Shown: positions 1 to 64,000 of the stretch, piece by piece | Layout: each line of letters begins with the position of its first letter | How positions within the stretch are numbered: the stretch's first letter is position 1 | Assembly (NCBI GenBank): GCA_043756865.1 | Contig: JAYUQG010000019.1 | Location: 33,772-97,771 of the forward strand | Source of the DNA: a bacterium | GTDB taxonomy: Bacteria > Patescibacteriota > Minisyncoccia > Phycocordibacterales > UBA6899 | Length of the DNA stretch: 64,000 nucleotides | Direction of reading: 5' to 3' | Notes under the pieces: model-generated | Seen by the model: only the letters and a program-made list of their open reading frames with translations | Database searches by the model: none | Told to the model about the DNA's origin: nothing | Position numbers and translations under genes: made by a program

Positions 1-192
1 TTACTAATCGTCGCTCTGCACGCCATACAAGTTTTTCTTGCTTCATACATTTCTGCGTTATTAATTTCTGCTAAATAACGAGAAAGCCCACTTCGTTAGA
101 AGTCTCAGGGAACCAACTGGTGATTCTCTCAGGCTTTCTTAACGAAATGGGCGCGGCACGATCGTGCGGTACTCATCCGTAATATTCAATTG

Positions 193-603
193 TTACTTCT
201 TACTATACCTCTTGTATTTCTGTTCGCGCATCTTGGAGGTGTGGATAAGTTGCGTCCGCTTTTGTCCTTCGACCTTCTTAATCTTTTCCGCCACGTCGGA
301 AGCAAGACTGAGGCTGAAATTCCCGTCGGGGGGCAGTATTACGATGTCGAACCCCCGTTTCCTTGCGTTTTCAAGTATTTTCTTTGGTATGAGGGTTTGA
401 AGCGGTATCCCAACCCCTTTTACGGGATCAAAAACCAGACTGCCAGGCTCTCCCGCCTTGGGAAGTGGCGCAAAGATCCGGGGGTATTCTTCTCCTTTTT
501 TCTCCGCATTGTCCATTGCCTTCACAATGTCTGTTGTTGGCTTTGCGGGCGACGAGTGAAGTTTGGGGTCCACGAGTTGTAGGTAAATTTTCTTTCGTTC
601 CAT
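193..603 (-). CDS. hypothetical basic protein (136 aa)
   Basis: ATG at 603 (rc). K/R-rich termini and balanced composition. Overlapping + strand ORFs (164-400, 190-582) look compositionally worse. No recognisable motif. Confidence 0.35.
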   Translation of the reverse strand: MERKKIYLQLVDPKLHSSPAKPTTDIVKAMDNAEKKGEEYPRIFAPLPKAGEPGSLVFDPVKGVGIPLQTLIPKKILENARKRGFDIVILPPDGNFSLSLASDVAEKIKKVEGQKRTQLIHTSKMREQKYKRYSKK

Positions 604-689
604 ACGCCTTACGCTAGCTAATATGCGGGGGAAAGTAAATGATATTTAGGTAATTGACGAGGGGTAAATTCGTTCTAGGATTTGAGATT

Positions 690-2003
690 ATGAAACACTT
701 AAAACCCGAGCAGTATTATATCGACCTTTATGACCGCCATACGGTAGAGCGGTGCCGTGGGGCAGAACGTTCGTATGCACGAACGGATGATCAACCACAG
801 GAGGAGGAAGGAGTGATCAAAGAAGAAGCAGGGCGCATGGAGAAAATGGTGAGAAAGTTATTTCTTCGCGCGGAAGCGGGAGAGCGATATCTCAATAAAT
901 CGAAGGCGATCCGTGAGTGGATGGATGCCGACAGAAATCGTGATGAATTGTTGGACTCCACACAAGCGCCCGAGGGTATCCGCTGTCTGACGTGTCGGAA
1001 TATTGTGAAGCCAACATTTAATGATCTCTGGCTTGCCACAGAAGACAAAAAACCCGAGCGGGTGCTGTTCATGTATGACTGTCCGAATGAATGTCTCCCG
1101 CGTCGTGCGTTTTTCTCCGATGGTGAGGAGTATCGCGTGAAGCCCGATCTTTGCCCGCGCTGTGATGTCCCGCTCGAAAAGAAGAGTGAGGATGACGGGA
1201 AGAAACTAACAACAACGCGCACCTGTCTGAAGTGTGGATACAGCGATACGGATGAATTCGAGTGGTCCTACAAGAAAGAGGATGAGTTCGATCCAAACTT
1301 TGCCGCCGATCGTGATCGCTTCTGCCTTACCACCGAGGAAGGTCAAAAATACTGGGAGGAAAAGTCTTGGTGGGAACGGATGGCGCAGTTTTCGGAAGAA
1401 ATTAAGAAGCAAAACGAAGATTGGGCGGCAAGGCTGGCAGCTAGCCCAAACGGCTTCATTCTCGAAGGTGTTGGTCGTACTTGTGCGATATGTGGCGATG
1501 GGTCTCGAGAAGGCGGTAGTTGGTACGATTCATACGGCTTGAAATGCTTTGTCTGCCAAAAGGCAATTGATGTCGGAGACATACCCGCCACGCTCGCAAA
1601 TGATAAGGAAAGTTGGTACAGCAAATATAATCTCGAAAGTGCGTTTAGTCTTAAGGGTCCAACTCTCAAGAAGTGGGTCAAGGATGGCGTTATCAAGTCC
1701 CGCGTCATTAGCTATTACGGTAAAGGTACTCATTGTGAGATCTTTCTCATCGAAGACAATAAGGGTTTTCTGCCTCCGAAGGAGATGGTTAAATCACATA
1801 GCGTAAGTGAGGTGAAGGATGTCAAGACTTGGCACCATTCGGAGCCATGGTATCGGTTCGTTGATCCGATGGAATATCTCAAGGACTATGGGATCATTAA
1901 GCATATGCGGGTCGTTCCGCCTGAGGAAATGGCGGCTCGGGAAGAGGAGAAGAAGCGGAAATGGGAGGAGAAACAGGAACGCAAAAAGCAAATGAAAAAG
2001 TGA
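690..2003 (+). CDS. multi-zinc-ribbon hypothetical protein with K/E-rich C-terminal tail
   Basis: ORF-track start 654 is TTG; first ATG (MKHLKPEQ) is at 690. Six Cys pairs (CLTC, CPNEC, CPRC, CLKC, CAIC, CFVC) form three predicted Zn ribbons. Tail reads EEEKKRKWEEKQERKKQMKK. Confidence 0.5.
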   Translation: MKHLKPEQYYIDLYDRHTVERCRGAERSYARTDDQPQEEEGVIKEEAGRMEKMVRKLFLRAEAGERYLNKSKAIREWMDADRNRDELLDSTQAPEGIRCLTCRNIVKPTFNDLWLATEDKKPERVLFMYDCPNECLPRRAFFSDGEEYRVKPDLCPRCDVPLEKKSEDDGKKLTTTRTCLKCGYSDTDEFEWSYKKEDEFDPNFAADRDRFCLTTEEGQKYWEEKSWWERMAQFSEEIKKQNEDWAARLAASPNGFILEGVGRTCAICGDGSREGGSWYDSYGLKCFVCQKAIDVGDIPATLANDKESWYSKYNLESAFSLKGPTLKKWVKDGVIKSRVISYYGKGTHCEIFLIEDNKGFLPPKEMVKSHSVSEVKDVKTWHHSEPWYRFVDPMEYLKDYGIIKHMRVVPPEEMAAREEEKKRKWEEKQERKKQMKK

Positions 2004-2075
2004 TACTTAAAAAATTGGTAACCATGTCATTGGACCACTTAACAGAGCCATATTTTGCGATTTTGATTAATGTGC

Positions 2076-2104
2076 TTGACAATTAGTAGCATATAGAATA
2101 CAAT
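2076..2104 (+). promoter_or_regulatory. sigma70-like promoter (TTGACA-17-TACAAT) upstream of the 2139-9606 gene string
   Basis: TTGACA at 2076-2081, 17-nt spacer, TACAAT at 2099-2104. About 35 nt upstream of the ATG at 2139. Confidence 0.45.
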
Positions 2105-2138
2105 CTTATATAAATATTACCAGTATTTATATAAAACT

Positions 2139-2816
2139 ATGAATAATGACAAAAGAGAAAGTTTCAAGCGACTCTCCCAATCCAGATTAGGAAAGATAAC
2201 AGATGCGCTTGATGTATTGGGTAACTGCTCGAATAAGAGTGCTTACGAGTACACAGAGGAGGATGTATCAGAAATTTTTGGCAAAATTGAGGAGAAAGTG
2301 CGCCAGACAAAATCAAGGTTCAAGCTAGAACCAGCTGTGCTTGTTCCTGGTGACAACAAATCTAAGACATGGAAGCAGCTTGCATCTAGTCTGAAGTCGC
2401 ATGGATCGTTGAATCATGCATTCTCTAAGACACAGTGGGGCCATCATTGCGTGCGGTTTTACATTAGAGACAGCATGTTTTGGATTACATGCTATACCGC
2501 GGATTTTAAAGATGCTGATAAGCGTAGATACGGAATATTTATCTCTTACCCAGGCTTTTTTCAGCGAAGCAATATGAGTGTCAGCCAAAAGGCAGCAGTT
2601 GATTCTTTGCAGTCGCTTTTGATTAAGAATGGCGACAAGATTAACAGTGTCCTGCCAGATGCCTATATTGCCGACAAAGATGCGGACGATGGAGAGTTGG
2701 CTGGATGGACTCGTGATCTAAGTGAGTTTCCATCAGATGAAGCGGCAATCGAATGGCTGAAATCAATGCTCGATACATATTCAGAACTTGTAGTCCCATT
2801 GATAAAAGAAGTTTAA
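2139..2816 (+). CDS. hypothetical protein (225 aa), first gene of the island operon
   Basis: ATG start. The stop is 13 nt before the next gene. No motif recognised. Confidence 0.5.
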   Translation: MNNDKRESFKRLSQSRLGKITDALDVLGNCSNKSAYEYTEEDVSEIFGKIEEKVRQTKSRFKLEPAVLVPGDNKSKTWKQLASSLKSHGSLNHAFSKTQWGHHCVRFYIRDSMFWITCYTADFKDADKRRYGIFISYPGFFQRSNMSVSQKAAVDSLQSLLIKNGDKINSVLPDAYIADKDADDGELAGWTRDLSEFPSDEAAIEWLKSMLDTYSELVVPLIKEV

Positions 2817-2829
2817 AATCTTTGGTTTC

Positions 2830-4338
2830 ATGAAATTAATATCTAAATCAAAGTTTCTTCAATATCTCGAGTGTCCAAAGGATACATGGTTTCTGCTGCA
2901 TATGCCGAACCTTCCGGAATTCGAGGTATCGACTTCTGAGCAAGGCATAATGGATCAGGGGAATGTCGTTGAAGAGTATGCAAAGAAGCTCAAAATATTT
3001 GCTGGGTATATTGAGGTCGAGAAACGGGGAAGAGAAGCAGATGAGGAAATTAGAAAACTTCTATCTCAAAAGGTTCCAGCCATATATCAACCCACCTTTG
3101 TTGCTGATGGATTTGTCATTCGTTGTGACTTCCTTGTGTGGAACAACAATGAAAGGAAGTGGGACCTGTATGAGGTGAAGGGCACTAATTCAAAAAAGGA
3201 TGAAGGGGGTCCACGGGACCACATCTCTGATATCGCATTTCAGGCAATCGTACTTGATCGCGCCGGTGTTTCCATTGGTAATAAATACATCGTCCATCTT
3301 AATAATGAGTATATTCGTGGCGACGAGTTGGATGTCGAACAGCTTTTTATTGTGAGCGACAGTACTGCTCAGGTAAAAGAAATGCTTGATGTTACTTCAG
3401 CACAAATGGAAAAGGCTAAAGAGTATCTCAATCAAGAAAATGAGCCGAAGGATGGTTGTGATTGTCATTTTAATGGTCGCAGTAGGCACTGCGACACGTT
3501 TGAGCGTTCACACCCCGAGATACCTGAATATTCCATACACGATATCTCGCGCATTGGGCTAAAGCCAGACAAGTTGATTCAGCTCATCACCGATGGAATT
3601 TATCATCTCGAGGATATCGACGACACATCAGATTTTAGTGTTATTCAGCAGAACCAAATTCATACCCACAAGACGAAGAAGGAAATTATTGATGTAAACG
3701 AGATTGCCAAGATTCTTGATGGTTATAAATATCCACTATACTTTTTTGATTACGAAACATTTGCGCCAGCGGTACCGATATACCCAGGATATGGAACATA
3801 TCGTCGTATCCCGATACAGTTCTCTTTGCACATCATAGACGAAAGGGGTGGTGCACTCCGTCACGTTGATTATGTACATACTGAAAACTCGGATCCATCT
3901 ATTTCAGTAGCCAAAATACTAGCTGATACGATTGATCCGAATGGCACTGTTCTTGCGTGGAATGTGGGGTTTGAAAAAGGTGTTACAAAAGAGCTTTCTG
4001 AACGCTTGCCGGAGTACAAAATTATACTCGATAGAATTTGTGATCAAATGCAGGATTTGCGTGATGTTTTTTCGAAACAACACTATGTGCATAAAGACTT
4101 TTGTGGGAGTTCAGGGGTGGGGGCTGTTATGGAGGCATTGTTGCCACATATGACATATGACCATCTGCCATATACGGGAAACGATGTTGGTTTCGTCTGG
4201 TGGAAGGATATTGTGAACGACGGAGCAAGTCCTGCTGATCGTGAAAAGAAGACGCACCTCATCCGTGAATACTGCAAACAAGATACTTTTGTAATGGTCG
4301 AAATCTTCCGTATCTTGAGTGATATTGCCAGAAATTAA
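2830..4338 (+). CDS. DUF2779-type nuclease-family protein (N-terminal PD-(D/E)xK / Cas4-RecB-like fold)
   Basis: N-terminus ISKSKFLQYLECPKDTWF resembles the DUF2779 family. A ..D..YEVKGT.. E-x-K motif is present, as is FFDYETFAPAVPIY. 502 aa. Confidence 0.6.
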   Translation: MKLISKSKFLQYLECPKDTWFLLHMPNLPEFEVSTSEQGIMDQGNVVEEYAKKLKIFAGYIEVEKRGREADEEIRKLLSQKVPAIYQPTFVADGFVIRCDFLVWNNNERKWDLYEVKGTNSKKDEGGPRDHISDIAFQAIVLDRAGVSIGNKYIVHLNNEYIRGDELDVEQLFIVSDSTAQVKEMLDVTSAQMEKAKEYLNQENEPKDGCDCHFNGRSRHCDTFERSHPEIPEYSIHDISRIGLKPDKLIQLITDGIYHLEDIDDTSDFSVIQQNQIHTHKTKKEIIDVNEIAKILDGYKYPLYFFDYETFAPAVPIYPGYGTYRRIPIQFSLHIIDERGGALRHVDYVHTENSDPSISVAKILADTIDPNGTVLAWNVGFEKGVTKELSERLPEYKIILDRICDQMQDLRDVFSKQHYVHKDFCGSSGVGAVMEALLPHMTYDHLPYTGNDVGFVWWKDIVNDGASPADREKKTHLIREYCKQDTFVMVEIFRILSDIARN

Positions 4339-4454
4339 TTTTGCTTTACGCCGATTAGTAATGGTTGTAGGGTAATGATTGCCGAGGGTGCATACGGGAG
4401 ATTGTCATGCATCGATCCCACTTGGCATAAAATGCAAAATATCAAAATAAATAT

Positions 4455-5666
4455 ATGAATGAAATTATTTGCCCAAATTGTAAAAAAGCTTTCAAGGTTG
4501 ACGAGACCGGATTTGCCGATATTTTAAAGCAAGTCCACGATCATGAGTTTGAAAAAGAACTAAATTCACGTGAGGAAATGCTAAAAAAAGATAAAGAAAA
4601 TGCAGTTAAACTCGCCGAGGCAAATATTACGAACTCACTGCAGAAAGACATTGCAAAGAAGGATGCTGAACTAGCCGAAATAAAATCCAAAATTAATAAC
4701 GCAGAGCTTGAGAAAAAACTTGCAGTCACTGAAGCGGTCAATAAAATTGAAAAAGAGCGCGATGAACTAGCTGGCGAGCTGAAAAGTAAAGATGCTGAGA
4801 AACAACTACTCGAGACATCACTAAAAGATAAATATACTACTGAGCTCAAGACCAAGGACGATATCATCAAGATGAAAGATGAGGAAATTGCTCTTCGTAA
4901 AGATATGAAGGTCAAGCTTTCAACAAAAATGATCGGTGAAACACTTGAACAACACTGCGAAACCGAGTTTAACAAACTTCGCGCAACTGGATTTCAGAAT
5001 TCGTATTTCGAAAAAGACAACGACGCAAAAACTGGCAGTAAGGGTGATTATATCTATCGCGAAACCGATGATGCTGGTAATGAAATCATTTCTATTATGT
5101 TTGAAATGAAAAACGAAGGCGATGAAACAGCTACCAAGAAAAAGAACGAAGACTTTTTACGCGAACTTGATAAGGATCGCGCCGAAAAAAAGTGTGAGTA
5201 TGCCGTTCTAGTTACACTTTTGGAATCTGAAAATGAGCTTTATAACACCGGCATTGTTGATGTTTCTCATAAATACCAAAAAATGTATGTAGTTCGACCA
5301 CAATTTTTCATTCCCATGATAACTCTACTACGCAACGCATCCATGAACTCGCTTAAGTATAAAGCCGAGCTTGCGGTGGTAAGGAATCAGAACATCGATA
5401 TCACCAACTTCGAGGAAAATATGAACAAGTTTAAAGATGGCTTTAAAAAAAATTATGAGCTTGCTTCAAGCCGATTTAAAATAGCAATCGATGAAATCGA
5501 CAAAACCATTGACCATCTTCAGAAAACCAAAGATGCGCTCCTGTCCTCTGAAAATAACCTTCGTCTAGCGAACAATAAAGCAGAATATCTGACAATCAAA
5601 AAACTGACGCATGCCAATCCTACAATGACTAAAATGTTCGCAGATATTACTGATGCAAGTGAATGA
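4455..5666 (+). CDS. DUF2130 family protein (N-terminal CxxC zinc ribbon, long coiled coil, globular C-terminus)
   Basis: [32 protein letters not shown] is a typical DUF2130 N-terminus. A K/E-rich heptad region follows. C-terminal segment [22 protein letters not shown] has a possible D...ExK motif. Confidence 0.65.
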
Positions 5667-5733
5667 GTACAACCTTTTGACGTTCGGTCGGTTGTATTAC
5701 ATGCAGATAATTAAATAGTGCTTTATCCAGAGT

Positions 5734-6540
5734 GTGGCGAGAGACTGGCTCAACGACCCACCGGCAACCCTCAGTAATGAGAAGGTGCCAACCAGCCCCG
5801 AAAGGGGAAAGATAAACGTCGAAACTCTTTCCTTTGTACGGATGGAGTTTTTATTATTTAGGTTCAAAAACATGAGATCAACAACTATCAGTCGTGAAGC
5901 GTACCTTGGCAGTAAAGAGGAGAAGGAAATTTATGAATTAGAGGAAATAGACAGCAACAAGTATCGGCTACTCGGACGTGCCACAGGGATTAGCATGGAT
6001 CACTGCGTACTCATCGGATCAAATCACAAAAAAGAATTCTGGCACAGAGTGTATGGATTTCAGATTATACAAAATGAAAAAACAGAGAGAGCACTGCTTG
6101 AGGCGGCGCGGAAGATCAAGCCAGAGACCGAGTCGTATGTGACCGTGCAATTCTATGAACGGCTTTCAGAAGAAAAGTATATGTTTATACCCAAGCGCCT
6201 GGAAATTGCTGACCGTCCTGAGTTAAGCAACTTTCCACTTAATATATTGTTCGGCACGGCATGTCTCACTGACAACAACAGACAAATATTCGAAACGTCA
6301 GAATATGTCCCCGACCTCACCACCTTTACAGAGGAAGGTGATGAGCAGAAGTTGCGCTACTACAATTCACTCGATAACACGCGATGCCACTCTGCAGAGA
6401 TTGTGTATAACACAAAAGACCAATCGTATGTCGGTACGAAGTATCGCGGTGATAAACATGCCGGCATGGCTTTTGGTAATGCGTGGGATCCGTTCTTTGT
6501 GCATTTCACAATGCTGGGAGTAGGGGTTAACATTGATTAG
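5734..6540 (+). CDS. hypothetical protein (start uncertain)
   Basis: ORF-track start 5734 is GTG. In-frame ATGs lie at 5842 (MEFLLF) and 5872 (MRSTT; AGGT 11 nt upstream). No motif recognised. The 5' 100 nt are unusually GC-rich. Confidence 0.4.
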   Translation: MARDWLNDPPATLSNEKVPTSPERGKINVETLSFVRMEFLLFRFKNMRSTTISREAYLGSKEEKEIYELEEIDSNKYRLLGRATGISMDHCVLIGSNHKKEFWHRVYGFQIIQNEKTERALLEAARKIKPETESYVTVQFYERLSEEKYMFIPKRLEIADRPELSNFPLNILFGTACLTDNNRQIFETSEYVPDLTTFTEEGDEQKLRYYNSLDNTRCHSAEIVYNTKDQSYVGTKYRGDKHAGMAFGNAWDPFFVHFTMLGVGVNID

Positions 6541-6554
6541 ACTGAGATTCAACA

Positions 6555-6851
6555 ATGAAACCCACAACACCCCAAACCATTTCTCCTGCCAAGATGACGT
6601 TTGCCGTAGAGGCAAACTACGCGTCTTCGGGTTGGAAGACTCTGGTATTCAATTGCTATTGCCATACGCTGTTTGAGGCCGCCGAGGCAATTGGGACAGC
6701 AACACACTGTTCAGTAGCAGAATCAATCCGCTTGGCAGGCGTTGCCGAAACAACTGGCCAAGCAATCGTCATGGAAGGATCAGAATTTGAATGTGAGACA
6801 GCTGCCGGGGTGATTCGCGGCCGTGGACTTACCTCGCTCGCAACGACTTAG
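6555..6851 (+). CDS. small hypothetical protein (98 aa)
   Basis: ATG ORF filling the gap between flanking genes. GC is higher than its surroundings, so it could instead be structured RNA. Confidence 0.3.
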   Translation: MKPTTPQTISPAKMTFAVEANYASSGWKTLVFNCYCHTLFEAAEAIGTATHCSVAESIRLAGVAETTGQAIVMEGSEFECETAAGVIRGRGLTSLATT

Positions 6852-6960
6852 CTTAAATCATGCACCATGTCTAATCTTGGCTAATCTGCAATTGCACTCT
6901 TGCCAAAAATCAGAAAATAAGCATAACAATATATGTATTTTCATGTAGTATTCAAGATAT

Positions 6961-9606
6961 ATGATTATCAAGGGCATATGTCACAGGTGTCATAATTATG
7001 GGGATATCCAGCCGAACGGATATACCATGGAGGGTATTTGTGAAAATTGTATCAAGGGCGCCCAGCGCGAAAAAATACAAGAGCAGGAAAGGGTAGATAA
7101 AGAGCGACAAGAAAGAATTATCGCCGCTCTTGCACCAGCACAAGCTCTCCTGTCAGGTGGGAATATCATCGGCGCAGACCAGGTTGCTCTTGAGCAAGGA
7201 TCGGACGAATTGCTTGATGAATACGAAAAAATTAAGTCTAAGTATATACAAAAGGATTTACGAAACTTGGAGAAAGAACTCGAGGTGGGTGAAGGATATT
7301 TTGACGATGAAAAGGCCGTTGCTCTTTCTAAAACAGGAAAAAATATCCTTGTTCAAGCGCGAGCTGGTTCGGGGAAGACGACTGCAATAGCGTTGCGAGT
7401 GCGCCACCTAATTAAATTTTACGGTGCGAAGCCCGAAGAAATACTCATTCTTGCATTTAACAGGAAGGCAGCAGAAGAGTTTCGACTACGAATCAATAGC
7501 TACTTCAAAGGATCAAATCAAATTGCTACGGAATCTAACACACTAACATTCCATGCTCTCGCGCGTAGAATAGCAAATACTACAAAGAACATATTGCAGG
7601 ATGAGAGCAGGGATGGGAGCGAGGAGGGACGACATGGTGAAGACAAGAAGTTACAGATTGATTTTGTGCGAGAATGTTTTAATAAGGTAGAAAAAGAAGG
7701 ACATGGTCTTATCGAAAAACTTTTCTATCTATTTTTAAAATCGGCGTCTGAAAAAATTGGTGGCTTATTTAGAAACAGCGAGGACTACTATCTATATTTA
7801 CGAAACCTACAACACGTAACGATAGCTGGAGAGATTGTTAAGTCAAGAGGGGAGAAGTATATTGCCGATTTTCTATTCGAGCATCGAGTTACAAAAAATG
7901 GAAGGGAAATTGAATATGCATATGAGCGCAACATTAAAAAGAATATTAATGCAACTCGTCCATATAGCCCCGACTTCTCACTATTTTTTGTTGAAGATGA
8001 GGAGAAATTAGACCTTCAGGCCGTTGTCGAATTCTTTGGTTTTACCGAAAGTTATCCTGGGTACCCCGGGTTTTTTGAATCGCGGGCTGCGTCCAGGTCA
8101 TATCTAAACGAAGCAGAGCAAAAAAGAATATTATTTCGAGATAAGGACATGAAGCTGGTTGAAATGAACGCCAATGACCTGACATCTTCTGCAGATGTTA
8201 AATTAGAAAATAAGGAAGACGCAAACCGGCAGTGGTTTGAGGAAATCCTTCGACAGCGACTTACGCGGTCTGGTTTCGATATTTCTAAAGAGTGCCTAAG
8301 TATTAAGGAAATACTTGCAAAAATTCCCAAGGTGGAAAGAAGAAAAAAAGCATTGGTAAAACAAATAACGCAATTCATTAACAAGGCTCAAAAAATATCT
8401 TACGATCCGGATACGATCAGAACAATTGCGGGAAAAGAGAAGGAAAACGGAAGATTGAGTAAGCGCACAGAGTATTTTATTAAAATGGCATGTCGAGTAT
8501 ATGAGGAATATCATTCCAGACTGGAGAAGGAGCCGTTCACTGACTTCGACGGACTTCTTGTTGATGCAATAAAGAGAATTAAAAATGAAGGTAGCGTCTG
8601 CAAGATATTGCCCAAGGGAGGAAAGGGAGAGTCCCAAGATATAGGAAACATAAAATACATACTTATTGACGAGTACCAGGACTTTTCGAAATTATTTTGC
8701 GAGCTTATTGATGCAATCAGAACAAATAATCCACAAGTTTCATTTTTTTGTGTCGGAGATGATTGGCAGGCTATCAATGCATTTGCGGGCTCAGATTTAG
8801 AATATTTTGATAACTTTGAAAAATATTTTGTTGGCGGCCGTCGAACAAAGTTGCTGACGAACTATCGTAGTTGTGCACACATAATCGAGCATGCTAATTG
8901 TCTAATGAGGGGCAGGGGTGATGATGGAAAACCACAAGCACAAAAAGCTTTCGGTAGAGTGTATCTCATGTCGTTGCTTTGGGTTGAGAACAGACGGGAT
9001 CAAGAATATGAAGCAGAGTTTTTAGAAGATGAAAAATATAGGTCGGCTGCAAAGTTGCTTCTGGGACTTGAGGATGCTGATAAAGCAGCCCCATTTGAAC
9101 TTGTCTCTTACTTAAAAACCGTCGAGAAGGTTGTAAATGATTTGCCGTCGGATAAAAACATCTGCCTACTATTTCGTGGCAACCACATTCGTGGGTCCGA
9201 AATAACCAAATTCACAGAACAAATCCGTGCATGGACATCAGGTAATAAAAATAGAGTCATATGTTCGACGGCCCATGGATTTAAGGGAAAGGAATGCGAC
9301 GCAATCGTTGTGGTTGATGCAAACCATAGAAGTTATCCAAAGTTTCATCCCGACAATGAGCTAATGGAAATACTCGGCGTAACGTTGTCGAAGGTGATAG
9401 ACGAGGAGCGTCGCCTATTCTATGTGGCAATTACGAGAGCAAAGGAAAGTTTATATTTGCTATATGACAACGGTGCGACGGTTGGTATATCGGATTTTAT
9501 TGGAGAAATTGAAAAAGGTGGCTGGAATTATGAGTTAATGTCATCACGTGGCTCAAGTAAGAAGCTAGACGAGGAGCTAGATATGGGTGATGAAATTGCC
9601 TTTTAA
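6961..9606 (+). CDS. SF1 UvrD/PcrA-like DNA helicase with N-terminal zinc ribbon and large 1B-region insertion
   Basis: N-terminal CHRCHNYG..CENC. Walker A AGSGKTT. Motif II YILIDEYQDF, motif III VGDDWQAINAFAGS, motif IV NYRS, motif V TAHGFKGKECD, motif VI FYVAITRAKESLYL. About 400 aa inserted between motifs Ia and II. Confidence 0.8.
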   Translation: MIIKGICHRCHNYGDIQPNGYTMEGICENCIKGAQREKIQEQERVDKERQERIIAALAPAQALLSGGNIIGADQVALEQGSDELLDEYEKIKSKYIQKDLRNLEKELEVGEGYFDDEKAVALSKTGKNILVQARAGSGKTTAIALRVRHLIKFYGAKPEEILILAFNRKAAEEFRLRINSYFKGSNQIATESNTLTFHALARRIANTTKNILQDESRDGSEEGRHGEDKKLQIDFVRECFNKVEKEGHGLIEKLFYLFLKSASEKIGGLFRNSEDYYLYLRNLQHVTIAGEIVKSRGEKYIADFLFEHRVTKNGREIEYAYERNIKKNINATRPYSPDFSLFFVEDEEKLDLQAVVEFFGFTESYPGYPGFFESRAASRSYLNEAEQKRILFRDKDMKLVEMNANDLTSSADVKLENKEDANRQWFEEILRQRLTRSGFDISKECLSIKEILAKIPKVERRKKALVKQITQFINKAQKISYDPDTIRTIAGKEKENGRLSKRTEYFIKMACRVYEEYHSRLEKEPFTDFDGLLVDAIKRIKNEGSVCKILPKGGKGESQDIGNIKYILIDEYQDFSKLFCELIDAIRTNNPQVSFFCVGDDWQAINAFAGSDLEYFDNFEKYFVGGRRTKLLTNYRSCAHIIEHANCLMRGRGDDGKPQAQKAFGRVYLMSLLWVENRRDQEYEAEFLEDEKYRSAAKLLLGLEDADKAAPFELVSYLKTVEKVVNDLPSDKNICLLFRGNHIRGSEITKFTEQIRAWTSGNKNRVICSTAHGFKGKECDAIVVVDANHRSYPKFHPDNELMEILGVTLSKVIDEERRLFYVAITRAKESLYLLYDNGATVGISDFIGEIEKGGWNYELMSSRGSSKKLDEELDMGDEIAF

Positions 9607-9809
9607 GTGACACTCGCCGATCTCATTCCTGTGTCACTTTTGTCACTTTTTCAACGTGCCCGAGACCCTTCGTTGTGATAATCTGAAACTAGGCGATTCG
9701 GCCAAGGTGGGCTTGGCCGACCACGGTTCTAGCTCGAGACGGCCAGCCAAGTTATAGTGAAATGAGGTAACCTCTTGAATTGTTAGCTGGAGGCAGATAA
9801 TATACTGAT

Positions 9810-10904
9810 ATGAATTATACTCGTATTGCTTTTGCTGCATTGTTCATATTTATTATTCTCGTTGTATTTTTTTATTCTAATTATGAATCAAAAGCACCTT
9901 ATGTTGTCCACTCCGGCGACGGCATGGCAGAGCTCCGCATCCCACATGACGCGGTGCTCACGGGTGGAACACTTGCGGACATAAAGATGAGCGCCATTTC
10001 ACCTGCAGAGTTCTTCGCAGAGAGTAATCAACCCACCAACAGCGCAAAGGTGTACAAGCTTGAGCCAAATGGTCTCTCGTTCTCTAAGCCCGCGACAATC
10101 GTGGTGACTTATCCATATGATGCAAAGAAATCATATGCCCCAGTATTTCTCACACATGCAGATAATGGGAGTAGTGTAACTAGCCTCGATATCACCGACG
10201 CACAAGTCGATGAAGCAGGAAAGACAATGACTATTTCGGGCGAACTGAGCCACTTCACTATATTTGTTTCAAACCCCGAACCGCACATATTTGTCGCCAC
10301 CACTCTGCCTGAAGGCAAACTGACAAAATCGATAGGTGAGTCGTTCATACACACACTGCTCGTCACTCCCGGAAAGTGGGAATACACGAATCATCCAAGC
10401 CGGCTCGACCCGAACTATACCGTACGTGTCACCCTAGAAATTGGAAATGGTACGAGATGGAATATGAACAATGATTATCGCAGTCCACACATAATTCGCA
10501 CATCAGGAAGGATGGTGCCAGCGGAAGTGGTGCGCGAGCCAGCTAACCTTGCGGCAGTTGAGGCGTATCGTTTGTCGACCACATTTACATGTCAGACGGA
10601 GGGAGAAGACGCCGCATTTGTAATGGGAGGTGCATGGTTCACGTATACGCTCCAGCTTACTGCGGTTGATTCGGTAAGCAATAGGCCACGTGTTGAACGT
10701 GACAAACGGCTTGGATGGGTTTTACCTCCCACTAACCCGCAAGTGACGTGTATTGCAGGTGCATCGGAGGTTGCCACTACTACGGTCGGGGTCACGGGCG
10801 CAAACGTCAACACGAACGCTACCACCCCCGTTACTCCAAAAAAACCTACGGGAGTAATCACTGTATGTGGACTGCCGGGTGGGCCTGCATGCCCCAAGCG
10901 CTAA
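9810..10904 (+). CDS. membrane-anchored/secreted hypothetical protein
   Basis: N-terminal hydrophobic segment IAFAALFIFIILVVFFY. GGAGG sits 18 nt upstream. Cys-containing C-terminus. Confidence 0.5.
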   Translation: MNYTRIAFAALFIFIILVVFFYSNYESKAPYVVHSGDGMAELRIPHDAVLTGGTLADIKMSAISPAEFFAESNQPTNSAKVYKLEPNGLSFSKPATIVVTYPYDAKKSYAPVFLTHADNGSSVTSLDITDAQVDEAGKTMTISGELSHFTIFVSNPEPHIFVATTLPEGKLTKSIGESFIHTLLVTPGKWEYTNHPSRLDPNYTVRVTLEIGNGTRWNMNNDYRSPHIIRTSGRMVPAEVVREPANLAAVEAYRLSTTFTCQTEGEDAAFVMGGAWFTYTLQLTAVDSVSNRPRVERDKRLGWVLPPTNPQVTCIAGASEVATTTVGVTGANVNTNATTPVTPKKPTGVITVCGLPGGPACPKR

Positions 10905-10994
10905 AAACAATCACTGCAGGAAACAGAAATTACTAAATACATACAGTGCGTCTAAAAAGTACACAAACAAACTAGTACGTGTAAGAATACTAAA

Positions 10995-12260
10995 ATGATG
11001 AAATATATAATTATTGCTCTTGGTGCCGGGATGCTCGGCTACGCACAAGTGAGTATTGCGACAACTGCGGGCTCTGAGATAAAAATCGCTGCTCCTGCGA
11101 GTATCGCAATAATGATGCCACCGGAGATTAGTCTGGCAATCAATGGGGTGGCAGGAAAACCTTTTATTCTTGATGGCACAAAAAGTCAGGATGATGGAGG
11201 TGTGCGTAAATTTCTTTGGGTACAAACCGAAGGTCCTATAGTTCTACTCCCTGACGCAACAGCAGTGAAACTGTTCGTCACTCCGCCACGAGGAGGTACG
11301 TACGTGTTCGATCTTCAGGCGACAGACGCAATTGGCCTCATGACCACAGTACAGCGAGTAAAAGTTGTCGTTGGTGACCCCGATTTCGACCTCATTAAGG
11401 CAAGCCCTCCGCCACCCCCTACACCCACGACTAGTGTTGTGGCAAATCCGCTCTATGAAGACAAAAGTCAGAGTGGGGTAAATCCTGTGTATCAGTCTAG
11501 AGAAATGACAGTCGCACCCACACCTTCTGTTGTAAAACCAAGACCAATGGGTGACTCCGATTCTGATCTTTTAAACAAGATAACCCCGCCACCCTCGCGT
11601 CCCATTAATGACCCCGACCGCGATGGGTATCCAGATGTCATGACCGGCAAAGCGCCCGTGACCCCTCCCATATCCGGTGACCCTGATTTTGACCAGCTCA
11701 ACATTCAGTTCGATGAAGATGCCGACAATGACGGCATACCTTCAATGGACGAAGATATTTTAGAAAACGCAAAGGTGACAGTGCGTGGGTGGGACTTCGA
11801 GAAAAAGGAAGTTATTGCGGCACATCCTGAGCTCGTGAGAAGCTCGGGGGATTTACGAGTATATGCAGAAGCAGTGACTATCGACAACCTGCAAATTACG
11901 AAAGTAAAGATCGACAAGTCCACAATTAAGGTTGACGCAATTGAAAAAGGGAAATTGTTTTGGTTTATACCCGTAGACATGAATTCACAAATCGTCATAA
12001 AGCACGATGATACGTCACCCTCGGAAGACACCGTCACCGTGGATTTGCCATGGTGGAGCATTTTCGTCGACGACGATGTTGATACCGCAGCAATCGAGAG
12101 TGCGGTCACACTTGAACTCGCGGCAACACCGCAGATTGGAGTAGCCACTGGAGAAATAGGGGTTACGCTCACTCGTGTTTCCCGAGTACTCAACAGTCTT
12201 TCGAACGTGCTCAAAACTAAACACGATACAGTCAAGAATTCAATCAACAACGTACGCTAA
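10995..12260 (+). CDS. secreted protein with Ig/PKD-like N-domain and Pro-rich GDPDFD-repeat linker
   Basis: Signal-like MMKYIIIALGAGMLGYA. Repeated VGDPDFDLI / SGDPDFDQL motifs. PPPPPTPTT linker. Confidence 0.5.
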   Translation: MMKYIIIALGAGMLGYAQVSIATTAGSEIKIAAPASIAIMMPPEISLAINGVAGKPFILDGTKSQDDGGVRKFLWVQTEGPIVLLPDATAVKLFVTPPRGGTYVFDLQATDAIGLMTTVQRVKVVVGDPDFDLIKASPPPPPTPTTSVVANPLYEDKSQSGVNPVYQSREMTVAPTPSVVKPRPMGDSDSDLLNKITPPPSRPINDPDRDGYPDVMTGKAPVTPPISGDPDFDQLNIQFDEDADNDGIPSMDEDILENAKVTVRGWDFEKKEVIAAHPELVRSSGDLRVYAEAVTIDNLQITKVKIDKSTIKVDAIEKGKLFWFIPVDMNSQIVIKHDDTSPSEDTVTVDLPWWSIFVDDDVDTAAIESAVTLELAATPQIGVATGEIGVTLTRVSRVLNSLSNVLKTKHDTVKNSINNVR

Positions 12261-12290
12261 TGGCTAGTTGAGTATTAGCCATGCTGCGTT

Positions 12291-12319
12291 TTGTGAGCAT
12301 GAGATAGGCAGTGTATAAT
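12291..12319 (+). promoter_or_regulatory. sigma70-like promoter (TTGTGA-17-TATAAT, TG-extended) for cupin gene
   Basis: TTGTGA at 12291-12296. TATAAT at 12314-12319, preceded by TG. Confidence 0.4.
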
Positions 12320-12326
12320 AGGCGTC

Positions 12327-12722
12327 ATGAAGGGATTTCACACAAACATTGAGACGGAAACGCTGGAGAATTTACACTTTCGCAAAGTGCTTTACACTGG
12401 TACACACATGCAACTCGTGCTTATGACACTCAAGAAAGGTGAGGAGATAGGTTTCGAGGTGCACGCTGATAATGACCAGTTTTTTCGCTTTGAATCTGGC
12501 AGCGGTAAGGTAATTATCGACGACACTGAGTATTCTGTGAGTGATGGTGCGGCGGTTATTATCCCTGCAGGGGCGAAGCATAATGTGGTAAATACGGGAA
12601 CTGATGAGTTGCGGATGTATACGTTATACGCACCTCCGCATCACAAGGACGGGATAGTGCGAATCACAAAAGAAGAAGCTGAAGCGCACGAGGAGGATTT
12701 TGATGGCAGGGCGACTGAGTAG
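12327..12722 (+). CDS. cupin domain protein
   Basis: G(x)5HxH-like core: ..GFEVHADNDQFFRFESGSGKV..IIPAGAKHNVVNTG. 131 aa. Confidence 0.65.
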   Translation: MKGFHTNIETETLENLHFRKVLYTGTHMQLVLMTLKKGEEIGFEVHADNDQFFRFESGSGKVIIDDTEYSVSDGAAVIIPAGAKHNVVNTGTDELRMYTLYAPPHHKDGIVRITKEEAEAHEEDFDGRATE

Positions 12723-12773
12723 GGGGCACAGCACTTCTTGAATCCTGCAGATAGTTTGAGCTATACTAAACGC

Positions 12774-13343
12774 ATGAAACACATACGCCGCATTCATTTG
12801 TCTCTATTATCAGCATTTCGCGCATGGATTCCTCTTGCTGTTGCTATTACGGGAATATTTATCGCCCTCTATTGCACGGGGCAATTTATACTCCGCTCTC
12901 TCGCAAACGAAGAACAGGTGCGTATTAGCGCTGACGTGGTGCGTTACCTCGAAGGAGGAGGAGATCCAATGGCGCTAAACAGCCCCATGCCCACCGATAT
13001 CGGAACAGGTCTTGCACCATATATCATTTTTTACTCACTTGATCTAAGGGCGATGGCAGGCTCTGGTCTTCTAGACAACGAAAGCCCCGTACTGCCACGT
13101 GGAGTGTATGAGTTCACAAAAAAATGGGGTGAGCACCGCCTCACATGGCAGCCAAAACCCGATGTGCGTCACGCTGTGCTTATGCGCCATCTTGATACAC
13201 CCACCGCTGGATATTTATTGGTAGGTAAATCGCTAAAAGAAACTGAGCGTACAATTTGTGTACTCTGGAGCATCCTGAGCGCCTTGTGGGCACTGACAAT
13301 GCTCTTGTCTTTGTTGGCAACGGCAATTATCAAAAAGCCGTAA
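12774..13343 (+). CDS. hypothetical membrane protein
   Basis: ORF-track start 12738 is TTG; first ATG at 12774 (MKHIRR). Two predicted TM segments. Confidence 0.4.
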   Translation: MKHIRRIHLSLLSAFRAWIPLAVAITGIFIALYCTGQFILRSLANEEQVRISADVVRYLEGGGDPMALNSPMPTDIGTGLAPYIIFYSLDLRAMAGSGLLDNESPVLPRGVYEFTKKWGEHRLTWQPKPDVRHAVLMRHLDTPTAGYLLVGKSLKETERTICVLWSILSALWALTMLLSLLATAIIKKP

Positions 13344-13389
13344 GTAATAAACGAAGGATAGCAAAACGGCCACACCTGTGGCCGTTTTG

Positions 13390-14082
13390 CTATTTTGGTG
13401 TTGTAGTCGCCTTCGTGCTTGTCGCTCTGAGTGCGGTCAACTCGGGGATAAGTTGCTCGATTTCCTCCCGAGACTTGAAGCCGTAATAGGGTTTTCTGTT
13501 CACAATAAGTACGGGGAACCGGTCCTCAAGTTTATAGATGGATTTGAGTGTCTCAATAACGGATAGTCCGAGATTGTAGTCGAACGCATACACATGAAGG
13601 GTCTCATAATCCTCGCGCATTGAGGTAAGTACGTAACCCATTTTTGTACAATCATCACAGTCGCCCTCATTGGAGTAGAAATAGATAATGCTTAGCGGAT
13701 TAGCATTACACTGCTTCGTCCGTTCGCGTAACAGCAGATAGTCTTTGATTTGCAGTAGTGAGTAATACTTTTTTAGACTGATAACCTCAGGATCGTCCGC
13801 ACCACGCTGGTCCTCCATATACGCAAGCCGTTTCGCGAGCATGTTTATCTCATTAATGAGAATGGGGTTGCCGCTTTCATCCATCTCGCAAGATACATCG
13901 GCAAGAAGTGCGTACTGAATTTCTGACTCTAATATATTGAGATTGATGTTGTCCTCGATGTTTTTTACCTGTGAAAGGCGTTGCTGATACAGGTAATCCG
14001 AAAAAAGAAAAATAATAGCAAAAATGCCCAGTGTTATAAAAAAAACGAGAATGTATTTTTTTGTATTCAAATCTTGTTGCAT
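13390..14082 (-). CDS. membrane-anchored hypothetical protein with CxxC (CDDC) motif, possibly thioredoxin-like
   Basis: ATG at 14082 (rc). N-terminal TM KKYILVFFITLGIFAIIFLF. GDCDDC motif. Confidence 0.45.
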   Translation of the reverse strand: MQQDLNTKKYILVFFITLGIFAIIFLFSDYLYQQRLSQVKNIEDNINLNILESEIQYALLADVSCEMDESGNPILINEINMLAKRLAYMEDQRGADDPEVISLKKYYSLLQIKDYLLLRERTKQCNANPLSIIYFYSNEGDCDDCTKMGYVLTSMREDYETLHVYAFDYNLGLSVIETLKSIYKLEDRFPVLIVNRKPYYGFKSREEIEQLIPELTALRATSTKATTTPK

Positions 14083-14105
14083 GTTGGATGAATATGGAAT
14101 GAAGA

Positions 14106-15356
14106 TTATCTCCAGCCCGCTTCTTTGGCGGTTATGAGGTTATAAAGTGAGCGCGCAAGCCAGAACGGTGCGATAAGGCCATAAAGTAACACAAAATAGA
14201 GCATATCACGAGAAAACGTAAGTCTCTTTACCGCCATGCGTGTGCCCATTACCATAAAGAAAATAGTAGCAAAAAACAAGCTATAGACGATTAACCTTTT
14301 GAATTCAAGGTTAAGCGCAAACCAGTCGAAGTTCGGCAGGCCAAAATTGAAATGAAATCCTATAGCACTGTATTGTAAGTACTTTTCGTAAAAAAGAATA
14401 AATAGATTCTTAATATATAGTGCACAGAAAAAGAGAGCGATAAATATCGAGAAAAATGCAAAGGGGAGCGTAAGCAGACCCAGATTACCGTACTTGCGGT
14501 TAAAGAACATGAAACGATACTGGAAAAGTGCATTTTTTAGGAAGCCCGTTACCCAACGTACACGTTGTGTGTAAAGCGCGCGCGGCGTGGGGGGGGAGAC
14601 CGTATACACGAGCGCAGTGTGCGAATTCTCAATCTTCATACGATGAGACTGCATGCGCAGTGCCATTTCCATGTCCTCGGTGCTGTATCCATGCACAAAA
14701 CCTCCAATTTTCTCAAAAACGGACCGGCGGTAGATAGAAAAGGGGCCAGGTGTAACATAGAGCCCATTAATCCTGCTAAACACCTTGCGTGTAAACTCTC
14801 CTATCATGTACTCAGTAGACTGAATCCTGCGAAGAACGTTGTCGGGATTATGAATTTGCACAGATGGGGTTACTGCCATAACCTCTGCGTCGTCAAAGTA
14901 TGGGATAATTTCGATTAGGGCCTGATTATCCACGTACGAATCAGCATCAAGACACCCGACGAGGTCACTTGTGGTGTGCGTCAGACCCAGATTCATGGCC
15001 GTATATTTACCTCCATTCTCTTTTGTAAAGACTCGAATTTGGGGGTGTCCATCAAATCGCCTTGCTACCTGCAGAGTGTTGTCTGTAGAGCCATCGTCTA
15101 TGATGTAGATGAAAAGACGGTCTTTGGGGTACTCAAGTGCCAGCAGTGAGTCAACAGTACCAAGTATGGTTTCTCCCTCATTCCAAGCGGGAACCATAAT
15201 GGTGACACTGGGGTATTTTCCGGGCATGCGTTGCTTTCTGGTTGCCGAATGTTCAAATCTTTCCTTGTCTTCAAAATACGTGACAAGCAGAAAAACCTCA
15301 AAATACATGATAAGGAAGAGTAATCCATAGACAGGTAGGGAAAAAAGTTGCTCCAT
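14106..15356 (-). CDS. processive family-2 glycosyltransferase (cellulose/chitin/hyaluronan-synthase-like, membrane integrated)
   Basis: VTIMVPAWNEGE, IIDDGSTDNT, CLDADSYVDN (DxD), QRVRWVTG (QxxRW). Multiple TM helices at both ends. ORF-track start 15458 is TTG; ATG for MEQLF at 15356. Confidence 0.8.
   Translation of the reverse strand: MEQLFSLPVYGLLFLIMYFEVFLLVTYFEDKERFEHSATRKQRMPGKYPSVTIMVPAWNEGETILGTVDSLLALEYPKDRLFIYIIDDGSTDNTLQVARRFDGHPQIRVFTKENGGKYTAMNLGLTHTTSDLVGCLDADSYVDNQALIEIIPYFDDAEVMAVTPSVQIHNPDNVLRRIQSTEYMIGEFTRKVFSRINGLYVTPGPFSIYRRSVFEKIGGFVHGYSTEDMEMALRMQSHRMKIENSHTALVYTVSPPTPRALYTQRVRWVTGFLKNALFQYRFMFFNRKYGNLGLLTLPFAFFSIFIALFFCALYIKNLFILFYEKYLQYSAIGFHFNFGLPNFDWFALNLEFKRLIVYSLFFATIFFMVMGTRMAVKRLTFSRDMLYFVLLYGLIAPFWLARSLYNLITAKEAGWR
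14589..14596. repeat. G8/C8 homopolymer inside the GT2 synthase gene
   Basis: gtGGGGGGGGag read directly; encodes SPPTP on the minus strand. Confidence 0.9.
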
Positions 15357-15715
15357 ATTCTTACAAAAATACCCCGATTTTTCAGGGCTTATGGCAATCC
15401 TAATCCCAAAAGAGCTATAAGTAAAGGCATTTATTGGCAAATACAACCCCATCTTCAATCAGTGCATTTTGGTGAAAATAGACTGAAATCCATTTTGAGC
15501 CTTATTTACCAACAGAAAACGTCAAATTAGATATATTCGATGGGAAATGTCAAATTAAGTTTTAGCAAAAAAAAATCTCTTAAAAAAAATGACCAGATTT
15601 TTAATTGCAATAATACGTTGTATAATATAGCTATTTTCGAGTGTGGAGAATTAGAGTTGCCCCAAAAAGACATGTGGGTACAATGGCTTGGTATTCAAAA
15701 CTGTGCCCAAAGTGA

Positions 15716-15744
15716 TTGACTATATCGGTTAATCATGATATAAT
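15716..15744 (+). promoter_or_regulatory. consensus sigma70 promoter (TTGACT-17-TATAAT) for lytic transglycosylase gene
   Basis: TTGACT at 15716-15721, 17-nt spacer, TATAAT at 15739-15744. 40 nt upstream of ATG 15785. Confidence 0.55.
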
Positions 15745-15784
15745 AAATTTTACGCAGAACTTCAGCTAATACCATCTCCCAAAC

Positions 15785-16513
15785 ATGCAAACCTACAATA
15801 ACCAAGGTGAATCCATCGGTGAACCGACGGGGTCAAAGCGACCCCTTGCCATCAGCATGGGACTATTGGTGCTTCTTGCCACGATTGTCCCACAATCAGC
15901 TCTCGCAGCCACCACATATCTCAGAAACAACGCTGAGCAGTTTGTCGATAGGACAGAGGAGAGATACGGGGAAATGATTGATGTAGCGGGATTGCTGCAT
16001 GATTATGACACAAAGATGATTATTGCGGTCATTATTGTAGAATCTGAGGGAAAGGAGAAGGCCGTATCCCACAAAGGTGCGCAAGGGCTTATGCAGCTTA
16101 TGCCCGGGACGGCTAAGGCCATGGGGGCAAAAGATCCCAAAGAACCCTTTCAAAATATCCTTGCGGGGACAAAGTACCTCAAAGAACTTGAGCGTATTTA
16201 CGGCTTTGATTCCAAGCAAGAGGCGCTTGTGGCATACAACATGGGTCCAACGCGGGCAAAGCGCTGGTTATCTGAATACGATGCAAAAGACTACGGTTAT
16301 GTAAAAAAAGTTATGTACGTGCATGGCTTACTCGAGGCACGAGAACTTGAGGATAAACGCGTGGCGGAAGTAACCGCACAAAAGATGGCAATAGCTGAGC
16401 TGTATGCAATTGGCACGAAGCCCATGATGACCAAGCCAAGAAGTCTTTCACTCACAGAGTTGAACGCCACACTTTCCCGAAAAGAGATACTGCAGAGCGA
16501 AGCGGCGAAATAA
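15785..16513 (+). CDS. lytic transglycosylase (SLT domain), secreted
   Basis: IVESEGKEKAVSHKGAQGLMQLMPGTA ... AYNMG (E-S / GLMQ / AYN SLT motifs). N-terminal signal. Confidence 0.8.
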   Translation: MQTYNNQGESIGEPTGSKRPLAISMGLLVLLATIVPQSALAATTYLRNNAEQFVDRTEERYGEMIDVAGLLHDYDTKMIIAVIIVESEGKEKAVSHKGAQGLMQLMPGTAKAMGAKDPKEPFQNILAGTKYLKELERIYGFDSKQEALVAYNMGPTRAKRWLSEYDAKDYGYVKKVMYVHGLLEARELEDKRVAEVTAQKMAIAELYAIGTKPMMTKPRSLSLTELNATLSRKEILQSEAAK

Positions 16514-16561
16514 TAAACACAAAAAGCACCCTATAGTGGTGTTTTTTGGTATAGTGAAATT

Positions 16562-17305
16562 ATGTTTGATATATCAGTTATATCCGCATTTATTGGCGGA
16601 CTACTTACGTTTCTTGCTCCCTGCACACTCCCACTCATTCCCGCTTACTTGGCTTTTATCGGGGGTACGACCGGTCAGAGTGCACATGGTACGAGCGTGC
16701 GTCGCAACCTGCTTTTGAATGCAGTCTGTTTTATCCTCGGTTTTTCTTTTGTGTTTATTGTCTTCGGAATGGCGTCCGGCGCCCTTGGTACCTATCTTGT
16801 ACTTTATCGCAAAATTCTTGCTCAGATTGGGGGTGTTGTTGTAATCCTGTTCGGCATCTCAATGCTCGGGGTGTTTACATTGCCAAGTATATCCGCAGGG
16901 TGGGGAGGTTTTGTGCCAAAGTGGCTAAAGGCGGGAACAACAAAAGGTTCATTTCTGCTCGGACTGCTTTTTGCACTCGGCTGGAGCCCATGCCTCGGCC
17001 CCGTGCTTGGGACCATCTATATACTTGCAGTAACCAAGGGGACGGTGCTCGCAGGAGGAGCGCTGTTATTTGTATACTCGATGGGACTTGCGTTGCCATT
17101 TCTTGTCGTGGCCTACCTTTATGGTTCTGCGTGGACGTACGTGGGCACACTCGGCAAATTTCTCCCCGTTATAAGCAAGGCAGGCGCAGTGCTTCTGATT
17201 GTCATCGGACTACTCCTTGTCATTGGGCAGTTTGGTATGTTGAATACCTGGGTTATTAACCTTATTGGAGATATTGGGTATGACCGTTTTGTTGAATTGA
17301 TGTAG
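16562..17305 (+). CDS. ccdA: cytochrome c-type biogenesis protein CcdA / DsbD-family thiol-disulfide transporter
   Basis: FLAPCTLPLIPAYLAFIGG conserved Cys motif with a second Cys (WSPCLGP). 6 TM segments. Confidence 0.75.
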   Translation: MFDISVISAFIGGLLTFLAPCTLPLIPAYLAFIGGTTGQSAHGTSVRRNLLLNAVCFILGFSFVFIVFGMASGALGTYLVLYRKILAQIGGVVVILFGISMLGVFTLPSISAGWGGFVPKWLKAGTTKGSFLLGLLFALGWSPCLGPVLGTIYILAVTKGTVLAGGALLFVYSMGLALPFLVVAYLYGSAWTYVGTLGKFLPVISKAGAVLLIVIGLLLVIGQFGMLNTWVINLIGDIGYDRFVELM

Positions 17306-17384
17306 TCCCTAAGTTAAACCCCAGAAGACAGTAGTTGCATGATTCCTGTTGGTTGCAAGTACTCAAAAAAGGTAGAATTACATC

Positions 17385-17894
17385 ATGGATAAAAAAAGCA
17401 CAATTGTTATCGCCGTTATTCTCGGTCTCGCGCTTGTCGGCTTTATCGTGATTTCATTTCAAAAATCTACACTTGATACGCAGTCCGCTACGCAGGACCT
17501 CGCGTCCACAACGCAGTGGATGAATAGCCCCGCTGCTCCGGCGGATAGTCAGCCGATGGCACAAAAAATTGTTATTACTGCAAAGCATGCCTACCGCACG
17601 GGTGAGCATATTATTGTTGGCGAAATCCCACTGCCAACGCAGTGTCACATCCTTGAGTCAAAGGGCATCGCTTCCGCCGACAAAAAACAGGTCTTTTTTG
17701 AGTTCATTTCAACCATTAAAACGGGTGAGGTTTGTGCGCAATCAATCACACCGGCACGTTTTCGAGTGAACGTGAAGGCGGACAAACCGGCACGCCTAAG
17801 CGCCACCCTAAACGGGCAAGAAGTTACCCTCAACCTCATCGAGGCTGGACCAAATGAAGACCTTGAAAATTTTGAGCTCTACCTTAAGGGGTAA
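17385..17894 (+). CDS. membrane-anchored hypothetical protein
   Basis: N-terminal TM TIVIAVILGLALVGFIVI. Confidence 0.45.
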   Translation: MDKKSTIVIAVILGLALVGFIVISFQKSTLDTQSATQDLASTTQWMNSPAAPADSQPMAQKIVITAKHAYRTGEHIIVGEIPLPTQCHILESKGIASADKKQVFFEFISTIKTGEVCAQSITPARFRVNVKADKPARLSATLNGQEVTLNLIEAGPNEDLENFELYLKG

Positions 17895-18033
17895 TGTTGT
17901 CTCTGTCTAGCGCGGAAGCGTCAGGACTTACGTTCCCCGTCTGCCGTCGTAGTCCTTTACTTTTCACGAAAATACAGCCCCTTGCGTATTGGTTTTGACT
18001 CAGCTTCGGTACATTTGCTACCCTAGCGTTACT

Positions 18034-18576
18034 ATGCAAAAACAAAAACAACAGCTTTTACTCATGTTGGTGATTGGGGCGCTCGTAGGTGTATTTGCCG
18101 TTAAGGCATTTAGTGGTGACTCGGCCGATAATCTTAGTCGGGACGACGGGACTACTCCATCGGGTGCTACAACCACAAGTGTGATTGATGCTACGCCGAA
18201 ATCGAGTATTTCCAAAAGCAGCAGTTTTCCTATTCCTCCAAGTGTTCCCGCAAATACTCGGGTTGGGCTTTCGGTGTCAGACCAAGCCGCAGCACGCACC
18301 GTACTCATCTCAGGTCTCCAGACAGCAGAAACAGGATGGGTGGCAGTGTATGACGAAAAAGATGGTGCTCCTTTCTGGATACTTGGCGCACAAAAAATAA
18401 ACCCAAGTGACAAACAGGTGACCGTCGACCTACTTCGACCAGAAGGTATGATTTCAGGTAAGACTTACTTTGCGGCTATTCTCTTCGAGAACGGGGATGG
18501 GGTATTCAACAGGCTCACCGACCTTCCTCCACTCACACCCGACAAGGTAACTATCGTCAGCTTCAAGGCACTATAA
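18034..18576 (+). CDS. membrane-anchored hypothetical protein
   Basis: ORF-track start 17989 is TTG; ATG at 18034 (MQKQKQQLLLMLVIGALVGVFA signal anchor). Confidence 0.45.
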   Translation: MQKQKQQLLLMLVIGALVGVFAVKAFSGDSADNLSRDDGTTPSGATTTSVIDATPKSSISKSSSFPIPPSVPANTRVGLSVSDQAAARTVLISGLQTAETGWVAVYDEKDGAPFWILGAQKINPSDKQVTVDLLRPEGMISGKTYFAAILFENGDGVFNRLTDLPPLTPDKVTIVSFKAL

Positions 18577-18705
18577 GATTTTTCACACTTAAAGACAGGC
18601 ACCTTGTGGTTACCCACAGAATGCCTGTTTTTTAGTTTCCCATGAAGTCATGCTATAATATTTGGGTAGACAGGCTCCTGCGAGGTAAGGCATGTCACTC
18701 TTTAC

Positions 18706-19923
18706 ATGAGAAATATCAGGGTACTAATGTTTGGCTGGGAATTCCCCCCGCATAATAGCGGTGGTCTTGGAACAGCCTGCTATGGACTGACCAAGGGGCT
18801 CACCCTTGCAAATGTTTCGATTACATTTGTATTACCAAAACGCCTCAGTGGTTTCGACCACGATTTTCTCAAAATTGTTTTTGCGAATATTCGCAATATC
18901 AAGCTACGCAGTATCACCAGTCTCATACATCCTTACATTACGTCTGAGAGATACGATGAATACTTGCGCACCGTACCCGAGGGTGCGATCTATGGACTCA
19001 ATTTGTTTGACGAAGTTCGGCGATATGGACTGCAGGCACGTATTATTGCGGCAGAAGAACCACACGACATTATTCACGCTCATGATTGGCTATCGTTTAG
19101 AGCAGGCATTGAAGCGAAACGTGTTTCAGGCAAGCCGCTTGTGGTGCACGTCCATGCCACAGAGTTTGATCGCACTGCAGGTCACCCAAACCAGTACATC
19201 TACGAAGAGGAGCGCCGGGGATTACACGCCGCAGACTGTATTATTGCGGTGTCACAGCACACCAAAAACGTAATCGTTGAACATTACGGCATCGATGCGA
19301 GTCGCGTAGCAGTAGTACACAACGGAATCGACATGGCAGACCACCGCAGATCGCTTCCGCCCGCGCTTGATAACATCCGTCACCACGGGAAAAAGATTGT
19401 TCTTTTTGTGGGGCGCATCACCATTCAGAAAGGACCGGACTATTTTATAAAGGTTGCGAAGCGCGTCCTTGAATACGACAAGAACGTTCTGTTTGTTATT
19501 TCAGGAGCAGGTGACATGGAGCACCAGATTATCAAGCTTGCCTCAAACATGGGACTCTCGGACAGCATTGTGTTTGCAGGGTTCGTACGTGGAGACGACC
19601 TCATGAAACTCTACCGTGCCGCAGACCTCTATGTTATGCCATCGGTGTCGGAACCGTTCGGTCTTACCGCACTAGAGGCACTTGCAAACGGTACCCCCAT
19701 TCTTGTCTCCAAGCAGTCGGGGGTTTCAGAAGTGCTTACACATGCGCTTAAGTCTGATTTTTGGGATATTGACGACATGGCAGACAAAATCATCAACGTT
19801 GTCGGTAGTAAAGGCCTTCAGGAGACACTTGGCGAGTTGGGTTCAAAAGACGTTGAGCACGTTACCTGGGAATCTGCAGCAGGGAAGTGTGTCTCCATTT
19901 ACCAGAATGCTATGAGAAATTAG
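18706..19923 (+). CDS. glycosyltransferase GT4/GT5, glycogen(starch)-synthase-like
   Basis: MFGWEFPPHNSGGLGTACYGL (archaeal-type glycogen synthase N-motif). EPFGLTALEA. Adjacent to the GH57 and GH15 genes. Confidence 0.7.
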   Translation: MRNIRVLMFGWEFPPHNSGGLGTACYGLTKGLTLANVSITFVLPKRLSGFDHDFLKIVFANIRNIKLRSITSLIHPYITSERYDEYLRTVPEGAIYGLNLFDEVRRYGLQARIIAAEEPHDIIHAHDWLSFRAGIEAKRVSGKPLVVHVHATEFDRTAGHPNQYIYEEERRGLHAADCIIAVSQHTKNVIVEHYGIDASRVAVVHNGIDMADHRRSLPPALDNIRHHGKKIVLFVGRITIQKGPDYFIKVAKRVLEYDKNVLFVISGAGDMEHQIIKLASNMGLSDSIVFAGFVRGDDLMKLYRAADLYVMPSVSEPFGLTALEALANGTPILVSKQSGVSEVLTHALKSDFWDIDDMADKIINVVGSKGLQETLGELGSKDVEHVTWESAAGKCVSIYQNAMRN

Positions 19924-19986
19924 TGTGCGTCATGGCGCTGAATCAAAGACGCAATACGTTTTGGATTAGTTTATAACTTTTATCAT

Positions 19987-21303
19987 ATGCCCTCAGTCTG
20001 TTTCTATTTTCAAGTGCATCAACCATACCGCGTCAAGAAGTACCGGATTTTTGATGTGGGCAACGATCACGAGTATTTTAATGACCGCTCTGACCGCGAC
20101 ATCAACAACGAAAAAATCTTGCACAAGGTCGCGAACAAGTGTTATCTCCCGACCAATGCACTTATGCTCGAGCTTCTTGAGCAGCACCCAAAGTTTAAAA
20201 TTGCATATTCTTTTTCTGGTGTTTTCCTCGACCAACTCGAGCAATTCTCCCCAGAAACGTTGCTCTCTTTCCAAAAGCTTGTGGCGACAGGGCGAGTCGA
20301 AATTCTCGACGAGACCTACTACCACTCACTCTCATTTCTCTATTCCAAAGAGGAATTCGTGAAGCAAGTAGAAATGCATCGCGCAAAAGTGAAAAAGCTT
20401 TTTGGCGTAACCCCAACAGTATTTCGTAACACCGAGTTGATATACAACAATGAGCTCGCTGCGTACGTGGAGGGCATGGGCTACAAGGCTATCATTGCAG
20501 AAGGAGCCGACCACCTACTAGGATGGCGCAGTCCGAATTTTCTCTATAAATCTCCAGGGACAAAGAAAATCAAGACCCTACTCAAGAATTACAAGCTTTC
20601 CGACGATATTGCGTTTCGCTTTTCGTCGCGTGACTGGGCTGAGTGGCCACTCACATCTGAGAAGTTTGCTGCATGGATAGGCAATGTAAATGGCAATGGC
20701 AATATTGTGAATCTTTTCATGGATTATGAAACTTTTGGAGAGCACCAATGGGAGGACACGGGCATTTTCAATTTTATGCGAGCGCTTCCGGGTGCAATAC
20801 TGGCAAATCCCGATAATGATTTCGTTACACCATCCGAAGCCGCAGAGAAATACCCCGTTGTAGGTGAGTTTGATGCACACAACTTTGTCTCATGGGCAGA
20901 TGTGGAGCGCGACCTTTCTGCGTGGCTTTCCAACAGTATGCAGCACGAGGCCATCAACAACATTTACGCAATGGAAGCAGATGTTCTTGCTACGGGAGAC
21001 CAGAGCATCATCGAGGACTGGCGCAAACTCCAGACTTCCGACCACTACTATTACATGTGTACAAAATGGTTTGCCGATGGCGATGTGCACAAGTATTTTA
21101 ACCCCTACGACACCCCCTACGAGGCATTTATTGCATTCAACAATGTGATTCACGATCTTCGAATACGTATTGAGGCACGTAAAAAGACGCGACAAGCAAG
21201 CAAGAAACCCGCGAAAGCTGGGGTAACTCCAAAAAAAGTGGCGAAGAAAGTAGCCTCCAAGACATCAAAGAAGGTTGCGAAAAAGAAGGTGGTCAAGGAA
21301 TAG
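19987..21303 (+). CDS. glycoside hydrolase family 57 (alpha-amylase/4-alpha-glucanotransferase-like) with Lys/Ala-rich C-terminal tail
   Basis: CFYFQVHQPYR N-terminal GH57 signature. Tail KKTRQASKKPAKAGVTPKKVAKKVASKTSKKVAKKKVVKE. Confidence 0.75.
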   Translation: MPSVCFYFQVHQPYRVKKYRIFDVGNDHEYFNDRSDRDINNEKILHKVANKCYLPTNALMLELLEQHPKFKIAYSFSGVFLDQLEQFSPETLLSFQKLVATGRVEILDETYYHSLSFLYSKEEFVKQVEMHRAKVKKLFGVTPTVFRNTELIYNNELAAYVEGMGYKAIIAEGADHLLGWRSPNFLYKSPGTKKIKTLLKNYKLSDDIAFRFSSRDWAEWPLTSEKFAAWIGNVNGNGNIVNLFMDYETFGEHQWEDTGIFNFMRALPGAILANPDNDFVTPSEAAEKYPVVGEFDAHNFVSWADVERDLSAWLSNSMQHEAINNIYAMEADVLATGDQSIIEDWRKLQTSDHYYYMCTKWFADGDVHKYFNPYDTPYEAFIAFNNVIHDLRIRIEARKKTRQASKKPAKAGVTPKKVAKKVASKTSKKVAKKKVVKE

Positions 21304-21352
21304 CATTAAATTTTATTTTGAGTTTTACCCATGCTAAACAGCGCATGGTGAA

Positions 21353-23350
21353 ATGTTTTGCTATACTATCCTTATGGCGAAGTCCCTTGCTTTTGGAAAT
21401 GGAACAGTACTCGTTTGCACTGACCAGTACGCACGCGTGCGTGATTTGTATTTTCCCTACATTGGCCTAGAGAATCACGCAGGCGGGAGCAATGCGCATC
21501 GTCTCGGAGTGTGGGTGGACGGGCAATTTTCTTGGCTCGACGATGGATCGTGGGTTATCGATGTACGCTCAGACACTGCATATACTGGCCTTACCAGTGC
21601 GTCGTCTGAGCGACTTGGCATATCGCTACATTTCACTGATGTCCTTTTTAATGAAAAGAACATTTTTTTGCGTAAAATTAAAGTACACAATACGCATTCT
21701 CGCGAACGCGAAGTGCGCTTCTTTGTAAATCACCAATTCGAGATTTATCACTCTGAAAAAGGGGACACTGCATTTTATGACCCCGAGAATAACACGGTGG
21801 TTCACTATGAGGGCAGGCGGGCATTTCTCGTGAATGCATGGCAAGACGATCACGGATTCGATGATTATACCGTCGGAATTTTCCAAATTGAAGGCAAAGA
21901 GGGGACCTACAAGGATGCGGAGGACGGGGAACTTGCGAAAAATGTAATTGAGCATGGTCGTGTGGATTCGACAATTGGCATCAAGCTTGTCATTCCCGAG
22001 GACAGCGTAAAGACATTTCACTATTGGTTCACCGTTGGTGAGTCCGTTGACGAGGTGCGTGAACTGAACAAATATGTACTTGCGCACTCACCAGACGCGG
22101 TGATGAAATCTGCGCGTGACTATTGGCATGCGTGGGTGGAGCGCAACGAGTGGAACTACTACGGCCTCGGCGATAACCTCATTGATTTATTCAAGAAGTC
22201 ACAGTTTTTTCTACGCTCACACGTTGATAACCACGGGGGTATTATCGCTTCGGGAGATTCCGACATGCTTCAGGGGGGGCGAGACACCTACGCCTACGTG
22301 TGGCCACGCGATGCAGCATATGTTTCGGTTACATTAGACTGGCTTGGTGACCGTCATAGCGCAAGGAAATTTTTCGATTTCTGCAACTCTGTTATTACCA
22401 AGGACGGCTATCTGATGCATAAGTATCGCGCAGATTCCTCGCTCGGCTCATCTTGGCATGGATATGTTGTGGACGGAAAACCTGAGCTTCCTATACAGGA
22501 GGACGAGACTGCACTCATACTTTGGGCGCTTTGGGAGCATTGGCTGGCATCAAAGGATCTTGATTACATTGAGTCCATATACAACTCATTTATCGTCAAA
22601 GCAGCTACTTTCCTTGTGTCCTATCGAGACCCATATACCGGTCTACCGAAATCCTCATATAACCTCTGGGAGGAGAAGTTTGGCGTACATACGTATACCG
22701 CCGCGACTGTCTATGCAGGCCTCAAGGTTGCCGCACGATTTGCAGAAATACTTGGTAAAGATCGCTCAGAACATAACTTTGATGACGTTGCTGAAGAAAT
22801 GCGCCATGCAATCATCAAGCACCTCTACGATGAGGAGAAAGGATATTTTATCCGATCTGTTTCGCACGATAAGGATGGAAAACTCACCTACGACAGAACA
22901 CTCGATGCCTCGAGTGCATATGGCATATTTCTTTTCGGTGTACTGCCCAAGGACGATGCAAGACTTGTGCGTGCCATCAACCTCACCAAAGAGCGTCTCA
23001 CTATAAAAACACCGGTACTTGGTATGGCTCGTTATGAAGGTGACCAATACTATCGCAGAGTTGAGGACGTTCCCGGTAACCCATGGTTTATTACCACACT
23101 GTGGTACACGCAATATGCGATTAGTATCGCGAAAAGTGACCATGACTTGGATCAGGTACGCAGCGACCTGAACTGGGTTGAGCGTTCTTCGTTACGATCG
23201 GGAATCCTTTCTGAACAATTGAATCCGCACACGCGTGAACAGCTTGGCGCAGCACCACTTACATGGAGTCATGCCGAATACATTCGTACGGTTATTATGT
23301 ACATGCGTAAGCTCACGGAACTCGGGCTCATAAAAAAACATGTCGAATAA
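21353..23350 (+). CDS. glycoside hydrolase family 15 (glucoamylase/glucodextranase-like)
   Basis: GIIASGDSDMLQGGRDTYAYVWPRDAAY (GH15 YxYxWxRD motif). 665 aa. Alternative ATG at 21374. Confidence 0.8.
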   Translation: MFCYTILMAKSLAFGNGTVLVCTDQYARVRDLYFPYIGLENHAGGSNAHRLGVWVDGQFSWLDDGSWVIDVRSDTAYTGLTSASSERLGISLHFTDVLFNEKNIFLRKIKVHNTHSREREVRFFVNHQFEIYHSEKGDTAFYDPENNTVVHYEGRRAFLVNAWQDDHGFDDYTVGIFQIEGKEGTYKDAEDGELAKNVIEHGRVDSTIGIKLVIPEDSVKTFHYWFTVGESVDEVRELNKYVLAHSPDAVMKSARDYWHAWVERNEWNYYGLGDNLIDLFKKSQFFLRSHVDNHGGIIASGDSDMLQGGRDTYAYVWPRDAAYVSVTLDWLGDRHSARKFFDFCNSVITKDGYLMHKYRADSSLGSSWHGYVVDGKPELPIQEDETALILWALWEHWLASKDLDYIESIYNSFIVKAATFLVSYRDPYTGLPKSSYNLWEEKFGVHTYTAATVYAGLKVAARFAEILGKDRSEHNFDDVAEEMRHAIIKHLYDEEKGYFIRSVSHDKDGKLTYDRTLDASSAYGIFLFGVLPKDDARLVRAINLTKERLTIKTPVLGMARYEGDQYYRRVEDVPGNPWFITTLWYTQYAISIAKSDHDLDQVRSDLNWVERSSLRSGILSEQLNPHTREQLGAAPLTWSHAEYIRTVIMYMRKLTELGLIKKHVE

Positions 23351-24665
23351 TCTCGTTATCACACATCGCAACACGGGGAGAATGAAGCATGGGACACATG
23401 CGGTTCTCGACCAGACCTACCACGAGGAGTTGCTACGAATATCCCGTCTGCGCTCGGGTGCATACGAAACTCGCGAACACGTAATTCGACTTCCCGCAGA
23501 TGCGAGTATGATTGCAGAAACAAAGCATATGGCAGAGCGCTTTTATAGTTCTACGCTTCGCTATGTTGTCGTTATTGGAATTGGTGGCTCAAATCTCGGT
23601 GCCAAAGCGGTGTATGACGCACTGCGTGGCTCACTTGACCTCGCATCACCAAACGAACCAAAAATCATTTTTCTCGACACCGTGAGCACGCACCTACTCC
23701 ATGCCATAACAGAAATGCTGCTCACCAAGACAACGCACGCAGAAGAAATCATTATCAACCTTGTGAGTAAGTCGGGGAGCACCACTGAGAGCATCGCGAA
23801 TTTCGAACTACTGATGGAGACACTTGCATCGCGCCTGCTCGATATCGAAAAGCGCGTTGTTATCACAACAGACAATGGTTCTCCACTGTGGAAGCTGGGA
23901 GAAGAGCGCGGTTACGGACTACTTACTATTCCCAAAATGGTTGGTGGGCGCTATTCAGTATTTTCGACTGTCGGACTCTTTCCTTTGATGCTTGCGGGAA
24001 TTGACGTCGTAGAGCTTTGCGAAGGGGCAAAAAATGTACTTGAGTCACTTGAGCCCAACTCACCATCCGGCAATCGGGCGAAGCGTGCCGCAGAGGAGTT
24101 ATACAGCTATCACAAAAGCGGCTGCAGTATATTGAATTTATTTTTCTTTAACCCTGAACTTGAATCATTAGGAAAGTGGGAACGACAACTTGTAGGGGAG
24201 TCGCTGGGAAAAGAGAAGGATAAGTCTGGAAAGACTGTACATGCAGGCATTACTCCAATCGTTTCCATTGGTTCAACCGATTTACACTCCATGGCACAGC
24301 TCTACTTTGGGGGTCCTCGAGATAAATACACCATGCTTATTCATGCTGGGGAGATAACCTCGAGAAAAATACAAGCGGAACCACTCTTGCCAGGACTTAT
24401 AGCGCACCTCGGTGGCAAATCGCCCACCGAGGTCATGGAGGCAATTTTTTCAGGAGTAATGGACGCTTATACCACAAATGAATTACCCTTTGTCGAAGTA
24501 CGCATGTCGCGACTTTCGGCACATACACTAGGCATGTATCTACAGTGGCGCATGCTCACCGTTATCTACCTCGCACACCTCATGCACGTGGACCCGTTTG
24601 ATCAACCAAACGTTGAAGATTATAAGAAGGGCACGCGAGAGCGGCTCGCATTGCAGAATAAATAA
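23340..24665 (+). CDS. pgi: glucose-6-phosphate isomerase
   Basis: VVVIGIGGSNLGAKAV signature. Overlaps the GH15 stop by 11 nt. Alternative ATG at 23382. Confidence 0.8.
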   Translation: MSNNLVITHRNTGRMKHGTHAVLDQTYHEELLRISRLRSGAYETREHVIRLPADASMIAETKHMAERFYSSTLRYVVVIGIGGSNLGAKAVYDALRGSLDLASPNEPKIIFLDTVSTHLLHAITEMLLTKTTHAEEIIINLVSKSGSTTESIANFELLMETLASRLLDIEKRVVITTDNGSPLWKLGEERGYGLLTIPKMVGGRYSVFSTVGLFPLMLAGIDVVELCEGAKNVLESLEPNSPSGNRAKRAAEELYSYHKSGCSILNLFFFNPELESLGKWERQLVGESLGKEKDKSGKTVHAGITPIVSIGSTDLHSMAQLYFGGPRDKYTMLIHAGEITSRKIQAEPLLPGLIAHLGGKSPTEVMEAIFSGVMDAYTTNELPFVEVRMSRLSAHTLGMYLQWRMLTVIYLAHLMHVDPFDQPNVEDYKKGTRERLALQNK

Positions 24666-24674
24666 CGCAATTTT

Positions 24675-25535
24675 ATGTATATATTATTTGATATTGGTGG
24701 AACAAACATGCGTGTTGCGCTTTCCCGAGACGGCGAGACATTTGATGAGCCCAAAATTATTCCCACACCAAAAGATTTTGATCAAGGCATGCAAGCGATT
24801 AAGTCTCTTGCGGCGGAACTTTCACAGGGGATGACCGTTATTGCCGCTGCGGGTGGCATAGCAGGGACACTGTCGCGTGACCGAACCATATTTTTAAATG
24901 GACCGCACTTGCAAGGGTGGAACAGAAAACCCATTAAGGCCGCACTGACAGAGGCATTCGGGGGAGTACCCACCTTTGTTGAAAATGACACCGCAATCGT
25001 CGGGCTTGGCGAAGCCGTCGCGGGTGCAGGCAAGGGCTATCCTATTTGTGTATACCTGACTGTTTCAACTGGTGTTGGTGGGGTGCGCATTGTCGATCAA
25101 AAGATTGATGTTTCTGCTATGGGGTTTGAACCAGGGCATCAGATTATTGATGCAGGAGGCCTCTTGCGACAAACCTCGGTGGGGGGGCAGGGAACAGACC
25201 TTGAGGGATACGTTTCCGGTACTGCGATCAGCGAACGCTACGGAAAGAAGCCTTATGAAATTACTGACGAAGCATTCTGGGAAGAAATGGCACGACTACT
25301 TGCGTATGGCGTGAACAATACTATCGTCCACTGGTCTCCCGATGTCGTTGTAATTGGTGGATCTATGATGAAAAAAATTGGCATACCCATCGACCGTGTT
25401 CGCGCACATCTTCAGGGAATTCTTCAAATTTATCCTGAACTCCCTAGAATTGAGCACTCGGCGCTGGGGGACATCGGGGGGCTCTGGGGGGCACTCCATT
25501 TTGTGAAGCAGTGCTTAGGCAATGTCACAAAATAA
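24675..25535 (+). CDS. ROK/BadF-type glucokinase
   Basis: ILFDIGGTNMRVAL N-terminal ATPase motif. Central ENDTAIVGLGE region. No ROK zinc Cys motif visible. Confidence 0.7.
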   Translation: MYILFDIGGTNMRVALSRDGETFDEPKIIPTPKDFDQGMQAIKSLAAELSQGMTVIAAAGGIAGTLSRDRTIFLNGPHLQGWNRKPIKAALTEAFGGVPTFVENDTAIVGLGEAVAGAGKGYPICVYLTVSTGVGGVRIVDQKIDVSAMGFEPGHQIIDAGGLLRQTSVGGQGTDLEGYVSGTAISERYGKKPYEITDEAFWEEMARLLAYGVNNTIVHWSPDVVVIGGSMMKKIGIPIDRVRAHLQGILQIYPELPRIEHSALGDIGGLWGALHFVKQCLGNVTK

Positions 25536-25780
25536 CATGGATCGTCTCGCTCTCATATTTACCCCATCTTCAACTTTACTTCAATCTCGGAATCTTCACC
25601 GTAATCCGACTACGCCTCAGCTTCCGCTCAATCAGCAAAGTCGCGACCTAAAAAATAATGAGCAATGCGAATATATTTTTGGAAGTACTCGTGGTGGTGA
25701 ATCTGTGGCAAATCTGAAACCGAATCCGACCATATTATTTAGTGACAGTGCCTAGAAAAAAGTAACAGTATTTAACTATC

Positions 25781-26494
25781 ATGAAAAAGCACCACAGCGA
25801 ACTCGATATTTTTGATGACCAAAAGTCACCATTCTTTGCAATCGCAAACAACACGCTTGCAATAGCTACACTTGTATCAATTTTGGCCATCGTCCTTGAA
25901 ACGGTAAATTCGTTTGCGCACTACCAGCCTATTTTCACGTTGGTTGAGTATACGACCACTCTGCTCTTTGCTGGTGAGTATTTTTTGCGCTTGTGGTTAG
26001 CAAAATCGAAAGCTCGATACGCGTTTAGTTTTTTTGGTATTGTCGACTTACTTGCCATTATCCCCACATTTCTCGGTATTGCGAATCTTACATTCCTTAA
26101 AGCCACACGGTCGTTACGCATCTTGCGCTTACTGCGCATGGTGCGACTTGCCAAACTGGCTAATCCTAAGAAAAGTTTACCCCACCCCGAATCTATATAT
26201 GGCTTAAATGTGGAAATTTACGGAATTGCACTCCTGCTTTCCATATTGCTTCTTGGAAGTGTCTTATTTGTGGTGGAGGGCCACGCTGCGTATGCCAAGG
26301 ATATCCCATCGGGCATGTATTGGGCATTTAAAGTGTTACTCGGGGGTATGCCATTTGAACAGCCGCTAACATTTGCGGGTACAATTGTGCTCGTCTTTGC
26401 ACGATTCGTCAGCTTGGTGTTACTCGGGTTGTTGCTCAGCCTTATGGGAACAGTCATGAGAAAACTCCTTATTGGCACTGAGGCTGACAAGTAA
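25781..26494 (+). CDS. voltage-sensor-containing ion transport family protein
   Basis: S4-like ATRSLRILRLLRMVRLAKL with Arg at every third position. 5-6 TM segments. No canonical K+ (TVGYG) filter. Confidence 0.6.
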   Translation: MKKHHSELDIFDDQKSPFFAIANNTLAIATLVSILAIVLETVNSFAHYQPIFTLVEYTTTLLFAGEYFLRLWLAKSKARYAFSFFGIVDLLAIIPTFLGIANLTFLKATRSLRILRLLRMVRLAKLANPKKSLPHPESIYGLNVEIYGIALLLSILLLGSVLFVVEGHAAYAKDIPSGMYWAFKVLLGGMPFEQPLTFAGTIVLVFARFVSLVLLGLLLSLMGTVMRKLLIGTEADK

Positions 26495-26512
26495 AGCCTC
26501 CTTTGGTTCAAG

Positions 26513-26540
26513 AAAAAACCGCCATGGTTAGGCGGTTTTA
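26513..26540. terminator. bidirectional hairpin between convergent genes
   Basis: aaaaaACCGCCatggttaGGCGGTttta. It overlaps the folA stop codon. Confidence 0.45.
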
Positions 26541-27034
26541 CGTTCGAGATTCAAGAACTTTTGTTTGTACAGATTGCGTTCATCGGCCTGATGCACCGTA
26601 AGCGAAGCGCGGTGCCACTCGAGTGGGTTGTATTCTGGAAAAAATGCATCACAGACAAAACAATCATCCACTTCGGTAATGAACATACGGTTTGCCTTGG
26701 GAAGTGCCTCTTTGTAGATGCTTGCTCCACCCATGATGAATACATCTTCGCTACTACCTTCCCTTGCTGCGACCCGTAGTGCTTCATGGAGCGAGTGGAC
26801 GTGCCAAACGCCTTTTGCGTGCCACTCGGGATCACGGGTTAGGACGATATTCATCCGGTTGGGAAGTGGTTTCTTGATTGAATCAAAAGTCTTCCGTCCC
26901 ATGATGACGGTACGCCCTGTTGTGAGTTCACGAAAGCGCTTCATGTCGCGTGGAATCTTTTCTGCCCACGGTACGGCATTGTTGATTCCAATGCCAAGGT
27001 TTCTATCCATCGCTGCTATGAGTGAAATGATCAT
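26528..27034 (-). CDS. folA: dihydrofolate reductase
   Basis: MIISLIAAMDRNLGIGINNAVPW...GRKTFDSI...LTRDPEWH, classic DHFR. ORF-track start 27064 is TTG; ATG at 27034. Confidence 0.85.
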   Translation of the reverse strand: MIISLIAAMDRNLGIGINNAVPWAEKIPRDMKRFRELTTGRTVIMGRKTFDSIKKPLPNRMNIVLTRDPEWHAKGVWHVHSLHEALRVAAREGSSEDVFIMGGASIYKEALPKANRMFITEVDDCFVCDAFFPEYNPLEWHRASLTVHQADERNLYKQKFLNLERKTA

Positions 27035-27174
27035 GCTGTGTCCTTTTGACGATACCTGTCTCAACTTTCAAGCTTTCCACAGACTCGCATAAAACAGATA
27101 TTTTGTCACCAGTACCAGAATCGCATATTTACTGCTAAAATACGCACAGTTTTGTACAGCAAAATAAGGTAACC

Positions 27175-28551
27175 ATGGACAAAGAACACACACTGCAATC
27201 ACTGCGACATCACGTAAAAGAACTTAAAGGGGGCGGTCTTGTGCTTCTCCTTGATACGGGTGCGCAGATAACACCTGAGGCAGAGGCGATGCTCCAAGCA
27301 CTGTACTCGCGCTCACCTGCAACAGTCCACGAACATCTGCGTACTATCGCCGAGAAGGGCGCAGAAAAATTCATGGCGAGCTTCTATGTGGGCTACGGCC
27401 ACAAGTCTATTGGCGACTGCGGAACGATAACGCTCTTTATCGAAGGTATTTCGATGCTCACGGCAAAGGCAATCCAGGACTGGATGCTCTATTCAGGTCA
27501 GGAAGTTTCCACGCGGTACGTCGATTTTTCCACCCAACGATTTGAAGACCCACTCGCATCAGCAACATCAGCTAAAGCACTAGAACGACTACGGGAGTTT
27601 TATATTTCCGCACTCCCACTTCTCGAGGATGACCTGCAGAAGCGCTACCCGATGGGTGAGGGTGAAAAAGAAACAATGTACGTGAAGGCCATCAAGGCTC
27701 GCGCGTTCGATATTCTCCGCAGCTTTCTGCCCGCTGGTGCGACCACAAGCGTTGCGTGGCATACCAACCTCCGTCAGGCCGCAGACAAAATTGCCCTCCT
27801 TCGCCATCATCCACTCAAGGAAGTGCGCGATGTTGCAGACGGCATTGAAGCAGTATTGATTGAAGGGTACCCAAGCTCATTTGGTCATAAGCGCTACGAT
27901 GCCACAGAGGGGTACAATGCGTCGTGGATGAATGATGCCTACTATCTCGAAGATGACGCATGCCCTGCATTTGCGCTGACGCATGACCTCATCGCCTACG
28001 AGGAATTCACCGCGCGCCCAAACCTTGCCAACATCCTGCGAGGACGTCCACCGAAAACAGAATTACCGAAGTTTTTGGGAGAACTTGGCACAATACAGTT
28101 TCGTTTTCTCCTCGACTTTGGTTCCTTTCGGGACATTCAACGTCAGCGTGCGGTGCATCAGCGCATGCCACTACTCACGTATGTGCATGGTTTTGAGCCA
28201 TGGTACTTGGAACAGCTTCCTCTGGAACTTCGCAGTCGTGCTGAAGCACTACTCACCGAGAATCAGCGTGAAGTCCAAGCACTTACTGCAAGTAAAACAG
28301 AAATGCAATATTTCATTCCAATGGGATACCTTGTAGCAAACAGACTGACCGGTGATATTCCTGCGTTGGTGTATCTTGCAGAACTACGTGCAGGAAGTAC
28401 GGTACACCCAACACTTCAGATTCGCGCAAGAGAAATTGCCACAGCACTTGAAGAGAAGCTTTCCGAACACGGACTCAAGCTTTTTATCGAAGGCGAGTCA
28501 GGAAGGTTCGATGTCAAACGTGGTGCCCAAGATATAATAAAAAAAGAATAG
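27175..28551 (+). CDS. ThyX-like FAD-dependent thymidylate synthase, long tandem-domain form (tentative)
   Basis: WHTNLRQAADKIALLR resembles the ThyX WxxNxRxxxxFLxLR motif. QDWMLYSGQEVSTRY resembles RQWFRHRxxSxNExSxRY but without RHR. The second half has FRDIQRQR. 458 aa, twice the usual ThyX length. Confidence 0.45.
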   Translation: MDKEHTLQSLRHHVKELKGGGLVLLLDTGAQITPEAEAMLQALYSRSPATVHEHLRTIAEKGAEKFMASFYVGYGHKSIGDCGTITLFIEGISMLTAKAIQDWMLYSGQEVSTRYVDFSTQRFEDPLASATSAKALERLREFYISALPLLEDDLQKRYPMGEGEKETMYVKAIKARAFDILRSFLPAGATTSVAWHTNLRQAADKIALLRHHPLKEVRDVADGIEAVLIEGYPSSFGHKRYDATEGYNASWMNDAYYLEDDACPAFALTHDLIAYEEFTARPNLANILRGRPPKTELPKFLGELGTIQFRFLLDFGSFRDIQRQRAVHQRMPLLTYVHGFEPWYLEQLPLELRSRAEALLTENQREVQALTASKTEMQYFIPMGYLVANRLTGDIPALVYLAELRAGSTVHPTLQIRAREIATALEEKLSEHGLKLFIEGESGRFDVKRGAQDIIKKE

Positions 28552-28562
28552 TGAGCGTAGTT

Positions 28563-28597
28563 AAAAACCGAGGCATACCCTCGGTTTTTTCTTTTTT
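28563..28597 (+). terminator. rho-independent terminator
   Basis: aaaaACCGAGGcatacCCTCGGtttttt. Confidence 0.6.
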
Positions 28598-28618
28598 GAA
28601 CTATGTTATAGTGCCGTC

Positions 28619-29836
28619 ATGAGTGACTTTGGCTTTACGATTGTAAAAAAACTAGGTGGAAACTCGCTTGGCAGAGCTGGGGTCATACATACTCCTCACG
28701 GGGATATTGAAACACCGGCATTTATCGTTGTTGGCACGAAGGCCAGCGTAAAGGCGCTGTCCCCAGAACAAGTAAAAGGTCTCGGTGCGCAGGCAGTACT
28801 CGCGAATACGTATCACTTATACCTTGAACCAGGGGAGGCCATCGTCGAAGCACATGGAGGCTTTGGGAGAATGATGGACTGGCATGGCCCAACATTTACA
28901 GACAGTGGAGGATTCCAAGTATTCTCCTTGGGCGCTGCGATGGGTCACGGTGTCTCCAAAATTGCCACAAGCGAAGCAATTGCGAAAAGTGAAGCGGAAG
29001 GAGGGGAGGAAAAAACACATGATAAATTGGCAAAGATTGATGACGACGGAGTCACGTTTCGCTCGTACATCGACGGAAGTGAACATCGCTTCACATCAGA
29101 GCGAAGCATGGAAATTCAACACGCCCTTGGAGCGGACATGTTTTTTGCATTTGATGAGTGCACGAGTCCACTTGCACCTCGTGCATACCAACGCACCGCG
29201 CTAAACCGCACTCATGCATGGGCAAAACGGAGTTTCGATGCACACAAGCGTCTTGGTGTCTCTGTCGCGACAGGGCAACAACAGGCGCTGTTTGGCGTGG
29301 TGCAAGGTGGAGCCCACGAAGACATGCGACGCGAAAGCGCTCGAGTGCTTGGGGCATTAGACTTCGATGGATTCGGAATCGGGGGAAGTTTTACAAAAAA
29401 CGATATTGGAACAGCAGTGCGCTGGGTAAATGAAGAATTACCTGAGTCAAAACCGCGTCATCTACTCGGCATCGGGGAGCCCATCGACTTGTTTCTTGGA
29501 GTTGAAAATGGGGTAGACACTTTTGACTGTGTCGCACCGACGCGAATTGCACGAAATGGCGCACTTTACACAATTGATGGGCGCATCAATATATACAACG
29601 CAAAATTTAGAAACGATATGAGTCCAATATGTGCTGATACGACATGCGCGGCGCACGGCTATTCGAAAAGCTATCTTGCACACCTCTTTCGTGCCGAGGA
29701 GATGTATGCTGCGACAATTGCCTCAATACACAACCTTCATTTTATAGTAAATTTGGTAAAAAATATCCGCCAGTCGATTATGGACGGGCGGTTTGAGGAA
29801 TATAAAGCTGAGGTCATGTCGCGCTACTATAACTAA
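28619..29836 (+). CDS. tgt: queuine tRNA-ribosyltransferase
   Basis: LANTYHLYLEPG, FAFDECTSP, LLGIGEPIDLF, CADTTCAAHG..H zinc site. About 30-aa acidic insertion (KSEAEGGEEKTHDK). Confidence 0.85.
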   Translation: MSDFGFTIVKKLGGNSLGRAGVIHTPHGDIETPAFIVVGTKASVKALSPEQVKGLGAQAVLANTYHLYLEPGEAIVEAHGGFGRMMDWHGPTFTDSGGFQVFSLGAAMGHGVSKIATSEAIAKSEAEGGEEKTHDKLAKIDDDGVTFRSYIDGSEHRFTSERSMEIQHALGADMFFAFDECTSPLAPRAYQRTALNRTHAWAKRSFDAHKRLGVSVATGQQQALFGVVQGGAHEDMRRESARVLGALDFDGFGIGGSFTKNDIGTAVRWVNEELPESKPRHLLGIGEPIDLFLGVENGVDTFDCVAPTRIARNGALYTIDGRINIYNAKFRNDMSPICADTTCAAHGYSKSYLAHLFRAEEMYAATIASIHNLHFIVNLVKNIRQSIMDGRFEEYKAEVMSRYYN

Positions 29837-30199
29837 ATACGGCTTGCGAACCACAAGCAATGTCTCTGTTCGGCTTCCACGTGTCGTACGGGTCAATGCA
29901 ATCTAGGTTGAGATCAAGGTCGAGCTGCTCACCCGCTGCGGTCTTCGCGCCTGAGTTTGGCTTTTTGTGCTCCCCATCATGTCCGAGGGGAAGTATACAA
30001 TGCCCAATGGGGGGACGCGTAATTGAACCCGGACCCCAGATAGCTGCACCACATGCAGTGTCGATGCTCATATGGTCTCCAATTGTGTCTCTATTCATCA
30101 TACATGCATGGCACGCATTTGTGCATAAAGATATGAGGGAAGTGAGGCAAAGAATAACACGCGTTGCCCAAAAGACAATTTTATGCTATCTTGTCAAGT

Positions 30200-32245
30200 A
30201 TGCCATTTAAATTGAAGTCCGACTGGGAACCCGCTGGAGACCAACCCAAAGCAATTGCAGGGTTGCTTTCGGGCATAAATTCGGGTATGCGCTACCAGAC
30301 ATTGCTCGGTGTTACGGGTTCAGGCAAAACATTCACTGCAGCAAATATCATTGCCAAAATTGGAAAACCGACATTGGTTGTAGCGCACAACAAAACCCTT
30401 GCTGCGCAGCTCGCACAAGAATATAGAATGTTTTTCCCTGAGAATGCCGTACACTACTTTGTTTCGTACTACGACTACTACCAGCCTGAAGCATATCTCC
30501 CCACCACGGATACCTATATTGAAAAGGATGCGCAGATAAACGACGAAATCGACCGCCTTCGGCACGCCTCGACACAAGCACTTCTGTCACGAAAGGACGT
30601 CATTATTGTCGCTTCTGTATCGTGTATATATGGACTCGGTTCTCCTGATGAGTATCTCAAAGTAAACCTCAAACTCACCGTAGGGGATAAAATTGCGCGC
30701 AACGACGTGATTCGCAAACTGGTAAACATATACTTCGAACGCACAAACGCAGATCTTGGCCCCGGAACGTTCCGCGGAATAGGCAATACACTTGAAATTA
30801 TGCCAACAGGTGAGATTATGATTTACCAACTGACTTTTTCAGGAAGCCTGATACAGCAAATACAAAAGATTGATCCAATAACACGAGCAGTGGTGGGCGA
30901 GCTTGATTCGACGTTTTTCTTTCCCGCAAAACACTTCATCACTTCTCTTGAAGAACGCAAACGCGCACTCGGCTCCATTCAGGAAGAATTAACAGCACAG
31001 CTTGCAGTATTTGCAAAAGAAGGAAAAATACTCGAAGCAGAACGCTTGAAACGACGTACGCGCTACGATATGGCCATGATTGAGGAGGTGGGGTACTGCA
31101 GTGGAATCGAAAACTATTCGCGTCATTTTTCAGGAAAAGCTCCAGGCGAAGCTCCCGATACGCTACTTTCATATTTTCCGCACTTAAGTGACGGAACTCC
31201 TGACTTTCTTACCATTATAGACGAGTCACACGTTACCATACCGCAAATACGAGGTATGTTTGCGGGTGATGCGTCACGTAAGAAAACACTAATTGAGCAC
31301 GGTTTTCGACTTCCATCTGCTGCCGACAATCGGCCGCTGAAGTTCCCCGAATGGGAGCAGCGTGTAGGAACAGTAATTTTCACCTCAGCAACACCATCTG
31401 TCTATGAACATGACGTGGGTGAACAGGTTGTGGAACAAGTCATACGACCAACCGGACTCGTGGACCCTGAGATTATTATCCGACCTGTCGTTTCAAATGC
31501 TACGTATCCCGGTCAAGTTGCCGACTTTATCGACGACGCTATAAGAACGGCAAAAAAGGATGAACGTATTTTGGTGACCACACTCACAAAAAAAATGGCT
31601 GAAGACCTTGCAACGTATCTCAAGGAAAAAGGTGTAAAGTCGGAATACCTCCATAGTGACGTTAAGACAATCGAACGTATAAAAATTCTTACGGAGTTTC
31701 GCAAGGGTACATTTGATTGTCTCGTTGGCGTGAACTTGCTCCGCGAAGGACTCGACTTGCCCGAAGTTTCCCTCGTGGCTATTTTTGATGCGGACAAGGA
31801 AGGATTTTTACGTTCTGCAACTTCGCTGATACAAACCATGGGGCGCGCGGCCCGAAATGTTTCTGGTAGAGTACTCTTGTATGCCGACATCATGACTGGG
31901 TCGATGGACGCCGCTATCAAGGAGACAAATCGTCGCCGTGCCGTACAGCTCGCGCACAACAAAGCCCACGGGATTACTCCGGTGTCTATCAAGAAGAAAA
32001 TCAAGGACATCACCGAAGAACTTCAGTCTGTACACGAAAAAACCTTGAAAGCACTTTTTGTACTCGACAAGAAGGCATATGACAAAAATCCTGAAAAAAT
32101 TATTAAGCAGAAGGAAAAACAAATGCTCGCGGCGGTGAAGGAGCTTGATTTTGAAACTGCAGCCCTTCTGCGTGATGAAATAAAGATGCTTCGCGGAGAA
32201 ACTGTAACGCCACGTGGTGACGTTGCAAGGAGAAAGAATAGATAA
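30200..32245 (+). CDS. uvrB: excinuclease ABC subunit B
   Basis: FKLKSDWEPAGDQPKAI, GVTGSGKTFT, YFVSYYDYYQPEAY, C-terminal UVR motif. ORF-track start 30164 is TTG; ATG at 30200. Confidence 0.9.
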   Translation: MPFKLKSDWEPAGDQPKAIAGLLSGINSGMRYQTLLGVTGSGKTFTAANIIAKIGKPTLVVAHNKTLAAQLAQEYRMFFPENAVHYFVSYYDYYQPEAYLPTTDTYIEKDAQINDEIDRLRHASTQALLSRKDVIIVASVSCIYGLGSPDEYLKVNLKLTVGDKIARNDVIRKLVNIYFERTNADLGPGTFRGIGNTLEIMPTGEIMIYQLTFSGSLIQQIQKIDPITRAVVGELDSTFFFPAKHFITSLEERKRALGSIQEELTAQLAVFAKEGKILEAERLKRRTRYDMAMIEEVGYCSGIENYSRHFSGKAPGEAPDTLLSYFPHLSDGTPDFLTIIDESHVTIPQIRGMFAGDASRKKTLIEHGFRLPSAADNRPLKFPEWEQRVGTVIFTSATPSVYEHDVGEQVVEQVIRPTGLVDPEIIIRPVVSNATYPGQVADFIDDAIRTAKKDERILVTTLTKKMAEDLATYLKEKGVKSEYLHSDVKTIERIKILTEFRKGTFDCLVGVNLLREGLDLPEVSLVAIFDADKEGFLRSATSLIQTMGRAARNVSGRVLLYADIMTGSMDAAIKETNRRRAVQLAHNKAHGITPVSIKKKIKDITEELQSVHEKTLKALFVLDKKAYDKNPEKIIKQKEKQMLAAVKELDFETAALLRDEIKMLRGETVTPRGDVARRKNR

Positions 32246-32275
32246 TACCATTGAGACAGACACTTGGAGTGACTG

Positions 32276-32608
32276 ATGAAACATCCCGTTCGTTTGACAA
32301 AAGAGGGACTATTTTTTGTCCTTGGTAAGCTCTATTATGCCGAGGCACTGCTTTGCACTAAGTTTGACGGTGAGCTGACGGAGCCGATTGGCGTAGACGA
32401 AGCACTCGCGCAACTCGAAGAGGCAAAAGAGCCGCTGCTCATAATCGTGCTTGGCCCGCCTGACGTACGGGACGAGTTTACCGCGTATCTCGCTGCAACT
32501 TATGAGATTATGTTAAATCTCGACATGGCGGTCACAACAGAGTCTCCACTGACTACCACCGACATCCATCTCTCAATAGTGCCTGATACCGATATGCCGT
32601 CCACGTGA
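32276..32608 (+). CDS. hypothetical protein (110 aa)
   Basis: GGAG 11 nt upstream of the ATG. No motif recognised. Confidence 0.4.
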   Translation: MKHPVRLTKEGLFFVLGKLYYAEALLCTKFDGELTEPIGVDEALAQLEEAKEPLLIIVLGPPDVRDEFTAYLAATYEIMLNLDMAVTTESPLTTTDIHLSIVPDTDMPST

Positions 32609-32648
32609 CGGTTTTATATTACAGAGCAAAGAGTGGTATAATATTCCC

Positions 32649-33824
32649 ATGATTGCTGCAAGTGTTGGTGTTGGAACAGGGAATGACGCATACAAAGCAG
32701 GCGTCGAAGCCTGCACGCAAGCCCTTTTGGGAATACCCGATGGTAGTGTATCGGCACTTATAGTATTTGGTTCAATCAGTTTAGATCAAGACAAGCTTAT
32801 TGAGGGAATCAAGGCCACCGCCCCCGGAGGACTCATCATTGGTTGCTCCACAGCGGGCGAAATATCAAGTGAAGGATTTTCGAATGAGAAAAGCGTTGTC
32901 GTTTTGGCAATTGCGTCAGATCAAATCCAATTCTGGGGTGGGGTGGGGAACCACATACTTTGGAACCCCAAACAAGCAGGGGAAGAGTGTGCGAATCAAT
33001 TGCAATACAACTCACATGGATACATTACTTCGTGCCTCACCTTTTTTGATATCCTTTCAGGAAACGGTGACCAGACACTTGCGGGACTCTTGGGTGGTTT
33101 GGGTGCACACTTTCCGGTATATGGCGGAGCGGCGGCAGATGACATGTTTTTTTTTGAGACCTTTCAGTACTTAGGAGACAAGGTCTACAAAAATTCAATA
33201 GTAGGAATGGGAATCTCGGGAAATTATCATGCGGTGGGTGTCACACACCACGGCTTTCTTCCTATCGGAATCGCGCGTAAGGTCACCAAAGCAGAAGACA
33301 CCACACTCTATGAGCTCGACGGAAAGCCTGCTGCATCAATATATGAAGAATACTTTGGAGAAGAACATCTCTCAGAGTTACACGAAGGCTTACTTCCGTC
33401 TCTCGCAGTGTCGTATCCGCTCGGCGTGTTTCTGCCTGAAAGCAACGACGTGGTACTCAGAAATCCTATTTTTGTTGACCAGAAGGGAGCAATGACGTTC
33501 ACCGCAGCAATACCTGTAGGAGCGGAAATTCGTCTCATGATTTCAGACATCGACCGCGCACTAGAAACAACAGAATCGGCTGCGCGTGAAGTCCTCGAAA
33601 AGCTCGGCGGGAAGACTCCAAAGGCGGTCATCATGGTAAGCTCCGTAGCAAGAAAAAGAATGTTGGGTCTGCGGGCCGATGAGGAAATCCAAATCGTCCA
33701 GCGCATCGTGGGACGCGATGTTCCCATTGCTGGATATTACACATACGCACAGATTGGAGGCTTGCTGGGCGAACAAGTTCCACTTCATAACGGCTCACTA
33801 TTGATTTGGGCGCTTGGAGAATAA
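32649..33824 (+). CDS. FIST-domain sensor protein (tentative)
   Basis: About 390 aa Gly-rich alpha/beta protein immediately upstream of a histidine kinase and a receiver. Layout is consistent with the FIST N and C domains. Confidence 0.45.
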   Translation: MIAASVGVGTGNDAYKAGVEACTQALLGIPDGSVSALIVFGSISLDQDKLIEGIKATAPGGLIIGCSTAGEISSEGFSNEKSVVVLAIASDQIQFWGGVGNHILWNPKQAGEECANQLQYNSHGYITSCLTFFDILSGNGDQTLAGLLGGLGAHFPVYGGAAADDMFFFETFQYLGDKVYKNSIVGMGISGNYHAVGVTHHGFLPIGIARKVTKAEDTTLYELDGKPAASIYEEYFGEEHLSELHEGLLPSLAVSYPLGVFLPESNDVVLRNPIFVDQKGAMTFTAAIPVGAEIRLMISDIDRALETTESAAREVLEKLGGKTPKAVIMVSSVARKRMLGLRADEEIQIVQRIVGRDVPIAGYYTYAQIGGLLGEQVPLHNGSLLIWALGE

Positions 33825-33875
33825 ACCAAAATTACTTGCACACGTACCCAACTATCACGTAACATTGTTACAGTT

Positions 33876-35309
33876 ATGCAAAATGAACATCATCCTGGCA
33901 CGCGCACGCAATCAACTGGCTGGATTATCGATGCGCGGTGGTACTACGCACCCCTAGCATTTCTTTTAGGCATTATCGCAAAAGAAGAGGTGGATTATGC
34001 AAATACGACCATTATTCTTGTCGTATCACTTTTTGTTGTACTACTCTGTAACGGATTTTTTTATTATTTTATTAAAAAGTCCGAACACCTTGAAATTCCT
34101 AACGAGCATGTATACATGCTCAACCTCGCTCAAATTGGTCTCGACCTGCTCTTTTTCTTTATCGTTATGCTCTTCACGGGGGGCGGAGTGGAGAGCGTTG
34201 GGCACTCATTTTTCTTCGTACCCATCATTGTTTCGATGATAATTTTTGGATTTCGCGGTGCTGTTGCTGTCGCGGTTTCCTCGGGATTTTTGGTTCTGCT
34301 CTCGGTACTCGTCCATTCAAATGTATTAATCCCACTCATTATGCCGGGTGAAACTCTGGTGGTGACCAAAGAGCTTTCGCTTACGCTTGCAGAGGCGGGG
34401 ATTATATTTATGATTTATCTCCTGACGGGCTTTTTTGGAGGCTACATCTCACGCCTCATTCGCGCGCGCGACCTGCTTTTGCTTGAACAGATAAAAAAGG
34501 AGGAAGGTCATGTAGTTCGCCTCGAAGAGCTCACCAAAGAGTTCGACAAGAGTGCAAAACTTTTGGTGCGTCGCGACCTTGAGCTTACTAGTGCGAACGA
34601 CAAACTAACTCAACTTGACCGCATGAAGTCAGAAATTATTTCTGTTGTTGCACATCAATTGCGCACCCCGCTGTCGGCGATTAAATGGACACTAAAAATT
34701 CTTCTCGATAAGGGAGCAGGCGACATTACAAAGGAACAGGAAGAGCTACTGAGCAAAGGGTTCGAGTCTAATGAGCGCATGATTACGCTCATCAACGACA
34801 TGCTTGCAGTAGACCGCCTCGAATCAGGAAAGCTTAAGTATAATTTTGTCCCTGTACAGTTTGAAGAGCTGGTACAAGACATGATTAGAAGTTTGCTTCC
34901 ACTGGCGACACAAAAGAATATACGCGTCGAGTTCACTTCACCCAAAACACTGCTTCCGAAAATAAAAATTGACCCCGACAAAATGCGGGACGTCCTTCAG
35001 AATCTTATCGACAACGCAATCAAGTACACCAAGGTGGACGGTCTCGTTTCAGTTGGAGTTGTTGCAGAAGGAGATGAACTCCATTTTTGGGTGAAAGATA
35101 ATGGTATTGGCATCCCCGATGAAGAAAAAGACAAAATTTTCTCCCGCTTTTTTAGAGCTGACAATGCTGTGCATACCGCGACAGACGGTTCGGGCCTTGG
35201 TCTGTTTATTGCCCAAAGCGTTATCAAGCGACATGCAGGAAAAGTCTGGTTTGACAGTGTGCTTAACGAGGGAACAACATTTCACGTCCTTTTACCACTT
35301 GGATCATAA
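33876..35309 (+). CDS. sensor histidine kinase (multi-TM N-terminus, HisKA + HATPase_c)
   Basis: H-box ISVVAHQLRTPLSAIKW. N-box LQNLIDNAIKYT. G1 DNGIGIP. G2 GSGLGLFIAQ. Confidence 0.8.
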   Translation: MQNEHHPGTRTQSTGWIIDARWYYAPLAFLLGIIAKEEVDYANTTIILVVSLFVVLLCNGFFYYFIKKSEHLEIPNEHVYMLNLAQIGLDLLFFFIVMLFTGGGVESVGHSFFFVPIIVSMIIFGFRGAVAVAVSSGFLVLLSVLVHSNVLIPLIMPGETLVVTKELSLTLAEAGIIFMIYLLTGFFGGYISRLIRARDLLLLEQIKKEEGHVVRLEELTKEFDKSAKLLVRRDLELTSANDKLTQLDRMKSEIISVVAHQLRTPLSAIKWTLKILLDKGAGDITKEQEELLSKGFESNERMITLINDMLAVDRLESGKLKYNFVPVQFEELVQDMIRSLLPLATQKNIRVEFTSPKTLLPKIKIDPDKMRDVLQNLIDNAIKYTKVDGLVSVGVVAEGDELHFWVKDNGIGIPDEEKDKIFSRFFRADNAVHTATDGSGLGLFIAQSVIKRHAGKVWFDSVLNEGTTFHVLLPLGS

Positions 35310-35339
35310 GCTGGACGAAACATGCTATACTGACACATT

Positions 35340-36182
35340 ATGGAAGAAACTATACCCAAAAAAATACTGGTTGCCATGGAAGATACGCCAATTCGTGTGT
35401 CTATTCTTCACATGCTCCAGTCAGCGGGTTTTGCAGTGACCCTTGGTGACTCCGACGCGGAGATTCAAACAGCACTTAATTCGACAAATCCCGACCTTAT
35501 TGTGCTCAATCTTGCGCTTCCGGGAGTCGATGGTCTTGCTGTTCTTGAGGTAATTCGAGGAAACCCCAATCCCTCGCTTGCTGCAACTCCTATTATTGTC
35601 GGCTCCGCAACAGGAGATATCGTGGAAATTGGGTCGGCATTAAAGTTTAGAATCAACGATTACTTTATTAACTCCAGCTTTGATCCCATTGCATTCTTTT
35701 CAAAAGTTTCAAAACAGCTTGGAATGGCAAACCTTCCCCCACCAATCATCCTTGTTGCCGCACCGCTCGTGAGTGAGGGAAAGCCTCCAAAATTACTCAT
35801 TGTTGAGGATGACAAATTTCTCCGCGACCTCGCTACAAAAACTTTGGAAAAACAGCGTCTGCAGGTTATTGCAGCTGTCGATGGAGAACAGGGAATTGCG
35901 CTTGCGGAGCAAGAGCTGCCGGATATTATACTGCTCGACATACTACTGCCGGGAATCGATGGGTTTGAAGTGCTGCGCAGAATTCGCGCCAATCCCGCGC
36001 TCGCGAAAACGAAAGTGGCAATGCTTTCTAACTTTGGACAACGCGAAGACATCGAGAAAGCACTAAAGCTTGGAGCAGACAAATTCTTCGTGAAGGCGAA
36101 TTTCACACTCGGCGAAATAGTTGCAGAAGTGAATGAATTAACGGCTAGTCAAAAACAGCATGAGCACCCACCACTCAATTGA
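35340..36182 (+). CDS. tandem receiver-domain protein (REC-REC, no output domain); first REC has Asn at phospho-acceptor position
   Basis: REC1 DLIVLNLALPGVDG (N replaces D). REC2 DIILLDILLPGIDG canonical, with DD pocket and conserved K. Confidence 0.7.
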   Translation: MEETIPKKILVAMEDTPIRVSILHMLQSAGFAVTLGDSDAEIQTALNSTNPDLIVLNLALPGVDGLAVLEVIRGNPNPSLAATPIIVGSATGDIVEIGSALKFRINDYFINSSFDPIAFFSKVSKQLGMANLPPPIILVAAPLVSEGKPPKLLIVEDDKFLRDLATKTLEKQRLQVIAAVDGEQGIALAEQELPDIILLDILLPGIDGFEVLRRIRANPALAKTKVAMLSNFGQREDIEKALKLGADKFFVKANFTLGEIVAEVNELTASQKQHEHPPLN

Positions 36183-37506
36183 GGAGTTTATGAATGAGGT
36201 CACTCTCAAGAATCCCAACGAAAAAGAGTTTGAGCAAGCGGTACAGGAAGTTGCGGAAACCATTATTCCCTTTATTGCAGCCCATCCTAAATATCAGGGT
36301 TTCAAAATTCTTGAACGACTTGTAGAGCCGGAGCGTACAATAATCTTCCGAGTGCCGTGGGTGAACGATGCGGGCGTCATTCAAGTGAATCGTGGATATC
36401 GTGTACAGTTTTCAAGTGCAATTGGCCCGTATAAGGGAGGCTTACGTTTTCACCCATCAGTCAATCTTTCAATACTTAAATTTCTCGGCTTTGAGCAAGT
36501 GTTTAAGAACAGCCTCACGACGCTCCCACTTGGGGGGGGGAAAGGTGGCTCGAACTTTGATCCAAAAGGGAAGTCAGATGCAGAGGTGATGCGATTTTGC
36601 CAATCATTTATGTCCGAGCTTTTTCGCCACATCGGAGCAGACACCGATGTGCCGGCCGGCGATATCGGAGTAGGGGGCAGAGAAATCGGGTACCTCTTTG
36701 GGCAATATAAGCGCCTCGCAGACCAATACACGGGTGTATTAACAGGAAAGGGTTGGGGTTGGGGGGGCAGCCTCATGCGACCCGAAGCGACGGGCTATGG
36801 CGCCACCTACTTTGCTGAAGCGATGCTCGAAACAAAAGGGACTACGCTGGAAGGTAAAACTATCATCCTTTCCGGTTCGGGAAATGTTGCGCAGGGGGTT
36901 GCCGAGAAAGCACATGCACTGGGCGCAAAGGTTATCACTATGTCTGACTCCGATGGCTATATTTATGACAAAGACGGGATTGATATTGAGAAACTTACCT
37001 TTATTAAAAAACTGAAAAACGAAAAGCGTGGACGCATCAAGGAATACGCTGATAAATTTAATGTGCGCTATATAGAAGACGCAAAACCGTGGGGAGAAAA
37101 AGGTGACCTCGCATTTCCTTGCGCGACCCAAAACGAGCTCGACAAGGCAGGTGCTGACCGATTGATTGAATCCGGCGTTTTTGCGGTTATTGAAGGTGCA
37201 AATATGCCCACTACACCTGAGGCGGTTGAAATACTGCATACCGGTGGCGTGCTCTTTTCTCCTGGGAAAGCCTCAAACGCGGGAGGAGTCGCAACATCAG
37301 GCCTCGAGATGTCTCAGAATAGCCAACGCCTCTACTGGACGGCAGAGGAGGTTGATGCCAAGCTGCACGCAATTATGAAGCAAATACACCACACCTGCGT
37401 GGAACACGGGAAAGACGAAAAGGGCAATGTAAACTACGTCCGTGGGGCAAACATAGGAGGATTTGTCCGTGTTGCAGATGCAATGCTCGATCAAGGTGTA
37501 GTCTAA
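36160..37506 (+). CDS. gdhA: NADP-specific glutamate dehydrogenase
   Basis: [18 protein letters not shown] signature. N-terminus SIEEFMNEV...EFEQAV matches the GdhA N-terminus. Overlaps the receiver gene by 23 nt. Confidence 0.85.
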
Positions 37507-37561
37507 ATCTACTATCGCGAGCGCTTTATTTTTTCTCCAAAGCGTGTTATGATGCGACGCT

Positions 37562-40225
37562 ATGGCTGACAAGAAACCGAAGGCGTCCGAACTCTCTTCA
37601 ATAATTGTGAGAGGAGCGCGTACGCATAATCTCAAGAATATTACGGTAGAAATGCCCCGCAATAAAATGGTGGTTATTACGGGGCTTTCGGGTTCCGGAA
37701 AATCATCGCTTGCATTCGACACCATATTTGCCGAAGGACAACGTCGCTACGTCGAATCACTATCTGCCTATGCTCGTCAATTTCTCCATCAGATGCAAAA
37801 ACCAGATGTGGATGAAATTGTCGGACTTTCTCCTGCTATTTCAATTGACCAGAAATCACATTCCTCAAATCCGCGCTCGACCGTAGCAACTATCACCGAG
37901 ATATATGACTATCTCCGCGTGTTGTATGCACGTATTGGTATTCCGCACTGTCTCACCTGTGGCAAACCCATCAAACGACTTACAAACGAAGAAATCATGA
38001 ACTTTGTTTTTGAGCGCGTTGACGTCATCGGCAAGCATGCTCCCAAGGACACAGTGCTTGGCGTTCAATATTCTGCGCTCAAAGTCGGTATCTATGCTCC
38101 TGTGGTGCGTGGGAGAAAAGGTGAGTACTATCAGCTACTGTACGATTACCTCTCGAAAGGATATTCACGCGCACGCATCGACGGAAAGCACAAGAATTTA
38201 CGCGAACAAATCATTCTGACCAAAACAAAAAAACACGATATTGATATCGTCGTTGATGAGTTTTTTATATCCGAGTTTACAGACAACACAAAGGGCGTAC
38301 GTGAGCGACTGGCAGAAGCCGTTGAGCGAGCGCTCGACGAAACTGACGGACTTGTCCGCATGGTCATAGGCGACGAAGACCGCCTGATGTCTGCAAAGTT
38401 TGCTTGTCCCGATGACGGATTTTCATACCCTGAGGTTGAGCCGCGACTCTTTTCGTTTAATTCACCAGCAGGGGCGTGTCAGGGGTGTAATGGGTTAGGA
38501 ACAAAGCATTTCTTCGGTGACGAGCCATGTGAGGTCTGCCACGGTGCGCGATTGCGCGAGGAAGCCCTACATGTAACTATCGGAGATGCGGATGCTCGTG
38601 CGGAGGCAGAACTCAGCAAGAAAAAAATCGGAGACACCATTCCCCGAGGGAAAAACATTACACAAATTACCGACTTGTCGATTGAAGAGGCAGATGCATT
38701 CTTCAGGTCGCTTTCGCTTACGCCGACGGAAAAAGAAATATCTAATGTCGTGATAAAGGAAATTCAATCACGTCTCACCTTTATGCGCGACGTGGGTATC
38801 GGCTATTTAACGCTTGGGCGACGCGCCAATACACTCTCGGGCGGAGAGGCCCAGCGTATCCGCCTCGCATCGCAACTCGGCTCGCGTCTCGTTGGTGCAT
38901 TGTACGTGCTCGACGAACCAACAATTGGTTTACATCAGCGCGATAACGACCGGTTAATCAAAACACTGCGTGATTTATGCGACATGGGCAACACCATCAT
39001 TACCGTTGAGCATGACGAGGACACTATTTTCGCTTCTGACTACCTAATCGACATAGGACCAGGGGCGGGCGTACACGGTGGCGAAGTAGTTGCCTCCGGC
39101 TACCTCGAGGAATTGCTTCTGAACAAAAAAGAAAAGTCGCTTACACTGGACTACTTGCGTGGTGACAAGCAAGTAGCAATACCTGAAAAACGTCGAGATA
39201 AAGAAAAGGGTACACTCCAAATACGCGGAGGAAGGGCGTTCAATATCACGAACATGAATGTAGATATCCCGCTTGGGAGACTCGTTGCTATCACTGGCGT
39301 GTCTGGGTCTGGGAAATCAACCCTCCTCTATGAACTCATATACAAAAACCTCCAAGCACGTTTCGAGCGCAAATATCGTTCGGCAAAGACCTACAACTGT
39401 GCTTCATTTCTGGGAACGGAGTACCTCCACCGTACTATTCTCATCGACCAATCACCAATTGGACGCACCCCGCGTTCAAATCCCGCTACCTATACTGGAG
39501 CATGGACATTTATTCGCGACATGTTTGCGGAGACGGAGGAGGCGAAGGTGCGCGGATGGAAGCCATCGCGATTCTCTTTTAACGTAAAGGGAGGCCGCTG
39601 TGAAGCCTGCGAGGGAAACGGCATGATTGCAGTGGAAATGCACTTTCTCCCCACGGTATATGTGCTTTGTGATGTATGCCAAGGTAAGCGCTTCCAAAAG
39701 GAGACACTTGAAGTGAAATTTAAAAAGAAAAGCATATACGAAATACTTAAGATGACTATCGAGGAAGCGCGGGATTTCTTCCAAGATATTCCCGCCATTT
39801 CCGACAGATTACGCTCGCTCACCGACGTGGGGCTTGGGTATTTGGAATTAGGCCAGTCTGCTACAACACTTTCCGGTGGAGAGGCTCAACGTGTCAAAAT
39901 CGCATCGGAACTGTACCGTCCGCTTATGCAGCGCACGATGTACTTACTTGATGAGCCAACAATTGGCCTGCACTATGAGGACGTTAAAAAACTCATTGAA
40001 ATTCTCCAGACACTTGTCGACAAGGGAAATTCAGTCCTGTTGATTGAACACAATCTTGACGTTATAAAATCTGCGGACTATGTCATAGATATCGGCCCAG
40101 AGGGTGGAGCTGGCGGTGGACAACTGACGGGTAAGGGCACACCGGAGGAGCTCGCTGGAAATGCGAAGTCCTACACTGGTCAGTACCTCAAGAAGATGCT
40201 ATCGAAAAGAAAAAAGGGATCCTAG
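37562..40225 (+). CDS. uvrA: excinuclease ABC subunit A
   Basis: Two ABC modules ([10 protein letters not shown] / [10 protein letters not shown]; LSGGEAQR x2). Zn-finger Cys clusters. Confidence 0.9.
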
Positions 40226-40365
40226 TCCTCCCATCGGTTTTTTTGATTTCCTTTAGCTGTACCAAGGTAAAGCCCGACAGAAGCAATGCTTGTCTCAACT
40301 GGAGACGAACACAAGCGGTGACAGCTCGGTTGTACGAGAAATTTCTTCCTTAAAATGACGTGTAA

Positions 40366-40758
40366 CTATTGTGCGGCGTGAGTCAGCAGATAACCCTTGC
40401 TTGCGAGGAGCTGCAGGATATCGTCGAGAATATTTTTTGTGGAGAGCTCTTTTTCTGCAGTGCGGTAAATCGGACGCAAGTGCTCAATGAGTGACGAAAT
40501 GAGTGCTGCAATTTCACCATCCGTCACTGCTTCATTACTCTTCATAAGCGTGAGGTGTTGATCTGAAATGACCGAGAAGAATGTCCAAATTCTGCGCTCG
40601 CACTCTCGCTCTGCCAAGGTACCGTCACGTACAGCACATTTAAAACCAAAAAGCTTGCGTTCTGTTTCCGCAATAAGGGTTTCGGGCTTGTTAAGGTCAA
40701 CGGTAATTTGCCCCTTTTTTGCACCAACGGGTTTTACTCCTTTCGGTATTTCTTTCAC
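40366..40758 (-). CDS. hypothetical protein (130 aa)
   Basis: GTG start at 40758 (rc). No motif recognised. Confidence 0.35.
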   Translation of the reverse strand: MKEIPKGVKPVGAKKGQITVDLNKPETLIAETERKLFGFKCAVRDGTLAERECERRIWTFFSVISDQHLTLMKSNEAVTDGEIAALISSLIEHLRPIYRTAEKELSTKNILDDILQLLASKGYLLTHAAQ

Positions 40759-40794
40759 TCCGTAAGTATCTCACATTTATTTTTATGTGAAACG

Positions 40795-40990
40795 TCTACT
40801 GACCCTCCCGAATTAACTTAACAAGAACAAACATGATCACTTTTGTTTCCTGCGCAGTCATGGAGCGCAGAATGCCTTGAGACGTAATAGGATTACGGTG
40901 AAAAGGTATTTTGCGTGAAGGACAAGCAGGAGATAAAAGTGGCGTGTTTTTCGTTAAGGTAATTCGGGAAGGTCAGTAACTGTACACACG
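40795..40990. repeat. MITE-like palindromic element, copy 1 (~190 bp, long imperfect terminal inverted repeats)
   Basis: CTGACCCTCCCGAATTAAC...GTTAAGGTAATTCGGGAAGGTCAG. About 90% identical to copy 2 at 46461-46649. Contains internal hairpin CTGCGCAGTCATGGAGCGCAG. Confidence 0.7.
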
Positions 40991-41037
40991 TCCACTGTCC
41001 TCGTCGCGATGAGCGAGATGCGCTAGTATTCTACAAT

Positions 41038-42282
41038 ATGACGCTAACTGAGCTGAAGGCTGCAAAACTCCCAGATTTGCCGGGAATATATACATTTCTG
41101 GATAGTAAGAAGTCGATTCTCTATATCGGAAAAGCGACGTCACTCCAATCGCGAGTTCGGAGTTATTTTGCAAATGACCTGCTGCATACACGAGGAAAGC
41201 ATATCGTCGACATGGTGACGCTCTCTACGTATGTTGAGCACACAATTACTGACTCAGTGCTCGAAGCGCTCGTGCTCGAAGCAAGCCTCATAAAGCGCCA
41301 CCAACCCTACTACAACACAAAAGAGAAAGACGGAAAAAGCTGGAATTACGTTGTTTTTAGTAACGAGCTATTTCCAAGTATCACCACTATTCGTGAACGT
41401 ACCATGCTCACAGGAAAAGATGAGCAAGAACTGGGTTTTAAAAAGATATTCGGGCCATTCCCGAGCGGTGGAAACCTCGAGGAAGCACTACGTATCATTC
41501 GAAAGATATTTCCTTTTCGCGATACATGTACACCAAATGCGGGTAAACCATGCTTCAACCGCCAAATCGGGCTCTGCCCCGGAGTGTGTACTGGCGAAAT
41601 GAGCAAAGCCGAGTACGGCAAACGCGTTCGAGAAATTTCATTATTTCTCGGAGGAAAAAAAACCCGCCTCGAGACGCTGCTCACCAAAGAAATGCACGCA
41701 TGCGCAAAGAAGCTGCAGTTCGAAGAGGCGGGGGAATACAAGCGTATGCTTTTTGCACTCCGCCACATCAAAGATGCGTCGTTGATTAAAGAGGACATAC
41801 GGGAAGAATCGCGACGTAGCTCCCGCACACGCAGCAAGCCGTTTCGCATCGAAGCGTATGACATTGCGCACATTTCAGGCAAATACACCGTAGGAGTAAT
41901 GACCGTAGTTGAAGATGGCGTTCCGAATAAGTCCGAGTACCGTAAATTTAAAATTCGCATAAATCCCGACCGCCCCGATGACACACTCCATCTCGAGGAG
42001 ATACTTTCTCGTCGTCTGCGGCACTCCAATTGGCAATTTCCCGATATTATTGTGGTAGACGGCAGCACTGCCCAGAAACGACGTGCGGAACGCACTTTGG
42101 CGACGCTCAATCTCAGCATTCCCGTACTCGGTGTAGTAAAGGACAACAGACACAAGGCGAAAGCAATTATCGGCAACAAGGAACTCGCCGTCTCCTACAA
42201 ACGGGGCATACTCATAGCGAATCTCGAGTCCCACCGCTTTGCGGTCGAATACCATCGGTTACTCCGTGGACGCTTGGGATAA
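41038..42282 (+). CDS. uvrC: excinuclease ABC subunit C, short form lacking C-terminal (HhH)2 region
   Basis: GIY-YIG N-terminus (LPGIYTFLD..ILYIGKA). UVR domain (FEEAGEYKRMLFAL). Catalytic region RIEAYDIAHISG / DIIVVDGS / ESHRFAV. 414 aa. Confidence 0.75.
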   Translation: MTLTELKAAKLPDLPGIYTFLDSKKSILYIGKATSLQSRVRSYFANDLLHTRGKHIVDMVTLSTYVEHTITDSVLEALVLEASLIKRHQPYYNTKEKDGKSWNYVVFSNELFPSITTIRERTMLTGKDEQELGFKKIFGPFPSGGNLEEALRIIRKIFPFRDTCTPNAGKPCFNRQIGLCPGVCTGEMSKAEYGKRVREISLFLGGKKTRLETLLTKEMHACAKKLQFEEAGEYKRMLFALRHIKDASLIKEDIREESRRSSRTRSKPFRIEAYDIAHISGKYTVGVMTVVEDGVPNKSEYRKFKIRINPDRPDDTLHLEEILSRRLRHSNWQFPDIIVVDGSTAQKRRAERTLATLNLSIPVLGVVKDNRHKAKAIIGNKELAVSYKRGILIANLESHRFAVEYHRLLRGRLG

Positions 42283-42316
42283 CCTTTTGGAGAGTTTGTG
42301 CGTTATACTAATCATC

Positions 42317-43282
42317 ATGAACAAGATACGTGTTGGAGTCGTGCGCGGTGGACCATCGAGCGAATATCCGGTTTCCTTAAAAACAGGGGACCACGTGCTT
42401 CGCCAGCTCGACACACTCAAATACGCCCCAATTGATATTTTGCTTTCCACGCACGGCGAGTGGTATATGAACGGCGCGCTTACTGACCTTGCAACTATTT
42501 CTGCTCACGTAGACGTCATTTGGAACGCGCTGCATGGGGAATATGGTGAAGATGGAAAACTTCAGCAGGAGCTCGATTATTTTAATATTCCTTACACGGG
42601 CTCAGGCGCGCTCGCTTCTTCGCTTGGGATGCACAAAGGTCTTGCGAAAGAACGCTTTAAGGAAGCAGGGCTCACCGCACCGGAGGGTGATCTCATTCCC
42701 AAGGAAGAAGTGTCGCGGGAGCGCGCATTCGAGCTCTTTCGTGGTAGACACTTACCGCTCATTGTGAAACCCGTCTCGGGTGGCTCATCGATAGCAACCG
42801 CCTTTGTAAACACATTCGAAGAACTTGACCGAGCAATACACGAAGCCAGCCAATTTGGAGATGTGCTCGTCGAGGAAGTAATCGAAGGGAAGGAGGCAAC
42901 AGTTTGCGTTATAGATGGTTCGGGAAAGGGCGAACATTTTGTACTCTATCCCATCGAGATTGTTCCGCCTTCGGATAAGACGTTTTTTGACTACGATGCA
43001 AAATATTCGGGTGAAAGTGCAGAAATATGTCCAGGAAGATTTCCGCTGTCTGTGCACTCGGAATTACGCGACCTCGCAACCAAAGCCCATATTGCGATTG
43101 GTGCGAAACATTATTCTCGGACAGATTTTATTGTTTCCCCGAAAGGAATTTACATACTTGAAATAAACACACTCCCAGGACTGACCGAAGAATCACTTTT
43201 GCCAAAGGCGTTGAAGAAAGGTGGTGTCGCAATGCCAGATTTTCTCGACCATGTTATCGGACTTGCACTCGCACAGAAATAA
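42317..43282 (+). CDS. ddl: D-alanine--D-alanine ligase
   Basis: KIRVGVVRGGPSSEYPVSL, EVIEGKEATV, EINTLPGLTEESLLPKA. ORF-track start 42239 is TTG; ATG at 42317. Confidence 0.85.
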   Translation: MNKIRVGVVRGGPSSEYPVSLKTGDHVLRQLDTLKYAPIDILLSTHGEWYMNGALTDLATISAHVDVIWNALHGEYGEDGKLQQELDYFNIPYTGSGALASSLGMHKGLAKERFKEAGLTAPEGDLIPKEEVSRERAFELFRGRHLPLIVKPVSGGSSIATAFVNTFEELDRAIHEASQFGDVLVEEVIEGKEATVCVIDGSGKGEHFVLYPIEIVPPSDKTFFDYDAKYSGESAEICPGRFPLSVHSELRDLATKAHIAIGAKHYSRTDFIVSPKGIYILEINTLPGLTEESLLPKALKKGGVAMPDFLDHVIGLALAQK

Positions 43283-43306
43283 CGCGAGTCAGCTAGCCAA
43301 GTCAAA

Positions 43307-43330
43307 CCCCGAAAACTCGGGGTTTTATTA
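43307..43330 (+). terminator. rho-independent terminator after ddl
   Basis: aaaCCCCGAaaaCTCGGGGttttatt. Confidence 0.6.
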
Positions 43331-43415
43331 TTTCCGCATGTGTGGCACAATATGCTGCAAAATAGAGATATACACTATTGTAAAAACGTGATTATCCTGT
43401 ATGCTCTTTATTGTC

Positions 43416-43488
43416 GGGCCGTTAGCTCATCTGGTAGAGCACCGCATTTGCAATGCGGGGGTGGCAGGTTCGAGTCCTGTACGGTCCA
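43416..43488 (+). tRNA. tRNA-Ala (anticodon TGC)
   Basis: Cloverleaf by eye: acceptor GGGCCGT/ACGGTCC, D-arm GCTC..GAGC, anticodon arm CCGCA-TTTGCAA-TGCGG, T-arm GCAGG-TTCGAGT-CCTGT, discriminator A. No encoded CCA. Confidence 0.85.
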
Positions 43489-43496
43489 CAAGCGTC

Positions 43497-43523
43497 AAAA
43501 AACCTGCCCTTGGGCAGGTTTTT
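43497..43523 (+). terminator. rho-independent terminator after tRNA-Ala(UGC), nested in a longer inverted repeat
   Basis: aaaaaCCTGCCCttgGGCAGGttttt. The outer arms GTCCACAAGCG (43484-43494) and CGCTTGTGGAC (43524-43534) are also complementary. Confidence 0.6.
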
Positions 43524-43745
43524 CGCTTGTGGACCGTAGCAAGCTAACTGCTTGGCTTGCGTAAGGACTCGAAAGGCTTTGCGATGTTTATGAAGCATTC
43601 TGATGCTGAATAAACCGCAAAGGCATACAGTCCTCGTAGAGGAAGAGTCATGTGTAATTGCTTGTCGAGATTTCTTTGCAGCAAAAGCGTAGTAGATTTT
43701 TGTTGAGGCGCAAATATAAAACGCCCACCAGCGTCTTATTATTTG

Positions 43746-43818
43746 TGGACCATAGCGGACTCGAACCGCTCACCTCATCCATGCCATGGATGCGCTCTAC
43801 CAGATGAGCTAATGGCCC
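43746..43818 (-). tRNA. tRNA-Ala (anticodon GGC)
   Basis: rc reads GGGCCAT-TA-GCTC-ATCTGGT-AGAGC-G-CATCC-ATGGCAT-GGATG-AGGTG-AGCGG-TTCGAGT-CCGCT-ATGGTCC-A. It is convergent with the other tRNA-Ala. Confidence 0.8.
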
Positions 43819-43900
43819 AGAATACGATTATACATATTTTGACCGCATTGTGTAGGATACAGCAGACTCCAAAGCCTCAAAATGCTACAATATACCTGCA

Positions 43901-44377
43901 GTGCTTACATATTCACCGATTCTCAATCGTCTCTACAGACTACTTCTGGCAGCCGAGTCTCTCGTTGGCAAGCAAATTCACGGCGCACAGGCTATCGTCT
44001 GCAGGGGAGACGAGGTGCTACTTATCAAAACTACCTACCGACCATTCTGGGAATTTCCCGGAGGTAAGATTGAGCCACTTGAAGCACCCGAATCTGCAGC
44101 TATTCGAGAGACGAAAGAAGAGACAAGGGTATTTATAAAAAGTATCGAGCGAAAGCTTGGTACGTATACAAGAAAGCATATCTTCAACTCCATTACCATC
44201 CACGTATATGTGGCGGCTGAATGGGAGGAGCTTGATTTGTGGCGGCCCAACCTTGAAATAGCAGAAAAGAAATTCTTCCCCTTAAGCGACCTCCCGCCCG
44301 ACACCTCACCTGCGACGCTGCGTCGCATTGCGGAGATGGGCACTCTGGGGCACCGTGAATTTTCTTTAGAATGGTGA
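43901..44377 (+). CDS. NUDIX hydrolase
   Basis: Nudix box GGKIEPLEAPESAAIRETKEETRV. ORF-track start is GTG; the true start is uncertain. Confidence 0.7.
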   Translation: MLTYSPILNRLYRLLLAAESLVGKQIHGAQAIVCRGDEVLLIKTTYRPFWEFPGGKIEPLEAPESAAIRETKEETRVFIKSIERKLGTYTRKHIFNSITIHVYVAAEWEELDLWRPNLEIAEKKFFPLSDLPPDTSPATLRRIAEMGTLGHREFSLEW

Positions 44378-44459
44378 TATACTCTCCACGAGCAAGCTCG
44401 TGTTCATGCGATGCTTTGTGTGAACTCTTCATTTTTGCCACGTACCATAAAACTACAAC

Positions 44460-44969
44460 ATGCAAAATATAAAACTCTTGATATTCTTAGGTACAATAGT
44501 ACTTATTGTTGGCACAATTTTTGGATTTTTTATACAACAAAGTATTGATAATAGGGCGCATCTGGCAGAAGATGGTGCGAAACGCGAAAAGAGTGCGATG
44601 GTCATGCCATATGATCTTGATGAAACGAAACATGTATTTCACGAACTTCCGAGTGGTGGAATGTTCCACCTCTATACAAGTGCAACGAATACGCAGCAAA
44701 TTGCGCTTATTCAAATGCGTCTCAAGGTTGAGTATGAGCGATTTCGCAAAGGAAATTTCTCTGATCAGATAAGACTATATGGTGCAGATATTCCTGGATC
44801 AGAAGGAATGTCAGAAAATTTTTCCCAAATTCAATTTATATATACCGACCTTCCTATTGGTGCGCAAATTCAGTTTATCGCAAGCGATCCGAAGGTGATT
44901 CAGGCAATTCATAGATGGATTCGCATACAACTCGTTGAGCATGGGGCTGACGCAAAGTCGTATATGTAG
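44460..44969 (+). CDS. membrane-anchored hypothetical protein
   Basis: N-terminal TM LLIFLGTIVLIVGTIFGFFI. Confidence 0.45.
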   Translation: MQNIKLLIFLGTIVLIVGTIFGFFIQQSIDNRAHLAEDGAKREKSAMVMPYDLDETKHVFHELPSGGMFHLYTSATNTQQIALIQMRLKVEYERFRKGNFSDQIRLYGADIPGSEGMSENFSQIQFIYTDLPIGAQIQFIASDPKVIQAIHRWIRIQLVEHGADAKSYM

Positions 44970-44975
44970 TCTTCG

Positions 44976-46358
44976 ATGAGTAACATGAAACTACAGTATA
45001 CAAGCAAGATTGGTTGGCCGCTACTTATCCTGCTTTCTTTTATTCCACTGATTATCTGGATGTTCACGCCGTATTCGCTCGACCAACGCTTCATACGAGG
45101 TGGGCAATTCAATTATGGGCTCACAATGCAGGCGCTCGGACAAGCATTGGGGCTTGTGGGTATGGCAATGTTCGCACTCAATCTTGTTCTCGGAGCCAGA
45201 CTTGCATGGATCGAAGGCCTTTTTGGGGGAATGAATAAAGTGTATATAGCTCACCACATCTTGGGTGGACTTTCATTCATCCTTCTCCTTCTTCACCCAT
45301 TGTTCCTTGTCGCCCAATATATTACCGCCGGTGCTAAAGGTATGCAAAATGGTTTTATAACTTTTGTAGCGAATCCTCATTGTTATGCGAATTTCGGTGT
45401 AACAAACCCTGAGTGCTCATACTTATGGGGTGTTATTGCCCTTATTCTCATGATCCTTTTCTTAGTGATCACTTTTTTTGGAAAACTTCCGTATCACATT
45501 TGGAAACTCACTCATAAATTTCTTGGCGTCGCGTTTTTCTTTGGCGCTCTTCATGTGCTATTCATCCCAAGTGATGTGACGGCAGTTGCTGTCCTTAAGT
45601 ACTACATGTTTTTTCTTGTTGTGATCGGTTTTACGGGGATCTTTTACCGCACGATCCTCGGTTCAATACTTGTTCCACGTACCGAGTACGTTATCGACGA
45701 AATCAAACAGGTCAACCCGACTATTGTTGAAATTGTCATGCACCCCAAGAATGATAAAAAATGTATTACCTACAAACCGGGGCAGTTTATCTTTATCGGT
45801 TTTCCTGACGTAAGCGGACTCGGTGAGGTGCATCCGTTTTCCCTTTCTTCGCAACCCGAGGGAGTGTGCATCTCTATCGGCGTGAAGGGTCTGGGTGACT
45901 ACACGAAGCGACTGAATGAACTGAGGCCGGGGATGCGTGCCATTATCGAAGGTCCCTTCGGGCGCACATCGTACATTTACTATCCAAAGAAAGACCAAAT
46001 CTGGATTGCAGGTGGAATCGGGATCACTCCCTTTCTTGGCATGGCGCGCAGCCTGAAGCATGATGATGAATACAAAATTGACCTGTATTATTCTGCGATG
46101 TCTCTCGAAGATGCAGCATTTGATGCTGAACTCAACGCCCTTGCAGTAGGTAATCCGAATTTTAGGCTTATCCCTTGGTATGGAAAGGAAAAAGGATTCT
46201 TAAGTGCTGATGCTATCATCGCAGAGAGCCATGGTGTGCTCGGAAAAGAAATTTTCCTTTGTGGACCTCCCGGAATGATGAAGGCACTGAAGACTCAATT
46301 TGCAAAATGGAAAGTACCAGTCGCAAATATCCACTCCGAGGAATTCTCGATGAATTAA
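44976..46358 (+). CDS. NOX/ferric-reductase-like transmembrane flavocytochrome (heme TM domain + FAD/NAD-binding FNR-like domain)
   Basis: Paired His on TM helices (HHILGG...LLHP; HKFLG...LHVLF). HPFSLSS (FAD site). GGIGITPF (NAD site). CGPPGM. Confidence 0.75.
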   Translation: MSNMKLQYTSKIGWPLLILLSFIPLIIWMFTPYSLDQRFIRGGQFNYGLTMQALGQALGLVGMAMFALNLVLGARLAWIEGLFGGMNKVYIAHHILGGLSFILLLLHPLFLVAQYITAGAKGMQNGFITFVANPHCYANFGVTNPECSYLWGVIALILMILFLVITFFGKLPYHIWKLTHKFLGVAFFFGALHVLFIPSDVTAVAVLKYYMFFLVVIGFTGIFYRTILGSILVPRTEYVIDEIKQVNPTIVEIVMHPKNDKKCITYKPGQFIFIGFPDVSGLGEVHPFSLSSQPEGVCISIGVKGLGDYTKRLNELRPGMRAIIEGPFGRTSYIYYPKKDQIWIAGGIGITPFLGMARSLKHDDEYKIDLYYSAMSLEDAAFDAELNALAVGNPNFRLIPWYGKEKGFLSADAIIAESHGVLGKEIFLCGPPGMMKALKTQFAKWKVPVANIHSEEFSMN

Positions 46359-46369
46359 TTTTATATCGT

Positions 46370-46459
46370 ATGTGGCTTAAAAAATTCGTAGCAGTTACAC
46401 TCGTCATTTTCGCAATAACACTCACCGTGTTTATTATGATTGGCCTTGTGGGTGTATAG
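46370..46459 (+). CDS. 29-aa hydrophobic micro-ORF (single TM) immediately after the NOX-like gene
   Basis: ATG 11 nt after the NOX stop. Peptide MWLKKFVAVTLVIFAITLTVFIMIGLVGV. It ends exactly at the MITE copy 2 boundary. Confidence 0.25.
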   Translation: MWLKKFVAVTLVIFAITLTVFIMIGLVGV

Positions 46460-46460
46460 C

Positions 46461-46649
46461 TCTACTGACCTTCTCGAATTAACAAGAACAGACACGATCA
46501 CTTTTGTTTCCTGCGCAGTCATGGAGCGCAAAACACCTTTAGGCGTAATTAATTACAGTGAAAAGGTATTTTGAGTGAAGGACAAGCAGGAGATAAAAGT
46601 GGCGTGTTTTTCGTTAAGGTAATTAGGAGAGGTCAGTAAGTACGCAACG
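46461..46649. repeat. MITE-like palindromic element, copy 2
   Basis: CTGACCTTCTCGAATTAAC...GTTAAGGTAATTAGGAGAGGTCAG. It sits between convergent genes. Confidence 0.7.
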
Positions 46650-46977
46650 TGTGGTACTTTGCTTTTTCCCACGCAATCATTCCACCAAGGACATTTACCG
46701 CATTGTGGTAGTCATGGTCAGCAAGTGTGTCGCACGCAGTTTCACTGCGGCCACCACTGCGACAAATAAAGTAAATTCTCGATGCACGTTTGAGCTCGGG
46801 GATATGCGCTTCGATTGAGGAAAGTGGTATGTGTGTAAATCCCGCGATATGACCCTCATCCCATTCTTCATGTGTACGCACATCCACAAAGAGCGCACCA
46901 TCTGGATGAGCAAGTGCCAGTTTAACCCCCTCAACCGAGATTGCGTTACGACCAGTGTTCTTTAACTTATCTAACAT
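46633..46977 (-). CDS. rhodanese-domain sulfurtransferase
   Basis: Active-site loop CRSGGRS. 114 aa single rhodanese domain. Confidence 0.75.
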   Translation of the reverse strand: MLDKLKNTGRNAISVEGVKLALAHPDGALFVDVRTHEEWDEGHIAGFTHIPLSSIEAHIPELKRASRIYFICRSGGRSETACDTLADHDYHNAVNVLGGMIAWEKAKYHTLRTY

Positions 46978-47202
46978 ATATGCTTATTCTAGCAGAATAT
47001 GCACGGACCTTCCTGCAGGTCTGACACCATTGCTCATTAACTACTTCCGAATGAGTTCCTGAGGTGACACCTTCCAAGGCTTAGGAGTCATCCCAAGAAC
47101 TCGCAGATACAGAAAAGTTTAATTGGAGACGGTATGACACAGATTGACGCAGGAGCATGACACCGATACTCTAAATCGAGAACGATTTTGGAGGTGAGAG
47201 TC

Positions 47203-47835
47203 ATGGATGAAAAAGACGGGGAACATTATACTACGGAGCTCTATGTCACCGATTGCGAAGCGGCAATTCGGAGGGTCGATAAAGCCGTATTTGTGAACGC
47301 AGGAAAAGCACCGGCACAAGTGTTCGTCATAGATGAATTCCCAGATGCGGGGATTACCGGTGAACACATAGGGAGAGTGCTCAGTTTTTTTCGTCATTAC
47401 CCCGGTGCGCAGCTCTTTCCAAACGAACATATTGTGCGGCTCGAAAACACACAAGAATGCTACGTCATCTGGAGGCGACAGCTTATACGAAAGATCGAAC
47501 GTATGCTCGCTAACCCCAATCACAGCGGCCTCGGAGACCACGCCCTTCAAGGGCTTTGGTTCATGATGGGCGTCGGACTTGTGCGGAGGCGCGTACTCTA
47601 TCGGAAAGAGTGGTTTCCCGACGCAAAACTACGCGATACGCGCGCACTGCGCAAACATGCACACCTGCTTGGTGACGATATCTTTCTTGCGCTCCGTAAT
47701 TTGGAACTGAAACACGAGGGGAACGATGAGCGCCCCGTTGTACTTGATATTCACCTGACACAGGAACTCGTTACTGCCGCCCAAAATAGCGGAATGACGG
47801 ACGAAACGGCACTCCAATTTGTGAGCACCGACTGA
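47203..47835 (+). CDS. hypothetical protein upstream of helicase-nuclease
   Basis: ORF-track start 47188 is TTG; ATG at 47203 preceded by GGAGGTGA. The opposite-strand ORF 47119-47550 is shorter. No motif recognised. Confidence 0.35.
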   Translation: MDEKDGEHYTTELYVTDCEAAIRRVDKAVFVNAGKAPAQVFVIDEFPDAGITGEHIGRVLSFFRHYPGAQLFPNEHIVRLENTQECYVIWRRQLIRKIERMLANPNHSGLGDHALQGLWFMMGVGLVRRRVLYRKEWFPDAKLRDTRALRKHAHLLGDDIFLALRNLELKHEGNDERPVVLDIHLTQELVTAAQNSGMTDETALQFVSTD

Positions 47836-47842
47836 CCACAAC

Positions 47843-47872
47843 CGCCCACATCCTTCTGTGAGGCGGTTTTTT
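47843..47872 (+). terminator. rho-independent terminator
   Basis: aaCCGCCcacatccttctgtgaGGCGGtttttt. Confidence 0.55.
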
Positions 47873-47917
47873 GACTCAAGAGTCTGCATGATAACCGGTG
47901 CGTGGTACAATGCGCCC

Positions 47918-50900
47918 ATGCACGCGAGCAAGAAATTTGATGAGGCATACCAGAGTCTCAATACGGAGCAGAAAATAGCAGTCGATACTATCGACGGACC
48001 CGTGATGGTCATTGCAGGTCCCGGTACAGGGAAAACACAAGTACTCGCACTTCGCGTCGGAAACATTCTCAAAAAAACTGATGCACGCCCCGGCAATATT
48101 CTTTGTCTCACATTTACTGATGCGGCGGCTATCAACATGCGAGAGCGTCTTGCGCGACTTATTGGCGCAGAGGGCTACAAGGTTGCCGTGCACACCTTTC
48201 ATAGTTTCGCGAGCGATATCATCGGTGCATATCCTGAATACTTTTATCATGGAGCTGACTTTCTTCCCGCCGACAACCTCAAGCAACTCGAAGTACTGGA
48301 AGAAGTATTTGCAGAACTCCCTCGCAGTAACCCACTCGCGTCAAAGCATGGAGACGAATACACCTATTTACGCGACGCGAAAAAGGCAATTCAATCACTC
48401 AAGCGTGCAGGACTGACACCTGAAGAATTCAGTGCAATCATAGAAGAAAACAAAAAGAGCCTTGGAGTAATTTCTCAAGGCATAGACGGTGTGTTTGCTG
48501 ATAGGTTATCTCAGAAAAGCATTGCGTTGGCAGCAGATCTTGCGGCATCACTGGCACGCCTGCCCGAGCAAGCGGGTGCCACGACGCGCACGCTGTCCCA
48601 CACGGTTGCAATTTCACTTACGCGCGCAGTTGCACTCGCACAGGAAGAGGAAAAGACGGCACCACTCTCGGCGTGGAAGGAAAAGTGGGCCAAAAAGAAT
48701 GAGGAGGGCGAACGTGTGCTCAAAGATGCACTCTATGTTGAAAAAATGGAGGCACTGATGTACGTGTACCGTAGGTACCGCGAGCTCATGCACCGTGAAC
48801 GGTATTATGACTTCGACGACATGCTACTCGACGTCGTCTGCGAATTATCCAAAAGCACATCACTGCTTTCGGACTTGCAGGAACGTTATCAATACATTCT
48901 CGTCGACGAGTTTCAGGACACCAACGATGCGCAACTACGCCTTGTGCGACTCCTTGGTAACGCGGAGGTTAATGAAGGAAAGCCAAACATTATGATTGTC
49001 GGCGACGACGATCAGGCAATTTATCGTTTTCAAGGTGCAGAGATTTCTAATATTCTAGATTTCCCAAAACAGTTCAGCGCACATGCACTCGTGGTGCTCA
49101 CAAAAAACTATCGCTCGACACAACACATCCTCGATGTCGCACGAGAGGTTATTGAGAAAAGCGAAGAACGTCTTGAGTCTGTTATCCCTACACTAGAGAA
49201 GAAGCTAGTCGCATCGCGACCTGAGCTCGGAGCAGGCAATATCGTCCACATGTTGTTACCAACACGCACCCACGAGTATGCCTATATTGCGCGGGAAATA
49301 CACGACCTCATCGACAAGGGGCATGATCCTTCTGAAATTGCGATTATCACGCGAAAGCATCGCGAGCTCGAAGACGTAGCACGCGTACTGGTGAGTGCGG
49401 GAATTCCTATCAACTACGAGCGAAAGCAAAACGTATTTGAGGAACCGCACGTAAAAATACTTATAACGATGGGGCGCTTCGTCTCGTCACTTATGCGTGA
49501 TGGTAAGGTGCCCGCCGACCACTTACTCCCCACCATTCTCTCAGCACCGTTTTGGGGACTTTCTCGTGAAACTATTTGGGACATATCCGTCAGTGCCGCA
49601 ACACGTATTGACCGCATGTGGCTCAACGCCATGCGTGAGCATCACGATACCAGTGTCAGAGATATTGCGAATTGGTTCATACGACTCGGGGCTGACTCTC
49701 ACCACGACCCACTTGAGCGCATACTCGACGAACTCATCGGCACCGAGGACGTACTCCTACCAGGCGGAGGAGGGGAAGAGGAGACCCATGAGACTTCCGC
49801 AACCCCCCATGCAAAGTCAAAGCGCGTGCGCTCATTCAAGAGTCCATTTCGTGAATTTTATTTTGGTAATGATGCACGAAGTGGCGCGGAATCAACGTAT
49901 CTGCTATTTCTCTCAAGTCTTCGCGTCTTCATGAACACACTGAAAGTGTTTAAGAATGGAAAGCCACTCTTTATTAACGATATCGCGCTTTTTGTAGATA
50001 TGCATGAACGGCACGACATCGCACTTCCCGACACAACCCCATTTGTCAGTGCGAAAAAAGCCGTACATTTGATGACTGCACACAAGGCGAAAGGGCTTGA
50101 GTTCGAAACCGTCTTTGTTGCCTCATGCCAAGAAGAAATATGGGCGGGGCGAGGTTTTCCAAATAAACTTCCATTTCCGACAAATCTACCCATCGAGCCG
50201 GGGGAAGGGGGCGACGACAGGCTACGCATCTTTTACGTCGCAATGACACGTGCGAAAAAGCATTTGTATATCACCTCGTACCGCAAAAGTGACTCAGGCA
50301 AGGACTCGTTGAAAATCGGCTTCATCGTACCAGAGACAGACGGGGGCGCTATTGCTACGCACCTCTATGAGCAAGAGACCGTTATTTCTGCAGAGGAAAT
50401 AATGCGTGACATGTCGGAACACACCGTGAATCCTGCATATTTTTCCGTCACTCTCGGTGAACGCGCAATACTCGAAGAGCGGGTAAAGGATTATCACATG
50501 AGCGTCACACATCTCAATAATTTTCTTGATGTAACAAACGGTGGTCCTGCATATTTCTTGGAACAAAACCTGTTGAGCTTCCCGCAAGCGAAAAGCCCGA
50601 GTAGTGTGTACGGCTCCGCAATGCACAAAGGAGTCGAGCGATTTTATACGGAATTGAAAAAAACAGGAAAGGTGCCGTTGGAGGATAAATTGCTCGCGGG
50701 ATTTCGTGACGAAATGAAACGTGGACGCATCACCGAATCAGAGTATAAACATTTCTTGCGTGCGGGTGAAGAAGCGCTGCCTGTGTGGTATCGCGAGCGA
50801 GGAAAATTTGCCGACAAAAAGCACTACTCGGAGTTTAATTTCAAGGGGCAAGGTGTCGTTGTCGACGGTGTGCCCATAGTTGGGAAAATAGACAAAATGA

Positions 50901-51289
50901 TAGAGAACGATGGCGTCATGCAGGTCTGTGACTTCAAAACAGGCAAGGTCAAAGAAAACTGGGAGGGCAAGGATGCGCGTGAAAAAATCACACTTACTAA
51001 CTATCGACGTCAGTTGCTGTTTTACAAGCTACTGGTCGAGCACTCACATACATTTGAACGTTGTCGTGTCGAAACAGGCACACTGGAGTTTCTCGAGCCC
51101 AAAGAAGGCAAAATCTGTGAACTAGCGCTTAATTTAACCGACACCGAGACAGAACGCCTTGCAAAGCTTATCGTTGCGGTTCATGCAAAAATAATCGCAC
51201 TGGATTTTCCAGATGTATCGGCATACACAAAGGACCTCGCAGGAATTCTGCAATTCGAGGAGGACCTACTTTCTGGTGTGTGCGTATAA
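47918..51289 (+). CDS. UvrD/PcrA-type SF1 helicase fused to C-terminal RecB-family PD-(D/E)xK nuclease (AddA-like)
   Basis: AGPGTGKTQ, YILVDEFQDTND, VGDDDQAIYRFQGA, NYRS, TAHKAKGLEF, FYVAMTRAKKHLYI. C-terminal nuclease motifs GKIDK.. / VCDFKTGK / YRRQLLFYKLL. Upstream alternative starts: GTG at 47858, ATG at 47888. Confidence 0.85.
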   Translation: MHASKKFDEAYQSLNTEQKIAVDTIDGPVMVIAGPGTGKTQVLALRVGNILKKTDARPGNILCLTFTDAAAINMRERLARLIGAEGYKVAVHTFHSFASDIIGAYPEYFYHGADFLPADNLKQLEVLEEVFAELPRSNPLASKHGDEYTYLRDAKKAIQSLKRAGLTPEEFSAIIEENKKSLGVISQGIDGVFADRLSQKSIALAADLAASLARLPEQAGATTRTLSHTVAISLTRAVALAQEEEKTAPLSAWKEKWAKKNEEGERVLKDALYVEKMEALMYVYRRYRELMHRERYYDFDDMLLDVVCELSKSTSLLSDLQERYQYILVDEFQDTNDAQLRLVRLLGNAEVNEGKPNIMIVGDDDQAIYRFQGAEISNILDFPKQFSAHALVVLTKNYRSTQHILDVAREVIEKSEERLESVIPTLEKKLVASRPELGAGNIVHMLLPTRTHEYAYIAREIHDLIDKGHDPSEIAIITRKHRELEDVARVLVSAGIPINYERKQNVFEEPHVKILITMGRFVSSLMRDGKVPADHLLPTILSAPFWGLSRETIWDISVSAATRIDRMWLNAMREHHDTSVRDIANWFIRLGADSHHDPLERILDELIGTEDVLLPGGGGEEETHETSATPHAKSKRVRSFKSPFREFYFGNDARSGAESTYLLFLSSLRVFMNTLKVFKNGKPLFINDIALFVDMHERHDIALPDTTPFVSAKKAVHLMTAHKAKGLEFETVFVASCQEEIWAGRGFPNKLPFPTNLPIEPGEGGDDRLRIFYVAMTRAKKHLYITSYRKSDSGKDSLKIGFIVPETDGGAIATHLYEQETVISAEEIMRDMSEHTVNPAYFSVTLGERAILEERVKDYHMSVTHLNNFLDVTNGGPAYFLEQNLLSFPQAKSPSSVYGSAMHKGVERFYTELKKTGKVPLEDKLLAGFRDEMKRGRITESEYKHFLRAGEEALPVWYRERGKFADKKHYSEFNFKGQGVVVDGVPIVGKIDKMIENDGVMQVCDFKTGKVKENWEGKDAREKITLTNYRRQLLFYKLLVEHSHTFERCRVETGTLEFLEPKEGKICELALNLTDTETERLAKLIVAVHAKIIALDFPDVSAYTKDLAGILQFEEDLLSGVCV

Positions 51290-51312
51290 AAAAACAGCCC
51301 CTCATGGGGCCG
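51288..51312 (-). terminator. rho-independent terminator of lipoprotein gene (minus strand)
   Basis: rc reads GCCCCatgaGGGGCtgttttttta. Confidence 0.5.
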
Positions 51313-51324
51313 CTTGCGCGTGCA

Positions 51325-51849
51325 TTACGGCTTGCGTTTGACCTTGAGCCAGCCTTCGAGCTGGCGGTTGATGATGCCTTCGCGGTATTCCTTGGAAAGT
51401 ACTTCGCCTGAGGTGCTCTTGAAGGTCAGATTCTTGACCCGATTACCGTCTTCGACCTCGTGTATCGTGACGCTTAGCACCTGCGCGCAGTCGGCGGGAA
51501 GCTCGTAGTTCACTGGCGTACCAGTCCAACGCGAGATTCCACGCGTACGCAGAGTGGACGAATCCTGCCCATGCGGGACCCAGCGAATGATGCCTTCGAG
51601 GGGGCTCACATCCTTGAACTCCTGCGTGTAGACGTAGCCGTCGTCCGCCGTGAACGTCACATCTTTGATGGTCGAACCGGAGTCCTTTTCCTTGTGGAAA
51701 CTGACTCCGATGACTTCCTTCATGTGCGCGACCTCAAGCACCTGCGCATGTTCACGTCCCATGAGTCGCGAGACATCACGTCCGCAGCCGGAGACGGCAA
51801 GTGTAGATGAAATTGCGAGAGCAAGAGCTATAGTGGAAAAGATGCGCAT
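51325..51849 (-). CDS. putative lipoprotein
   Basis: MRIFSTIALALAISSTLAVSGC lipobox. GGAG 10 nt upstream. ORF-track start 51915 lies further upstream. Confidence 0.55.
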   Translation of the reverse strand: MRIFSTIALALAISSTLAVSGCGRDVSRLMGREHAQVLEVAHMKEVIGVSFHKEKDSGSTIKDVTFTADDGYVYTQEFKDVSPLEGIIRWVPHGQDSSTLRTRGISRWTGTPVNYELPADCAQVLSVTIHEVEDGNRVKNLTFKSTSGEVLSKEYREGIINRQLEGWLKVKRKP

Positions 51850-51966
51850 GAGTACACACTCCATTGGTTGAGAAGAAGCCACGGTAATTATAGCACAAAT
51901 AGTTGACAAAAGCAAGTATCGTGGTAGTTTTGATGCTTAGATACAGTCACCTAGGGGAGTAATGTT

Positions 51967-52299
51967 ATGGCACTTGTCGAAATCGACCATGTTCTGGGCA
52001 CGCTCGAAAAAGAGTTCAGTGTCTGTCTGACGCTCAAGCAGCGACAGGAAGCGCGAGGCATTTACGGTGTCATGGTGCGACTTGCACTCATACACACGCT
52101 CAAGTCAGAAACTCTGCGCATGATTTTCAGCAAGCTGAAAGACCTGCCCGAGGGTTACGCACATGCCGAGCAAATCATGTTGTTTGCGACACCCGATGAG
52201 TGCAAACACATACAAGTTGCGCAAGCCGTATCCCAAGCGATAGGCAGGGCAGCGCGAACGTCGCAAAGCAATGGCAACTTCCCCCCGCTCTTTTCGTGA
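51967..52299 (+). CDS. hypothetical protein (110 aa)
   Basis: ATG ORF. No motif recognised. Confidence 0.35.
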   Translation: MALVEIDHVLGTLEKEFSVCLTLKQRQEARGIYGVMVRLALIHTLKSETLRMIFSKLKDLPEGYAHAEQIMLFATPDECKHIQVAQAVSQAIGRAARTSQSNGNFPPLFS

Positions 52300-52349
52300 G
52301 TACAACCGTCAACTTGGCGGTTTTTTTGTATCTCCACTACAATATAGGA

Positions 52350-53864
52350 ATGGCTAATCTCAGGCAGACTCTCTATGCGTGGCGAGACAATGAGGCGGCG
52401 ACACGGGGTGTCGAGCTTTTTCGCATACTCCCGAATACTGCCCTCGAAGAGATTGTACGCAGTGTCCCCAAGACGAGAGAAGAGTTAATGGCCATCAAGG
52501 GCATTAAGGATGCGAAGTTCGCTCAGTTTGGGCAAGTCATTCTTGGACTTGTGGCGAATCACACCGCAACTGCACTACATGGAGATGTCGCACCGAAAAC
52601 TGATGATGTGCCACCCGCGCAAAAAGAAGAAAAGAAGGCATTTTCGGTTAGTGCATATCTCGACATCATCAACAGGGAGTTGTGGAGACTGCGCGCACGC
52701 GTGCAGGGTGAAGTCACGAGTTTTAAGTTTCAAGGTAGCGCAGTGTACCTCGCACTGAAAGATGCAGCGGACGACAGCACCCTCAATGTATTCATGTGGA
52801 CGCGTGACCAAGTGCTCTCCGGCATTGAGCTCCGCGAAGGACTCGAAATTGTTATTGAAGGAAGATCAGAAATCTACAAACCCTCAGGGAGATTCAGTTT
52901 TCGTGCTGAGACAATGGAGCTCGTAGGCGAGGGTGCGCTAAAAAAAGCATACGACACGCTGAAGAAAAAGCTGGAAAGCGAAGGACTCTTTGATGTTGCG
53001 CGCAAGCGCGCGCTACCAGAATTTCCGGAGCGTATCGGCCTCATCACCTCGCGCACAGGTGCGGTTATACATGATTTTTCGACAAACCTTGGGAGATTTG
53101 GCTACACGATTTCATTTGTAGACTCGCGCGTTGAGGGCACACTCGCAGTGAAAGACATTCTCAAAGCAATTGAACTGGTACAAACAAAACACATAGACGT
53201 ATTGGTGCTCATACGCGGAGGGGGAAGTTTGGAGAGCTTACAGGCCTTCAACAACGAAGCAGTGGTCCGCGCACTTATCGCTGTGCCTGTTCCAGTGATT
53301 TGTGCTATTGGTCATGACAAGGACGTACCACTCGCACAACTCGTGGCAGATTTTGCACCATCGACACCCACTGCAGCCACTACATTACTTAATAAATCGT
53401 GGGAGGATGCGCGTCATGAAATGCGTCTACACGAGCGAGAAATAGTCTCTCGTTATGAACGTGTGCTCTGGTCAAACACCGATGTTATCGCAAGCACTGT
53501 GGCACACATAGAAACATTCTTTGGGCGAATCATAAAGCCAATAAAAGCGTTAACGCAAGATTTCGAAGGACACACACGTACACTCGAGTCTTGGTTTGCA
53601 ACCACTCAAAGAGAACTCCAAAATACAAAAAAGGAAATGTTGCGCCTTTCTGAGCGCGGACACAGCGTACAGAGTGCACTACTTGAGGCATGTACTAAAT
53701 CTCTCGCAATGCACGACCCCATGCGCCAGCTAAAACTGGGCTATAGCATTCTCCTTAGGCAGGGAAAAGTCCTGCGTTCGGTAAAACAACTCGCCCCGGG
53801 GGACAATTTTGATGCACAGCTTTCCGATGGTACACTGTCCGCAACACTCAACCACAAGGAGTAA
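52350..53864 (+). CDS. xseA: exodeoxyribonuclease VII large subunit with N-terminal HRDC-like domain
   Basis: OB-fold plus catalytic core (ITSRTGAVIHDF, LIRGGGSLESL, AIGHDKD). N-terminal about 65 aa resemble an HRDC helix bundle (ELFRILPNTALEEIVRSVPKTREELMAIKGI). ATG at 52350 with AGGA upstream. Confidence 0.8.
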   Translation: MANLRQTLYAWRDNEAATRGVELFRILPNTALEEIVRSVPKTREELMAIKGIKDAKFAQFGQVILGLVANHTATALHGDVAPKTDDVPPAQKEEKKAFSVSAYLDIINRELWRLRARVQGEVTSFKFQGSAVYLALKDAADDSTLNVFMWTRDQVLSGIELREGLEIVIEGRSEIYKPSGRFSFRAETMELVGEGALKKAYDTLKKKLESEGLFDVARKRALPEFPERIGLITSRTGAVIHDFSTNLGRFGYTISFVDSRVEGTLAVKDILKAIELVQTKHIDVLVLIRGGGSLESLQAFNNEAVVRALIAVPVPVICAIGHDKDVPLAQLVADFAPSTPTAATTLLNKSWEDARHEMRLHEREIVSRYERVLWSNTDVIASTVAHIETFFGRIIKPIKALTQDFEGHTRTLESWFATTQRELQNTKKEMLRLSERGHSVQSALLEACTKSLAMHDPMRQLKLGYSILLRQGKVLRSVKQLAPGDNFDAQLSDGTLSATLNHKE

Positions 53865-53883
53865 TATCCACCACCTAAACACC

Positions 53884-54093
53884 ATGACAAAGTCACAAAC
53901 AAATCTCACTGACGCAATGAAAAAGCTGCGGGGGATTATCGAATGGTTTGAATCGCAAGACGAAATAGATGTCGAAAAGGGACTGGAAAAAGTGAAGGAA
54001 GGGGCAGTACTCCTAAAGCTTTCAAAAGTCCGACTAAAGGAACTTGAAAATGAATTTGAAGATATCAAAAAAACGCTTGCCGATAATGACTAG
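53884..54093 (+). CDS. xseB: exodeoxyribonuclease VII small subunit
   Basis: 69-aa helical protein (LRGIIEWFESQD...LEKVKEGAVLLKLSKVRLKELENE) directly after xseA. Confidence 0.7.
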   Translation: MTKSQTNLTDAMKKLRGIIEWFESQDEIDVEKGLEKVKEGAVLLKLSKVRLKELENEFEDIKKTLADND

Positions 54094-55837
54094 GGGTTAC
54101 TGGGGTGAAAGGTTGGCGCGCACGTTCATTGTGTTCGCGCTCGTACTGTTTCCACACTTCGCAATTGCGGACAGCGAAATCATCAGCGCGTTTACGACAC
54201 ATTTTGAAATTAATGTGAATGGAAGCGTTAATGTTCAGGAAGAAATCGTATATGATTTCGGTCCAAACGCCGTAAACAAGCATGGTATTTACCGCGAAAT
54301 CCCCCTACAGTTTTCGATACCGGGTGAGCGTACGGCGCGGCAGATTGAGATTTCGAGCATTATGGTTACTGACGGAAGGGGTAATCTGAGACCATCCCAA
54401 TACACTGGAGGCGGAAATTATGTCTCACTCAAAATAGGTGACCCTGATGTCACGGTCACCGGACCCCAGCTCTACGTTATTCGTTATACCGTATGGGGTG
54501 CATTGATTTCGTTACCTGATAAAGACGAATTTTATTGGAATACCACTGGAGAAAAGTGGGCTGAGCCCATACTACGCGCAAGAGCTGAAGTAGTGTTGCC
54601 CGTACCCGCACAAACCGAACTTATATCGCACGTCTGTTATGCGGGGCCACCACAAAGTGACCTACGCTGCACAAGCACGACGACACCCGATACGATTGCC
54701 ACAGAGTCGCGCATGGTGGTCTTTGAGGAAAACGCGGGCCTCGCTCCCCATTTTGGAATGACAATTGCGGTAGGGGTACCAAAAGGCATATTCAATGTCC
54801 CTGCCGCAAAATTTACCCCCGAACCGGACACCAGCACATTTTGGGGGAAGTTGCGCACTATTTCGTTTGTATCCACATTACTGATTCCCATTGCCACCTT
54901 TGTTGCGATGTGGAGAATTTGGTCAAAACGCGGACGTGACCCAAAAGGCAGAGGAGTAGTAATTGTCGCATATGATATTCCCAAACACTTAGGAGTGCTC
55001 GAACTTGCATACCTGAGCAAGAACACCCTCGAACACAATGCACTTTCCGCCGCGCTTGTAGACCTCGCGATTCGCGGATATCTAACTATCGAGCGCATCG
55101 TCACAAAAAAACTTTTCATTGACACCGAAGACTTCCGGATTACATTCCTGAAAGAGGTAGGTACAAGCAAGTTAAGTATTGCGGAGAAAATTCTCTATAA
55201 CGAGTTTCGTGACCATGGGGACACACTGCTGCTCTCATCGCTGTCACACAAGCTCACGGGGTTAAGCGCTATACTCGGAACACAGGTTGCGGAAGACCTC
55301 ACACAAAAGGGGTACTACACGGAGAATCCTATCAAGGTGGGGCAGAATTATTTTATTGCTGCGGTAGGATTATTCTTTTTTGGAATGTTTATTCCACTGC
55401 TCAACATTGCTATCGTTATGAGTGCAATCATTATTTTTGTGTTTGCCCTATTGATGCCTAAACGCACTGAGGACGGTGTGCTGCTGGTGGAGGAGATTGC
55501 GGGATTCAAGGAATATCTTTCTGTTGCAGAGAAAGACCGAATTGACTTTGTGAATGCACCAGATAAAGACCCGAAGAGTTTTGAGCGTTTTTTGCCATAC
55601 GCAATGGTGTTTAAGGTGGAAAAAGCATGGGCCTCCAAGTTCAAGGATATTTATACCAACAAAGACTCTGCACATTGGTACAGCGGATCAGGTGCCTTTA
55701 ATGCCGCGACACTTGTTGCAGGTATGGACGCGTTTGATACGAGCACTGCTTCTGCTTTTTCGTTAGAAGGTGGCGGTTCTAGTGGAGGCGGCTCCGCGGG
55801 AGGAGGTGGTGGGGGCGGCGGAGGAGGAAGTTGGTAG
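54086..55837 (+). CDS. DUF2207-like membrane protein with Gly-rich C-terminal tail
   Basis: Signal peptide. Large extracellular domain. 3 TM segments. Tail GGGSSGGGSAGGGGGGGGGGSW. ORF-track start 54044 is TTG; ATG at 54086 overlaps the xseB stop. Confidence 0.6.
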   Translation: MTRGYWGERLARTFIVFALVLFPHFAIADSEIISAFTTHFEINVNGSVNVQEEIVYDFGPNAVNKHGIYREIPLQFSIPGERTARQIEISSIMVTDGRGNLRPSQYTGGGNYVSLKIGDPDVTVTGPQLYVIRYTVWGALISLPDKDEFYWNTTGEKWAEPILRARAEVVLPVPAQTELISHVCYAGPPQSDLRCTSTTTPDTIATESRMVVFEENAGLAPHFGMTIAVGVPKGIFNVPAAKFTPEPDTSTFWGKLRTISFVSTLLIPIATFVAMWRIWSKRGRDPKGRGVVIVAYDIPKHLGVLELAYLSKNTLEHNALSAALVDLAIRGYLTIERIVTKKLFIDTEDFRITFLKEVGTSKLSIAEKILYNEFRDHGDTLLLSSLSHKLTGLSAILGTQVAEDLTQKGYYTENPIKVGQNYFIAAVGLFFFGMFIPLLNIAIVMSAIIIFVFALLMPKRTEDGVLLVEEIAGFKEYLSVAEKDRIDFVNAPDKDPKSFERFLPYAMVFKVEKAWASKFKDIYTNKDSAHWYSGSGAFNAATLVAGMDAFDTSTASAFSLEGGGSSGGGSAGGGGGGGGGGSW

Positions 55838-55876
55838 CAATTTAATTTAACATTTTAGTACAATAACAACACACAT

Positions 55877-56080
55877 ATGGATACAGAGATACTAAAAAAA
55901 CTGGAGAATCTTGAGGCAAAAATTGATGCAATTTATGTTTCCACAGAACAGACGCGGAAATATTTCTTTTGGACTATGGTACTCACCGTAGTGGTGTTTG
56001 TCGTTCCACTTATTGGTCTTATGTTTGTGATTCCGACATTTATTTCAAGCTATACCGCAGGGATGGAGGGGTTGATGTAG
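55877..56080 (+). CDS. small membrane protein (67 aa)
   Basis: Coiled N-terminus plus one TM (FFWTMVLTVVVFVVPLIGLMFVI). Confidence 0.4.
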   Translation: MDTEILKKLENLEAKIDAIYVSTEQTRKYFFWTMVLTVVVFVVPLIGLMFVIPTFISSYTAGMEGLM

Positions 56081-56102
56081 GGTGGGCTGATGTTTAAACA
56101 AA

Positions 56103-56122
56103 CTCCCCGCATAAGCGGGGGA
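56103..56122 (+). terminator. perfect 8-bp hairpin (CTCCCCGC-ataa-GCGGGGAG) after the small membrane gene
   Basis: Read directly. There is no strong U-tract, so terminator function is uncertain. Confidence 0.35.
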
Positions 56123-56131
56123 GTAGTGTAT

Positions 56132-56416
56132 TCATTCAACGCACGCGAGGTGGTGAACCTTGGCGCGATGTACTTCGATGACTTTTCGGATTGCGTCCTT
56201 GAGATTGCGCGATTCTGTCCCACATGGATCGCTTACATGCTTGCAACGCTTGATTTCTGTTTCGAAAAAACCTTGAGGAAAACGATGTTCTTCGAGCATC
56301 ACCATGAAGTTTCCACCACTGTTGTTGACGCGGCACACATAAGTATCACCCTCGTACATGGCACTTACGCTTACGATGCGTAATGCCTCATCGGGATTGT
56401 ATTCGCCAATTTTCAC
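56132..56416 (-). CDS. hypothetical protein (94 aa), possible last gene of SulP operon
   Basis: GTG start. Preferred over the overlapping + ORF 56090-56383, which would have to encode through the perfect hairpin. Confidence 0.3.
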   Translation of the reverse strand: MKIGEYNPDEALRIVSVSAMYEGDTYVCRVNNSGGNFMVMLEEHRFPQGFFETEIKRCKHVSDPCGTESRNLKDAIRKVIEVHRAKVHHLACVE

Positions 56417-56519
56417 TTGTCACCCCATGCTTAGTCTTTATGTATTCTAAAACAGAGAATTATCCTCTGACATCTGTCACCCCAAAGAATTGTGTGTTCT
56501 TACGAAGAGTGCAATATGC

Positions 56520-56936
56520 CTAGACCTCATCAACAGTCCAAACTTTTGGATTTTCTGTCTCGTGCGCCCAAAGTCCCACGACCGTGACCACAAGCTCGGG
56601 ATCAATTTCTTGAATCAGTTTTTTTGTCGTTTCCACATCACTTGAAATGCACACACAATGTGCGTCATGGTCGATGGGGTTTCCCGCGCAATCATCGTGT
56701 CCTACGACAGAGACCGTACGAGAGCCGTGGTTTATTATTGAAATTTCAAGCTTACGCTTTAGCCATGCGCGCTGTTCAGGGGTCATATTGAGCTCAAATG
56801 CATCCATTCCTGGTTCGGTAATGGAGTCGATAAAATCGAGGCCATATTTCGCTTTCATCCACGTCACTGTAGCATCGAGCGAGCGCCCGTCCATGCAGTT
56901 AATCGTCGTTCCGAATGTTAAATTTGCATGTGCCAT
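56520..56936 (-). CDS. small beta-carbonic-anhydrase-like zinc-binding protein (tentative)
   Basis: CMDGR ... VVGHDDCAGN mirrors the beta-CA CxDxR / HxxC(G) zinc-ligand motifs with similar spacing. Only 138 aa. Directly downstream of SulP. Confidence 0.4.
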   Translation of the reverse strand: MAHANLTFGTTINCMDGRSLDATVTWMKAKYGLDFIDSITEPGMDAFELNMTPEQRAWLKRKLEISIINHGSRTVSVVGHDDCAGNPIDHDAHCVCISSDVETTKKLIQEIDPELVVTVVGLWAHETENPKVWTVDEV

Positions 56937-57093
56937 GATGAAGTGATTAGCGAGTGATGGGAAAGAGTATACTCCTAGTCCGACAAAAGCAAAAGACCAG
57001 CATTGCGAGTGCTAACTACTGGGGTATGAAAAACCTCGCCCGTGGGCGAGGTGCGATTGGAAAGTACAAACTGTCAGTGCGATGAAGCGCTAA

Positions 57094-58791
57094 TCAGTCG
57101 GCTGACATCAGCCTTTTTGACGAGTGGCGAACGAGTGCCGCCTTTTCGTGTCTCGAGAGTTTTTTCAAACCTCCATCACCGTCGAAACACTTGAGGCAGA
57201 TTCGGTTCTTGCCGAGCCGTTCAATGGTGTTGAGCGACGGGTGGTCGACCATGGTTACCTCGTCCCCACAATGCAGGACGATTGCCTTTACGTCACTAGG
57301 CGCATAGATGTAGTGCGCATTCAGGAACACAACCGGACCAGAAAGATGGATGTGGTAGTTTCCATCAATCATCTTGGAACTTGCAACCGGATTTCTGAAG
57401 AGGCTCCGGAAAACAAAGAACGGCGATGCGTTCGGCTGATGCGTCTTATGTGCCGCCCACAGTGCAATCGCATACACGATCATGAATTCCATGGCCATGG
57501 CGGCTGCCATCCCCCAAAGAATTTCACGGCTATACGCAGCAACACCAACACCGGTTGCAAAGACGGCAAACTGGCCGAGGCCAATATGCGCAAAGTGCAA
57601 CCAAACGCGCGGAGCGCACATCGCGCCTGCCGTAATGGCGATAACCGCAGAAAGTCCGGAGAGCGGAAGGTGGTTAATTACCTCACGTGTAGTTGCAAAG
57701 TAGACAGAGATGAAGATGAACAGGCCGCAGAACGCACCCGACCACAGTGTCTTCGCACCGAGGCTGATATTGAGGGAACTCTTGAGTCCGCCCCAGATGT
57801 GCGTCAGCGCTCCAAAGAAGGAGCCGATGAAGTTTGCGGTGCCCATCGCCTTGAGCGTCAGATTGGGATCCGACGTGCGCTTGTAGTGATCCTTCGCATC
57901 GATACCTTTTGCTGTCGCTGTTGACTCAATCGCATCTACCAAAGTCAGAATCACGACTGCCCACAAAAAGTCCTTCCAGATACTTGGGTCCATCCAGACG
58001 CCAGCAAAGTTTGGAATAACCACTCCTGATGCAAATGGGTCTGCGGGCAAGTGAATGCGGAACTCTGGAGGAAGTAGGAACCAGTAGGAGAGGCCGAGCG
58101 CGAACACCGCCGCTAAGACCTGCGCAGGTATGTAGCGCAAGAATGGCAGTCTCTTGCGCAAGAGGAGAAGCGTCGCCAAGAAAACAAGCGTCGATGCTCC
58201 AATAACAAACACACTCTGGTTTATTTGCGGAATACGCGCAGGAATTTCCGTAAGAATTCCCCACACATCTTGCGACTGAAACTTCACCCCAAAGAACACG
58301 GGGATTTGTTTGACTAGAAGCGAAATGCCGATCCATGCAAACATGCTTTCTACTACCGCATCCGAAAACAACGCGGCGAATCGTGCGAGCTTGAGTTTGC
58401 CAATGATAAACATCAGCACACCCGTGCACATTACGACCGGAAGAAAGAGTGAGTACCCGAGCACTTGGTCACCGTGCCCCAGCTTGTCGATGGTATCGGC
58501 AATAATCGGAGCGAGCGCAGCGGCCGCTCCAGCCACACCAAGGTACGAGCCGCCCATAAACGGGAACAGCACGCACGCAATGATTGCCGAGATGATGCCG
58601 CTCATGGGCGGTGCATGCGAAATCGACGATATCGCGAGGGCAAATATGAGTGCCACGGGGAAAAGCGCAAACCCCGCCGGTAGGTCATAGCGAAGGAATC
58701 GCAGACCTTGTAGTCCATTTTGTGGTACTACATCGGGTGCGGGGTTAAAAAACTCTCGCAACCGATTCCAGACACTTTGGATGTTTGTCAT
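57094..58791 (-). CDS. SulP/SLC26 family anion transporter with C-terminal STAS-like domain
   Basis: DLPAGFALFPVALIFALAISSISHAPPMSGIISAII and ANFIGSFFGAL..GLKSSLNISLGAKT match the SulP signature regions. Confidence 0.75.
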   Translation of the reverse strand: MTNIQSVWNRLREFFNPAPDVVPQNGLQGLRFLRYDLPAGFALFPVALIFALAISSISHAPPMSGIISAIIACVLFPFMGGSYLGVAGAAAALAPIIADTIDKLGHGDQVLGYSLFLPVVMCTGVLMFIIGKLKLARFAALFSDAVVESMFAWIGISLLVKQIPVFFGVKFQSQDVWGILTEIPARIPQINQSVFVIGASTLVFLATLLLLRKRLPFLRYIPAQVLAAVFALGLSYWFLLPPEFRIHLPADPFASGVVIPNFAGVWMDPSIWKDFLWAVVILTLVDAIESTATAKGIDAKDHYKRTSDPNLTLKAMGTANFIGSFFGALTHIWGGLKSSLNISLGAKTLWSGAFCGLFIFISVYFATTREVINHLPLSGLSAVIAITAGAMCAPRVWLHFAHIGLGQFAVFATGVGVAAYSREILWGMAAAMAMEFMIVYAIALWAAHKTHQPNASPFFVFRSLFRNPVASSKMIDGNYHIHLSGPVVFLNAHYIYAPSDVKAIVLHCGDEVTMVDHPSLNTIERLGKNRICLKCFDGDGGLKKLSRHEKAALVRHSSKRLMSAD

Positions 58792-59129
58792 TTTTACTCC
58801 GTTCTATTCAGTTTTCAAGGTACGATTTGTCGAACACAGCAAGCACACCATAGGCCACATATGTCCGGAGGAGAAATCTAGGGTGGATTGAAGTCTTCAA
58901 GATGAAACTTCAATGCACGATACATCACTCCTCTGGGCACGCGAAGCCAAATATTTTCCTATTAAGGAAGAGGTCATTATTATCTTTTTTAAGATACAGT
59001 CAAGCTGATTTATGCACTTTATTATTCTATCATAATATTTAGTAAATGTCAATAATTTACCGCCAAGGGTAAGTTATTCTTCAAATACACTTTCATTTCC
59101 TTAACAAACGTGTTACGTTAGAGCCACTT

Positions 59130-59873
59130 ATGGAAGGAATCCACGTCTCTATTGCAGCCGAGAAACTCACCGTATGGATGGGTGTGCCTATCACAAATAC
59201 GCTCTTGATGAGCTGGATTGTTGTGGCTGTGATAATCACGCTTTCGCTTTTGCTCAACCGTAAACTCGCGGTTATCCCTGGGGCGTTCCAGTCTGTCGTT
59301 GAGGTGCTTGCATTCGAGCTCACCAAGTTTGTCGAAGAAACGCTTGAAAACAAAGAATTAGCACGCCGCTTTACGCCACTCCTATTGGCGATTTTCGTCT
59401 TTATACTCATCGGTAACTGGCTTGAGTTCATTCCGGGGGTTGAAAGTATCCGCTACATCCACGACGGACACTCGGTGCCGCTTCTGCGTTCCATGAATAC
59501 CGACCTCAATATGACCCTCGCGCTCGCCATTATCGCATTTGTAACTATCGAAGTTACCGGAATTGTTGTTATTGGTTTCTGGAAGTACGCGGGAAAATTC
59601 ATCAACTTTAGCTCCTTTATCGGTTTCTTTGTTGGTATCCTCGAACTCCTTTCTGAAGTCATCAGACTCATTTCCTTTTCCTTCCGTCTTTTCGGAAATG
59701 TCTTCGCAGGAAGTGTACTCGTCATGATTATCACTTTTCTGGTACCATACATCATTCCTGTGCCTTTCATTTTATTTGAAGTGTTCGTGGGCTTGATCCA
59801 AGCAGCAGTGTTCATGTTGTTGACACTGTTCTTCATCAAGCTCGCGATCATGAATACTCACGAAGCGCACTAG
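59130..59873 (+). CDS. atpB: F0F1 ATP synthase subunit a
   Basis: SFSFRLFGNVFAG (conserved Arg of subunit a). 5-6 TM segments. Confidence 0.85.
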   Translation: MEGIHVSIAAEKLTVWMGVPITNTLLMSWIVVAVIITLSLLLNRKLAVIPGAFQSVVEVLAFELTKFVEETLENKELARRFTPLLLAIFVFILIGNWLEFIPGVESIRYIHDGHSVPLLRSMNTDLNMTLALAIIAFVTIEVTGIVVIGFWKYAGKFINFSSFIGFFVGILELLSEVIRLISFSFRLFGNVFAGSVLVMIITFLVPYIIPVPFILFEVFVGLIQAAVFMLLTLFFIKLAIMNTHEAH

Positions 59874-59946
59874 TGCGTGGGGTGAGTGGAAATGTGGGGG
59901 AGTTGTATATATTTAGAAGCCTTATAAAAATTAATTCAACATCAGT

Positions 59947-60174
59947 ATGGAACTTGAAGGAGTGAAATTGATTGCCATGGCAATCGCCGTCGGTCTCGGA
60001 GTTTTCGGTCCCGGTATCGGTCTCGGAATTTTGGTCGGTAAAAGTGTCGAAGCAATTGGACGCAATCCTGACGCGTACGGCAAAATTTTTTCTACAATGA
60101 TTCTTGGTGCCGCACTTACTGAGGCACTTGGTATTATCGCTATCGTTGCTGCATTCCTTATTCGATTCTTGTAA
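59947..60174 (+). CDS. atpE: F0F1 ATP synthase subunit c
   Basis: 75-aa hairpin with GxGxGxG and the conserved carboxylate in LTEALGIIA. Confidence 0.85.
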   Translation: MELEGVKLIAMAIAVGLGVFGPGIGLGILVGKSVEAIGRNPDAYGKIFSTMILGAALTEALGIIAIVAAFLIRFL

Positions 60175-60192
60175 TCCGCGAATTACGCCGCC

Positions 60193-60642
60193 ATGGAGAT
60201 TTTTCACGCATTTGGAATAGACTGGAAGCTCATCACCATTCAGGGGATAAACTTCGCCGTGGTGCTTTTTGTGTTACATCGCTACGCCTATAAGCCGATT
60301 ATGGTGCTTATTGCCAAGCGCCAAGCGCTCATCGCCGAGGGGGTCAAAAATGCAGAGGACGCAACCAAGGAGAAAGAGCGCATCGCGATTGACCGCGACC
60401 TCACACTCCAGTCTGCGCGCGAAGAGGGTGGCAAGATATCTGATGGCCTACGGAAGCAAGGAATTGCAGAAGAGCGCGAAATAGTGCGTGTTGCGCAGGA
60501 GAAAAGCAACACCATCCTTGCAGATGCACGTGAGCTAGCCGAAAAAGAGCGCGCGCACATTCTGCGTGAGGCAGAGAGAGAAATCGCTCGCATGGCGGTG
60601 CTTGGTGCCGAAAAAATTCTTCGTAACGGACAAAAAGCCTAA
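60193..60642 (+). CDS. atpF: F0F1 ATP synthase subunit b
   Basis: N-terminal TM followed by a long charged helix. Confidence 0.75.
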   Translation: MEIFHAFGIDWKLITIQGINFAVVLFVLHRYAYKPIMVLIAKRQALIAEGVKNAEDATKEKERIAIDRDLTLQSAREEGGKISDGLRKQGIAEEREIVRVAQEKSNTILADARELAEKERAHILREAEREIARMAVLGAEKILRNGQKA

Positions 60643-60644
60643 TC

Positions 60645-61049
60645 ATGAGAGCCTCTTGGTACGCAAAAGCACTGTACGCACTCGCTGACGAAGGGAAAAC
60701 TCCCGACGATGTGCTGGTGCACAATCTCCTTGCAACCGTGAATGCCAATGGTCATGCGCACATGTTTCCCGCAATTCTGCGTTCGCTTGTGCGTATCGAC
60801 GCGAAGGAGGCAAAAAAACACACTATCGAGGTTACAACGGCAGCAGATACCACCCAAGAAGACGTAGGTAAGTTACTGCGCAAAGAACAATTCGCCACAC
60901 TGCTCTCCACCGACCACAAACGTGTTGTACGCAAAGTCGACCCCACTATCGTTGGCGGAGTCATCGTCAAAACACACGCAAAGATGATAGACACAAGCCA
61001 CAAAGCTGCACTCGTTCACCTTTATCAGGAAATGACCGCCAAATTATAA
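60645..61049 (+). CDS. atpH: F0F1 ATP synthase subunit delta (short form)
   Basis: C-terminal [17 protein letters not shown] delta motif. Only 134 aa. Confidence 0.65.
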
Positions 61050-61068
61050 ATATTGCCCATTACTCACC

Positions 61069-62628
61069 ATGGAACACATCGTAGAAAAACTGAAGAAGCA
61101 AATTGTCGAATTCACCCCCAAAGTGCGCTCTGAAAAGATTGGAGTGGTTGTTTCGACAGCAGACGGAATCGCTGAAGTCGACGGTCTCGACGATGTGATG
61201 ATGGGCGAGATGGTCATGTTTGACGTGAGCGAGGGAAAGAACCTCGAGTCGTCACTTGGCCAAGGCGATGCATTGATTGGTATGGCGCTCAACCTCGAAG
61301 AAGACACCGTAAAGGTGGTTATCTTGGGTGACGCACTCAAGGTGAGCGAGGGAATGACCGTAAAGGCAACGGGCAATATCCTTTCGATTCCTGTTGGGGA
61401 TGACCTTATCGGTCGCGTTGTAGACCCCTTGGGCAATGCAATCGACGGAGGCTTGCCCATTCAGGGCGTACAGCGCAACCCAATTGAGCGCAAAGCGTAT
61501 GGTGTTATCGAACGAAAGTCTGTTTCGACACCACTGCACACGGGTATCAAGGCGATAGACGGCATGGTGCCTATTGGCCGTGGTCAGCGCGAGCTGATCA
61601 TCGGTGACCGCCAGACAGGGAAGACAGTGATTGCCATCGATACTATTTTAAATCAGCTAAACGAGCCGAAAGACAAGCGACCTATTTGTATTTATGTCGC
61701 AATCGGACAGAAGGACTCCAAGATTGCGCGCATCGTACAGCAACTCAAAGACCGTGGAGCGATGGAATACACTATTGTGGTTTCTGCTTCGGTATCTGCG
61801 TCCGCAGCACTGCAGTTCCTTGCACCATACGCAGGTGCTGCAATTGGCGAGTATTTTATGGATGCCGGCAAAGATGCGCTCGTCATCTACGACGACCTCT
61901 CGAAGCATGCCGTGGCATATCGCCAGATGTCGCTCCTTTTGCGCCGTCCTCCTGGCCGTGAAGCGTATCCCGGAGACATTTTCTATCTTCACTCCCGTCT
62001 CCTTGAGCGTGCAGCGCGCCTCTCCGACGCAATGGGTGGAGGCTCACTCACCGCACTTCCCATCATTGAAACACAGGAGAATGACGTATCTGCGTACATC
62101 CCTACAAACGTGATTTCGATTACAGACGGACAAATCTACCTCGAAACAGATTTGTTCAACAAAGGCATCCGCCCCGCTATCAACGTTGGAGTTTCTGTAT
62201 CTCGCGTAGGTTCGTCCGCACAGACAAAGGCAATGAAGAAAGTTGCTGGCAAGCTGCGCCTCGAGCTTGCGCAGTTCCGTGAGCTTGAAGCATTCGTGCA
62301 GTTTTCTTCCGACCTCGATGAAGACACGAAACGCCGCATCGAGAAGGGAAAGCTCATGGTGGAAATCTTGAAGCAAGATAAAAATGCGCCACTCCCATTT
62401 GAAAAAGAAGTGACCATTATTTTCATCGCCGGTTCTGGACTTTTTGACAATGCGGATAAGAGCAAGATTGCGCAAATTGAGGAAGGGTATTTCGCTATGC
62501 TCACTGCACAATATCCTGAAGTCCTGAAGAACATCGCCGAGTCGCGCGACCTCTCTGACGAGTCACAGGCCACCCTGAAAGCCGCAGCAACCGAGTTTAA
62601 AAGAGGAAATACACTCTTCGTCGCATAA
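61069..62628 (+). CDS. atpA: F0F1 ATP synthase subunit alpha
   Basis: [18 protein letters not shown] Walker A. Typical alpha length. Confidence 0.9.
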
Positions 62629-62634
62629 ACATCT

Positions 62635-63567
62635 ATGTCGCTCAAAGCAGTCAAAAGCAAAATAAAGTCGATAGACAAGACTCGCCAAGTTACAAAGGCA
62701 ATGGAGGCTGTTTCTGCTGTGAAGATGCGCAAAAGTCAGGCGAACGCGATTGGCATGCGACCGTACGCACTTTCAGCACTCAAAATCCTCCGCAGTATTT
62801 CCGGTGCACTGGAGGCGGCGAATCATCCGCTCACCACACCGCGTGAGGTCAAACGTACCTGTGTGGTCATCGTCTCGGCAGACAAAGGCCTTGCGGGTAG
62901 CTATGGTTCTTCACTGCTCAAAGAGACATACCGCTTTCTTGATGCGCATGGCCTCACTACAGAAAACACGGGCCTTATCATCATTGGAAAGAAAGCATTC
63001 GAGCATTTCACCAAGCGCGGGTGGCACGTCGAGGGATACCACGAGAAGTGGAGCGACCAAGTCACTTTCGACTCCGTTCGTCCACTTGCCGAGCAGCTAA
63101 AAGCACTATATCTCGACGGCAAATATGACCGTGCGTTTATCGTTTACACGAACTTCATCTCGACCTTAAAGCAAAGTGTGTACGCGCGTGAGCTTCTGCC
63201 TGTGCGCTTTGAAGGCATCGAGGAGGTTGTCCGTGGTATAACCCCACTGAAGGGTAAATACTCGGAACTCCGCGAGACCGCCGAGCCGACCGCGGTAAAA
63301 GAATACACATTTGAGCCCAGTGCGGAACATGTACTTTCCGAGCTCATCCCAACACTCTTCAATATTCAAATCTTCCATTCTGTGCTTGAGGCAAACGCAT
63401 CCGAACATTCCGCGCGTATGATTGCAATGAAGAATGCGTCCGACAATGCAGGTGAAATTTCGCGAGGTTTAAAAATTTATTTTAATAAAGTACGACAAGC
63501 GGCAATTACTAAAGAAGTATCTGAAATCGTCGGGGGCATGGAATCAATGAAAGTGATAGATGCATAA
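62635..63567 (+). CDS. atpG: F0F1 ATP synthase subunit gamma
   Basis: MSLKAVKSKIKSIDKTRQVTKAMEAVSAVKMRK N-terminus and ...ITKEVSEIVGG C-terminus. Confidence 0.85.
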   Translation: MSLKAVKSKIKSIDKTRQVTKAMEAVSAVKMRKSQANAIGMRPYALSALKILRSISGALEAANHPLTTPREVKRTCVVIVSADKGLAGSYGSSLLKETYRFLDAHGLTTENTGLIIIGKKAFEHFTKRGWHVEGYHEKWSDQVTFDSVRPLAEQLKALYLDGKYDRAFIVYTNFISTLKQSVYARELLPVRFEGIEEVVRGITPLKGKYSELRETAEPTAVKEYTFEPSAEHVLSELIPTLFNIQIFHSVLEANASEHSARMIAMKNASDNAGEISRGLKIYFNKVRQAAITKEVSEIVGGMESMKVIDA

Positions 63568-63591
63568 TTTATTTATTTTAGAATCAACAAC

Positions 63592-63951
63592 ATGGCTACA
63601 GTATCAAAAGAAGATGTAATCGATGCAATTGCAGAAGAAAGTGAGGAGCGACTCGAGCTTCTCTCCGAATTGTGGAGGAGCATGAATGAGGAAGGAGGCA
63701 CCACTCCGGCAAAGTATGTTGCACACTCGCTTGCCTGCGCAGAGATGCTTTATAAGGCGAAGGCGTATCAGGATACCCTCGACTGGCTCGAGACCATCGG
63801 CGAGGAGATTATCAAGGCAGAGGGGGAGGAAAGTGAGGCATATGTTGCATTCTCAGAAGACGAAGACCTCGAAACACTCCGCATGAATGCACTCGACAGA
63901 AGTGGTCTGGAGGAAGAGGAGGAGGAGGAGTTCAGTGGTGACGACGAATAA
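63592..63951 (+). CDS. acidic hypothetical protein (119 aa) in the position where atpD is expected
   Basis: ATG ORF with an E/D-rich C-terminus (EEEEEEEFSGDDE). No ATPase motifs. Confidence 0.4.
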   Translation: MATVSKEDVIDAIAEESEERLELLSELWRSMNEEGGTTPAKYVAHSLACAEMLYKAKAYQDTLDWLETIGEEIIKAEGEESEAYVAFSEDEDLETLRMNALDRSGLEEEEEEEFSGDDE

Positions 63952-64000
63952 TCAGCCATCAGTCAGTAGTTATAAGTAATAGTAATAAGTAACTAGTTCA

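Follow-up and report, generated by a model that had tools for sequence, protein, structure and literature searches.

The 64,000-nucleotide stretch of DNA that was analysed here (the window) belongs to an ultra-small bacterium of the Patescibacteria (Candidate Phyla Radiation, CPR). Its left end carries the following genes and features:

1..46, minus strand: beginning of a gene for a ParB-N6/N4 DNA methyltransferase (same-organism contig L124; PHROG)
193..603, minus strand: 136-aa ORF of host-like composition without any match in the family searches, including PHROG
690..2003, plus strand: g1, specific to CPR, with three Zn ribbons and a tail rich in Lys and Glu
2076..2104, plus strand: sigma-70-like promoter match 5' of g2 (TTGACA-17-TACAAT, 11 of 12 consensus positions)
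2139..2816, plus strand: g2, 225 aa, opening the AT-rich cassette g2-g3-g4
2830..4338, plus strand: g3, DUF2779 protein, predicted Cas4-like PD-(D/E)xK nuclease plus DEDDy-type 3'-5' exonuclease (Pfam 1e-33; motifs)
4455..5666, plus strand: g4, DUF2130 protein with CPNC knuckle, coiled coil of about 110 residues and predicted PD-(D/E)xK core (Pfam 1.5e-88; motifs)
5720..5818, plus strand: SAM-I (S-box) riboswitch aptamer
5803..5860, plus strand: expression platform, antiterminator versus terminator hairpin (predicted folding)
5872..6540, plus strand: g5, 222 aa, two-domain CPR-restricted family, predicted SAM-OFF control (start from homologues; riboswitch)
6555..6851, plus strand: g6, 98-aa orphan, 14 bp after g5 (95% identity in sister strain L140)
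6852..9605, plus strand: cassette of g7 (gene 6961-9606), helicase-IV-like SF1 UvrD helicase (indel boundaries against the sister strain)
9607..9717, plus strand: backbone DNA resuming after the g7 insertion (sister-strain alignment)

The original prediction had described seven or eight tightly spaced co-directional genes. Six of the ORFs were confirmed on one strand (654/690-2003, 2139-2816, 2830-4338, 4455-5666, 6555-6851 and 6961-9606), but the ORF '5734-6540' had to be corrected, since its GTG start falls inside the SAM-I riboswitch and translation of all homologues begins at the ATG of position 5872. Because g5 starts there, the true gap between g4 and g5 is a 205-bp regulatory RNA. It is no short operon spacer of the kind that the reported gaps of 13-120 bp suggest.

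Nor is the whole block AT-rich. With a mean gene GC of 0.479 (sd 0.028) in the window, g2 (0.422), g3 (0.419), g4 (0.373, z = -3.9) and g7 (0.408) depart from the host, g7 also in codon adaptation (CAI z = -2.3), whereas g1 (GC 0.490), g6 (GC 0.522) and g5 (GC3 0.489) match it, and in g5-g6 GC3 and CAI are both host-like. The composition of the block is thus a mosaic, and g4, its most AT-rich gene, looks recently acquired.

The site at 2076-2104, taken to be a near-consensus promoter, is indeed the top sigma-70-like match within 10 kb, although this is agreement with a consensus only, in a CPR host. Overall, the number of such matches hardly exceeds expectation (28 versus 20.3 +/- 5.5), and our promoter and terminator calls follow the rules of E. 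coli and Bacillus, from which those of the CPR host may differ.

For both g1 and g2, family matches are absent in Pfam, NCBIfam, PADLOC and PHROG. A motif scan located the three Zn ribbons and the basic tail ascribed to g1, with CxxC pairs at residues 99, 131, 155, 179, 265 and 286. In L002 and L024, homologues of g1 (30-37% identity) are found close to g5 relatives, and in L153 together with DUF2779 and DUF2130. The resemblance of g2 to an ORF of L133 is limited to the N-terminal 56 aa.

The g3 protein belongs to DUF2779 (PF11074; 116.8 bits, gathering score 23.3), but stays below the curated cutoff of NCBIfam UU173_fam (41.3 versus 225 bits). Its N-terminal part is predicted to be a Cas4-like PD-(D/E)xK nuclease (weak PADLOC Cas4 match, 3.8e-6), and the E-V-K core proposed earlier was found as D100...E115-V-K117. 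The C-terminal part has DEDDy-type motifs (FDYET at residue 306 and Y481-x3-D485). This two-domain assignment also draws on the literature (PMC13621843 and PMC3985635). A fusion of Cas4-like and DEDD nucleases has already been reported for DUF2779, together with its quasi-essential role in a minimal Mycoplasma, whose genome is said to lack machinery for end resection or foreign-DNA degradation (PMC13621843). MMSYN1_0389 of JCVI-syn3.0 (DUF2779/UU173) shares with g3 the two-domain architecture and the catalytic D...ExK and DEDD(y) motifs (PMC13621843). However, all four Fe-S-type cysteines are kept in g3 (C15, C210, C212 and C221) and two in MMSYN1_0389, and g3 is AT-rich and strain-variable, unlike that fixed core gene.

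Membership of g4 in DUF2130 (PF09903) is equally clear (296.8 bits, gathering score 26.7). The CxxC ribbon and the possible D..ExK domain ascribed to it were located as CPNC and D198...E217-M-K219, and D198, E217 and K219 are invariant across 29 sequences. The D198/E217-x-K219 constellation matches the PD-(D/E)xK core of DUF2130 (COG4487), which has been catalogued as a PD-(D/E)xK family with no assigned function (PMC3424549).

The g7 protein is a member of the UvrD superfamily (Pfam UvrD-helicase, 1.4e-39; 136.9 bits, cutoff 23) with the SF1 motor motifs GSGKT (136), DEYQD (570), TNYRS (633) and ERRLFYVA (816). The original prediction was right about the helicase and its own Zn ribbon, which lies at the N-terminus (CHRC...CENC). 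The large insertion, however, is not particular to g7 but conserved in its helicase family, which has several hundred members (787 matches, E <= 1e-20), and within this 1B insertion lies a conserved PD-(D/E)xK/Vsr-like module (residues ~281-389). The best matches of g7 are helicase IV in NCBIfam (7e-54), GajB in PADLOC (1e-38) and a phage DNA helicase family in PHROG (7e-67), but it remains below every NCBIfam equivalog cutoff. An orthologue of HelD was rejected on this basis (183.4 versus 543 bits for the helicase IV equivalog). It shares the motor motifs with helicase IV (HelD) of E. coli and with GajB of Gabija, but differs from both in its N-terminal Zn ribbon and the nuclease-like module. 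Gabija was also rejected, since GajB-type matches were obtained for g7 only and PADLOC found no GajA, the OLD-family ATPase-TOPRIM nuclease that stands beside GajB in Gabija, among g1-g7. One homologue (59% identical) sits among genes for RecA, S6-SSB-S18 and EF-P.

The new result of this analysis is the g5 family, which is conserved, CPR-restricted and preceded by a previously unnoticed SAM-I riboswitch. The aptamer at 5720-5818 matches RF00162 over its full length (model positions 1-108) with 64.1 bits (E 1e-12; gathering score 44.4), and compensatory double changes occur in 9 of its 20 predicted pairs among 29 aptamers. Downstream, 5803-5812 is predicted to pair with 5826-5835 as an antiterminator, in competition with a terminator hairpin at 5821-5851 that is followed by a U-rich tract (computed -8.9 and -11.5 kcal/mol). 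The two structures are mutually exclusive, and at least 19 of 27 loci have a CUCUUUCC...GGAAAGAG-like hairpin with a U-run 3' of the aptamer. Judging from this structure and from knowledge of the riboswitch family, the SAM-bound aptamer would allow the terminator to form and transcription would stop, whereas the antiterminator would form when SAM is scarce, so that g5-g6 would be expressed. Since 38 of 42 loci have a SAM-I aptamer ahead of the g5 relative, expression only at low SAM is predicted for g5.

Both the full-length RF00162 aptamer and the predicted exclusive antiterminator/terminator, OFF at high SAM, are shared with the S-box transcription-attenuation leaders of Firmicutes. Yet the host here is a CPR bacterium, and in Firmicutes these leaders control methionine, cysteine and SAM genes, whereas g5 is no known enzyme or transporter of methionine, cysteine or SAM. 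A full-text literature search returned no paper that combines 'SAM riboswitch' with 'Candidate Phyla Radiation', and one with 'riboswitch' and 'Patescibacteria' returned no description of a link between SAM riboswitches and CPR.

The founding member of its family (424 clusters), g5 has no relative in Pfam, NCBIfam or PDB, and structure prediction gave a confident model with no known fold. Genes under S-box control usually serve methionine/SAM homeostasis, in which g5 probably takes part as an enzyme or as a protein that binds a small molecule. The following g6, conserved only in the sister strain (Pfam gave a single weak ClpS-like match, E 0.019), is predicted to be co-transcribed with g5 across the 14-bp gap, and both would form a separate SAM-regulated transcription unit.

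The 4.6-kb contig of the sister strain L140 matches the window only at 5691-6832 and 9606-9717 (92% nucleotide identity). It keeps riboswitch-g5-g6 but lacks g7, and 5' of the riboswitch it carries RecQ-like and DprA genes where the window has g2-g4. The sequence of 9607..9717, with a hairpin GTGACAC...GTGTCAC followed by a T-run, begins there about 34 bp past the g6 stop codon. By this comparison, g7 arrived on its own, as an indel of a single gene. On the left flank, window position 1 corresponds to position 5547 of L124, a contig of the same organism. The methylase gene continues there and is the first of a module with TerS, TerL and a large serine integrase (PHROG matches: phrog_498, 2e-75; TerS phrog_4044, 2e-12; TerL phrog_38, 5e-76; integrase phrog_95, 2e-56). 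By these matches the module is phage-derived, and it combines an integrase with packaging genes, as expected of a prophage or satellite.

We regard the region as a likely hotspot that varies between strains, in which solo nuclease and helicase genes gained by horizontal transfer surround a native S-box operon. The stretch of 0.65-9.6 kb, beside the phage-derived module, would comprise at least four pieces, each inherited independently: the host-like Zn-ribbon protein g1; the AT-rich cassette g2-g3-g4 behind the promoter-like site at 2076-2104, with the putative dual nuclease g3; the native riboswitch-g5-g6 operon; and g7, a single-gene AT-rich insertion encoding a presumptive helicase-nuclease fusion. 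The data support the view that the nucleic-acid-enzyme genes g2-g4 and g7 are foreign in composition and that the region holding them is strain-variable and borders on phage-derived genes. The nuclease and helicase genes most likely represent stand-alone DNA-processing or defence-type enzymes instead of subunits of one machine, with activities that we infer from their motifs. The original idea of a defence island hence holds as far as the region behaves as an island or hotspot. Like defence islands, hotspots of integration and satellites of phages, it has variable nuclease, helicase and methylase cassettes at one chromosomal site, with an adjoining integrase and terminase small subunit. It differs from them in that TerL is also present, that neither capsid genes nor a helper phage were identified, and that its conserved anchor is a riboswitch-controlled operon.

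What does not hold is the block as one system. It is very improbable that g1-g7 are transcribed together from the promoter at 2076 and make up one undescribed system for DNA processing or against phages. Co-directionality, tight spacing and the nuclease, coiled-coil and helicase hallmarks had suggested it, and the block matches no known system, as had been claimed (PADLOC gave only generic GajB and weak Cas4 matches). However, the block is divided by the riboswitch and the terminator belonging to it, its composition is mosaic, and L140 keeps g5-g6 without g2-g4 and g7. Homologues are mostly not neighbours elsewhere: the neighbours of g5 relatives vary (in L137, a g5 of 83% identity follows another cassette with C5-methylase and SNF2 helicase), and in 80 genomes with close DUF2130 homologues no partner gene recurs in more than four loci. 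The trio of DUF2779, DUF2130 and Zn-ribbon UvrD helicase was detected by profile HMMs in one of the 80, on one strand in L111 (Limnohabitans). Like those in L131 and L153, this co-localisation is isolated, not a set of neighbours co-occurring in unrelated genomes. The synteny and indel data thus largely refute a single system.

Since pairwise co-localisations recur, there may be some functional synergy, especially between DUF2779 and helicase. It is nevertheless unlikely that g3 and g7 form a functional pair that resects ends or degrades foreign DNA in the manner of AddAB (an analogy of our own), with g4 and the S-box operon between them by chance. The two families are adjacent in L131 and L132 (in L131, DUF2779 lies directly 5' of a helicase 57% identical to g7) and close in the window and L111; in L136, the gene directly 5' of a DUF2779 gene encodes a very large UvrD/AAA_11/AAA_12/DUF559 helicase. 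Both proteins carry predicted RecB/Cas4-type or Vsr-type nuclease folds, and the quasi-essentiality of DUF2779 in the Mycoplasma genome would fit (PMC13621843). But L128 and L133 have helicase homologues and no DUF2779, whereas L009 and L135 have DUF2779, there 5' of riboswitch-g5 as in L136, and no helicase. Moreover, L140 has neither gene at the site, and the separate arrival of g7 speaks against a pair. We are similarly doubtful that the whole block, including riboswitch-g5, is cargo of a phage-derived integrative element (satellite or decayed prophage), with g5 as an accessory or defence gene triggered by SAM depletion. The integrase/TerL/TerS/ParB-methylase module adjoins riboswitch-g5 in L002, L030, L032, L137 and the window, and in L131 and L133 it adjoins helicase homologues. 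Genes for DNA methylases often lie close to g5 relatives, and the g5 core domain is elsewhere fused to TPR, DSP-PTPase and HD_4 domains or paired with HD_4 proteins. Against this, 2.9 million IMG/VR contigs contain no member of the g5 family, g5 of L134 sits among aminoacyl-tRNA synthetase and glycolysis genes, and g5-g6 resemble the host in GC3 and CAI. Capsid, portal and tail genes were not seen in L124 and the window to 16 kb, with the left boundary beyond that sequence.

For DUF2130, the lack of a conserved partner is new, as are its cross-phylum identity and viral occurrence. The family (> 8000 homologues) is unusual in that identity across phyla is 55-86%, yet gene GC tracks the host. 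A copy 91% identical to g4 has other neighbours, and DUF2130 was found on 23 viral or prophage contigs.

The block comprises seven co-directional open reading frames (g1 to g7), which lie where they had been predicted, with the exception of the start of g5. Its features are as follows, the genes all being on one strand and GC to be read against the 37 other genes of the window (GC 0.479, standard deviation 0.028):

690-2003, g1, three Zn ribbons and a basic tail, GC 0.490
2076-2104, candidate promoter, TTGACA-17-TACAAT
2139-2816, g2, GC 0.422
2830-4338, g3, DUF2779 (Pfam, 1e-33), GC 0.419
4455-5666, g4, DUF2130 (Pfam, 1.5e-88), GC 0.373
5720-5818, coding strand, full-length SAM-I riboswitch
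5821-5851, predicted terminator hairpin
5872-6540, g5, GC3 0.489
6555-6851, g6, GC 0.522
6961-9606, g7, UvrD-type helicase (Pfam), GC 0.408
9607-9650, inverted repeat GTGACAC...GTGTCAC followed by a T-run

The family assignments of g3, g4 and g7 in the original prediction agree with the Pfam matches, and the motifs named there could all be found again, namely the ribbons and basic tail of g1, D100...E115-V-K117 in g3, D198...E217-x-K219 in g4 and the CHRC...CENC ribbon of g7. For g1, g2, g5 and g6 there was no family match in Pfam, NCBIfam, PADLOC or PHROG. The proposed promoter is indeed the top sigma-70-like match of the first 10 kb, although such matches are overall only marginally enriched. 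The AT-richness ascribed to the whole block holds for g2, g3, g4 and g7, the latter also having a low CAI (z = -2.3), but not for g1, g5 and g6, which are host-like. The assignment of the host to the CPR rests on the named CPR homologs, which come from Uhrbacteria, Kuenenbacteria, Moranbacteria and Andersenbacteria.

Whether the block is a single system or a patchwork is decided by the comparison with a sister strain, from which a contig of 4.6 kb (L140) was retrieved. This contig matches the window with 92% nucleotide identity over 5691-6832 only, that is over the riboswitch, g5 (93% identical) and g6 (95% identical), and the match resumes approximately 34 bp later at 9606-9717, the DNA following the g7 stop codon. 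Since L140 jumps from 6832 to 9606, g7 and its upstream region (approximately 6852-9605) constitute a discrete indel. On the left side, beyond 5691, g2 to g4 are replaced in the sister strain by genes for a RecQ-like helicase and DprA. Neither has a counterpart in the window or in L124, a contig of the same organism: DprA gave no match there, and for the RecQ-like gene there was no ortholog, only a weak match of 27% at 31.5 kb. A third upstream cassette, consisting of a C5 methylase and an SNF2 helicase, is present in L137, where g5 is 83% identical. The boundaries in the sister strain fall at the compositional breaks. The inverted repeat at 9607-9650 is 92% conserved between the two strains; in L140 it comes after g6, and it probably served to terminate the g5-g6 operon before g7 was inserted and displaced it. 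The intergenic region 9590-9830 gave no Rfam match at E ≤ 1 and folded no better than shuffled sequences.

The idea that g1 to g7 form one undescribed system is therefore not supported, since the sister strain keeps only the riboswitch, g5 and g6 and since DUF2130 has no conserved partner. What the evidence supports is an island of foreign DNA enzymes, albeit in the weaker form of a mosaic. In scans of the sequence alone, AT-rich DNA with nuclease and helicase genes on one strand can mimic a new defence system. Among 80 species-representative genomes with DUF2130 homologs (L044-L123), searched by tblastn and purpose-built HMMs, only Limnohabitans sp. Jir72 (L111) has DUF2779 and the helicase beside DUF2130. 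There, DUF2779 (728 aa), an SNase, DUF2130, a UvrD/Zn_ribbon_Top1 helicase and an SRAP peptidase lie on one strand at 5859-16299, the sole recurrence of the predicted trio outside the CPR. This locus, and the adjacency in L131/132, where a 57%-identical helicase directly follows DUF2779, speak for a genuine partnership of DUF2779 and the helicase, which we nevertheless regard as unlikely. Further linkages were seen elsewhere: one locus (L153) combines DUF2779, a g1-like Zn-ribbon protein, LexA, SMODS-AGS_C and DUF2130, and DUF2779 is found upstream of the riboswitch and g5 in L009, L135 and L136, with differing intervening genes. Such recurrent yet non-obligate pairings are as expected for island-type genes.

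The neighborhood is also marked by a phage-derived module. The window starts inside a gene for a ParB-N6/N4 methylase (1-46; window position 1 corresponds to 5547 in L124). In L124, where the module spans 1019-5592, the genes after it encode TerS, TerL and a large serine integrase. Each of the four has a strong PHROG match, and no capsid, portal or tail genes were seen in this module, which may represent a family of satellite-like or decayed phage elements. It is found again in several CPR lineages: the module adjoins the riboswitch and g5 in L002 and partly in L030, L032 and L137, and it adjoins helicase homologs in L131 and L133. This vicinity would fit a riboswitch-g5 operon carried as cargo of the phage element, an explanation to which we give little credence, because g5 stands in a housekeeping context in L134 and because g5 and g6 are native in composition. 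For both reasons, we regard the g5-g6 operon as the chromosomal anchor of a hotspot.

The most interesting content of the region is the riboswitch-controlled g5 family. The SAM-I riboswitch at 5720-5818 scores 64.1 bits in Rfam (gathering score 44.4, E approximately 1e-12) and overlaps the GTG at 5734 that had been taken as the start of g5; all 24 aligned homologs start at the ATG at 5872 instead. The terminator hairpin (-11.5 kcal/mol) lies directly 3' of the aptamer and is followed by a U-rich tract. An alternative helix of 10 bp (5803-5812 with 5826-5835, -8.9 kcal/mol) pairs the 3' part of the aptamer with the 5' arm of the terminator. As predicted from the sequence, these mutually exclusive helices would correspond to the classical OFF design of S-box leaders: binding of SAM would lead to termination ahead of g5, and scarcity of SAM to read-through into g5 and g6.

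This arrangement recurs within the family. At 38 of 45 loci with g5 relatives, gathered from metagenomes and assemblies, an aptamer above the gathering score is located directly upstream on the same strand; among the seven others, three lie on contigs that end fewer than 150 nt 5' of the match, and a further one has a sub-threshold match. Compensatory changes affect 9 of 20 predicted pairs (29 aptamers), and at least 19 of 27 loci show, 3' of the aptamer, a terminator-like hairpin with a U-run, the stem CUCUUUCC...GGAAAGAG recurring among them. In L005 (2373-3906) and L006 (9116-10648), one SAM riboswitch precedes tandem paralogs, a C-domain-only protein before a full-length g5 relative.

The family is small, all named members belong to the CPR (Uhrbacteria, Kuenenbacteria), and 424 clusters (50% identity) were obtained when 1.84 billion representatives were searched with a profile. 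A beta-rich domain of approximately 115 aa with about 20 invariant residues forms the core of these proteins. Most members (125-160 aa) consist of this C-terminal domain alone; in a few, it is joined to a TPR, CpXC, DSP-PTPase or (weakly matched) HD_4 domain. The N- and C-domains of g5 also occur as separate small proteins. The HD_4 match in one fusion protein (P0315) is N-terminal and below the cutoff (E 0.0086). Small HD_4 proteins (RelA/SpoT-type hydrolase) are encoded directly 3' of a g5-like gene in L017 (556-1149), L039 (963-1508), L040 and L041. No family member was detected in IMG/VR. For g6, there were no homologs outside the sister strain; a kinship with the small open reading frames upstream of helicase homologs was rejected, as they are unrelated.

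It is possible that g5 fills a gap in the methionine/SAM scavenging of the auxotrophic CPR episymbionts. Another possibility is an alarm effector that is turned on upon a collapse of SAM, for instance during phage SAM-lyase attack or once the many nearby methylases fail to protect the genome. Our most far-reaching reading, for which the chances are slightly below even, is that the g5 family is an unrecognised SAM-starvation-induced class of proteins, specific to the ultra-small CPR bacteria, with a fold unlike solved structures, and that, independently of this, DUF2130 may be a mobile solo nuclease under housekeeping-level constraint. We found no paper tying SAM riboswitches to CPR genes. Few regulatory circuits are characterised in the CPR, and here a predicted SAM-I OFF switch is tied tightly and almost exclusively to one uncharacterised family. 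This linkage offers a testable handle on CPR physiology, as ligand and logic of the regulation are defined and the protein is small and soluble. What the analysis adds is that the g5 family is under predicted S-box control, and that DUF2130 combines an extreme cross-phylum identity with a GC content that tracks the host.

The literature lists DUF2130 among the PD-(D/E)xK families, with no function assigned (PMC3424549). The 80 genomes span CPR, Bacteroidota, Proteobacteria, Firmicutes, Actinobacteria and Spirochaetes, and no gene cluster near DUF2130 is shared by more than four loci; recurrent neighbors are methylases, type I RM subunits, DUF262-HNH and WYL proteins. Even a 91%-identical copy from the CPR has a different helicase upstream. 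This patchy distribution and lack of a partner gene, together with a cross-phylum identity of 55-86%, form an unusual and unexplained combination. Since the GC content nevertheless tracks the host (r = 0.87, 78 genomes, GC3 0.23-0.75), the identity points to strong purifying selection and not only to recent transfer. The copy in the window is unameliorated and thus appears recently acquired. The AF2 model is of low confidence (pLDDT 52.6 overall, below 50 at 126-323; alignment of 29 sequences with 85-91% identity). DUF2130 also occurs on 23 IMG/VR contigs. In L153 (4417-7071), it begins 13 bp after an SMODS+AGS_C gene (CBASS-type nucleotide cyclase) and might be the effector there.

DUF2779, found on two IMG/VR contigs, has already been described as a fusion of a Cas4-like and a DEDD exonuclease that is quasi-essential in JCVI-syn3.0 (PMC13621843; also PMC3985635). 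An assignment to CRISPR-Cas4 was rejected.

The g7 helicase behaves as an ordinary gene family. It belongs to the UvrD superfamily but stays under all equivalog cutoffs, for which reason HelD was rejected; Gabija was rejected because GajA is absent. Among 787 matches, non-CPR members are 31-36% identical over approximately 90% of the length, so that the supposed insertion is ancestral. From its strongly conserved pattern (S295-x-G-E-K...D303-F-L...Y319-x-Y-E...P337-D-F...E357-x-x-G360) we infer a putative Vsr/DUF559-type PD-(D/E)xK nuclease; in Pfam, it matches TnsA_N only, and weakly (E 0.04). A 59%-identical homolog stands among RecA, S6-SSB-S18 and EF-P genes, and a single-sequence scan of viral contigs, which is of low sensitivity, gave no relative.

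LOOT RNA (RF03000), which is absent from the window, matches well above the gathering score in CPR loci with g5 relatives or the phage-like module (L028 10436-10562, L029 24-144, L032 1478-1596, L133 1703-1821, L137 7782-7913), in two cases 100-150 nt 3' of a g5-like gene. In the housekeeping part of the window, an open reading frame of 169 aa (44460-44969) has the lowest GC (0.392; GC3 0.329) and may be another foreign gene. The window also contains a divergent pair of tRNA-Ala genes with approximately 250 bp in between, TGC at 43416-43489 (+) and GGC at 43745-43818 (-).

Follow-up and report, generated by a model that had tools for sequence, protein, structure and literature searches.

A DUF2779 protein joining a Cas4/RecB-like nuclease domain to a DEDDy exonuclease domain, encoded on a two-gene cassette in a Patescibacteria island

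The window, by which we mean the whole 64 kb stretch of DNA analyzed here, contains an open reading frame (ORF) whose product combines two nuclease domains and whose coordinates are exactly those given by the first-pass annotation. The ORF follows a small orphan gene and adjoins a mobile element. Residue conservation was assessed in two alignments, one of 47 close and one of 77 divergent DUF2779 members. The features of the locus are:

654–2003, + strand: orf449 (multi-Zn-ribbon protein), the right-hand core gene of an integrase–terminase–ParB–MTase element
2029–4340, + strand: two-gene cassette (promoter region, orf225 and DUF2779 gene), conserved with L185
2076–2104, + strand: Sigma-70-like promoter, TTGACA-17-TACAAT (11/12), located ~35 nt ahead of orf225
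2139–2816, + strand: orf225, an orphan gene of 225 aa, 13 nt upstream of the DUF2779 ORF; lineage-specific partner of a DUF2779 sub-clade
2830–4338, + strand: DUF2779-family ORF, ATG start, 502 aa, comprising Cas4-like nuclease, helical linker and DEDDy exonuclease
2830–3513, + strand: N-terminal Cas4/RecB-like PD-(D/E)xK domain, about residues 1–228
2872–2874, + strand: C15, first putative Fe–S ligand (motif ECPKD), from conservation in both alignments
3127–3180, + strand: PD-(D/E)xK core, D100 ... E115-V-K117, conserved in both alignments
3457–3492, + strand: C210-x-C212-x8-C221, three further putative Fe–S ligands, from conservation in both alignments
3514–3729, + strand: helical linker, about residues 229–300, with helices 246–254, 271–282 and 289–297 in the model secondary structure
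3730–4335, + strand: C-terminal DEDDy 3'-5' exonuclease domain, RNase H-like fold, residues 301–502; Pfam DUF2779 covers 3739–4113
3748–3756, + strand: Exo I motif, D307-Y-E309, invariant (77/77)
3961–3975, + strand: Exo II-like motif, N378-V-G-F381-E382; E382 invariant (77/77), F381 in 66/77
4054–4056, + strand: D409, an additional invariant acidic residue (77/77), at the end of β-strand 407–409 (model)
4270–4284, + strand: Exo III motif, Y481-C-K-Q-D485, with the "y" of DEDDy; Y481 and D485 invariant (77/77)
4455–5666, + strand: DUF2130 gene (Pfam E = 1.5e-88; GC 0.373)
6961–9606, + strand: UvrD/helicase IV-like SF1 helicase, 881 aa, with Pfam, NCBIfam and GajB-type matches; candidate motor partner

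The Pfam match, the homologues and the size of the family together establish the DUF2779 ORF as a real gene. The PF11074 (DUF2779) profile scores 116.8 bits (E = 9.9e-34; gathering threshold 23.3 bits) and aligns to residues 304–428 over profile positions 1–125 of 126; the isolated C-terminal domain alone scores 118.8 bits. A 90%-clustered protein database holds 926 homologues, with hits covering 98–100% of the query at 45–89% identity, which makes the protein a member of a full-length fusion family. This family comprises 6131 clusters (50% identity, E ≤ 1e-3), almost all full length at ~490–500 aa, whose representatives align from residues 1–4 to ~497–500 with 29–47% identity, and it occurs in at least 583 species genomes. 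The mycoplasma-type NCBIfam model NF045869 (UU173) matched partially, at residues 200–350, with 41.3 bits and thus below its cutoff of 225, and PDB sequence searches with the protein and with the family profile gave no significant match. The first-pass annotation had recognized DUF2779 in the N-terminal segment ISKSKFLQYLECPKDTWF (residues 4–21) and had proposed an alignment to the Pfam model. The family assignment holds, but the model aligns to the C-terminal block; the N-terminal segment is nevertheless conserved in the full-length family, with K6, C15 and W20 in at least 90% of the 77 divergent members.

The N-terminal domain has a restriction-endonuclease-like fold. The D...E-V-K triad of Cas4/RecB type that had been noted at first reading is present in DFLVWNNNERKWDLYEVKGT (residues 100–119) as D100, E115 and K117. 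It is widely conserved, occurring in 47/47 close members and, among the divergent ones, in 76/77 (D100), 74/77 (E115) and 75/77 (K117); D134 and Q138 are each found in 75/77. Conservation further suggests that C15, C210, C212 and C221 probably hold a 4Fe–4S cluster. All four cysteines occur together in each of the 47 close members and in 44 of the 77 divergent ones; the remaining divergent members mostly retain C15 and C221 alone. Position 15 is Cys in every close member and in 70 of the 77 divergent ones, the other seven having His. Canonical Cas4 cysteines are spaced C-x2-C-x5-C, as opposed to the C-x-C-x8-C of the window protein.

The block FFDYETFAP (residues 305–313), suspected in the first-pass annotation of belonging to a second, RNase-H-like module, indeed lies in a domain of RNase H-like/DnaQ fold. 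The DEDDy motif set is complete (D-x-E of Exo I, an acidic residue at Exo II, Y-x3-D of Exo III), and D307, E309, E382, Y481 and D485 are invariant. The Exo II position is Glu across the DUF2779 family, where canonical DEDD enzymes have Asp, and Y481 and D485 fall within the terminal helix (468–501) of the model secondary structure. The best matches of this domain are DNA enzymes, namely polymerase proofreading domains, MrfB, Pol III epsilon, ExoI and TREX1. The linker between the two domains matched no Pfam family at E ≤ 10, and a helix-hairpin-helix motif read from ISRIGLKPDKLIQL was dropped for want of Pfam support at that threshold.

Computational analyses have already reported the fusion of a Cas4-like with a DEDD domain (Majorek et al. 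2014, as family F.17; mSphere 2026), so the window protein is a further member of a known family. Another is MMSYN1_0389 of JCVI-syn3.0, a quasi-essential DUF2779 homologue (mSphere 2026). As in these PF11074 proteins, an N-terminal Cas4-like PD-(D/E)xK domain precedes a C-terminal DEDD(y) domain, and the D/E/K triad, the four acidic residues and the Tyr are the same as in MMSYN1_0389. The Mycoplasma protein, however, has a Cas4-like region of up to ~380 aa and two putative Fe–S cysteines, whereas the window protein, at 502 aa overall, is more compact and has four; moreover, MMSYN1_0389 is a quasi-essential core gene, while the window gene belongs to a mobile cassette within a Patescibacteria island. 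The protein differs from structurally characterized Cas4 (SSO0001, 4IC1; Pcal_0546, 4R5Q; Cas4–Cas1, 7MI4; type I-C Cas4, 8D3L) in its fused second nuclease and in having no CRISPR/cas context. Compared with MrfB and the DnaQ-like DEDD exonucleases (Pol III epsilon, ExoI, TREX1), it has Tyr for His, like the polymerase exo domains, Glu at Exo II, the additional invariant D409 and the fused Cas4-like domain. It carries no helicase or motor domain, unlike RecBCD/AddAB, AdnAB and Dna2, does not belong to RecBCD/AddAB, and has a second nuclease of DEDD rather than RecB type. Closer in layout are the COG2251/PF13482 proteins (Majorek 2014, F.13), in which a DUF83-like PD-(D/E)xK domain accompanies a predicted 3'-5' exonuclease of RNase H-like type; these often contain tandem AAA/helicase domains, and their exonuclease is of family PF13482, whereas a Pfam search of the window protein found no ATPase domain, also at E ≤ 10. 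The Cas2–DEDDh "trimmer-integrase" (8FYC) likewise recruits a DEDD exonuclease to DNA-end trimming in an immunity context, yet there the DEDDh domain is fused to Cas2 and works with Cas1, partners that the window locus does not have.

In the window genome, orf225 and the DUF2779 gene form a 2.3-kb mobile cassette and not a core chromosomal gene. Compared with L185, from another metagenome, the cassette is 84.5% identical in nucleotides over 2312 bp (blastn) between unrelated flanks. The orf225 product has only three homologues among 5.8e9 proteins and no Pfam, PADLOC, NCBIfam or PHROG match. Two of the three immediately precede a closely related DUF2779 gene, in L185 (92%/89%) and L089 (61%/71%). 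P0275, the remaining homologue (51%), comes from a contig of 3211 bp, which is also the length of the contig with P0005, so a third orf225–DUF2779 pair is likely. The promoter ahead of orf225 is a consensus match only, and such sites are not more numerous in the region than expected by chance. GC content (0.419) and GC3 (0.406) of the DUF2779 gene are below those of the rest of the window (0.479 ± 0.021 and 0.487 ± 0.038), which places the gene in an island.

The adjoining integrase–terminase–ParB–MTase element runs leftwards past the window start. PHROGs matches identify orf500 as large terminase, orf139 as small terminase, the MTase as phage ParB-MTase and the recombinase as phage integrase, and thereby rule out that the recurring block of MTase–orf139–orf500, divergent to DUF2779/orf449, is a new RM-like system. 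The DUF2779 gene is situated between core genes of the mobile element in six loci; in a reciprocal scan, 5 of 46 such elements contained it. A single-sequence scan of IMG/VR with orf449 gave no match. A fixed operon with the DUF2130 gene or the UvrD-like helicase was rejected: the former occurs in none of 80 DUF2779 and 80 orf449 loci, and the latter was found in L091 alone, as a 57%-identical orthologue directly downstream of DUF2779.

Across about 80 genomes, DUF2779 loci have no fixed partner, and every neighbor family is confined to 10 or fewer of 83 loci. The two sides of the gene differ: upstream neighbors are restriction, helicase or defence genes in ~24% of cases, while downstream neighbors are housekeeping genes, among them the DNA-metabolism genes RNase T/ExoX-like, DciA, RuvX and FtsK. 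We relied on this asymmetry, as control genes 4–5 positions away (A4) also included defence genes and are not an independent background. Tight upstream gaps were discarded as a sign of coupling, the median of 9 nt being unremarkable against a background of 19 nt. PADLOC v2 placed the DUF2779 protein in no known defence system, the only matches being a weak Cas4 and a marginal RT_VII-A2 one; the UvrD-like helicase matches GajB models, with no GajA present. The effector role within the island that had been proposed on first reading is only partly supported: the gene lies in an island, on a cassette, and defence-type genes are often found upstream of its relatives, but partners vary, downstream genes are housekeeping and no CRISPR is present.

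From its motifs and folds, we consider the protein most likely to be a motor-less nuclease that trims both strands at DNA ends, and its most likely biological role to be that of an accessory nuclease against linear restricted or invading DNA. To the complete reading, a two-module, motor-less, metal-dependent DNA-end nuclease serving as accessory degrader of linear DNA beside restriction/helicase systems, we assign a probability of roughly 45%. Cas4/AddB-type nucleases have single-stranded DNA threaded through them and cleave from or near 5' ends, and residues 1–228 would act in this manner. Residues 301–502 would use two-metal catalysis, involving D307, E309, E382, D485 and Y481, to strip nucleotides from 3' ends. 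With one module for 5' and one for 3' ends, a single polypeptide could trim the two strands of a DNA end or flap, comparable to the two nuclease sites of RecBCD/AddAB or to Cas4 and DnaQ-type trimmers on CRISPR prespacers. Since the protein has no helicase, it would depend for unwinding on a neighbor or on the DNA end fraying. It may degrade restricted or invading linear DNA alongside restriction or helicase systems.

A possible, if somewhat doubtful, alternative is that DUF2779 proteins are housekeeping DNA-repair or recombination nucleases for end resection and flap trimming that replace RecBCD/AddAB/RecJ in reduced genomes. The island position would then be incidental, the 5' flank being an insertion hot spot. 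The very broad distribution of the family and its housekeeping downstream neighbors fit such a role, as do the synteny of one sub-lineage with dnaG, rpoD and a DsbA-like gene, a Yonathbacteria relative amid housekeeping genes with DinB and Pol III tau nearby, and the recurrence of hemerythrin downstream in distant relatives. A homologue was found in a Mycoplasma bovis growth screen, and quasi-essentiality of the JCVI-syn3.0 homologue on rich, phage-free medium argues that some lineages at least use the protein for maintenance. Against this stand the foreign composition of the window gene, the cassette shared at 84.5% nucleotide identity between unrelated flanks and the six loci with the gene between mobile-element core genes; in addition, relatives at 62–89% identity have no common downstream synteny, and some share upstream RM genes. 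These same mobile contexts could instead indicate a recombination or replication nuclease of RecE/lambda-Exo or phage Cas4-like type that serves the element and not the host. The recurrence within one element family, a Prim-Pol/AAA_25 gene nearby in L086, the many phage PD-(D/E)xK/Cas4-like proteins matching the N-terminal half and three giant-virus proteins matching the full length point in this direction. We nevertheless regard it as unlikely, because few of the elements contain the gene, the DUF2779 protein has no PHROG match, only 12 loci occur in 2.9 million IMG/VR contigs, and most family members reside in non-mobile contexts.

DEDD enzymes frequently use RNA, and the C-terminal domain might accordingly process or degrade RNA 3' ends, with the PD-(D/E)xK domain as endoribonuclease or binding module. 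This is quite improbable given the DNA enzymes among the best matches, the DNA-directed enzymes encoded nearby and the fact that Cas4/AddB/MGME1/Dna2-type domains have DNA as substrate. For a bona fide CRISPR adaptation Cas4 that trims prespacers, the only Cas4 match is the weak PADLOC one (25.5 bits, E = 3.8e-6). The alignment to Cas4 proposed at first reading yielded no match to a Pfam Cas4 or PDDEXK model even at E ≤ 10, the 64 kb window has no CRISPR array, and neither cas1 nor cas2 occurs in any Pfam-annotated neighborhood examined, so this function is effectively refuted for the window locus.

The DUF2779 family is large, with thousands of clusters, and includes a quasi-essential JCVI-syn3.0 gene whose role is an acknowledged puzzle. 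The window locus brings no novelty in architecture. It supplies a compact member with a complete putative Fe–S cysteine set, a defined cassette, the candidate partner orf225 and a candidate helicase. Together with the genomic pattern, in which restriction/helicase genes lie upstream, housekeeping genes follow and the gene recurs in a mobile-element cargo slot, it yields hypotheses open to test: degradation of DNA ends with both polarities, and an accessory part in defence as against one in repair. A broader and rather speculative proposal, to which we give little weight, is that two-nuclease DUF2779 proteins serve Patescibacteria as a modular effector against foreign DNA, finishing off DNA ends exposed by restriction, helicase or defence systems. 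If so, DUF2779 would be the last gene of type I, III, IIG RM, Hhe and SNF2/PDC-S37 operons, or alternatively would make up a self-sufficient mobile cassette together with a small orphan gene, here orf225, and would substitute for RecBCD where repair machinery is minimal. The orf225–DUF2779 cassette would in that case be a novel module of two genes for defence or counter-defence, moving between islands and satellite-like elements.

The open reading frame at 2830..4338 on the + strand starts with ATG and encodes 502 amino acids, as the first-pass annotation had proposed, and judged from its sequence it is a real gene. A 90%-clustered database returned 926 homologues, the best at 45-89% identity over 98-100% of the protein, and when 1.84 billion representatives were searched exhaustively with HMMER, 6131 clusters passed E<=1e-3 and 1541 passed E<=1e-30; almost all have about 490-500 aa and align end to end. 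Named relatives come from Patescibacteria/CPR MAGs (e.g., Staskawiczbacteria, Yonathbacteria, Paceibacteria, Adlerbacteria), and at least 583 GTDB species genomes contain a relative. The gene is not always single-copy, since two copies occur on a single predicted viral contig (loci L096 and L100; IMG/VR, 55 kb) and in a single MAG, JBFWRV01 (L017 and L019).

Pfam PF11074 (DUF2779) matches the protein with 116.8 bits (E 9.9e-34), which upholds the family assignment, but the model covers residues 304-428, the "FFDYETFAP" block; placing DUF2779 at the N-terminus was the one domain mis-assignment in an otherwise correct earlier reading. The three peptides quoted in that reading correspond to residues 4-21, 100-119 and 305-313, and the N-terminal one is conserved in full-length members, with K6, C15 and W20 each kept by at least 90% of 77 divergent sequences. 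A confident AlphaFold2 model (47-sequence alignment, mean pLDDT 93.1, pTM 0.88) comprises two alpha/beta domains, N-terminal (about residues 1-228) and C-terminal (residues 301-502), joined by a linker of three helices (about residues 229-300). The top PDB structures retrieved by Foldseek were Cas4 (4R5Q and 7MI4), then MGME1, and the C-terminal half resembles the DEDD 3'-5' exonucleases TREX1, ERI1 and RNase D; these matches reveal both a restriction-endonuclease-like and an RNase-H-like fold. By sequence, the N-terminal domain gave only a weak PADLOC Cas4 match (E 3.8e-6), and Pfam yielded no model for it up to E 10. Neither the protein nor the family profile finds a PDB sequence, and DUF2779 relatives are therefore without a solved structure. 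Three giant-virus proteins of 814-892 aa in BFVD, A0A3G4ZWN9 (Faunusvirus), A0A5K0U8I2 (Yasminevirus) and A0A3G5AGZ9 (Sylvanvirus), aligned with the model over the two domains, with query-normalised TM-scores of 0.58-0.64 and a best E of 6e-15, and from these matches the two-nuclease arrangement seems to exist also in giant viruses of eukaryotes.

Residue conservation was scored in 77 members at 28-47% identity and in 47 close relatives. The postulated D...E-V-K triad is near-invariant in the divergent set (D100 76/77, E115 74/77, K117 75/77), as are D134 and Q138 (75/77 each), and D307, E309, E382, D409, Y481 and D485 are invariant. The suspected C-terminal RNase-H-like module is likewise substantiated by its DEDD exonuclease fold and invariant residues in Exo I (D307-x-E309), Exo II (N378-x2-F381-E382, with Glu replacing the usual Asp) and Exo III; since the last reads Y481-x3-D485, the domain is of the DEDDy type. 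Beyond the canonical DEDD set, H334 (72/77), H345 (75/77) and D409 (77/77) are conserved, encoded at window 3829-3831, 3862-3864 and 4054-4056. All four cysteines, C15, C210, C212 and C221, occur in the window protein, in every one of the 47 close relatives and in 44/77 divergent members, most of the others retaining C15 and C221 only; the Mycoplasma homologue MMSYN1_0389 has two cysteines, in contrast to these four (PMC13621843). This pattern fits an optional Cas4/AddB-like Fe-S cluster, putatively retained by the window protein. The two-nuclease architecture is not new, since Majorek et al. 2014 listed PF11074 as family F.17 of the RNase H-like superfamily, in its 3'-5' exonuclease clade, and noted its co-occurrence with a PD-(D/E)xK (DUF83) domain (PMC3985635), and the paper on MMSYN1_0389 from JCVI-syn3.0 describes the same D/E/K triad, four acidic residues and Tyr as conserved (PMC13621843). 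That paper classed the gene as quasi-essential and concluded that its role must go "beyond bacterial immunity". The window protein belongs to this known family, described computationally.

The contig continues left of the window (coordinates on L001, the locus taken from the gene's own contig, equal window + 7171), and the surrounding genes are arranged as follows:

Left of window, in order: SMC_N/AAA_23 gene, dnd-associated gene, DnaA_C + DUF4357 gene
Minus strand: serine integrase (phrog_95, E 2e-56)
Minus strand, after the integrase: large terminase (phrog_38, E 5e-76)
Minus strand, after the large terminase: small terminase
Minus strand: ParB-DNA methyltransferase (phrog_498, E 2e-75)
Minus strand, after the ParB-DNA methyltransferase: 136-aa gene
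654-2003, plus strand: orf449
2139-2816, plus strand: orf225
4455-5666, plus strand: DUF2130 gene (Pfam E 1.5e-88)
Plus strand, between DUF2130 and helicase: orf268, then a 98-aa ORF
6961-9606, plus strand: UvrD/helicase IV-like helicase, 881 aa

Composition splits this region into three classes: low values (GC 0.37-0.43, GC3 0.35-0.42) mark orf225, DUF2779, DUF2130, the helicase and the genes left of the integrase, the integrase-to-orf449 block has GC3 0.52-0.56, and the rest of the window has GC 0.479+-0.021 and GC3 0.487+-0.038. On the simplest reading, DUF2779 belongs to an older low-GC island that received a small integrase-terminase element by insertion. The low-GC trio left of the window (L001:1-2611) consists of a 673-aa SMC_N/AAA_23 ATPase cut by the end of L001, a 134-aa DNA_S_mod_dnd_assoc_4 protein and a 646-aa Bac_DnaA_C + DUF4357 protein with a C-terminal match to the PADLOC candidate PDC-S14 (E 7e-22); the trio may represent a defence module that the terminase element has broken up. 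The DUF2130 gene has the lowest GC of the region (0.373), and its product, which has a weak LmuB match (E 8e-4), begins with a CxxC...Zn-ribbon-like stretch, continues with a long Lys/Glu-rich region of coiled-coil-like character and has a C-terminal segment, "GDYIY...IMFEMKNE", that by eye reads like a D...E-x-K nuclease motif. The helicase has a Cys-rich N-terminus, a long insert between its 1A and 2A halves and strong GajB-type PADLOC matches; GajA is absent. Unrelated to DUF2779, two tRNA-Ala genes with TGC and GGC anticodons converge at 43416-43489 (+) and 43745-43818 (-), separated by about 250 nt.

The closest relative, P0002 (89% identity), is encoded on metagenome contig L185, where leftward TerS-like, MTase and 101-aa genes stand back to back with rightward 225-aa, DUF2779 and 278-aa genes. 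L185 aligns by blastn to window 2029-4340 with 84.5% identity over 2312 bp between unrelated flanks, and this span starts just past the orf449 stop and ends at the DUF2779 stop. Only three orf225 homologues were found among 5.8 billion proteins, and in two cases the next gene downstream encodes a close relative of the DUF2779 protein (L185; L089, 61%/71%). The third probably forms another pair with P0005, a further relative, since both contigs measure 3211 bp. Positions 2076-2104 hold a promoter-like sequence close to the consensus, TTGACA-17-TACAAT, the orf225-DUF2779 gap is 13 nt, and no terminator-like site was found downstream of DUF2779. For orf225 itself there is no family match in Pfam, NCBIfam, PADLOC or PHROGs.

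Among 80 DUF2779 loci fetched from GTDB species genomes by similarity to the window protein, DUF2130 and the 225-aa gene were found in none, and the helicase is represented solely by one 57% orthologue, directly downstream of DUF2779 in L091. Clustering of 750 neighbouring ORFs placed the commonest neighbour family in at most 10 of 83 loci. A predicted PF13482 (RNase_H_2) exonuclease of 190-210 aa lies 1-2 kb from DUF2779 in one sub-lineage (L022, L037, L039, L059, L060, L068 and related loci) and three other loci have an RNase T/ExoX-like exonuclease gene directly after DUF2779; exonuclease genes seem to cluster near DUF2779.

The 68 immediate upstream neighbours include, by Pfam, seven ResIII-type helicases (four SNF2), four SF1 AAA_11/12 helicases (three with an MTES_1575 endonuclease domain), two AAA_13, two HNH and one DpnI protein, and PADLOC identified four Hhe (best E 7e-150) and four PDC-S37 (best E 4.5e-290). 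None of these families appears among the matches listed for the 71 immediate downstream neighbours, which are housekeeping-type (DsbA-like, RNase T/ExoX-like, hemerythrin, sigma-70, DciA, FtsK, RuvX). By our count, at least 16/68 upstream neighbours (about 24%) are restriction, helicase or defence genes; five DsbA-like and two sigma-70 genes are also among the upstream neighbours. Genes of at least 650 aa are found at 16/80 upstream vs 2/78 downstream positions (Fisher p 7e-4); "distal" control genes also included defence genes and are not an independent background. In the window's clade (62-89% identity), a same-strand RM, MTase or HNH gene lies upstream in nine sampled contexts: type I RM with HsdR as its last gene before DUF2779, type III Mod/Res with PDC-S11 (two genomes), a 1338-aa ResIII + Eco57I protein (two genomes), an N6_Mtase/Eco57I gene with a UvrD helicase downstream of DUF2779, HNH or, in the window and in L185, the ParB-MTase block.

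DUF2779 is recurrently tight against Hhe-like SF1 helicase-endonucleases or PDC-S37-matching SNF2 helicases (L028, L041, L052, L062, L072 and L032, L040, L043, L080, plus L054, L085), with Hhe-like gaps of 0-1 nt in L041 and L028, tight gaps being normal in these compact genomes. Hhe is described as a single-gene system, so a DUF2779 companion would make a Hhe variant. L089 (1-9503) and L090 (1-9500) share a block of SNF2 (981 aa), a small gene, type III Mod, type III Res, a gene of about 370 aa, an orf225 homologue (L089) and DUF2779; the 368-aa protein of L089 matches PDC-S11 (E 9e-146) and the 371-aa protein of L090 has no PADLOC match.

The MTase-orf139-orf500 block with orf449 was considered as a candidate system and rejected, since it proved to be the terminase element. 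When orf449 alone was used to select loci in a reciprocal scan, 46 of at least 8 kb were obtained, containing MTase (25), TerS (22), integrase (19), TerL (13) and DUF2779 (5); DUF2130, orf268 and the helicase occur in 0/46. Present in only 5/46, DUF2779 is accessory to the element, albeit more frequent than expectation for a gene in single copy (0.7-1.2 loci; P about 0.001-0.008). In six loci it occupies a variable slot between MTase and orf449, where Hhe (L062) or an SNF2 helicase (L032) is found as well. The element core comprises leftward serine integrase, TerL, TerS and ParB-DNA MTase genes and, beyond this cargo slot, rightward orf449, a multi-Zn-ribbon protein. Here it spans L001:2644-9174 (window 1-2003 plus about 4.5 kb leftward), with related loci L105-L184, L030, L032, L035 and L062. 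The group is a family of small Patescibacteria integrative elements that carry their own terminase; neither portal nor capsid genes were seen, and the type is reminiscent of a phage satellite or cryptic element.

The DUF2779 protein has two nuclease folds with complete, conserved active sites and no ATPase, encoded in a mobile cassette of foreign composition. By analogy with their families, the Cas4/AddB-type domain would act on single-stranded 5' ends or flaps via an Fe-S-stapled channel and the DEDDy domain would take off 3' nucleotides by two-metal catalysis; jointly they may act on both strands of a DNA end, trimming or degrading them. Having no motor of its own, the protein would need frayed ends, a helicase or a translocase, candidates being the neighbouring UvrD-like helicase in the window and HsdR, Res, SNF2 or Hhe elsewhere.

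Its biochemical identity as a dual nuclease acting on DNA ends is highly probable. The main rival, a housekeeping enzyme for end processing or repair with an island-attracting 5' flank, is less probable than the preferred reading below; in its favour, MMSYN1_0389 is quasi-essential in Mycoplasma (PMC13621843) and some lineages show housekeeping synteny, a single sub-lineage being syntenic with a DsbA-like gene, the PF13482 exonuclease, rpoD and dnaG. An element-encoded recombination nuclease is improbable, an RNA exonuclease somewhat more so, and a true CRISPR Cas4, with no CRISPR array found in the 64 kb window, highly improbable. The effector role suggested by the first-pass annotation gains quantitative genomic-context support and is plausible rather than demonstrated. 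Our preferred reading, to which we assign a probability of roughly 0.45, is that the window protein would be a dual nuclease acting on DNA ends and, in island contexts, an accessory degrader of linear or foreign DNA.

Follow-up and report, generated by a model that had tools for sequence, protein, structure and literature searches.

DUF2130 protein encoded in a low-GC island of a Patescibacteriota genome: a predicted PD-(D/E)xK nuclease with a helical stalk of quantised length

Described systems and membership of the DUF2130 family

The zinc hook of Rad50 consists of two CPxC half-sites, which belong to two chains and share one zinc ion. The CoCoNuT type IV restriction systems, which serve in defence, combine PD-(D/E)xK nucleases with long coiled coils and zinc motifs of the CPxC type (PMC11090510). 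In the Shield system, the protein ShdA, a nuclease with an RmuC domain, provides phage defence alone and degrades DNA in vitro (PMC10270631). The family DUF2130 (PF09903, COG4487) is represented by row 109 in the census of the PD-(D/E)XK superfamily by Steczkiewicz et al. 2012, where its source is given as ‘Pfam’ and its function as ‘Unknown’ (PMC3424549); accordingly, the assignment of the nuclease fold to this family is prior knowledge. No functional study was found in a full-text literature search for DUF2130, COG4487, PF09903 and IPR019219; the initial annotation of this DNA had described the family as having no assigned function. The search otherwise returned incidental mentions in proteomic and genomic papers, including the detection of a Granulicatella DUF2130 protein by proteomics, and a metagenome-correlation study. 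A ‘DUF2130’ protein reported in Anabaena proteomics was rejected as irrelevant, the match being a non-significant one (E=0.027) on a protein of 91 aa.

The window analysed here, the whole stretch of 64,000 nucleotides, contains one gene of interest, the features of which are collected in Table 1 together with those of its surroundings. Its product, already named a DUF2130 protein in the initial annotation, matches PF09903 with 296.8 bits (E=1.5e-88) over aa 129-386, corresponding to profile positions 3-254 of 255, and exceeds the gathering score of 26.7 bits; besides DUF2130, no Pfam, NCBIfam or PHROG assignment was obtained for this protein. A record of an identical protein exists on a contig of 187 kb. 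Judged by its sequence, the gene is an ordinary DUF2130 member of typical length and architecture with all family-conserved residues present, and nothing substantive sets it apart from the other proteins of this known but uncharacterised family.

An exhaustive HMMER search with aa 129-403 as the query yielded, at E<=1e-3, at least 2,235 clusters formed at 50% identity, out of 1.84 billion representatives. Members of the family were found in at least 587 species genomes, belonging to Patescibacteria, Bacteroidota, Pseudomonadota, Bacillota and Actinomycetota; plasmids of dairy and rhizobial origin also carry it. The best 120 homologues are 80-91% identical to the window protein and originate from many CPR lineages; the window protein belongs to a CPR-centred clade, the members of which are at least 80% identical to it. 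Identity to the window protein is 50-79% in the best 150 of the 2,235 clusters, and the C-terminal domain retains 73-89% identity across phyla. DUF2130 is a broadly distributed family with an unusually well conserved nuclease domain.

Table 1. Features of the DUF2130 gene and of the island that carries it (positions in the window)
Feature	Position	Strand	Basis or remark
DUF2130 gene	4455..5666	+	ATG start, 403 aa plus stop codon; ORF list and PF09903 match
Conserved knuckle domain, aa 1-32, beta-hairpin then helix start	4455..4550	+	alignments, AF2
CPNC, aa 6-9, sole Cys pair of the N-terminal domain (putative half zinc site)	4470..4481	+	
Variable-length K/E-rich helical stalk, aa 33-158	4551..4928	+	AF2 helices, composition, periodogram, length quantisation
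PD-(D/E)xK nuclease core (predicted)	4929..5387	+	aa 159-311
E162 and E165 (GETLEQHC), acidic, just before or at start of helix 1	4938..4949	+	alignment
K196-G197-D198, ‘D’ of the PD motif, start of strand 2	5040..5048	+	alignment, codons, strand starts at aa 198
E217-M218-K219, (D/E)xK motif, end of strand 3	5103..5111	+	alignment, strand aa 210-219
Fixed-length heptad C-terminal helix, aa 316-382	5400..5600	+	best-predicted part of the model, pLDDT 80-89
C-terminal tail with conserved LTxxNPTM motif	5601..5663	+	L384, N388, P389, T390, M391 invariant in the close set
Low-GC island carrying the gene	1600..9700	.	approximate boundaries; runs on beyond the left end of the window as far as a serine recombinase
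225-aa ORF of no known family	island	+	listed before the Cas4-like/DUF2779 protein
Cas4-like/DUF2779 protein	2830-4338	+	
268-aa ORF of no known family	island	+	listed after DUF2130
881-aa UvrD/helicase IV-like protein	island	+	GajB-like PADLOC matches; listed after the 268-aa ORF

Nuclease core, helical stalk and N-terminal knuckle

The nuclease domain occupies the middle of the chain. Conservation of its residues was counted in 141 cluster representatives (of the best 150), 50-79% identical to the window protein and aligned with it. D198 is retained in 141 of 141 sequences, position 217 is occupied by glutamate in 136 and by aspartate in 5, and K219 is retained in 140. Residues E162 and E165 are each present in 139 of the 141 representatives; D188, K196, D241, R242 and K245 are each present in all of them; C168 and C247 were found in 139 and 140, respectively, while E248, E257, K276 and the triplet R281-P282-Q283 are almost invariant. 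The initial annotation had noticed a hydrophobic-D...E-M-K pattern, located in the 22-residue segment of aa 198-219 (window positions 5046-5111), had taken it for a possible cryptic PD-(D/E)xK domain and had proposed that the conservation of the D, E and K residues be followed across DUF2130 homologues. Since these residues are conserved in the 141 representatives, the pattern is exactly the PD-(D/E)xK signature of DUF2130; the domain is real by motif and by predicted core fold, and it was already recorded in databases (PMC3424549).

Structure prediction of the C-terminal region by AlphaFold (AF2), also proposed in the initial annotation, returned a restriction-endonuclease-like core. For the full-length protein, with an alignment of 80-91% identical sequences, pLDDT was 70-85 at the N-terminus and below 50 in the globular part; for aa 140-403, with a more diverse alignment from a profile search, a moderately confident model was obtained (mean pLDDT 66, pTM 0.37). 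The order of elements in this model is represented by a helix (aa 164-178), three strands (aa 184-188, 198-204 and 210-219), a helix (aa 228-245), three further strands (aa 248-253, 267-269 and 277-280), a helix (aa 282-311) and a long helix extending to approximately aa 378. The predicted core is the canonical alpha-beta-beta-beta-alpha-beta arrangement, in which D198 opens strand 2 and E217-x-K219 closes strand 3, so that the alignment and the model together place an acidic residue in strand 2, the (D/E)xK motif in strand 3 and an acidic residue in helix 1. The window protein very probably has the PD-(D/E)xK (restriction-endonuclease) fold, and its nuclease domain is predicted, with good likelihood, to be catalytically competent.

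A Foldseek search of the PDB gave nothing significant (best E=0.14). Most structural neighbours of the predicted nuclease domain are DNA endonucleases; the neighbours include the nuclease domains of Can2/Card1-type proteins, Cap4 and type II restriction enzymes, with 6-18% sequence identity. Sequence searches of the PDB, started either from the window protein or from the profile of the family, produced coiled-coil noise only (SMC6, RIB43A, tropomyosin), and these matches were rejected. It is highly improbable that the protein is an RNA-cleaving member of the PD-(D/E)xK superfamily and not a DNA nuclease, or that its role is a structural or scaffolding one in which the nuclease-like domain only binds nucleic acid: the near-invariance of the full catalytic set E...D...ExK speaks against an inactivated domain, the structural neighbours are mostly DNA endonucleases, and the restriction-modification (R-M) operons described below point to DNA as the substrate.

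The stalk of approximately 140 aa is represented in the AF2 model by helices at aa 17-130 and 135-154 (pLDDT 70-85), of which the first contains 44% charged residues and zero prolines. The initial annotation had described this region as about 150 aa of heptad-rich K/E coiled coil; the K/E-rich helix is retained in the prediction, but its period is 3.63 residues and no heptad signal was detected. In the window protein, the signal at 3.5 is absent (z=0.28), while the family-average hydrophobic periodogram of the stalks has its peak at 3.63 with a power of 1.06 and reaches only 0.20 at 3.5, against a shuffle background of 0.23. Autocorrelation maxima were found at lags 7, 11, 18, 22 and 29, and 29/8 gives the same value of 3.63.

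The length of the stalk, measured from CPxC to GE(S/T)LE(Q/E), varies from 94 to 383 aa across 92 representatives and is quantised at 3.63 aa: the Rayleigh R is 0.79, a value reached in 0/1000 jitter nulls, whose mean is 0.22 and whose maximum is 0.40. When every stalk length is entered a single time, R is 0.72 (0/1000), and two additional sets gave the quantisation again (R=0.89 and 0.98). Within the close clade, with at least 80% identity, stalk lengths of 144, 155 (75 cases), 166 and 177 (42 cases) were found, corresponding to steps of 11 aa. No earlier description of the 3.63-residue quantisation for DUF2130 was found in the literature searched.

Only the C-terminal helix, aa 316-382, is heptad-like, with a family peak at 3.53 (power 2.0 vs 0.24) and z=5.2 at period 3.5 in the window protein. 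Its length is fixed: the distance from RPQ to NP(T/S)M is 107 aa in 78 of 82 sequences and 108 aa in the other 4. In the tail that follows, L384 is 99% conserved among cluster representatives.

These periodicities suggest that heptads and hendecads are mixed in the stalk, that it forms a coiled-coil rod with almost no twist, whose seam continues without a break between knuckle and nuclease, and that its length may vary by whole helical turns only. Because the hydrophobic seam with a period of 3.63 is uninterrupted, a nearly untwisted coiled-coil rod within a homo-oligomer is most likely. In the window protein such a rod would be about 23 nm long, and it would fix the angular position of the knuckle, at its tip, relative to the nuclease domains. 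The finding offers a concrete structural hypothesis, a stalk that is free in length, but only by whole helical turns.

The N-terminal domain, aa 1-32, has the family consensus xxIxCPxCGxxFxxDExxYxxIxxQVRDxEF and is predicted by AF2 to contain strands at aa 3-5 and 12-14 and a helix from aa 17 (pLDDT 70-78). Among the 141 representatives, C6 and P7 are each conserved in 127 and C9 in 126, and no second Cys/His pair is conserved in this domain. The CPNC sequence had been read in the initial annotation as a zinc ribbon; the motif itself stands at aa 6-9 and is conserved, but it forms a single CPxC knuckle with no second pair of ligands. A four-ligand zinc ribbon was rejected, as only C6 and C9 are conserved and Zn_ribbon_4 is matched by its first half only (profile positions 3-17 of 36), with 19.8 bits against a cut-off of 30.3; LysW (5k2m_E) and C2H2 fingers align at the first knuckle only. 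A C2H2-type finger was also rejected, as H28 and H30, although present in the window protein, are variable, position 28 being R or K in 117 of 141 sequences. C168 and C247 are retained in sequences devoid of CPxC, and so neither obviously represents the missing ligands. An entire Zn(Cys)4 site would probably have to be assembled from two chains: with only two cysteines per chain, the knuckles of two chains may jointly bind one zinc ion.

Genomic context of DUF2130 genes

In the window, the gene is located in an island with a GC content of 0.413, compared with 0.476 for positions 10000-64000, and represents the GC minimum of this island (GC 0.373, GC3 0.369). GC3 of the backbone is about 0.49-0.53, as found for the housekeeping genes of UvrA, UvrB, an AddA-like helicase-nuclease and glycosyltransferases. 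Genes for a large serine recombinase and an N6_N4 methyltransferase were found on the same contig upstream of the window. The scan for promoters and terminators gave nothing above shuffle expectation. The DUF2130 gene of the window is in no R-M operon, and its neighbours do not recur beside DUF2130 elsewhere, with the exception of DUF2779 in one lineage.

Nine independent loci of close relatives (at least 80% identical), the window included, were examined. In three of them, the DUF2130 gene begins 4-23 nt after a pair of genes for an EcoRI-type methylase and a GmrSD-HNH protein; in three others, it begins 17-18 nt after the gene of type I HsdR, one of which is a truncated remnant. In total, in six of the nine contexts DUF2130 is located 4-23 nt downstream of HsdR or of the methylase and GmrSD-HNH pair. 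The remaining contexts are represented by a locus with a recombinase and unassigned ORFs, a locus with no defence genes, and the window itself. The operonic linkage of DUF2130 to restriction genes in CPR genomes appears to be undescribed; this linkage and the 3.63-residue quantisation of the stalk appear to be new, while the nuclease assignment is already known.

In the family as a whole, neighbours were scanned in 71 species and no conserved partner gene was found. Among 131 immediate neighbours, 128 were included in the Pfam scan, three long ORFs being left out, and these 128 represent 161 Pfam families, the commonest of which are AAA_21 (5), SMC_N (4), ResIII (3) and HsdR domains (2). Since neither recurring neighbours nor a partner gene were detected, DUF2130 behaves as a self-contained cargo gene. 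Among the matches listed, PADLOC models (E<=1e-10) were matched by roughly 15-20 of the 131 immediate neighbours and by roughly 6-7 of the 85 comparison genes, taken from the same loci at a distance of 5 kb or more, which corresponds, among these listed matches, to a modest family-wide enrichment of defence genes near DUF2130 of roughly 1.7-fold. Recurrent downstream genes matching defence candidates include three of the PDC-S37/Hhe-like type, of 1,936 aa, and one PDC-S46.

DUF2130 was found on 75 plasmid records, 53 of which are conjugative or mobilizable. In the Lactococcus plasmids pNP40 and p275D, the DUF2130 gene is followed by the gene of an 846-aa AAA_21/Ppl-like ATPase and is surrounded by LlaJI-type methylases and Abi genes; pNP40 is a phage-resistance plasmid. 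In the reports on lactococcal antiphage screens that were examined, no mention of DUF2130 or of its ATPase neighbour was found. Phage origin of the gene was rejected, as none of 50,697 phage records contains DUF2130 and PHROG yielded no match either.

A selfish function in the mobile element itself, namely, persistence of the island or plasmid, exclusion of competitors or processing of DNA during transfer or integration, would account for the linkage with large serine recombinases, IS elements and conjugative or mobilizable plasmids (53/75), and the low GC of the gene and its high identity between phyla are in keeping with frequent transfer. It is nevertheless rather improbable, given that the location of the gene with respect to those for recombinases, relaxases or replication is not constant and that many chromosomal copies have no adjoining mobility genes. 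Moreover, it overlaps with the reading preferred here, because defence genes are also carried as island cargo.

A housekeeping role was also considered, in which an RmuC-like recombination or repair nuclease, a structure-specific endonuclease, would act in the DNA of the cell itself on hairpins, cruciforms or recombination intermediates, the defence contexts being incidental. Such a role fits the strong conservation of the C-terminal domain (50-79% in the best 150 of 2,235 clusters and 73-89% across phyla), the mostly heterogeneous, non-defence neighbourhoods outside the CPR clade and the proximity of genes of UDG and RecG in one CPR context; the helical N-terminal region preceding a PD-(D/E)xK domain also recalls RmuC. 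However, the family is patchy and small (2,235 clusters in 1.84 billion representatives), plasmids and compositionally foreign islands are among its carriers, and in close relatives the gene is repeatedly the last one of R-M operons. Nor is there a detectable relationship to RmuC (hhalign probability 0.3-0.4%): membership in RmuC was rejected, as PF02646 was unmatched at E<=10 and the hhalign probability was 0.4% with E. coli RmuC and 0.3% with an RmuC profile of 10 sequences, built from plasmid-borne homologues. On balance, a repair role of this kind is unlikely.

The best overall explanation, with a probability of about 0.5, is that DUF2130 is a PD-(D/E)xK nuclease on a rod, carried as island cargo and cutting DNA in conflicts with foreign DNA. 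The protein would comprise a catalytically competent, metal-dependent nuclease domain (aa 159-311) placed between the stiff stalk and the heptad helix. Its gene would be the cargo of a horizontally acquired island with no obligate partner gene, and DNA would be cut in conflicts with foreign genetic elements either by this protein alone or as an accessory of R-M systems. Taken separately, the defence or R-M accessory role is tentative, at slightly less than an even chance. Against this role stand the heterogeneous neighbourhoods outside the CPR clade, as well as the C-terminal domain, the 73-89% identity of which across phyla is unusually high for a defence gene; conservation of this degree is compatible with frequent horizontal transfer as well as with a conserved substrate in the cell, such as a repair role like that of RmuC would imply. 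If DUF2130 is a defence or R-M accessory nuclease, it adds a defence gene unflagged by PADLOC, including in the industrially relevant plasmid pNP40.

Comparison with known systems

No ATPase domain was found in the window protein with Pfam or NCBIfam, so the likeness to SMC-like or Rad50-like scaffolds suggested in the initial annotation was abandoned. Membership in SMC, Rad50 or LmuB was rejected, as the protein has no P-loop/ABC domain and the matches originate from the stalk: the match to SMC6 is at the level of the stalk (E=0.21), and the match to LmuB in PADLOC-DB v2.0.0 (E=7.7e-4, 15.7 bits) is spread over aa 5-374 and includes no ATPase domain. LmuB is also the sole PADLOC match of the pNP40 homologue (1e-5). 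Apart from this weak stalk-level match to LmuB, no system model of PADLOC-DB v2.0.0 was matched by DUF2130.

In DUF2130, as in Rad50/SbcC, the tip of a long helical rod carries a two-cysteine CPxC(G) motif. Whereas the hook of Rad50/SbcC sits at the apex of an intramolecular antiparallel coiled coil, the motif of DUF2130 is located at the N-terminus (residues 6-9). The helices flanking the nuclease domain, unlike those of Rad50 and SMC, are unequal, the N-terminal one being variable and the C-terminal one fixed at about 67 aa; with an N-terminal stalk of 94-383 aa, pairing of the two over their whole length is impossible. By analogy with the hook, a more specific role can be imagined: a widespread nuclease directed against foreign DNA, working by itself or encoded by the last, accessory gene of type I and methylase/GmrSD-HNH restriction operons, in which nuclease the rod capped by a zinc half-site would serve as a rigid spacer or bridge. 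The rods could join tip-to-tip via a shared zinc, in the manner of the Rad50 hook but without an ATPase, and the nuclease domains would then be set at defined distances and orientations on DNA. This elaboration is speculative and, as a whole, has a low probability.

In contrast to its structural neighbours of the Can2/Card1 and Cap4 types, DUF2130 contains no CARF or SAVED sensor domain. In RmuC and ShdA, as in DUF2130, a single gene encodes a PD-(D/E)xK nuclease domain preceded by a helical N-terminal part. DUF2130 differs from both in its extra C-terminal helix of fixed length and from ShdA in carrying a CPxC knuckle at the N-terminus in place of the membrane anchor; as no sequence relationship to RmuC is detectable, the analogy with ShdA is functional only. 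With respect to CoCoNuT, the defining McrB-like GTPase and McrC (DUF2357) are neither part of DUF2130 nor adjoining it, while the combination of a coiled coil, a CPxC motif and a PD-(D/E)xK nuclease is common to both.

Conserved cysteines and stalk of the DUF2130 protein

Two cysteine residues, C168 and C247, located within the nuclease domain of the DUF2130 protein, are 99% conserved; C168 adjoins H167 in the motif GETLEQHC, and C247 immediately precedes strand 4. Both residues are also retained in DUF2130 homologues lacking the N-terminal CPxC, and they may be involved in a metal site, a disulfide or packing. The C-terminal domain is 73–89% identical across genomes of Patescibacteria, Bacteroidota, Pseudomonadota, Lachnospiraceae and Coriobacteriales (loci L017–L096), which is far above expectation for an accessory gene of patchy distribution; this conservation may result from transfer or from functional constraint.

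The stalk connecting the CPxC knuckle to the nuclease domain, represented by aa 33–158 in the window's protein, is 94 to 383 aa long across this protein and homologues P0121–P0390, and its length changes only in increments close to a single turn of the helix (a period of 3.63 aa with R = 0.79, reached by 0/1000 nulls). Hydrophobic residues along the stalk recur with that same period, 3.63 and not 3.5. Within the close clade, stalk lengths differ by steps of 11 aa.

Coordinates of the described features (window positions unless a locus is named)
Feature	Coordinates	Strand
449-aa protein with CxxC pairs	654-2003	+
Low-GC block	~1600-9700	
502-aa Cas4-like/DUF2779 protein	2830-4338	+
DUF2130, 403 aa	4455-5666	+
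Stalk, aa 33–158	4551-4928	
C168 codon	4956-4958	
C247 codon	5193-5195	
881-aa UvrD/helicase IV-like protein	6961-9606	+
UvrB	30164-32245	
UvrA	37562-40225	
tRNA-Ala	43416-43489	+
tRNA-Ala	43745-43818	-
AddA-like helicase	47858-51289	
Methyltransferase and recombinase, left of window	L001:1019-5592	
214-aa ORF, stretch similar to 449-aa protein	L006:10758-11114; L007:3221-3577	
DUF2130-ATPase pair, pNP40	L012:7001-10871	
1,936-aa gene next to DUF2130	L028:8793-14600; L030:8793-14600; L057:8814-14624	
HsdR then DUF2130	L006:4930-9293; L099:3932-8224; L008:7251-9290; L018; L023	

Acquired island and chromosomal backbone

The block carrying the DUF2130 gene has a GC content of 0.41 versus 0.48, which marks it as an acquired island. 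Genes of an N6_N4 methyltransferase and a large serine recombinase were found to the left of the window on the same contig. Directly upstream of DUF2130 is the gene of the 502-aa protein, comprising a Cas4-like N-terminal region (PADLOC Cas4, 3.8e-6) and a DUF2779 domain (1e-33). In loci L004 and L005 its homologue, 44% identical, lies directly downstream of DUF2130; accordingly, the DUF2779-DUF2130 pair is found again, with its gene order inverted, in one further CPR lineage.

The 881-aa protein, whose N-terminus is rich in Cys and His (CHRCHN...CENC), showed strong PADLOC matches to GajB-like and DRT-associated helicases (1e-38); its homologues are absent from all other DUF2130 loci examined. 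The 449-aa protein contains several CxxC pairs and has no family assignment. A 119-aa stretch of it shares 34% identity with a 214-aa ORF that lies downstream of DUF2130, at a distance of a few genes, in a different CPR island.

The backbone encodes UvrB, UvrA and an AddA-like helicase ending in a C-terminal PDDEXK_1 nuclease, and the host accordingly possesses standard repair nucleases of its own, separate from the island DUF2130. Two genes for tRNA-Ala, with anticodons TGC and GGC, face one another on opposite strands, approximately 250 nt apart.

Gene partners of DUF2130 in other genomes

A type I HsdR gene precedes DUF2130 in five loci, one of these genes being a 243-aa C-terminal remnant. 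The spacer between the two genes is the same 17–18 nt in all five, which suggests that HsdR-DUF2130 is a conserved module moving as a unit.

In the Lactococcus phage-resistance plasmids pNP40 and p275D (L013), DUF2130 is followed after 46 nt by the gene of an 846-aa ATPase ('TrlF family', AAA_21; PADLOC Ppl, 7e-18), and a divergent 376-aa gene is present upstream. The restriction–modification systems flanking the DUF2130-ATPase pair differ between the plasmids, and the pair is unmentioned in the lactococcal antiphage literature examined.

In three Bacteroidota genomes, a gene beginning 12–33 nt downstream of DUF2130 encodes a 1,936-aa protein with DUF4011, SF1 helicase, MTES_1575 endonuclease and DUF3320 domains, which matches the PADLOC models PDC-S37 (E = 0) and Hhe (5e-159).

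Follow-up and report, generated by a model that had tools for sequence, protein, structure and literature searches.

Gene Call and N-Terminal Region

The stretch of DNA analysed here (the window, 64,000 nucleotides) contains, at positions 6961..9606 of the + strand, an open reading frame of 881 aa with an ATG start that encodes a helicase IV-like SF1A helicase with a predicted nuclease-fold domain nested inside it; all features of this gene given below are likewise on the + strand. The NCBI gene call (P0001) is 859 aa long and begins at Met23, with loss of the first Cys pair of an N-terminal motif; an independent Logan gene call also returned 881 aa. The motif is a putative zinc ribbon read from the sequence, CxxC-x16-CxxC (C7-x2-C10 ... 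C27-x2-C30; aa 7-30, 6979..7050). A CxxC...CxxC or CxxC...HC pattern was found in 21 of 119 aligned sequences, namely the window protein, 17 close Patescibacteria homologues, and three distant relatives. Because this pattern recurs among homologues, the ATG at 6961 is supported. The ribbon had been proposed in an earlier note on this DNA, and the motif is indeed present and conserved in sequence, but it was modelled with low confidence (pLDDT 52-66 in the full-length model) and gave no Pfam match.

The Cys4 motif is followed by a helical domain (aa 31-107, 7051..7281), modelled as long helices at residues 28-65, 69-79, and 82-107 and with conserved residues F69, A72, D73, Y88, and K92. It is distinct from the Helicase_IV_N domain (PF12462), which had no match in the query at E ≤ 1, whereas the E. 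coli HelD control gave 5.6e-63. A scan for promoters and terminators flanking the gene was uninformative.

Helicase Core and Its Relatives

The UvrD-like helicase with a full set of SF1 motifs that the earlier note described was borne out by profile searches, in which Pfam UvrD-helicase (PF00580) matched at 1.4e-39 (136.9 bits, cutoff 23) and UvrD_C (PF13361) at 1.6e-14 (54.5 bits, cutoff 25.6), and by reading each motif at its coordinates. The first part of RecA-like domain 1A (aa 113-207, 7297..7581; placed by profiles, alignments, and motifs) includes a Q-motif region in which the Gln is replaced by Lys118, as throughout the Patescibacteria clade, followed by Walker A ARAGSGKTT (aa 133-141, 7357-7383), motif Ia ILILAFNRKAAEEF (aa 161-174, 7441-7482), and motif Ib TFHALA (aa 196-201, 7546-7563). 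The second part of 1A (8659..8793, from motif reading) holds motif II ILIDEYQDFS (DEYQD; aa 567-576, 8659-8688) and motif III FFCVGDDWQAINAFAGS (GDDWQAI; aa 595-611, 8743-8793). Domain 2A (8851..9480, from profiles, model, and motifs) carries motif IV LLTNYRSCAHII (aa 631-642, 8851-8886), motif V STAHGFKGKECDAIVVV (aa 769-785, 9265-9315), and motif VI EERRLFYVAITRAKESLYL (aa 815-833, 9403-9459), and a much reduced 2B lies within its range at about 8974-9141. Walker A, DExQD, and the Arg fingers were invariant in 119 homologues, and the motor fold agrees with that of solved SF1A helicases. The protein is an SF1A motor of the UvrD/Rep/PcrA type in which every ATPase and translocation motif is intact, and by analogy with this group it is predicted to translocate in the 3'-to-5' direction in an ATP-driven manner.

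Judged by sequence, the nearest named helicase is helicase IV. Among the NCBIfam models, NF008276 (DNA helicase IV) scored highest with 183.4 bits, and BLASTP aligned 366 aa with E. coli helicase IV (HelD, b0962) at 28% identity. The two proteins have the GDDWQAI form of motif III in common and both have a reduced 2B, which in E. coli helicase IV is reported as reduced or absent (PMC8655204). In contrast, E. coli helicase IV is without a nuclease-fold domain, and it has Helicase_IV_N at its N terminus where the window protein has the Cys4 motif and helices. Assignment as a helicase IV equivalog was rejected, given that 183.4 bits is far below the cutoff of 543 and that Helicase_IV_N is missing. 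Scores were also far below the equivalog cutoffs for PcrA (139 bits, cutoff 911), UvrD (111-114, cutoffs 965-1144), and Rep (112, cutoff 951), and relative to these three helicases the window protein has additional N-terminal domains. Compared with UvrD, its 2B is about 135 aa shorter (query residues 652-811, 159 aa, align to residues 307-602, 295 aa, of D. radiodurans UvrD) and its 1B is about 230 aa longer.

A Domain Nested in 1B

The additional length of 1B lies between two sets of helices placed from the full-length model: the N-terminal helices of 1B (aa 232-282, 7654..7806; model secondary structure) and its C-terminal helices (aa 448-546, 8302..8598), which align with helicase IV 370-416 and with UvrD from residue 176 onwards. 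The estimate of about 400 extra residues between motifs Ia and II given in the earlier note was too high, as about 390 residues is the whole Ia-to-II span. The surplus relative to UvrD is about 230-270 aa: query residues 207-509 stand opposite D. radiodurans UvrD 102-176, a surplus of about 230 aa. Query residues 204-475 (271 aa) stand opposite E. coli helicase IV 282-370 (88 aa), a surplus of about 180 aa. The insertion was conserved in register in 119 of 119 aligned homologues, and a profile of the domain found 2,228 cluster representatives at E ≤ 1e-10 (8,307 at E ≤ 1e-3) from many phyla. The insertion can therefore not be put down to chance.

An AF2 model of the insertion (pLDDT 95.4, pTM 0.90) has an alpha-beta-beta-beta-alpha-beta core that is structurally similar to solved PD-(D/E)xK members, and on this modelling evidence a restriction-endonuclease (PD-(D/E)xK) fold of about 160 residues, in a Vsr-like branch, is nested between the 1B helices (aa 285-445, 7813..8295). 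The insert thus does not model as ordinary 1B/2B subdomains devoid of a nuclease-fold signal, the outcome by which the earlier note would have counted its reading as refuted. In a Foldseek search of the PDB with the domain model the best E value was 0.03, which is not significant. RAP domains were among the structural neighbours, and the top structural match was the catalytic domain of the homing endonuclease I-Bth0305I. This match might be taken to mean that a mobile homing endonuclease or an intein once entered a helicase gene and left the insertion behind as a remnant, an origin that we rejected as scarcely credible: every sampled member, in many phyla, has the strongly conserved insertion at the same position and in the same register, and Pfam found no Hint/intein or NUMOD domains. 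Moreover, the high overall confidence of the full-length AF2 model (pTM 0.89) suggests that the domain packs against the helicase.

Conserved Residues and Comparison with Known Nuclease Families

Residue conservation was counted over 265 diverse representatives of about 30-60% identity. Four residues on canonical elements of the modelled fold stood out: Glu298 in helix 1 (7852..7854; K-S-x-G-E-K, Glu in 266/267), Asp338 at the start of beta2 (7972..7974; Y-x-P-D-F, Asp in 263/265), Glu357 in beta3 (8029..8031; h-h-E-(Y/H/F)-(F/W)-G, Glu in all 265), and Lys388 of a K-R pair in helix 2, after beta3 (8122..8124; Lys in 263/265). S295, K299, E307, and E322 were also conserved in at least 99% of the 265 representatives, and the flanking helices carry conserved K388, K294, and K299. 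The position two residues past Glu357 is always Phe or Trp, with no conserved His after it, so that neither a classical (D/E)xK site nor a Vsr/EDxHD site is complete; Lys388 is a candidate to stand in for the absent beta3 Lys. Because E298, D338, E357, and K388 are at least 99% conserved among 265 relatives, the sequence evidence favours an active nuclease that depends on metal.

The motif IADFLFEHRV...YSPDFSLFFVEDEEKLDLQAVVEFFGF, which the earlier note had likened to the core of Vsr/DUF559-type domains, is located at aa 301-361, and the likeness is supported, with qualifications. By eye, the order of elements and the motif register resemble those of Vsr, DUF559, and EDxHD proteins, here E. 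coli Vsr and YcjD: helix 1 has S/T-x-x-E, beta2 has Y-x-P/L-D-F, and beta3 has h-h-E-x-x-G, followed by helix 2 with a basic pair and then by beta4. In this register, Glu298 stands opposite Vsr Glu25, Asp338 opposite Vsr Asp51 (RPDF) and the Asp of YcjD LDF, and Glu357 opposite the Glu of YcjD VELDG. The register was taken from hhalign comparisons of the domain alignment with single sequences, used for this purpose alone since the probabilities (0.9% for E. coli Vsr and 2% for YcjD) were not significant. The register and the fold agree, but no family profile does: Pfam Vsr (PF03852), DUF559 (PF04480), and MTES_1575 did not match the domain, whereas they match genuine members at 1e-40 to 1e-50, and NERD (PF08378) had no match in the query or in 42 family members. 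A comparison with the NERD, DUF559, and Vsr profiles, to which the earlier note had looked, therefore returned no detection of the domain.

In Vsr and EDxHD proteins, the catalytic set consists of a helix 1 Glu, a beta2 Asp, a beta3 His or Asp, a general-base His (His69 in Vsr), and an Asp further downstream (PMC3239194). Of these, the first two are present in the nested domain as Glu298 and Asp338; however, the Asp of the DUF559 beta3 ELDG motif (equivalent to Vsr His64) is replaced by Phe or Trp, Vsr His69 has no counterpart, and helix 2 has Lys-Arg instead of Asp. The present domain is, furthermore, nested inside a helicase and neither free-standing nor terminal. Membership in the Vsr/DUF559/EDxHD families was rejected in view of the missing profile match, and the domain is placed outside the Vsr and DUF559 families because the beta3 Asp and the following His, the counterparts of the Vsr histidines, are missing.

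Broader searches gave a similar picture. Pfam searches of three sub-fragments of the insert found nothing relevant even at E ≤ 10, a profile search against PDB sequences gave a chance match to Rab11 only, and PADLOC and NCBIfam produced generic helicase matches and none to the nested domain. Pfam at E ≤ 1 on 42 family members yielded only sub-threshold matches, all of them to nucleases (TnsA-like_N, Phage_endo_I, and RE_endonuc).

These results bear directly on whether the nested fold might be catalytically dead and bind DNA, junctions, or ends as a module, or take the place of 2B as a wedge or lid and regulate unwinding, in which case the protein would be only a helicase or translocase. The Phe or Trp at the Lys/His/Asp position after the beta3 acid in all members, the missing Vsr His, and the lack of a nuclease profile match or a significant Foldseek match are what such a domain would show. 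RAP domains, which are Vsr-fold domains that function in RNA binding, show that the same fold is able to serve in binding, and with 2B so strongly reduced, a new lobe with a regulatory or DNA-contacting part to play would be understandable. Inactivated PD-(D/E)xK domains, however, usually lose their active-site acidic and Lys residues, whereas three acids and several Lys are retained here at canonical positions with at least 99% conservation across very divergent sequences. We consider a dead domain somewhat unlikely.

The overall architecture also parallels that of the RNA polymerase recycling motor HelD (not the helicase IV of the same name), in which 1B is replaced by a new module, 2B is missing, and the N terminus forms a helical arm (PMC8655204). 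With long paired helices predicted behind the Cys4 motif, the window protein could accordingly be seen as a HelD-like RNA-polymerase recycling factor whose zinc ribbon and long helices engage RNA polymerase and whose 1B insertion is a clamp arm. We regard this as very improbable, since the NCBIfam models scored far below cutoff (HelD_BACSU, NF041464, 37.4 bits, cutoff 419; HelR, NF041254, 12.1 bits, cutoff 750), Rep and PcrA were much nearer structural matches than HelD, the HelD arm is without a nuclease fold, and such a role leaves the family-wide E-D-E/K conservation with no function.

Family, Distribution, and Gene Context

The family is large, widespread, and apparently unstudied. It includes the reduced genomes of Patescibacteria, its distribution is patchy with two copies in some genomes, and a C-terminal HIRAN domain was found in 3 of 7 long members scanned. 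Clustering of neighbouring open reading frames at 78 loci revealed no conserved family; synteny was confined to individual clades, and beyond this there were just a few tandem paralogues or fragments. Small open reading frames directly upstream in three genomes were not homologous to one another. With regard to SOS control, there was one LexA-box-like site in 71 kb of upstream sequence, less than the background rate; this result carries little weight, as LexA motifs are not the same in every phylum.

Some of these features would suit a one-gene system of defence against phages or plasmids, with a helicase-nuclease comparable to Nhi, Hna, or the GajB-type UvrD helicases and no role in repair. 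The PADLOC GajB and DRT-helicase models match at 1e-38, the distribution is patchy with occasional second copies, one homologue adjoins two DNA methyltransferases and a serine recombinase, and the window gene lies in a block of lower G+C (0.41 vs 0.47) with Cas4-like/DUF2779 and DUF2130 genes. On the other hand, the PADLOC matches were confined to the generic UvrD core; no GajA or other partner was found; and the sole matches of the window neighbours to defence-system models, a weak Cas4-like similarity (3.8e-6) and a marginal LmuB match (7.7e-4), form no system. The closest homologue is located among ribosomal-protein, SSB, and EF-P genes, tblastn of the domain matched 3 of 72,556 plasmid records and no phage record, and the 78 loci held no conserved defence neighbours. 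A defence function thus appears quite improbable.

The window also encodes UvrA, UvrB, and a second helicase-nuclease (47858-51289) with UvrD-helicase, UvrD_C, and PDDEXK_1 domains. The earlier note had called this second protein AddA-like; the helicase-nuclease is real, but its core scores best as PcrA/UvrD and not as AddA. As the second helicase looks equivalent to PcrA/UvrD and the nested-domain family is patchy, it is plausible that the window helicase is accessory and not the housekeeping enzyme.

Proposed Function

We favour the reading, with a probability of about 0.6, that the gene encodes a single-chain helicase-nuclease of DNA repair or recombination. The nested domain would be an active phosphodiesterase dependent on metal, and its site would be built from Glu298 of helix 1, Asp338 at the start of beta2, and Glu357 of beta3, with a basic residue supplied by Lys388 of the following helix or by Lys294 or Lys299; an alternative basic residue is proposed because the canonical Lys (or Vsr His/Asp) two residues past the beta3 acid is Phe or Trp. 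The 1B domain of UvrD, PcrA, and Rep rests on 1A, above the single-strand track and beside the junction. With 1B in this position, ATP-driven 3'-to-5' translocation would feed DNA past the nuclease, the placement of the site relative to the DNA path being drawn from general knowledge of SF1A helicases. The nuclease might then cut the 3'-ended strand along which the motor moves, on the exit of this strand from the motor, as the C-terminal nuclease does in RecB, AddA, and AdnB, or it might cut the displaced strand.

The most speculative parts of this proposal are the role and the independence of the enzyme. In repair or recombination, it may process stalled forks, gaps, or ends with a 3' tail, and it would work alone as an accessory enzyme rather than in the housekeeping role of PcrA/UvrD. 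HIRAN binds 3' DNA ends, and a DNA-end or fork context is suggested because HIRAN domains are present in some of the long members; a stand-alone gene is suggested because no neighbour family is conserved across clades. A search for conserved partners, LexA boxes, and experimental literature bearing on the proposed repair role found none.

RecB, AddA, and AdnB differ from the window protein in having a C-terminal RecB-family (PDDEXK_1) nuclease and partner subunits (RecC/D, AddB, and AdnA, respectively), whereas the nuclease fold of the window protein is Vsr-like and nested in 1B, and its gene has no conserved partner. To our knowledge, the nuclease is a terminal domain in all of the well-known helicase-nuclease fusions (RecB, AddA, AdnB, Dna2, and Cas3), which have central roles in repair and immunity. 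PMC7641849 mentions 'UvrD-like ... Cas4-like' fusions; these have a C-terminal nuclease and thus a different architecture. A literature search yielded no description of a helicase with a nuclease fold nested in 1B and no experimental work on one. In the present family, a nuclease-fold domain is nested in 1B of a UvrD-type motor and has a variant set of invariant residues that current profiles miss.

A bolder form of the proposal, which we hold to be unlikely as it stands, is that the family constitutes an unrecognised, self-contained class of end- or fork-processing enzymes, with a Vsr-fold nuclease that has a non-canonical E-D-E/Lys site and lies on the 1B lid, directly over the single-stranded DNA track, and with no need of partner subunits. 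In that case, unwinding and cutting would be coupled within one compact protein, which could be a main route of resection or fork clean-up in small-genome Patescibacteria, and the enigmatic helicase IV lineage would gain a defined biochemical role. The role of helicase IV has been unclear since 1987. If the nested domain is active, the family would represent a new mode of coupling unwinding to cleavage, would provide a testable function for helicase IV relatives, and would give grounds for adding a new domain model to genome annotation. At present, its members carry no annotation beyond 'UvrD-helicase domain-containing protein' or 'helicase IV', and many JGI labels read 'DNA helicase IV'.

The helicase and its nested domain

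The helicase gene at 6961–9606 (+ strand) is one open reading frame of 881 codons that begins with ATG, and its product matched the Pfam families UvrD-helicase (1.4e-39) and UvrD_C (1.6e-14). As claimed in the earlier note, every SF1 motif was readable in the sequence when the coordinates were checked: Walker A ARAGSGKTT (aa 133–141, numbered from the ATG), motifs Ia and Ib, DEYQD (aa 567–576), GDDWQAI (motif III, aa 595–611), NYRS (aa 631–642), motif V (aa 769–785) and motif VI (aa 815–833). The Q-motif Gln is replaced by Lys118 (window 7312–7314) in the Patescibacteria clade (35/117 aligned sequences) and is Gln in other members (81/117); the Lys may alter nucleotide recognition.

In NCBIfam comparisons, the order of scores was helicase IV (183 bits), PcrA (139), UvrD (114) and Rep (112), followed by RecB-like, AddA, RecB and then HelD (37 bits), with every named-helicase score far under the equivalog cutoff. 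BLASTP aligned the protein to E. coli K-12 helicase IV over 366 residues at 28% identity, and the two share the distinctive motif III sequence GDDWQAI. Helicase_IV_N is missing from the query. E. coli HelD has only 88 residues opposite 271 in our query, so helicase IV is without the nuclease-fold domain described below. The protein is a sister of helicase IV, although below the equivalog score. Its 2B domain is much reduced, with 159 residues compared to 295 in UvrD.

It had been noted that about 400 extra residues lie between motifs Ia and II. This separation is indeed about 390 residues, but the true excess is smaller: about 230 aa relative to D. radiodurans UvrD (query 207–509 opposite UvrD 102–176) and about 180 aa relative to E. 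coli helicase IV (query 204–475 opposite HelD 282–370). Secondary structure showed a first set of 1B helices (aa 232–282), a nuclease fold (about aa 285–445) and a second set of 1B helices (aa 448–546), with motif II next. Therefore, the nuclease fold is inserted within 1B, which is itself an insertion in 1A.

Fold of the inserted domain

Pfam searches with the insertion alone found nothing relevant, even at E<=10, and a 42-sequence profile of it, compared by sequence with solved structures, found none. When the 42 members were searched singly, there were only sub-threshold Pfam matches, and all of the families matched by more than one member were nucleases (TnsA-like_N in 4, Phage_endo_I in 2 and RE_endonuc in 2). 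An AlphaFold2 model of residues 272–452, with the 42-sequence alignment as input, had a pLDDT of 95.4 and a pTM of 0.90, and a predicted topology of helix, beta-hairpin, beta, beta, helix, beta, helix, beta. The structural matches listed for this model included BpuSI (7.1) and the DUF559 protein NGO0050 (3hrl, 6.8).

The resemblance to Vsr and DUF559 motifs previously seen by eye was recovered in the same register by hhalign against the single sequences of E. coli Vsr and YcjD (DUF559), the scores of which were not significant, so that the alignments give register only. Against Vsr, G-E298-K fell on I-E25-K and Y-x-P-D338-F on G-R-P-D51-F; against YcjD, YxPDF fell on YILDF, h-h-E357-x-x-G on VVELDG, K388-R on R-R, and the following strand on VLRF. 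Two residues typical of this branch are absent. All members carry Phe or Trp two positions past Glu357, where Asp stands in DUF559 and His64 in Vsr. The general base of Vsr is His69 (PMC3239194), which is without a counterpart, there being no conserved His downstream in the query family. As positive controls, the true E. coli representatives of Vsr, DUF559 and Helicase_IV_N were each detected by Pfam, with E-values between 1e-40 and 1e-63. The insertion is therefore, on the predicted structure, a restriction-endonuclease-fold domain of the Vsr-like branch. Membership in Vsr, DUF559 and EDxHD was rejected on profile and active-site tests, and membership in NERD was also rejected. The original reading of the helicase was essentially right, and the observation behind it is real.

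Conservation and likely activity

The insertion was conserved in register in 119/119 aligned full-length homologues. When its profile was searched against 1.84 billion cluster representatives, 8,307 proteins passed E<=1e-3, a number that fell to 2,228 at E<=1e-10 and to 296 at E<=1e-30; among the best 150 matches, full-length proteins (roughly 800–1,400 aa) bear the domain internally, and the remainder are shorter, fragment-like entries. The insertion defines a large unannotated domain family.

Residue conservation was counted over 265 such sequences (265–267 per position), with an overall identity of about 30%. Tyr321, Pro337, Phe339 and Glu357 were found in 265/265, Glu298 in 266/267, Ser295 in 264/266, Lys299 in 263/266, and Asp338, Lys388, Glu307 and Glu322 each in 263/265. 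The model places the conserved residues on helix 1, where beta2 begins, within beta3 and on the helix that comes next, the same positions that build PD-(D/E)xK sites. Structural constraints alone would hardly account for three carboxylates and several lysines being kept to this degree at about 30% identity. From this conservation we infer, with a probability of roughly 0.6, that the insertion is a metal-dependent nuclease in which the lysine has been relocated to a helix. The main rival explanation is that the insertion is a non-catalytic DNA-binding lobe.

A full-text literature search found no description of the nested architecture. What appears to be new is a putative helicase-nuclease with this unusual architecture and a variant candidate active site, which by analogy may resemble the RecB/AddA/AdnB class in its working, yet is not a member of it.

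Proposed mechanism

Established features are the intact SF1A motor, the nuclease fold nested in 1B, the invariant acidic and basic cluster and the lack of a conserved partner. In structures of UvrD, PcrA, Rep and RecB, 1B rests on 1A, next to both the junction and the path taken by the single strand. By analogy, a 3′-to-5′ motor would bring DNA near the inserted domain, which could cut the tracked 3′-ended strand behind the motor, as in RecB, AddA and AdnB, or alternatively could cut the displaced strand. More speculatively, the enzyme may help to process tailed ends, gaps or stalled forks. One functional hint is the fusion to a C-terminal HIRAN domain in 3/7 long family members scanned (P0052, P0142 and P0154); the HIRAN domain of HLTF and Rad5 binds 3′ DNA ends at stalled forks.

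N-terminus and start codon

Two CxxC pairs, C7xxC10 and C27xxC30, are present near the N terminus. For an identical protein (P0001), NCBI calls a gene product of 859 aa that starts at Met23 and loses the first Cys pair, whereas the independent Logan gene call is 881 aa. CxxC...CxxC is kept in 11 aligned sequences, counting the window protein, and CxxC...HC occurs at the N termini of 7 close Patescibacteria homologues. Therefore, the ATG at 6961 and a putative zinc-binding ribbon appear, from sequence comparison, to be the better reading. AlphaFold gave the Cys4 stretch low confidence (pLDDT 52–66), and a Pfam search of it gave no match. The Cys4 motif is followed by long N-terminal helices, in which F69, A72, D73, Y88 and K92 are conserved.

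Family distribution

Across GTDB species genomes, 192 loci were confirmed after a scan with one peptide pattern. They belong to Patescibacteria, Chloroflexota, Melainabacteria, Poribacteria, Gamma- and Betaproteobacteria, Campylobacterota, Desulfobacterota, Bacteroidota, Planctomycetota and Cyanobacteria. Two copies occur in some genomes (loci L070, L071 and L085 in Poribacteria; L014/L017; L034/L040). The Poribacteria family member is directly preceded by a related helicase gene (about 860–890 aa), and the two are tandem paralogues. The insertion domain was found in 3/72,556 plasmid records, one of them archaeal, and was absent from the phage records searched. Two homologues (P0035 and P0045) have N-terminal HEAT-type repeats, and gammaproteobacterial and cyanobacterial members (P0060-P0062, P0076, P0082 and P0086) share a C-terminal extension (about 100 aa, with the conserved pattern RVGN...LKA.GY.W) for which Pfam gave no match.

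Gene neighborhood

Clustering of the neighbors of 78 loci revealed no cross-clade common family, small ORFs upstream of family genes were mutually non-homologous, and the sequence upstream of family genes showed no LexA-box enrichment. The settings of homologues are unrelated: one, in a Moranbacteria genome, lies among ribosomal-protein, SSB and EF-P genes, and another, on a Levybacteria contig, among methyltransferases and a recombinase.

In the window, the helicase lies in a 7.5-kb same-strand block (2139–9606) with a G+C content of 0.41 vs 0.47 for the window; the block may have been horizontally acquired, and neither an integrase nor a tRNA was seen at its edges. The helicase's neighbors include a 502-aa protein (2830–4338, +) with a Cas4-like N terminus (PADLOC Cas4 3.8e-6) and DUF2779, and a 403-aa DUF2130 protein (4455–5666, +). 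These two uncharacterized genes, upstream of the helicase, likely act on nucleic acids and are not conserved beside helicase homologues. Among the window neighbors, the only matches to defense-system models were a weak one to Cas4 and a marginal one to LmuB.

A SAM (S-box) riboswitch (Rfam RF00162; 5720–5818, +; 64 bits vs a gathering score of 44) directly precedes an ORF (5842–6540, +) with no match in Pfam, NCBIfam or PADLOC. Because the GTG listed as the start of this ORF (5734) falls within the riboswitch, translation probably begins at the ATG near 5842. This would be an uncharacterized SAM-regulated gene of a Patescibacteria-like genome. A Cys-rich ORF of 98 aa follows (6555–6851, +), with the helicase gene 109 nt on, and the genes downstream of the helicase are uncharacterized.

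Other repair genes in the window

The window also encodes UvrA, UvrB and a second helicase-nuclease (47858–51289, +). The latter had been called AddA-like; the helicase and a C-terminal RecB-type PDDEXK_1 domain are both present, but the core scored best as PcrA/UvrD (280 and 227 bits, both under cutoffs) and not as AddA, and no AddB-like gene adjoins it. Judged by these scores, it is probably the genome's PcrA/UvrD equivalent fused to a RecB-type nuclease. The earlier suggestion that the helicase at 6961–9606 is an accessory enzyme fits with the presence of this protein, UvrA, UvrB and the exonuclease VII large subunit in the same window. The exonuclease VII large subunit (52200–53864, +) carries an N-terminal HRDC domain (2.6e-16) ahead of its OB fold, a fusion that is probably unusual.
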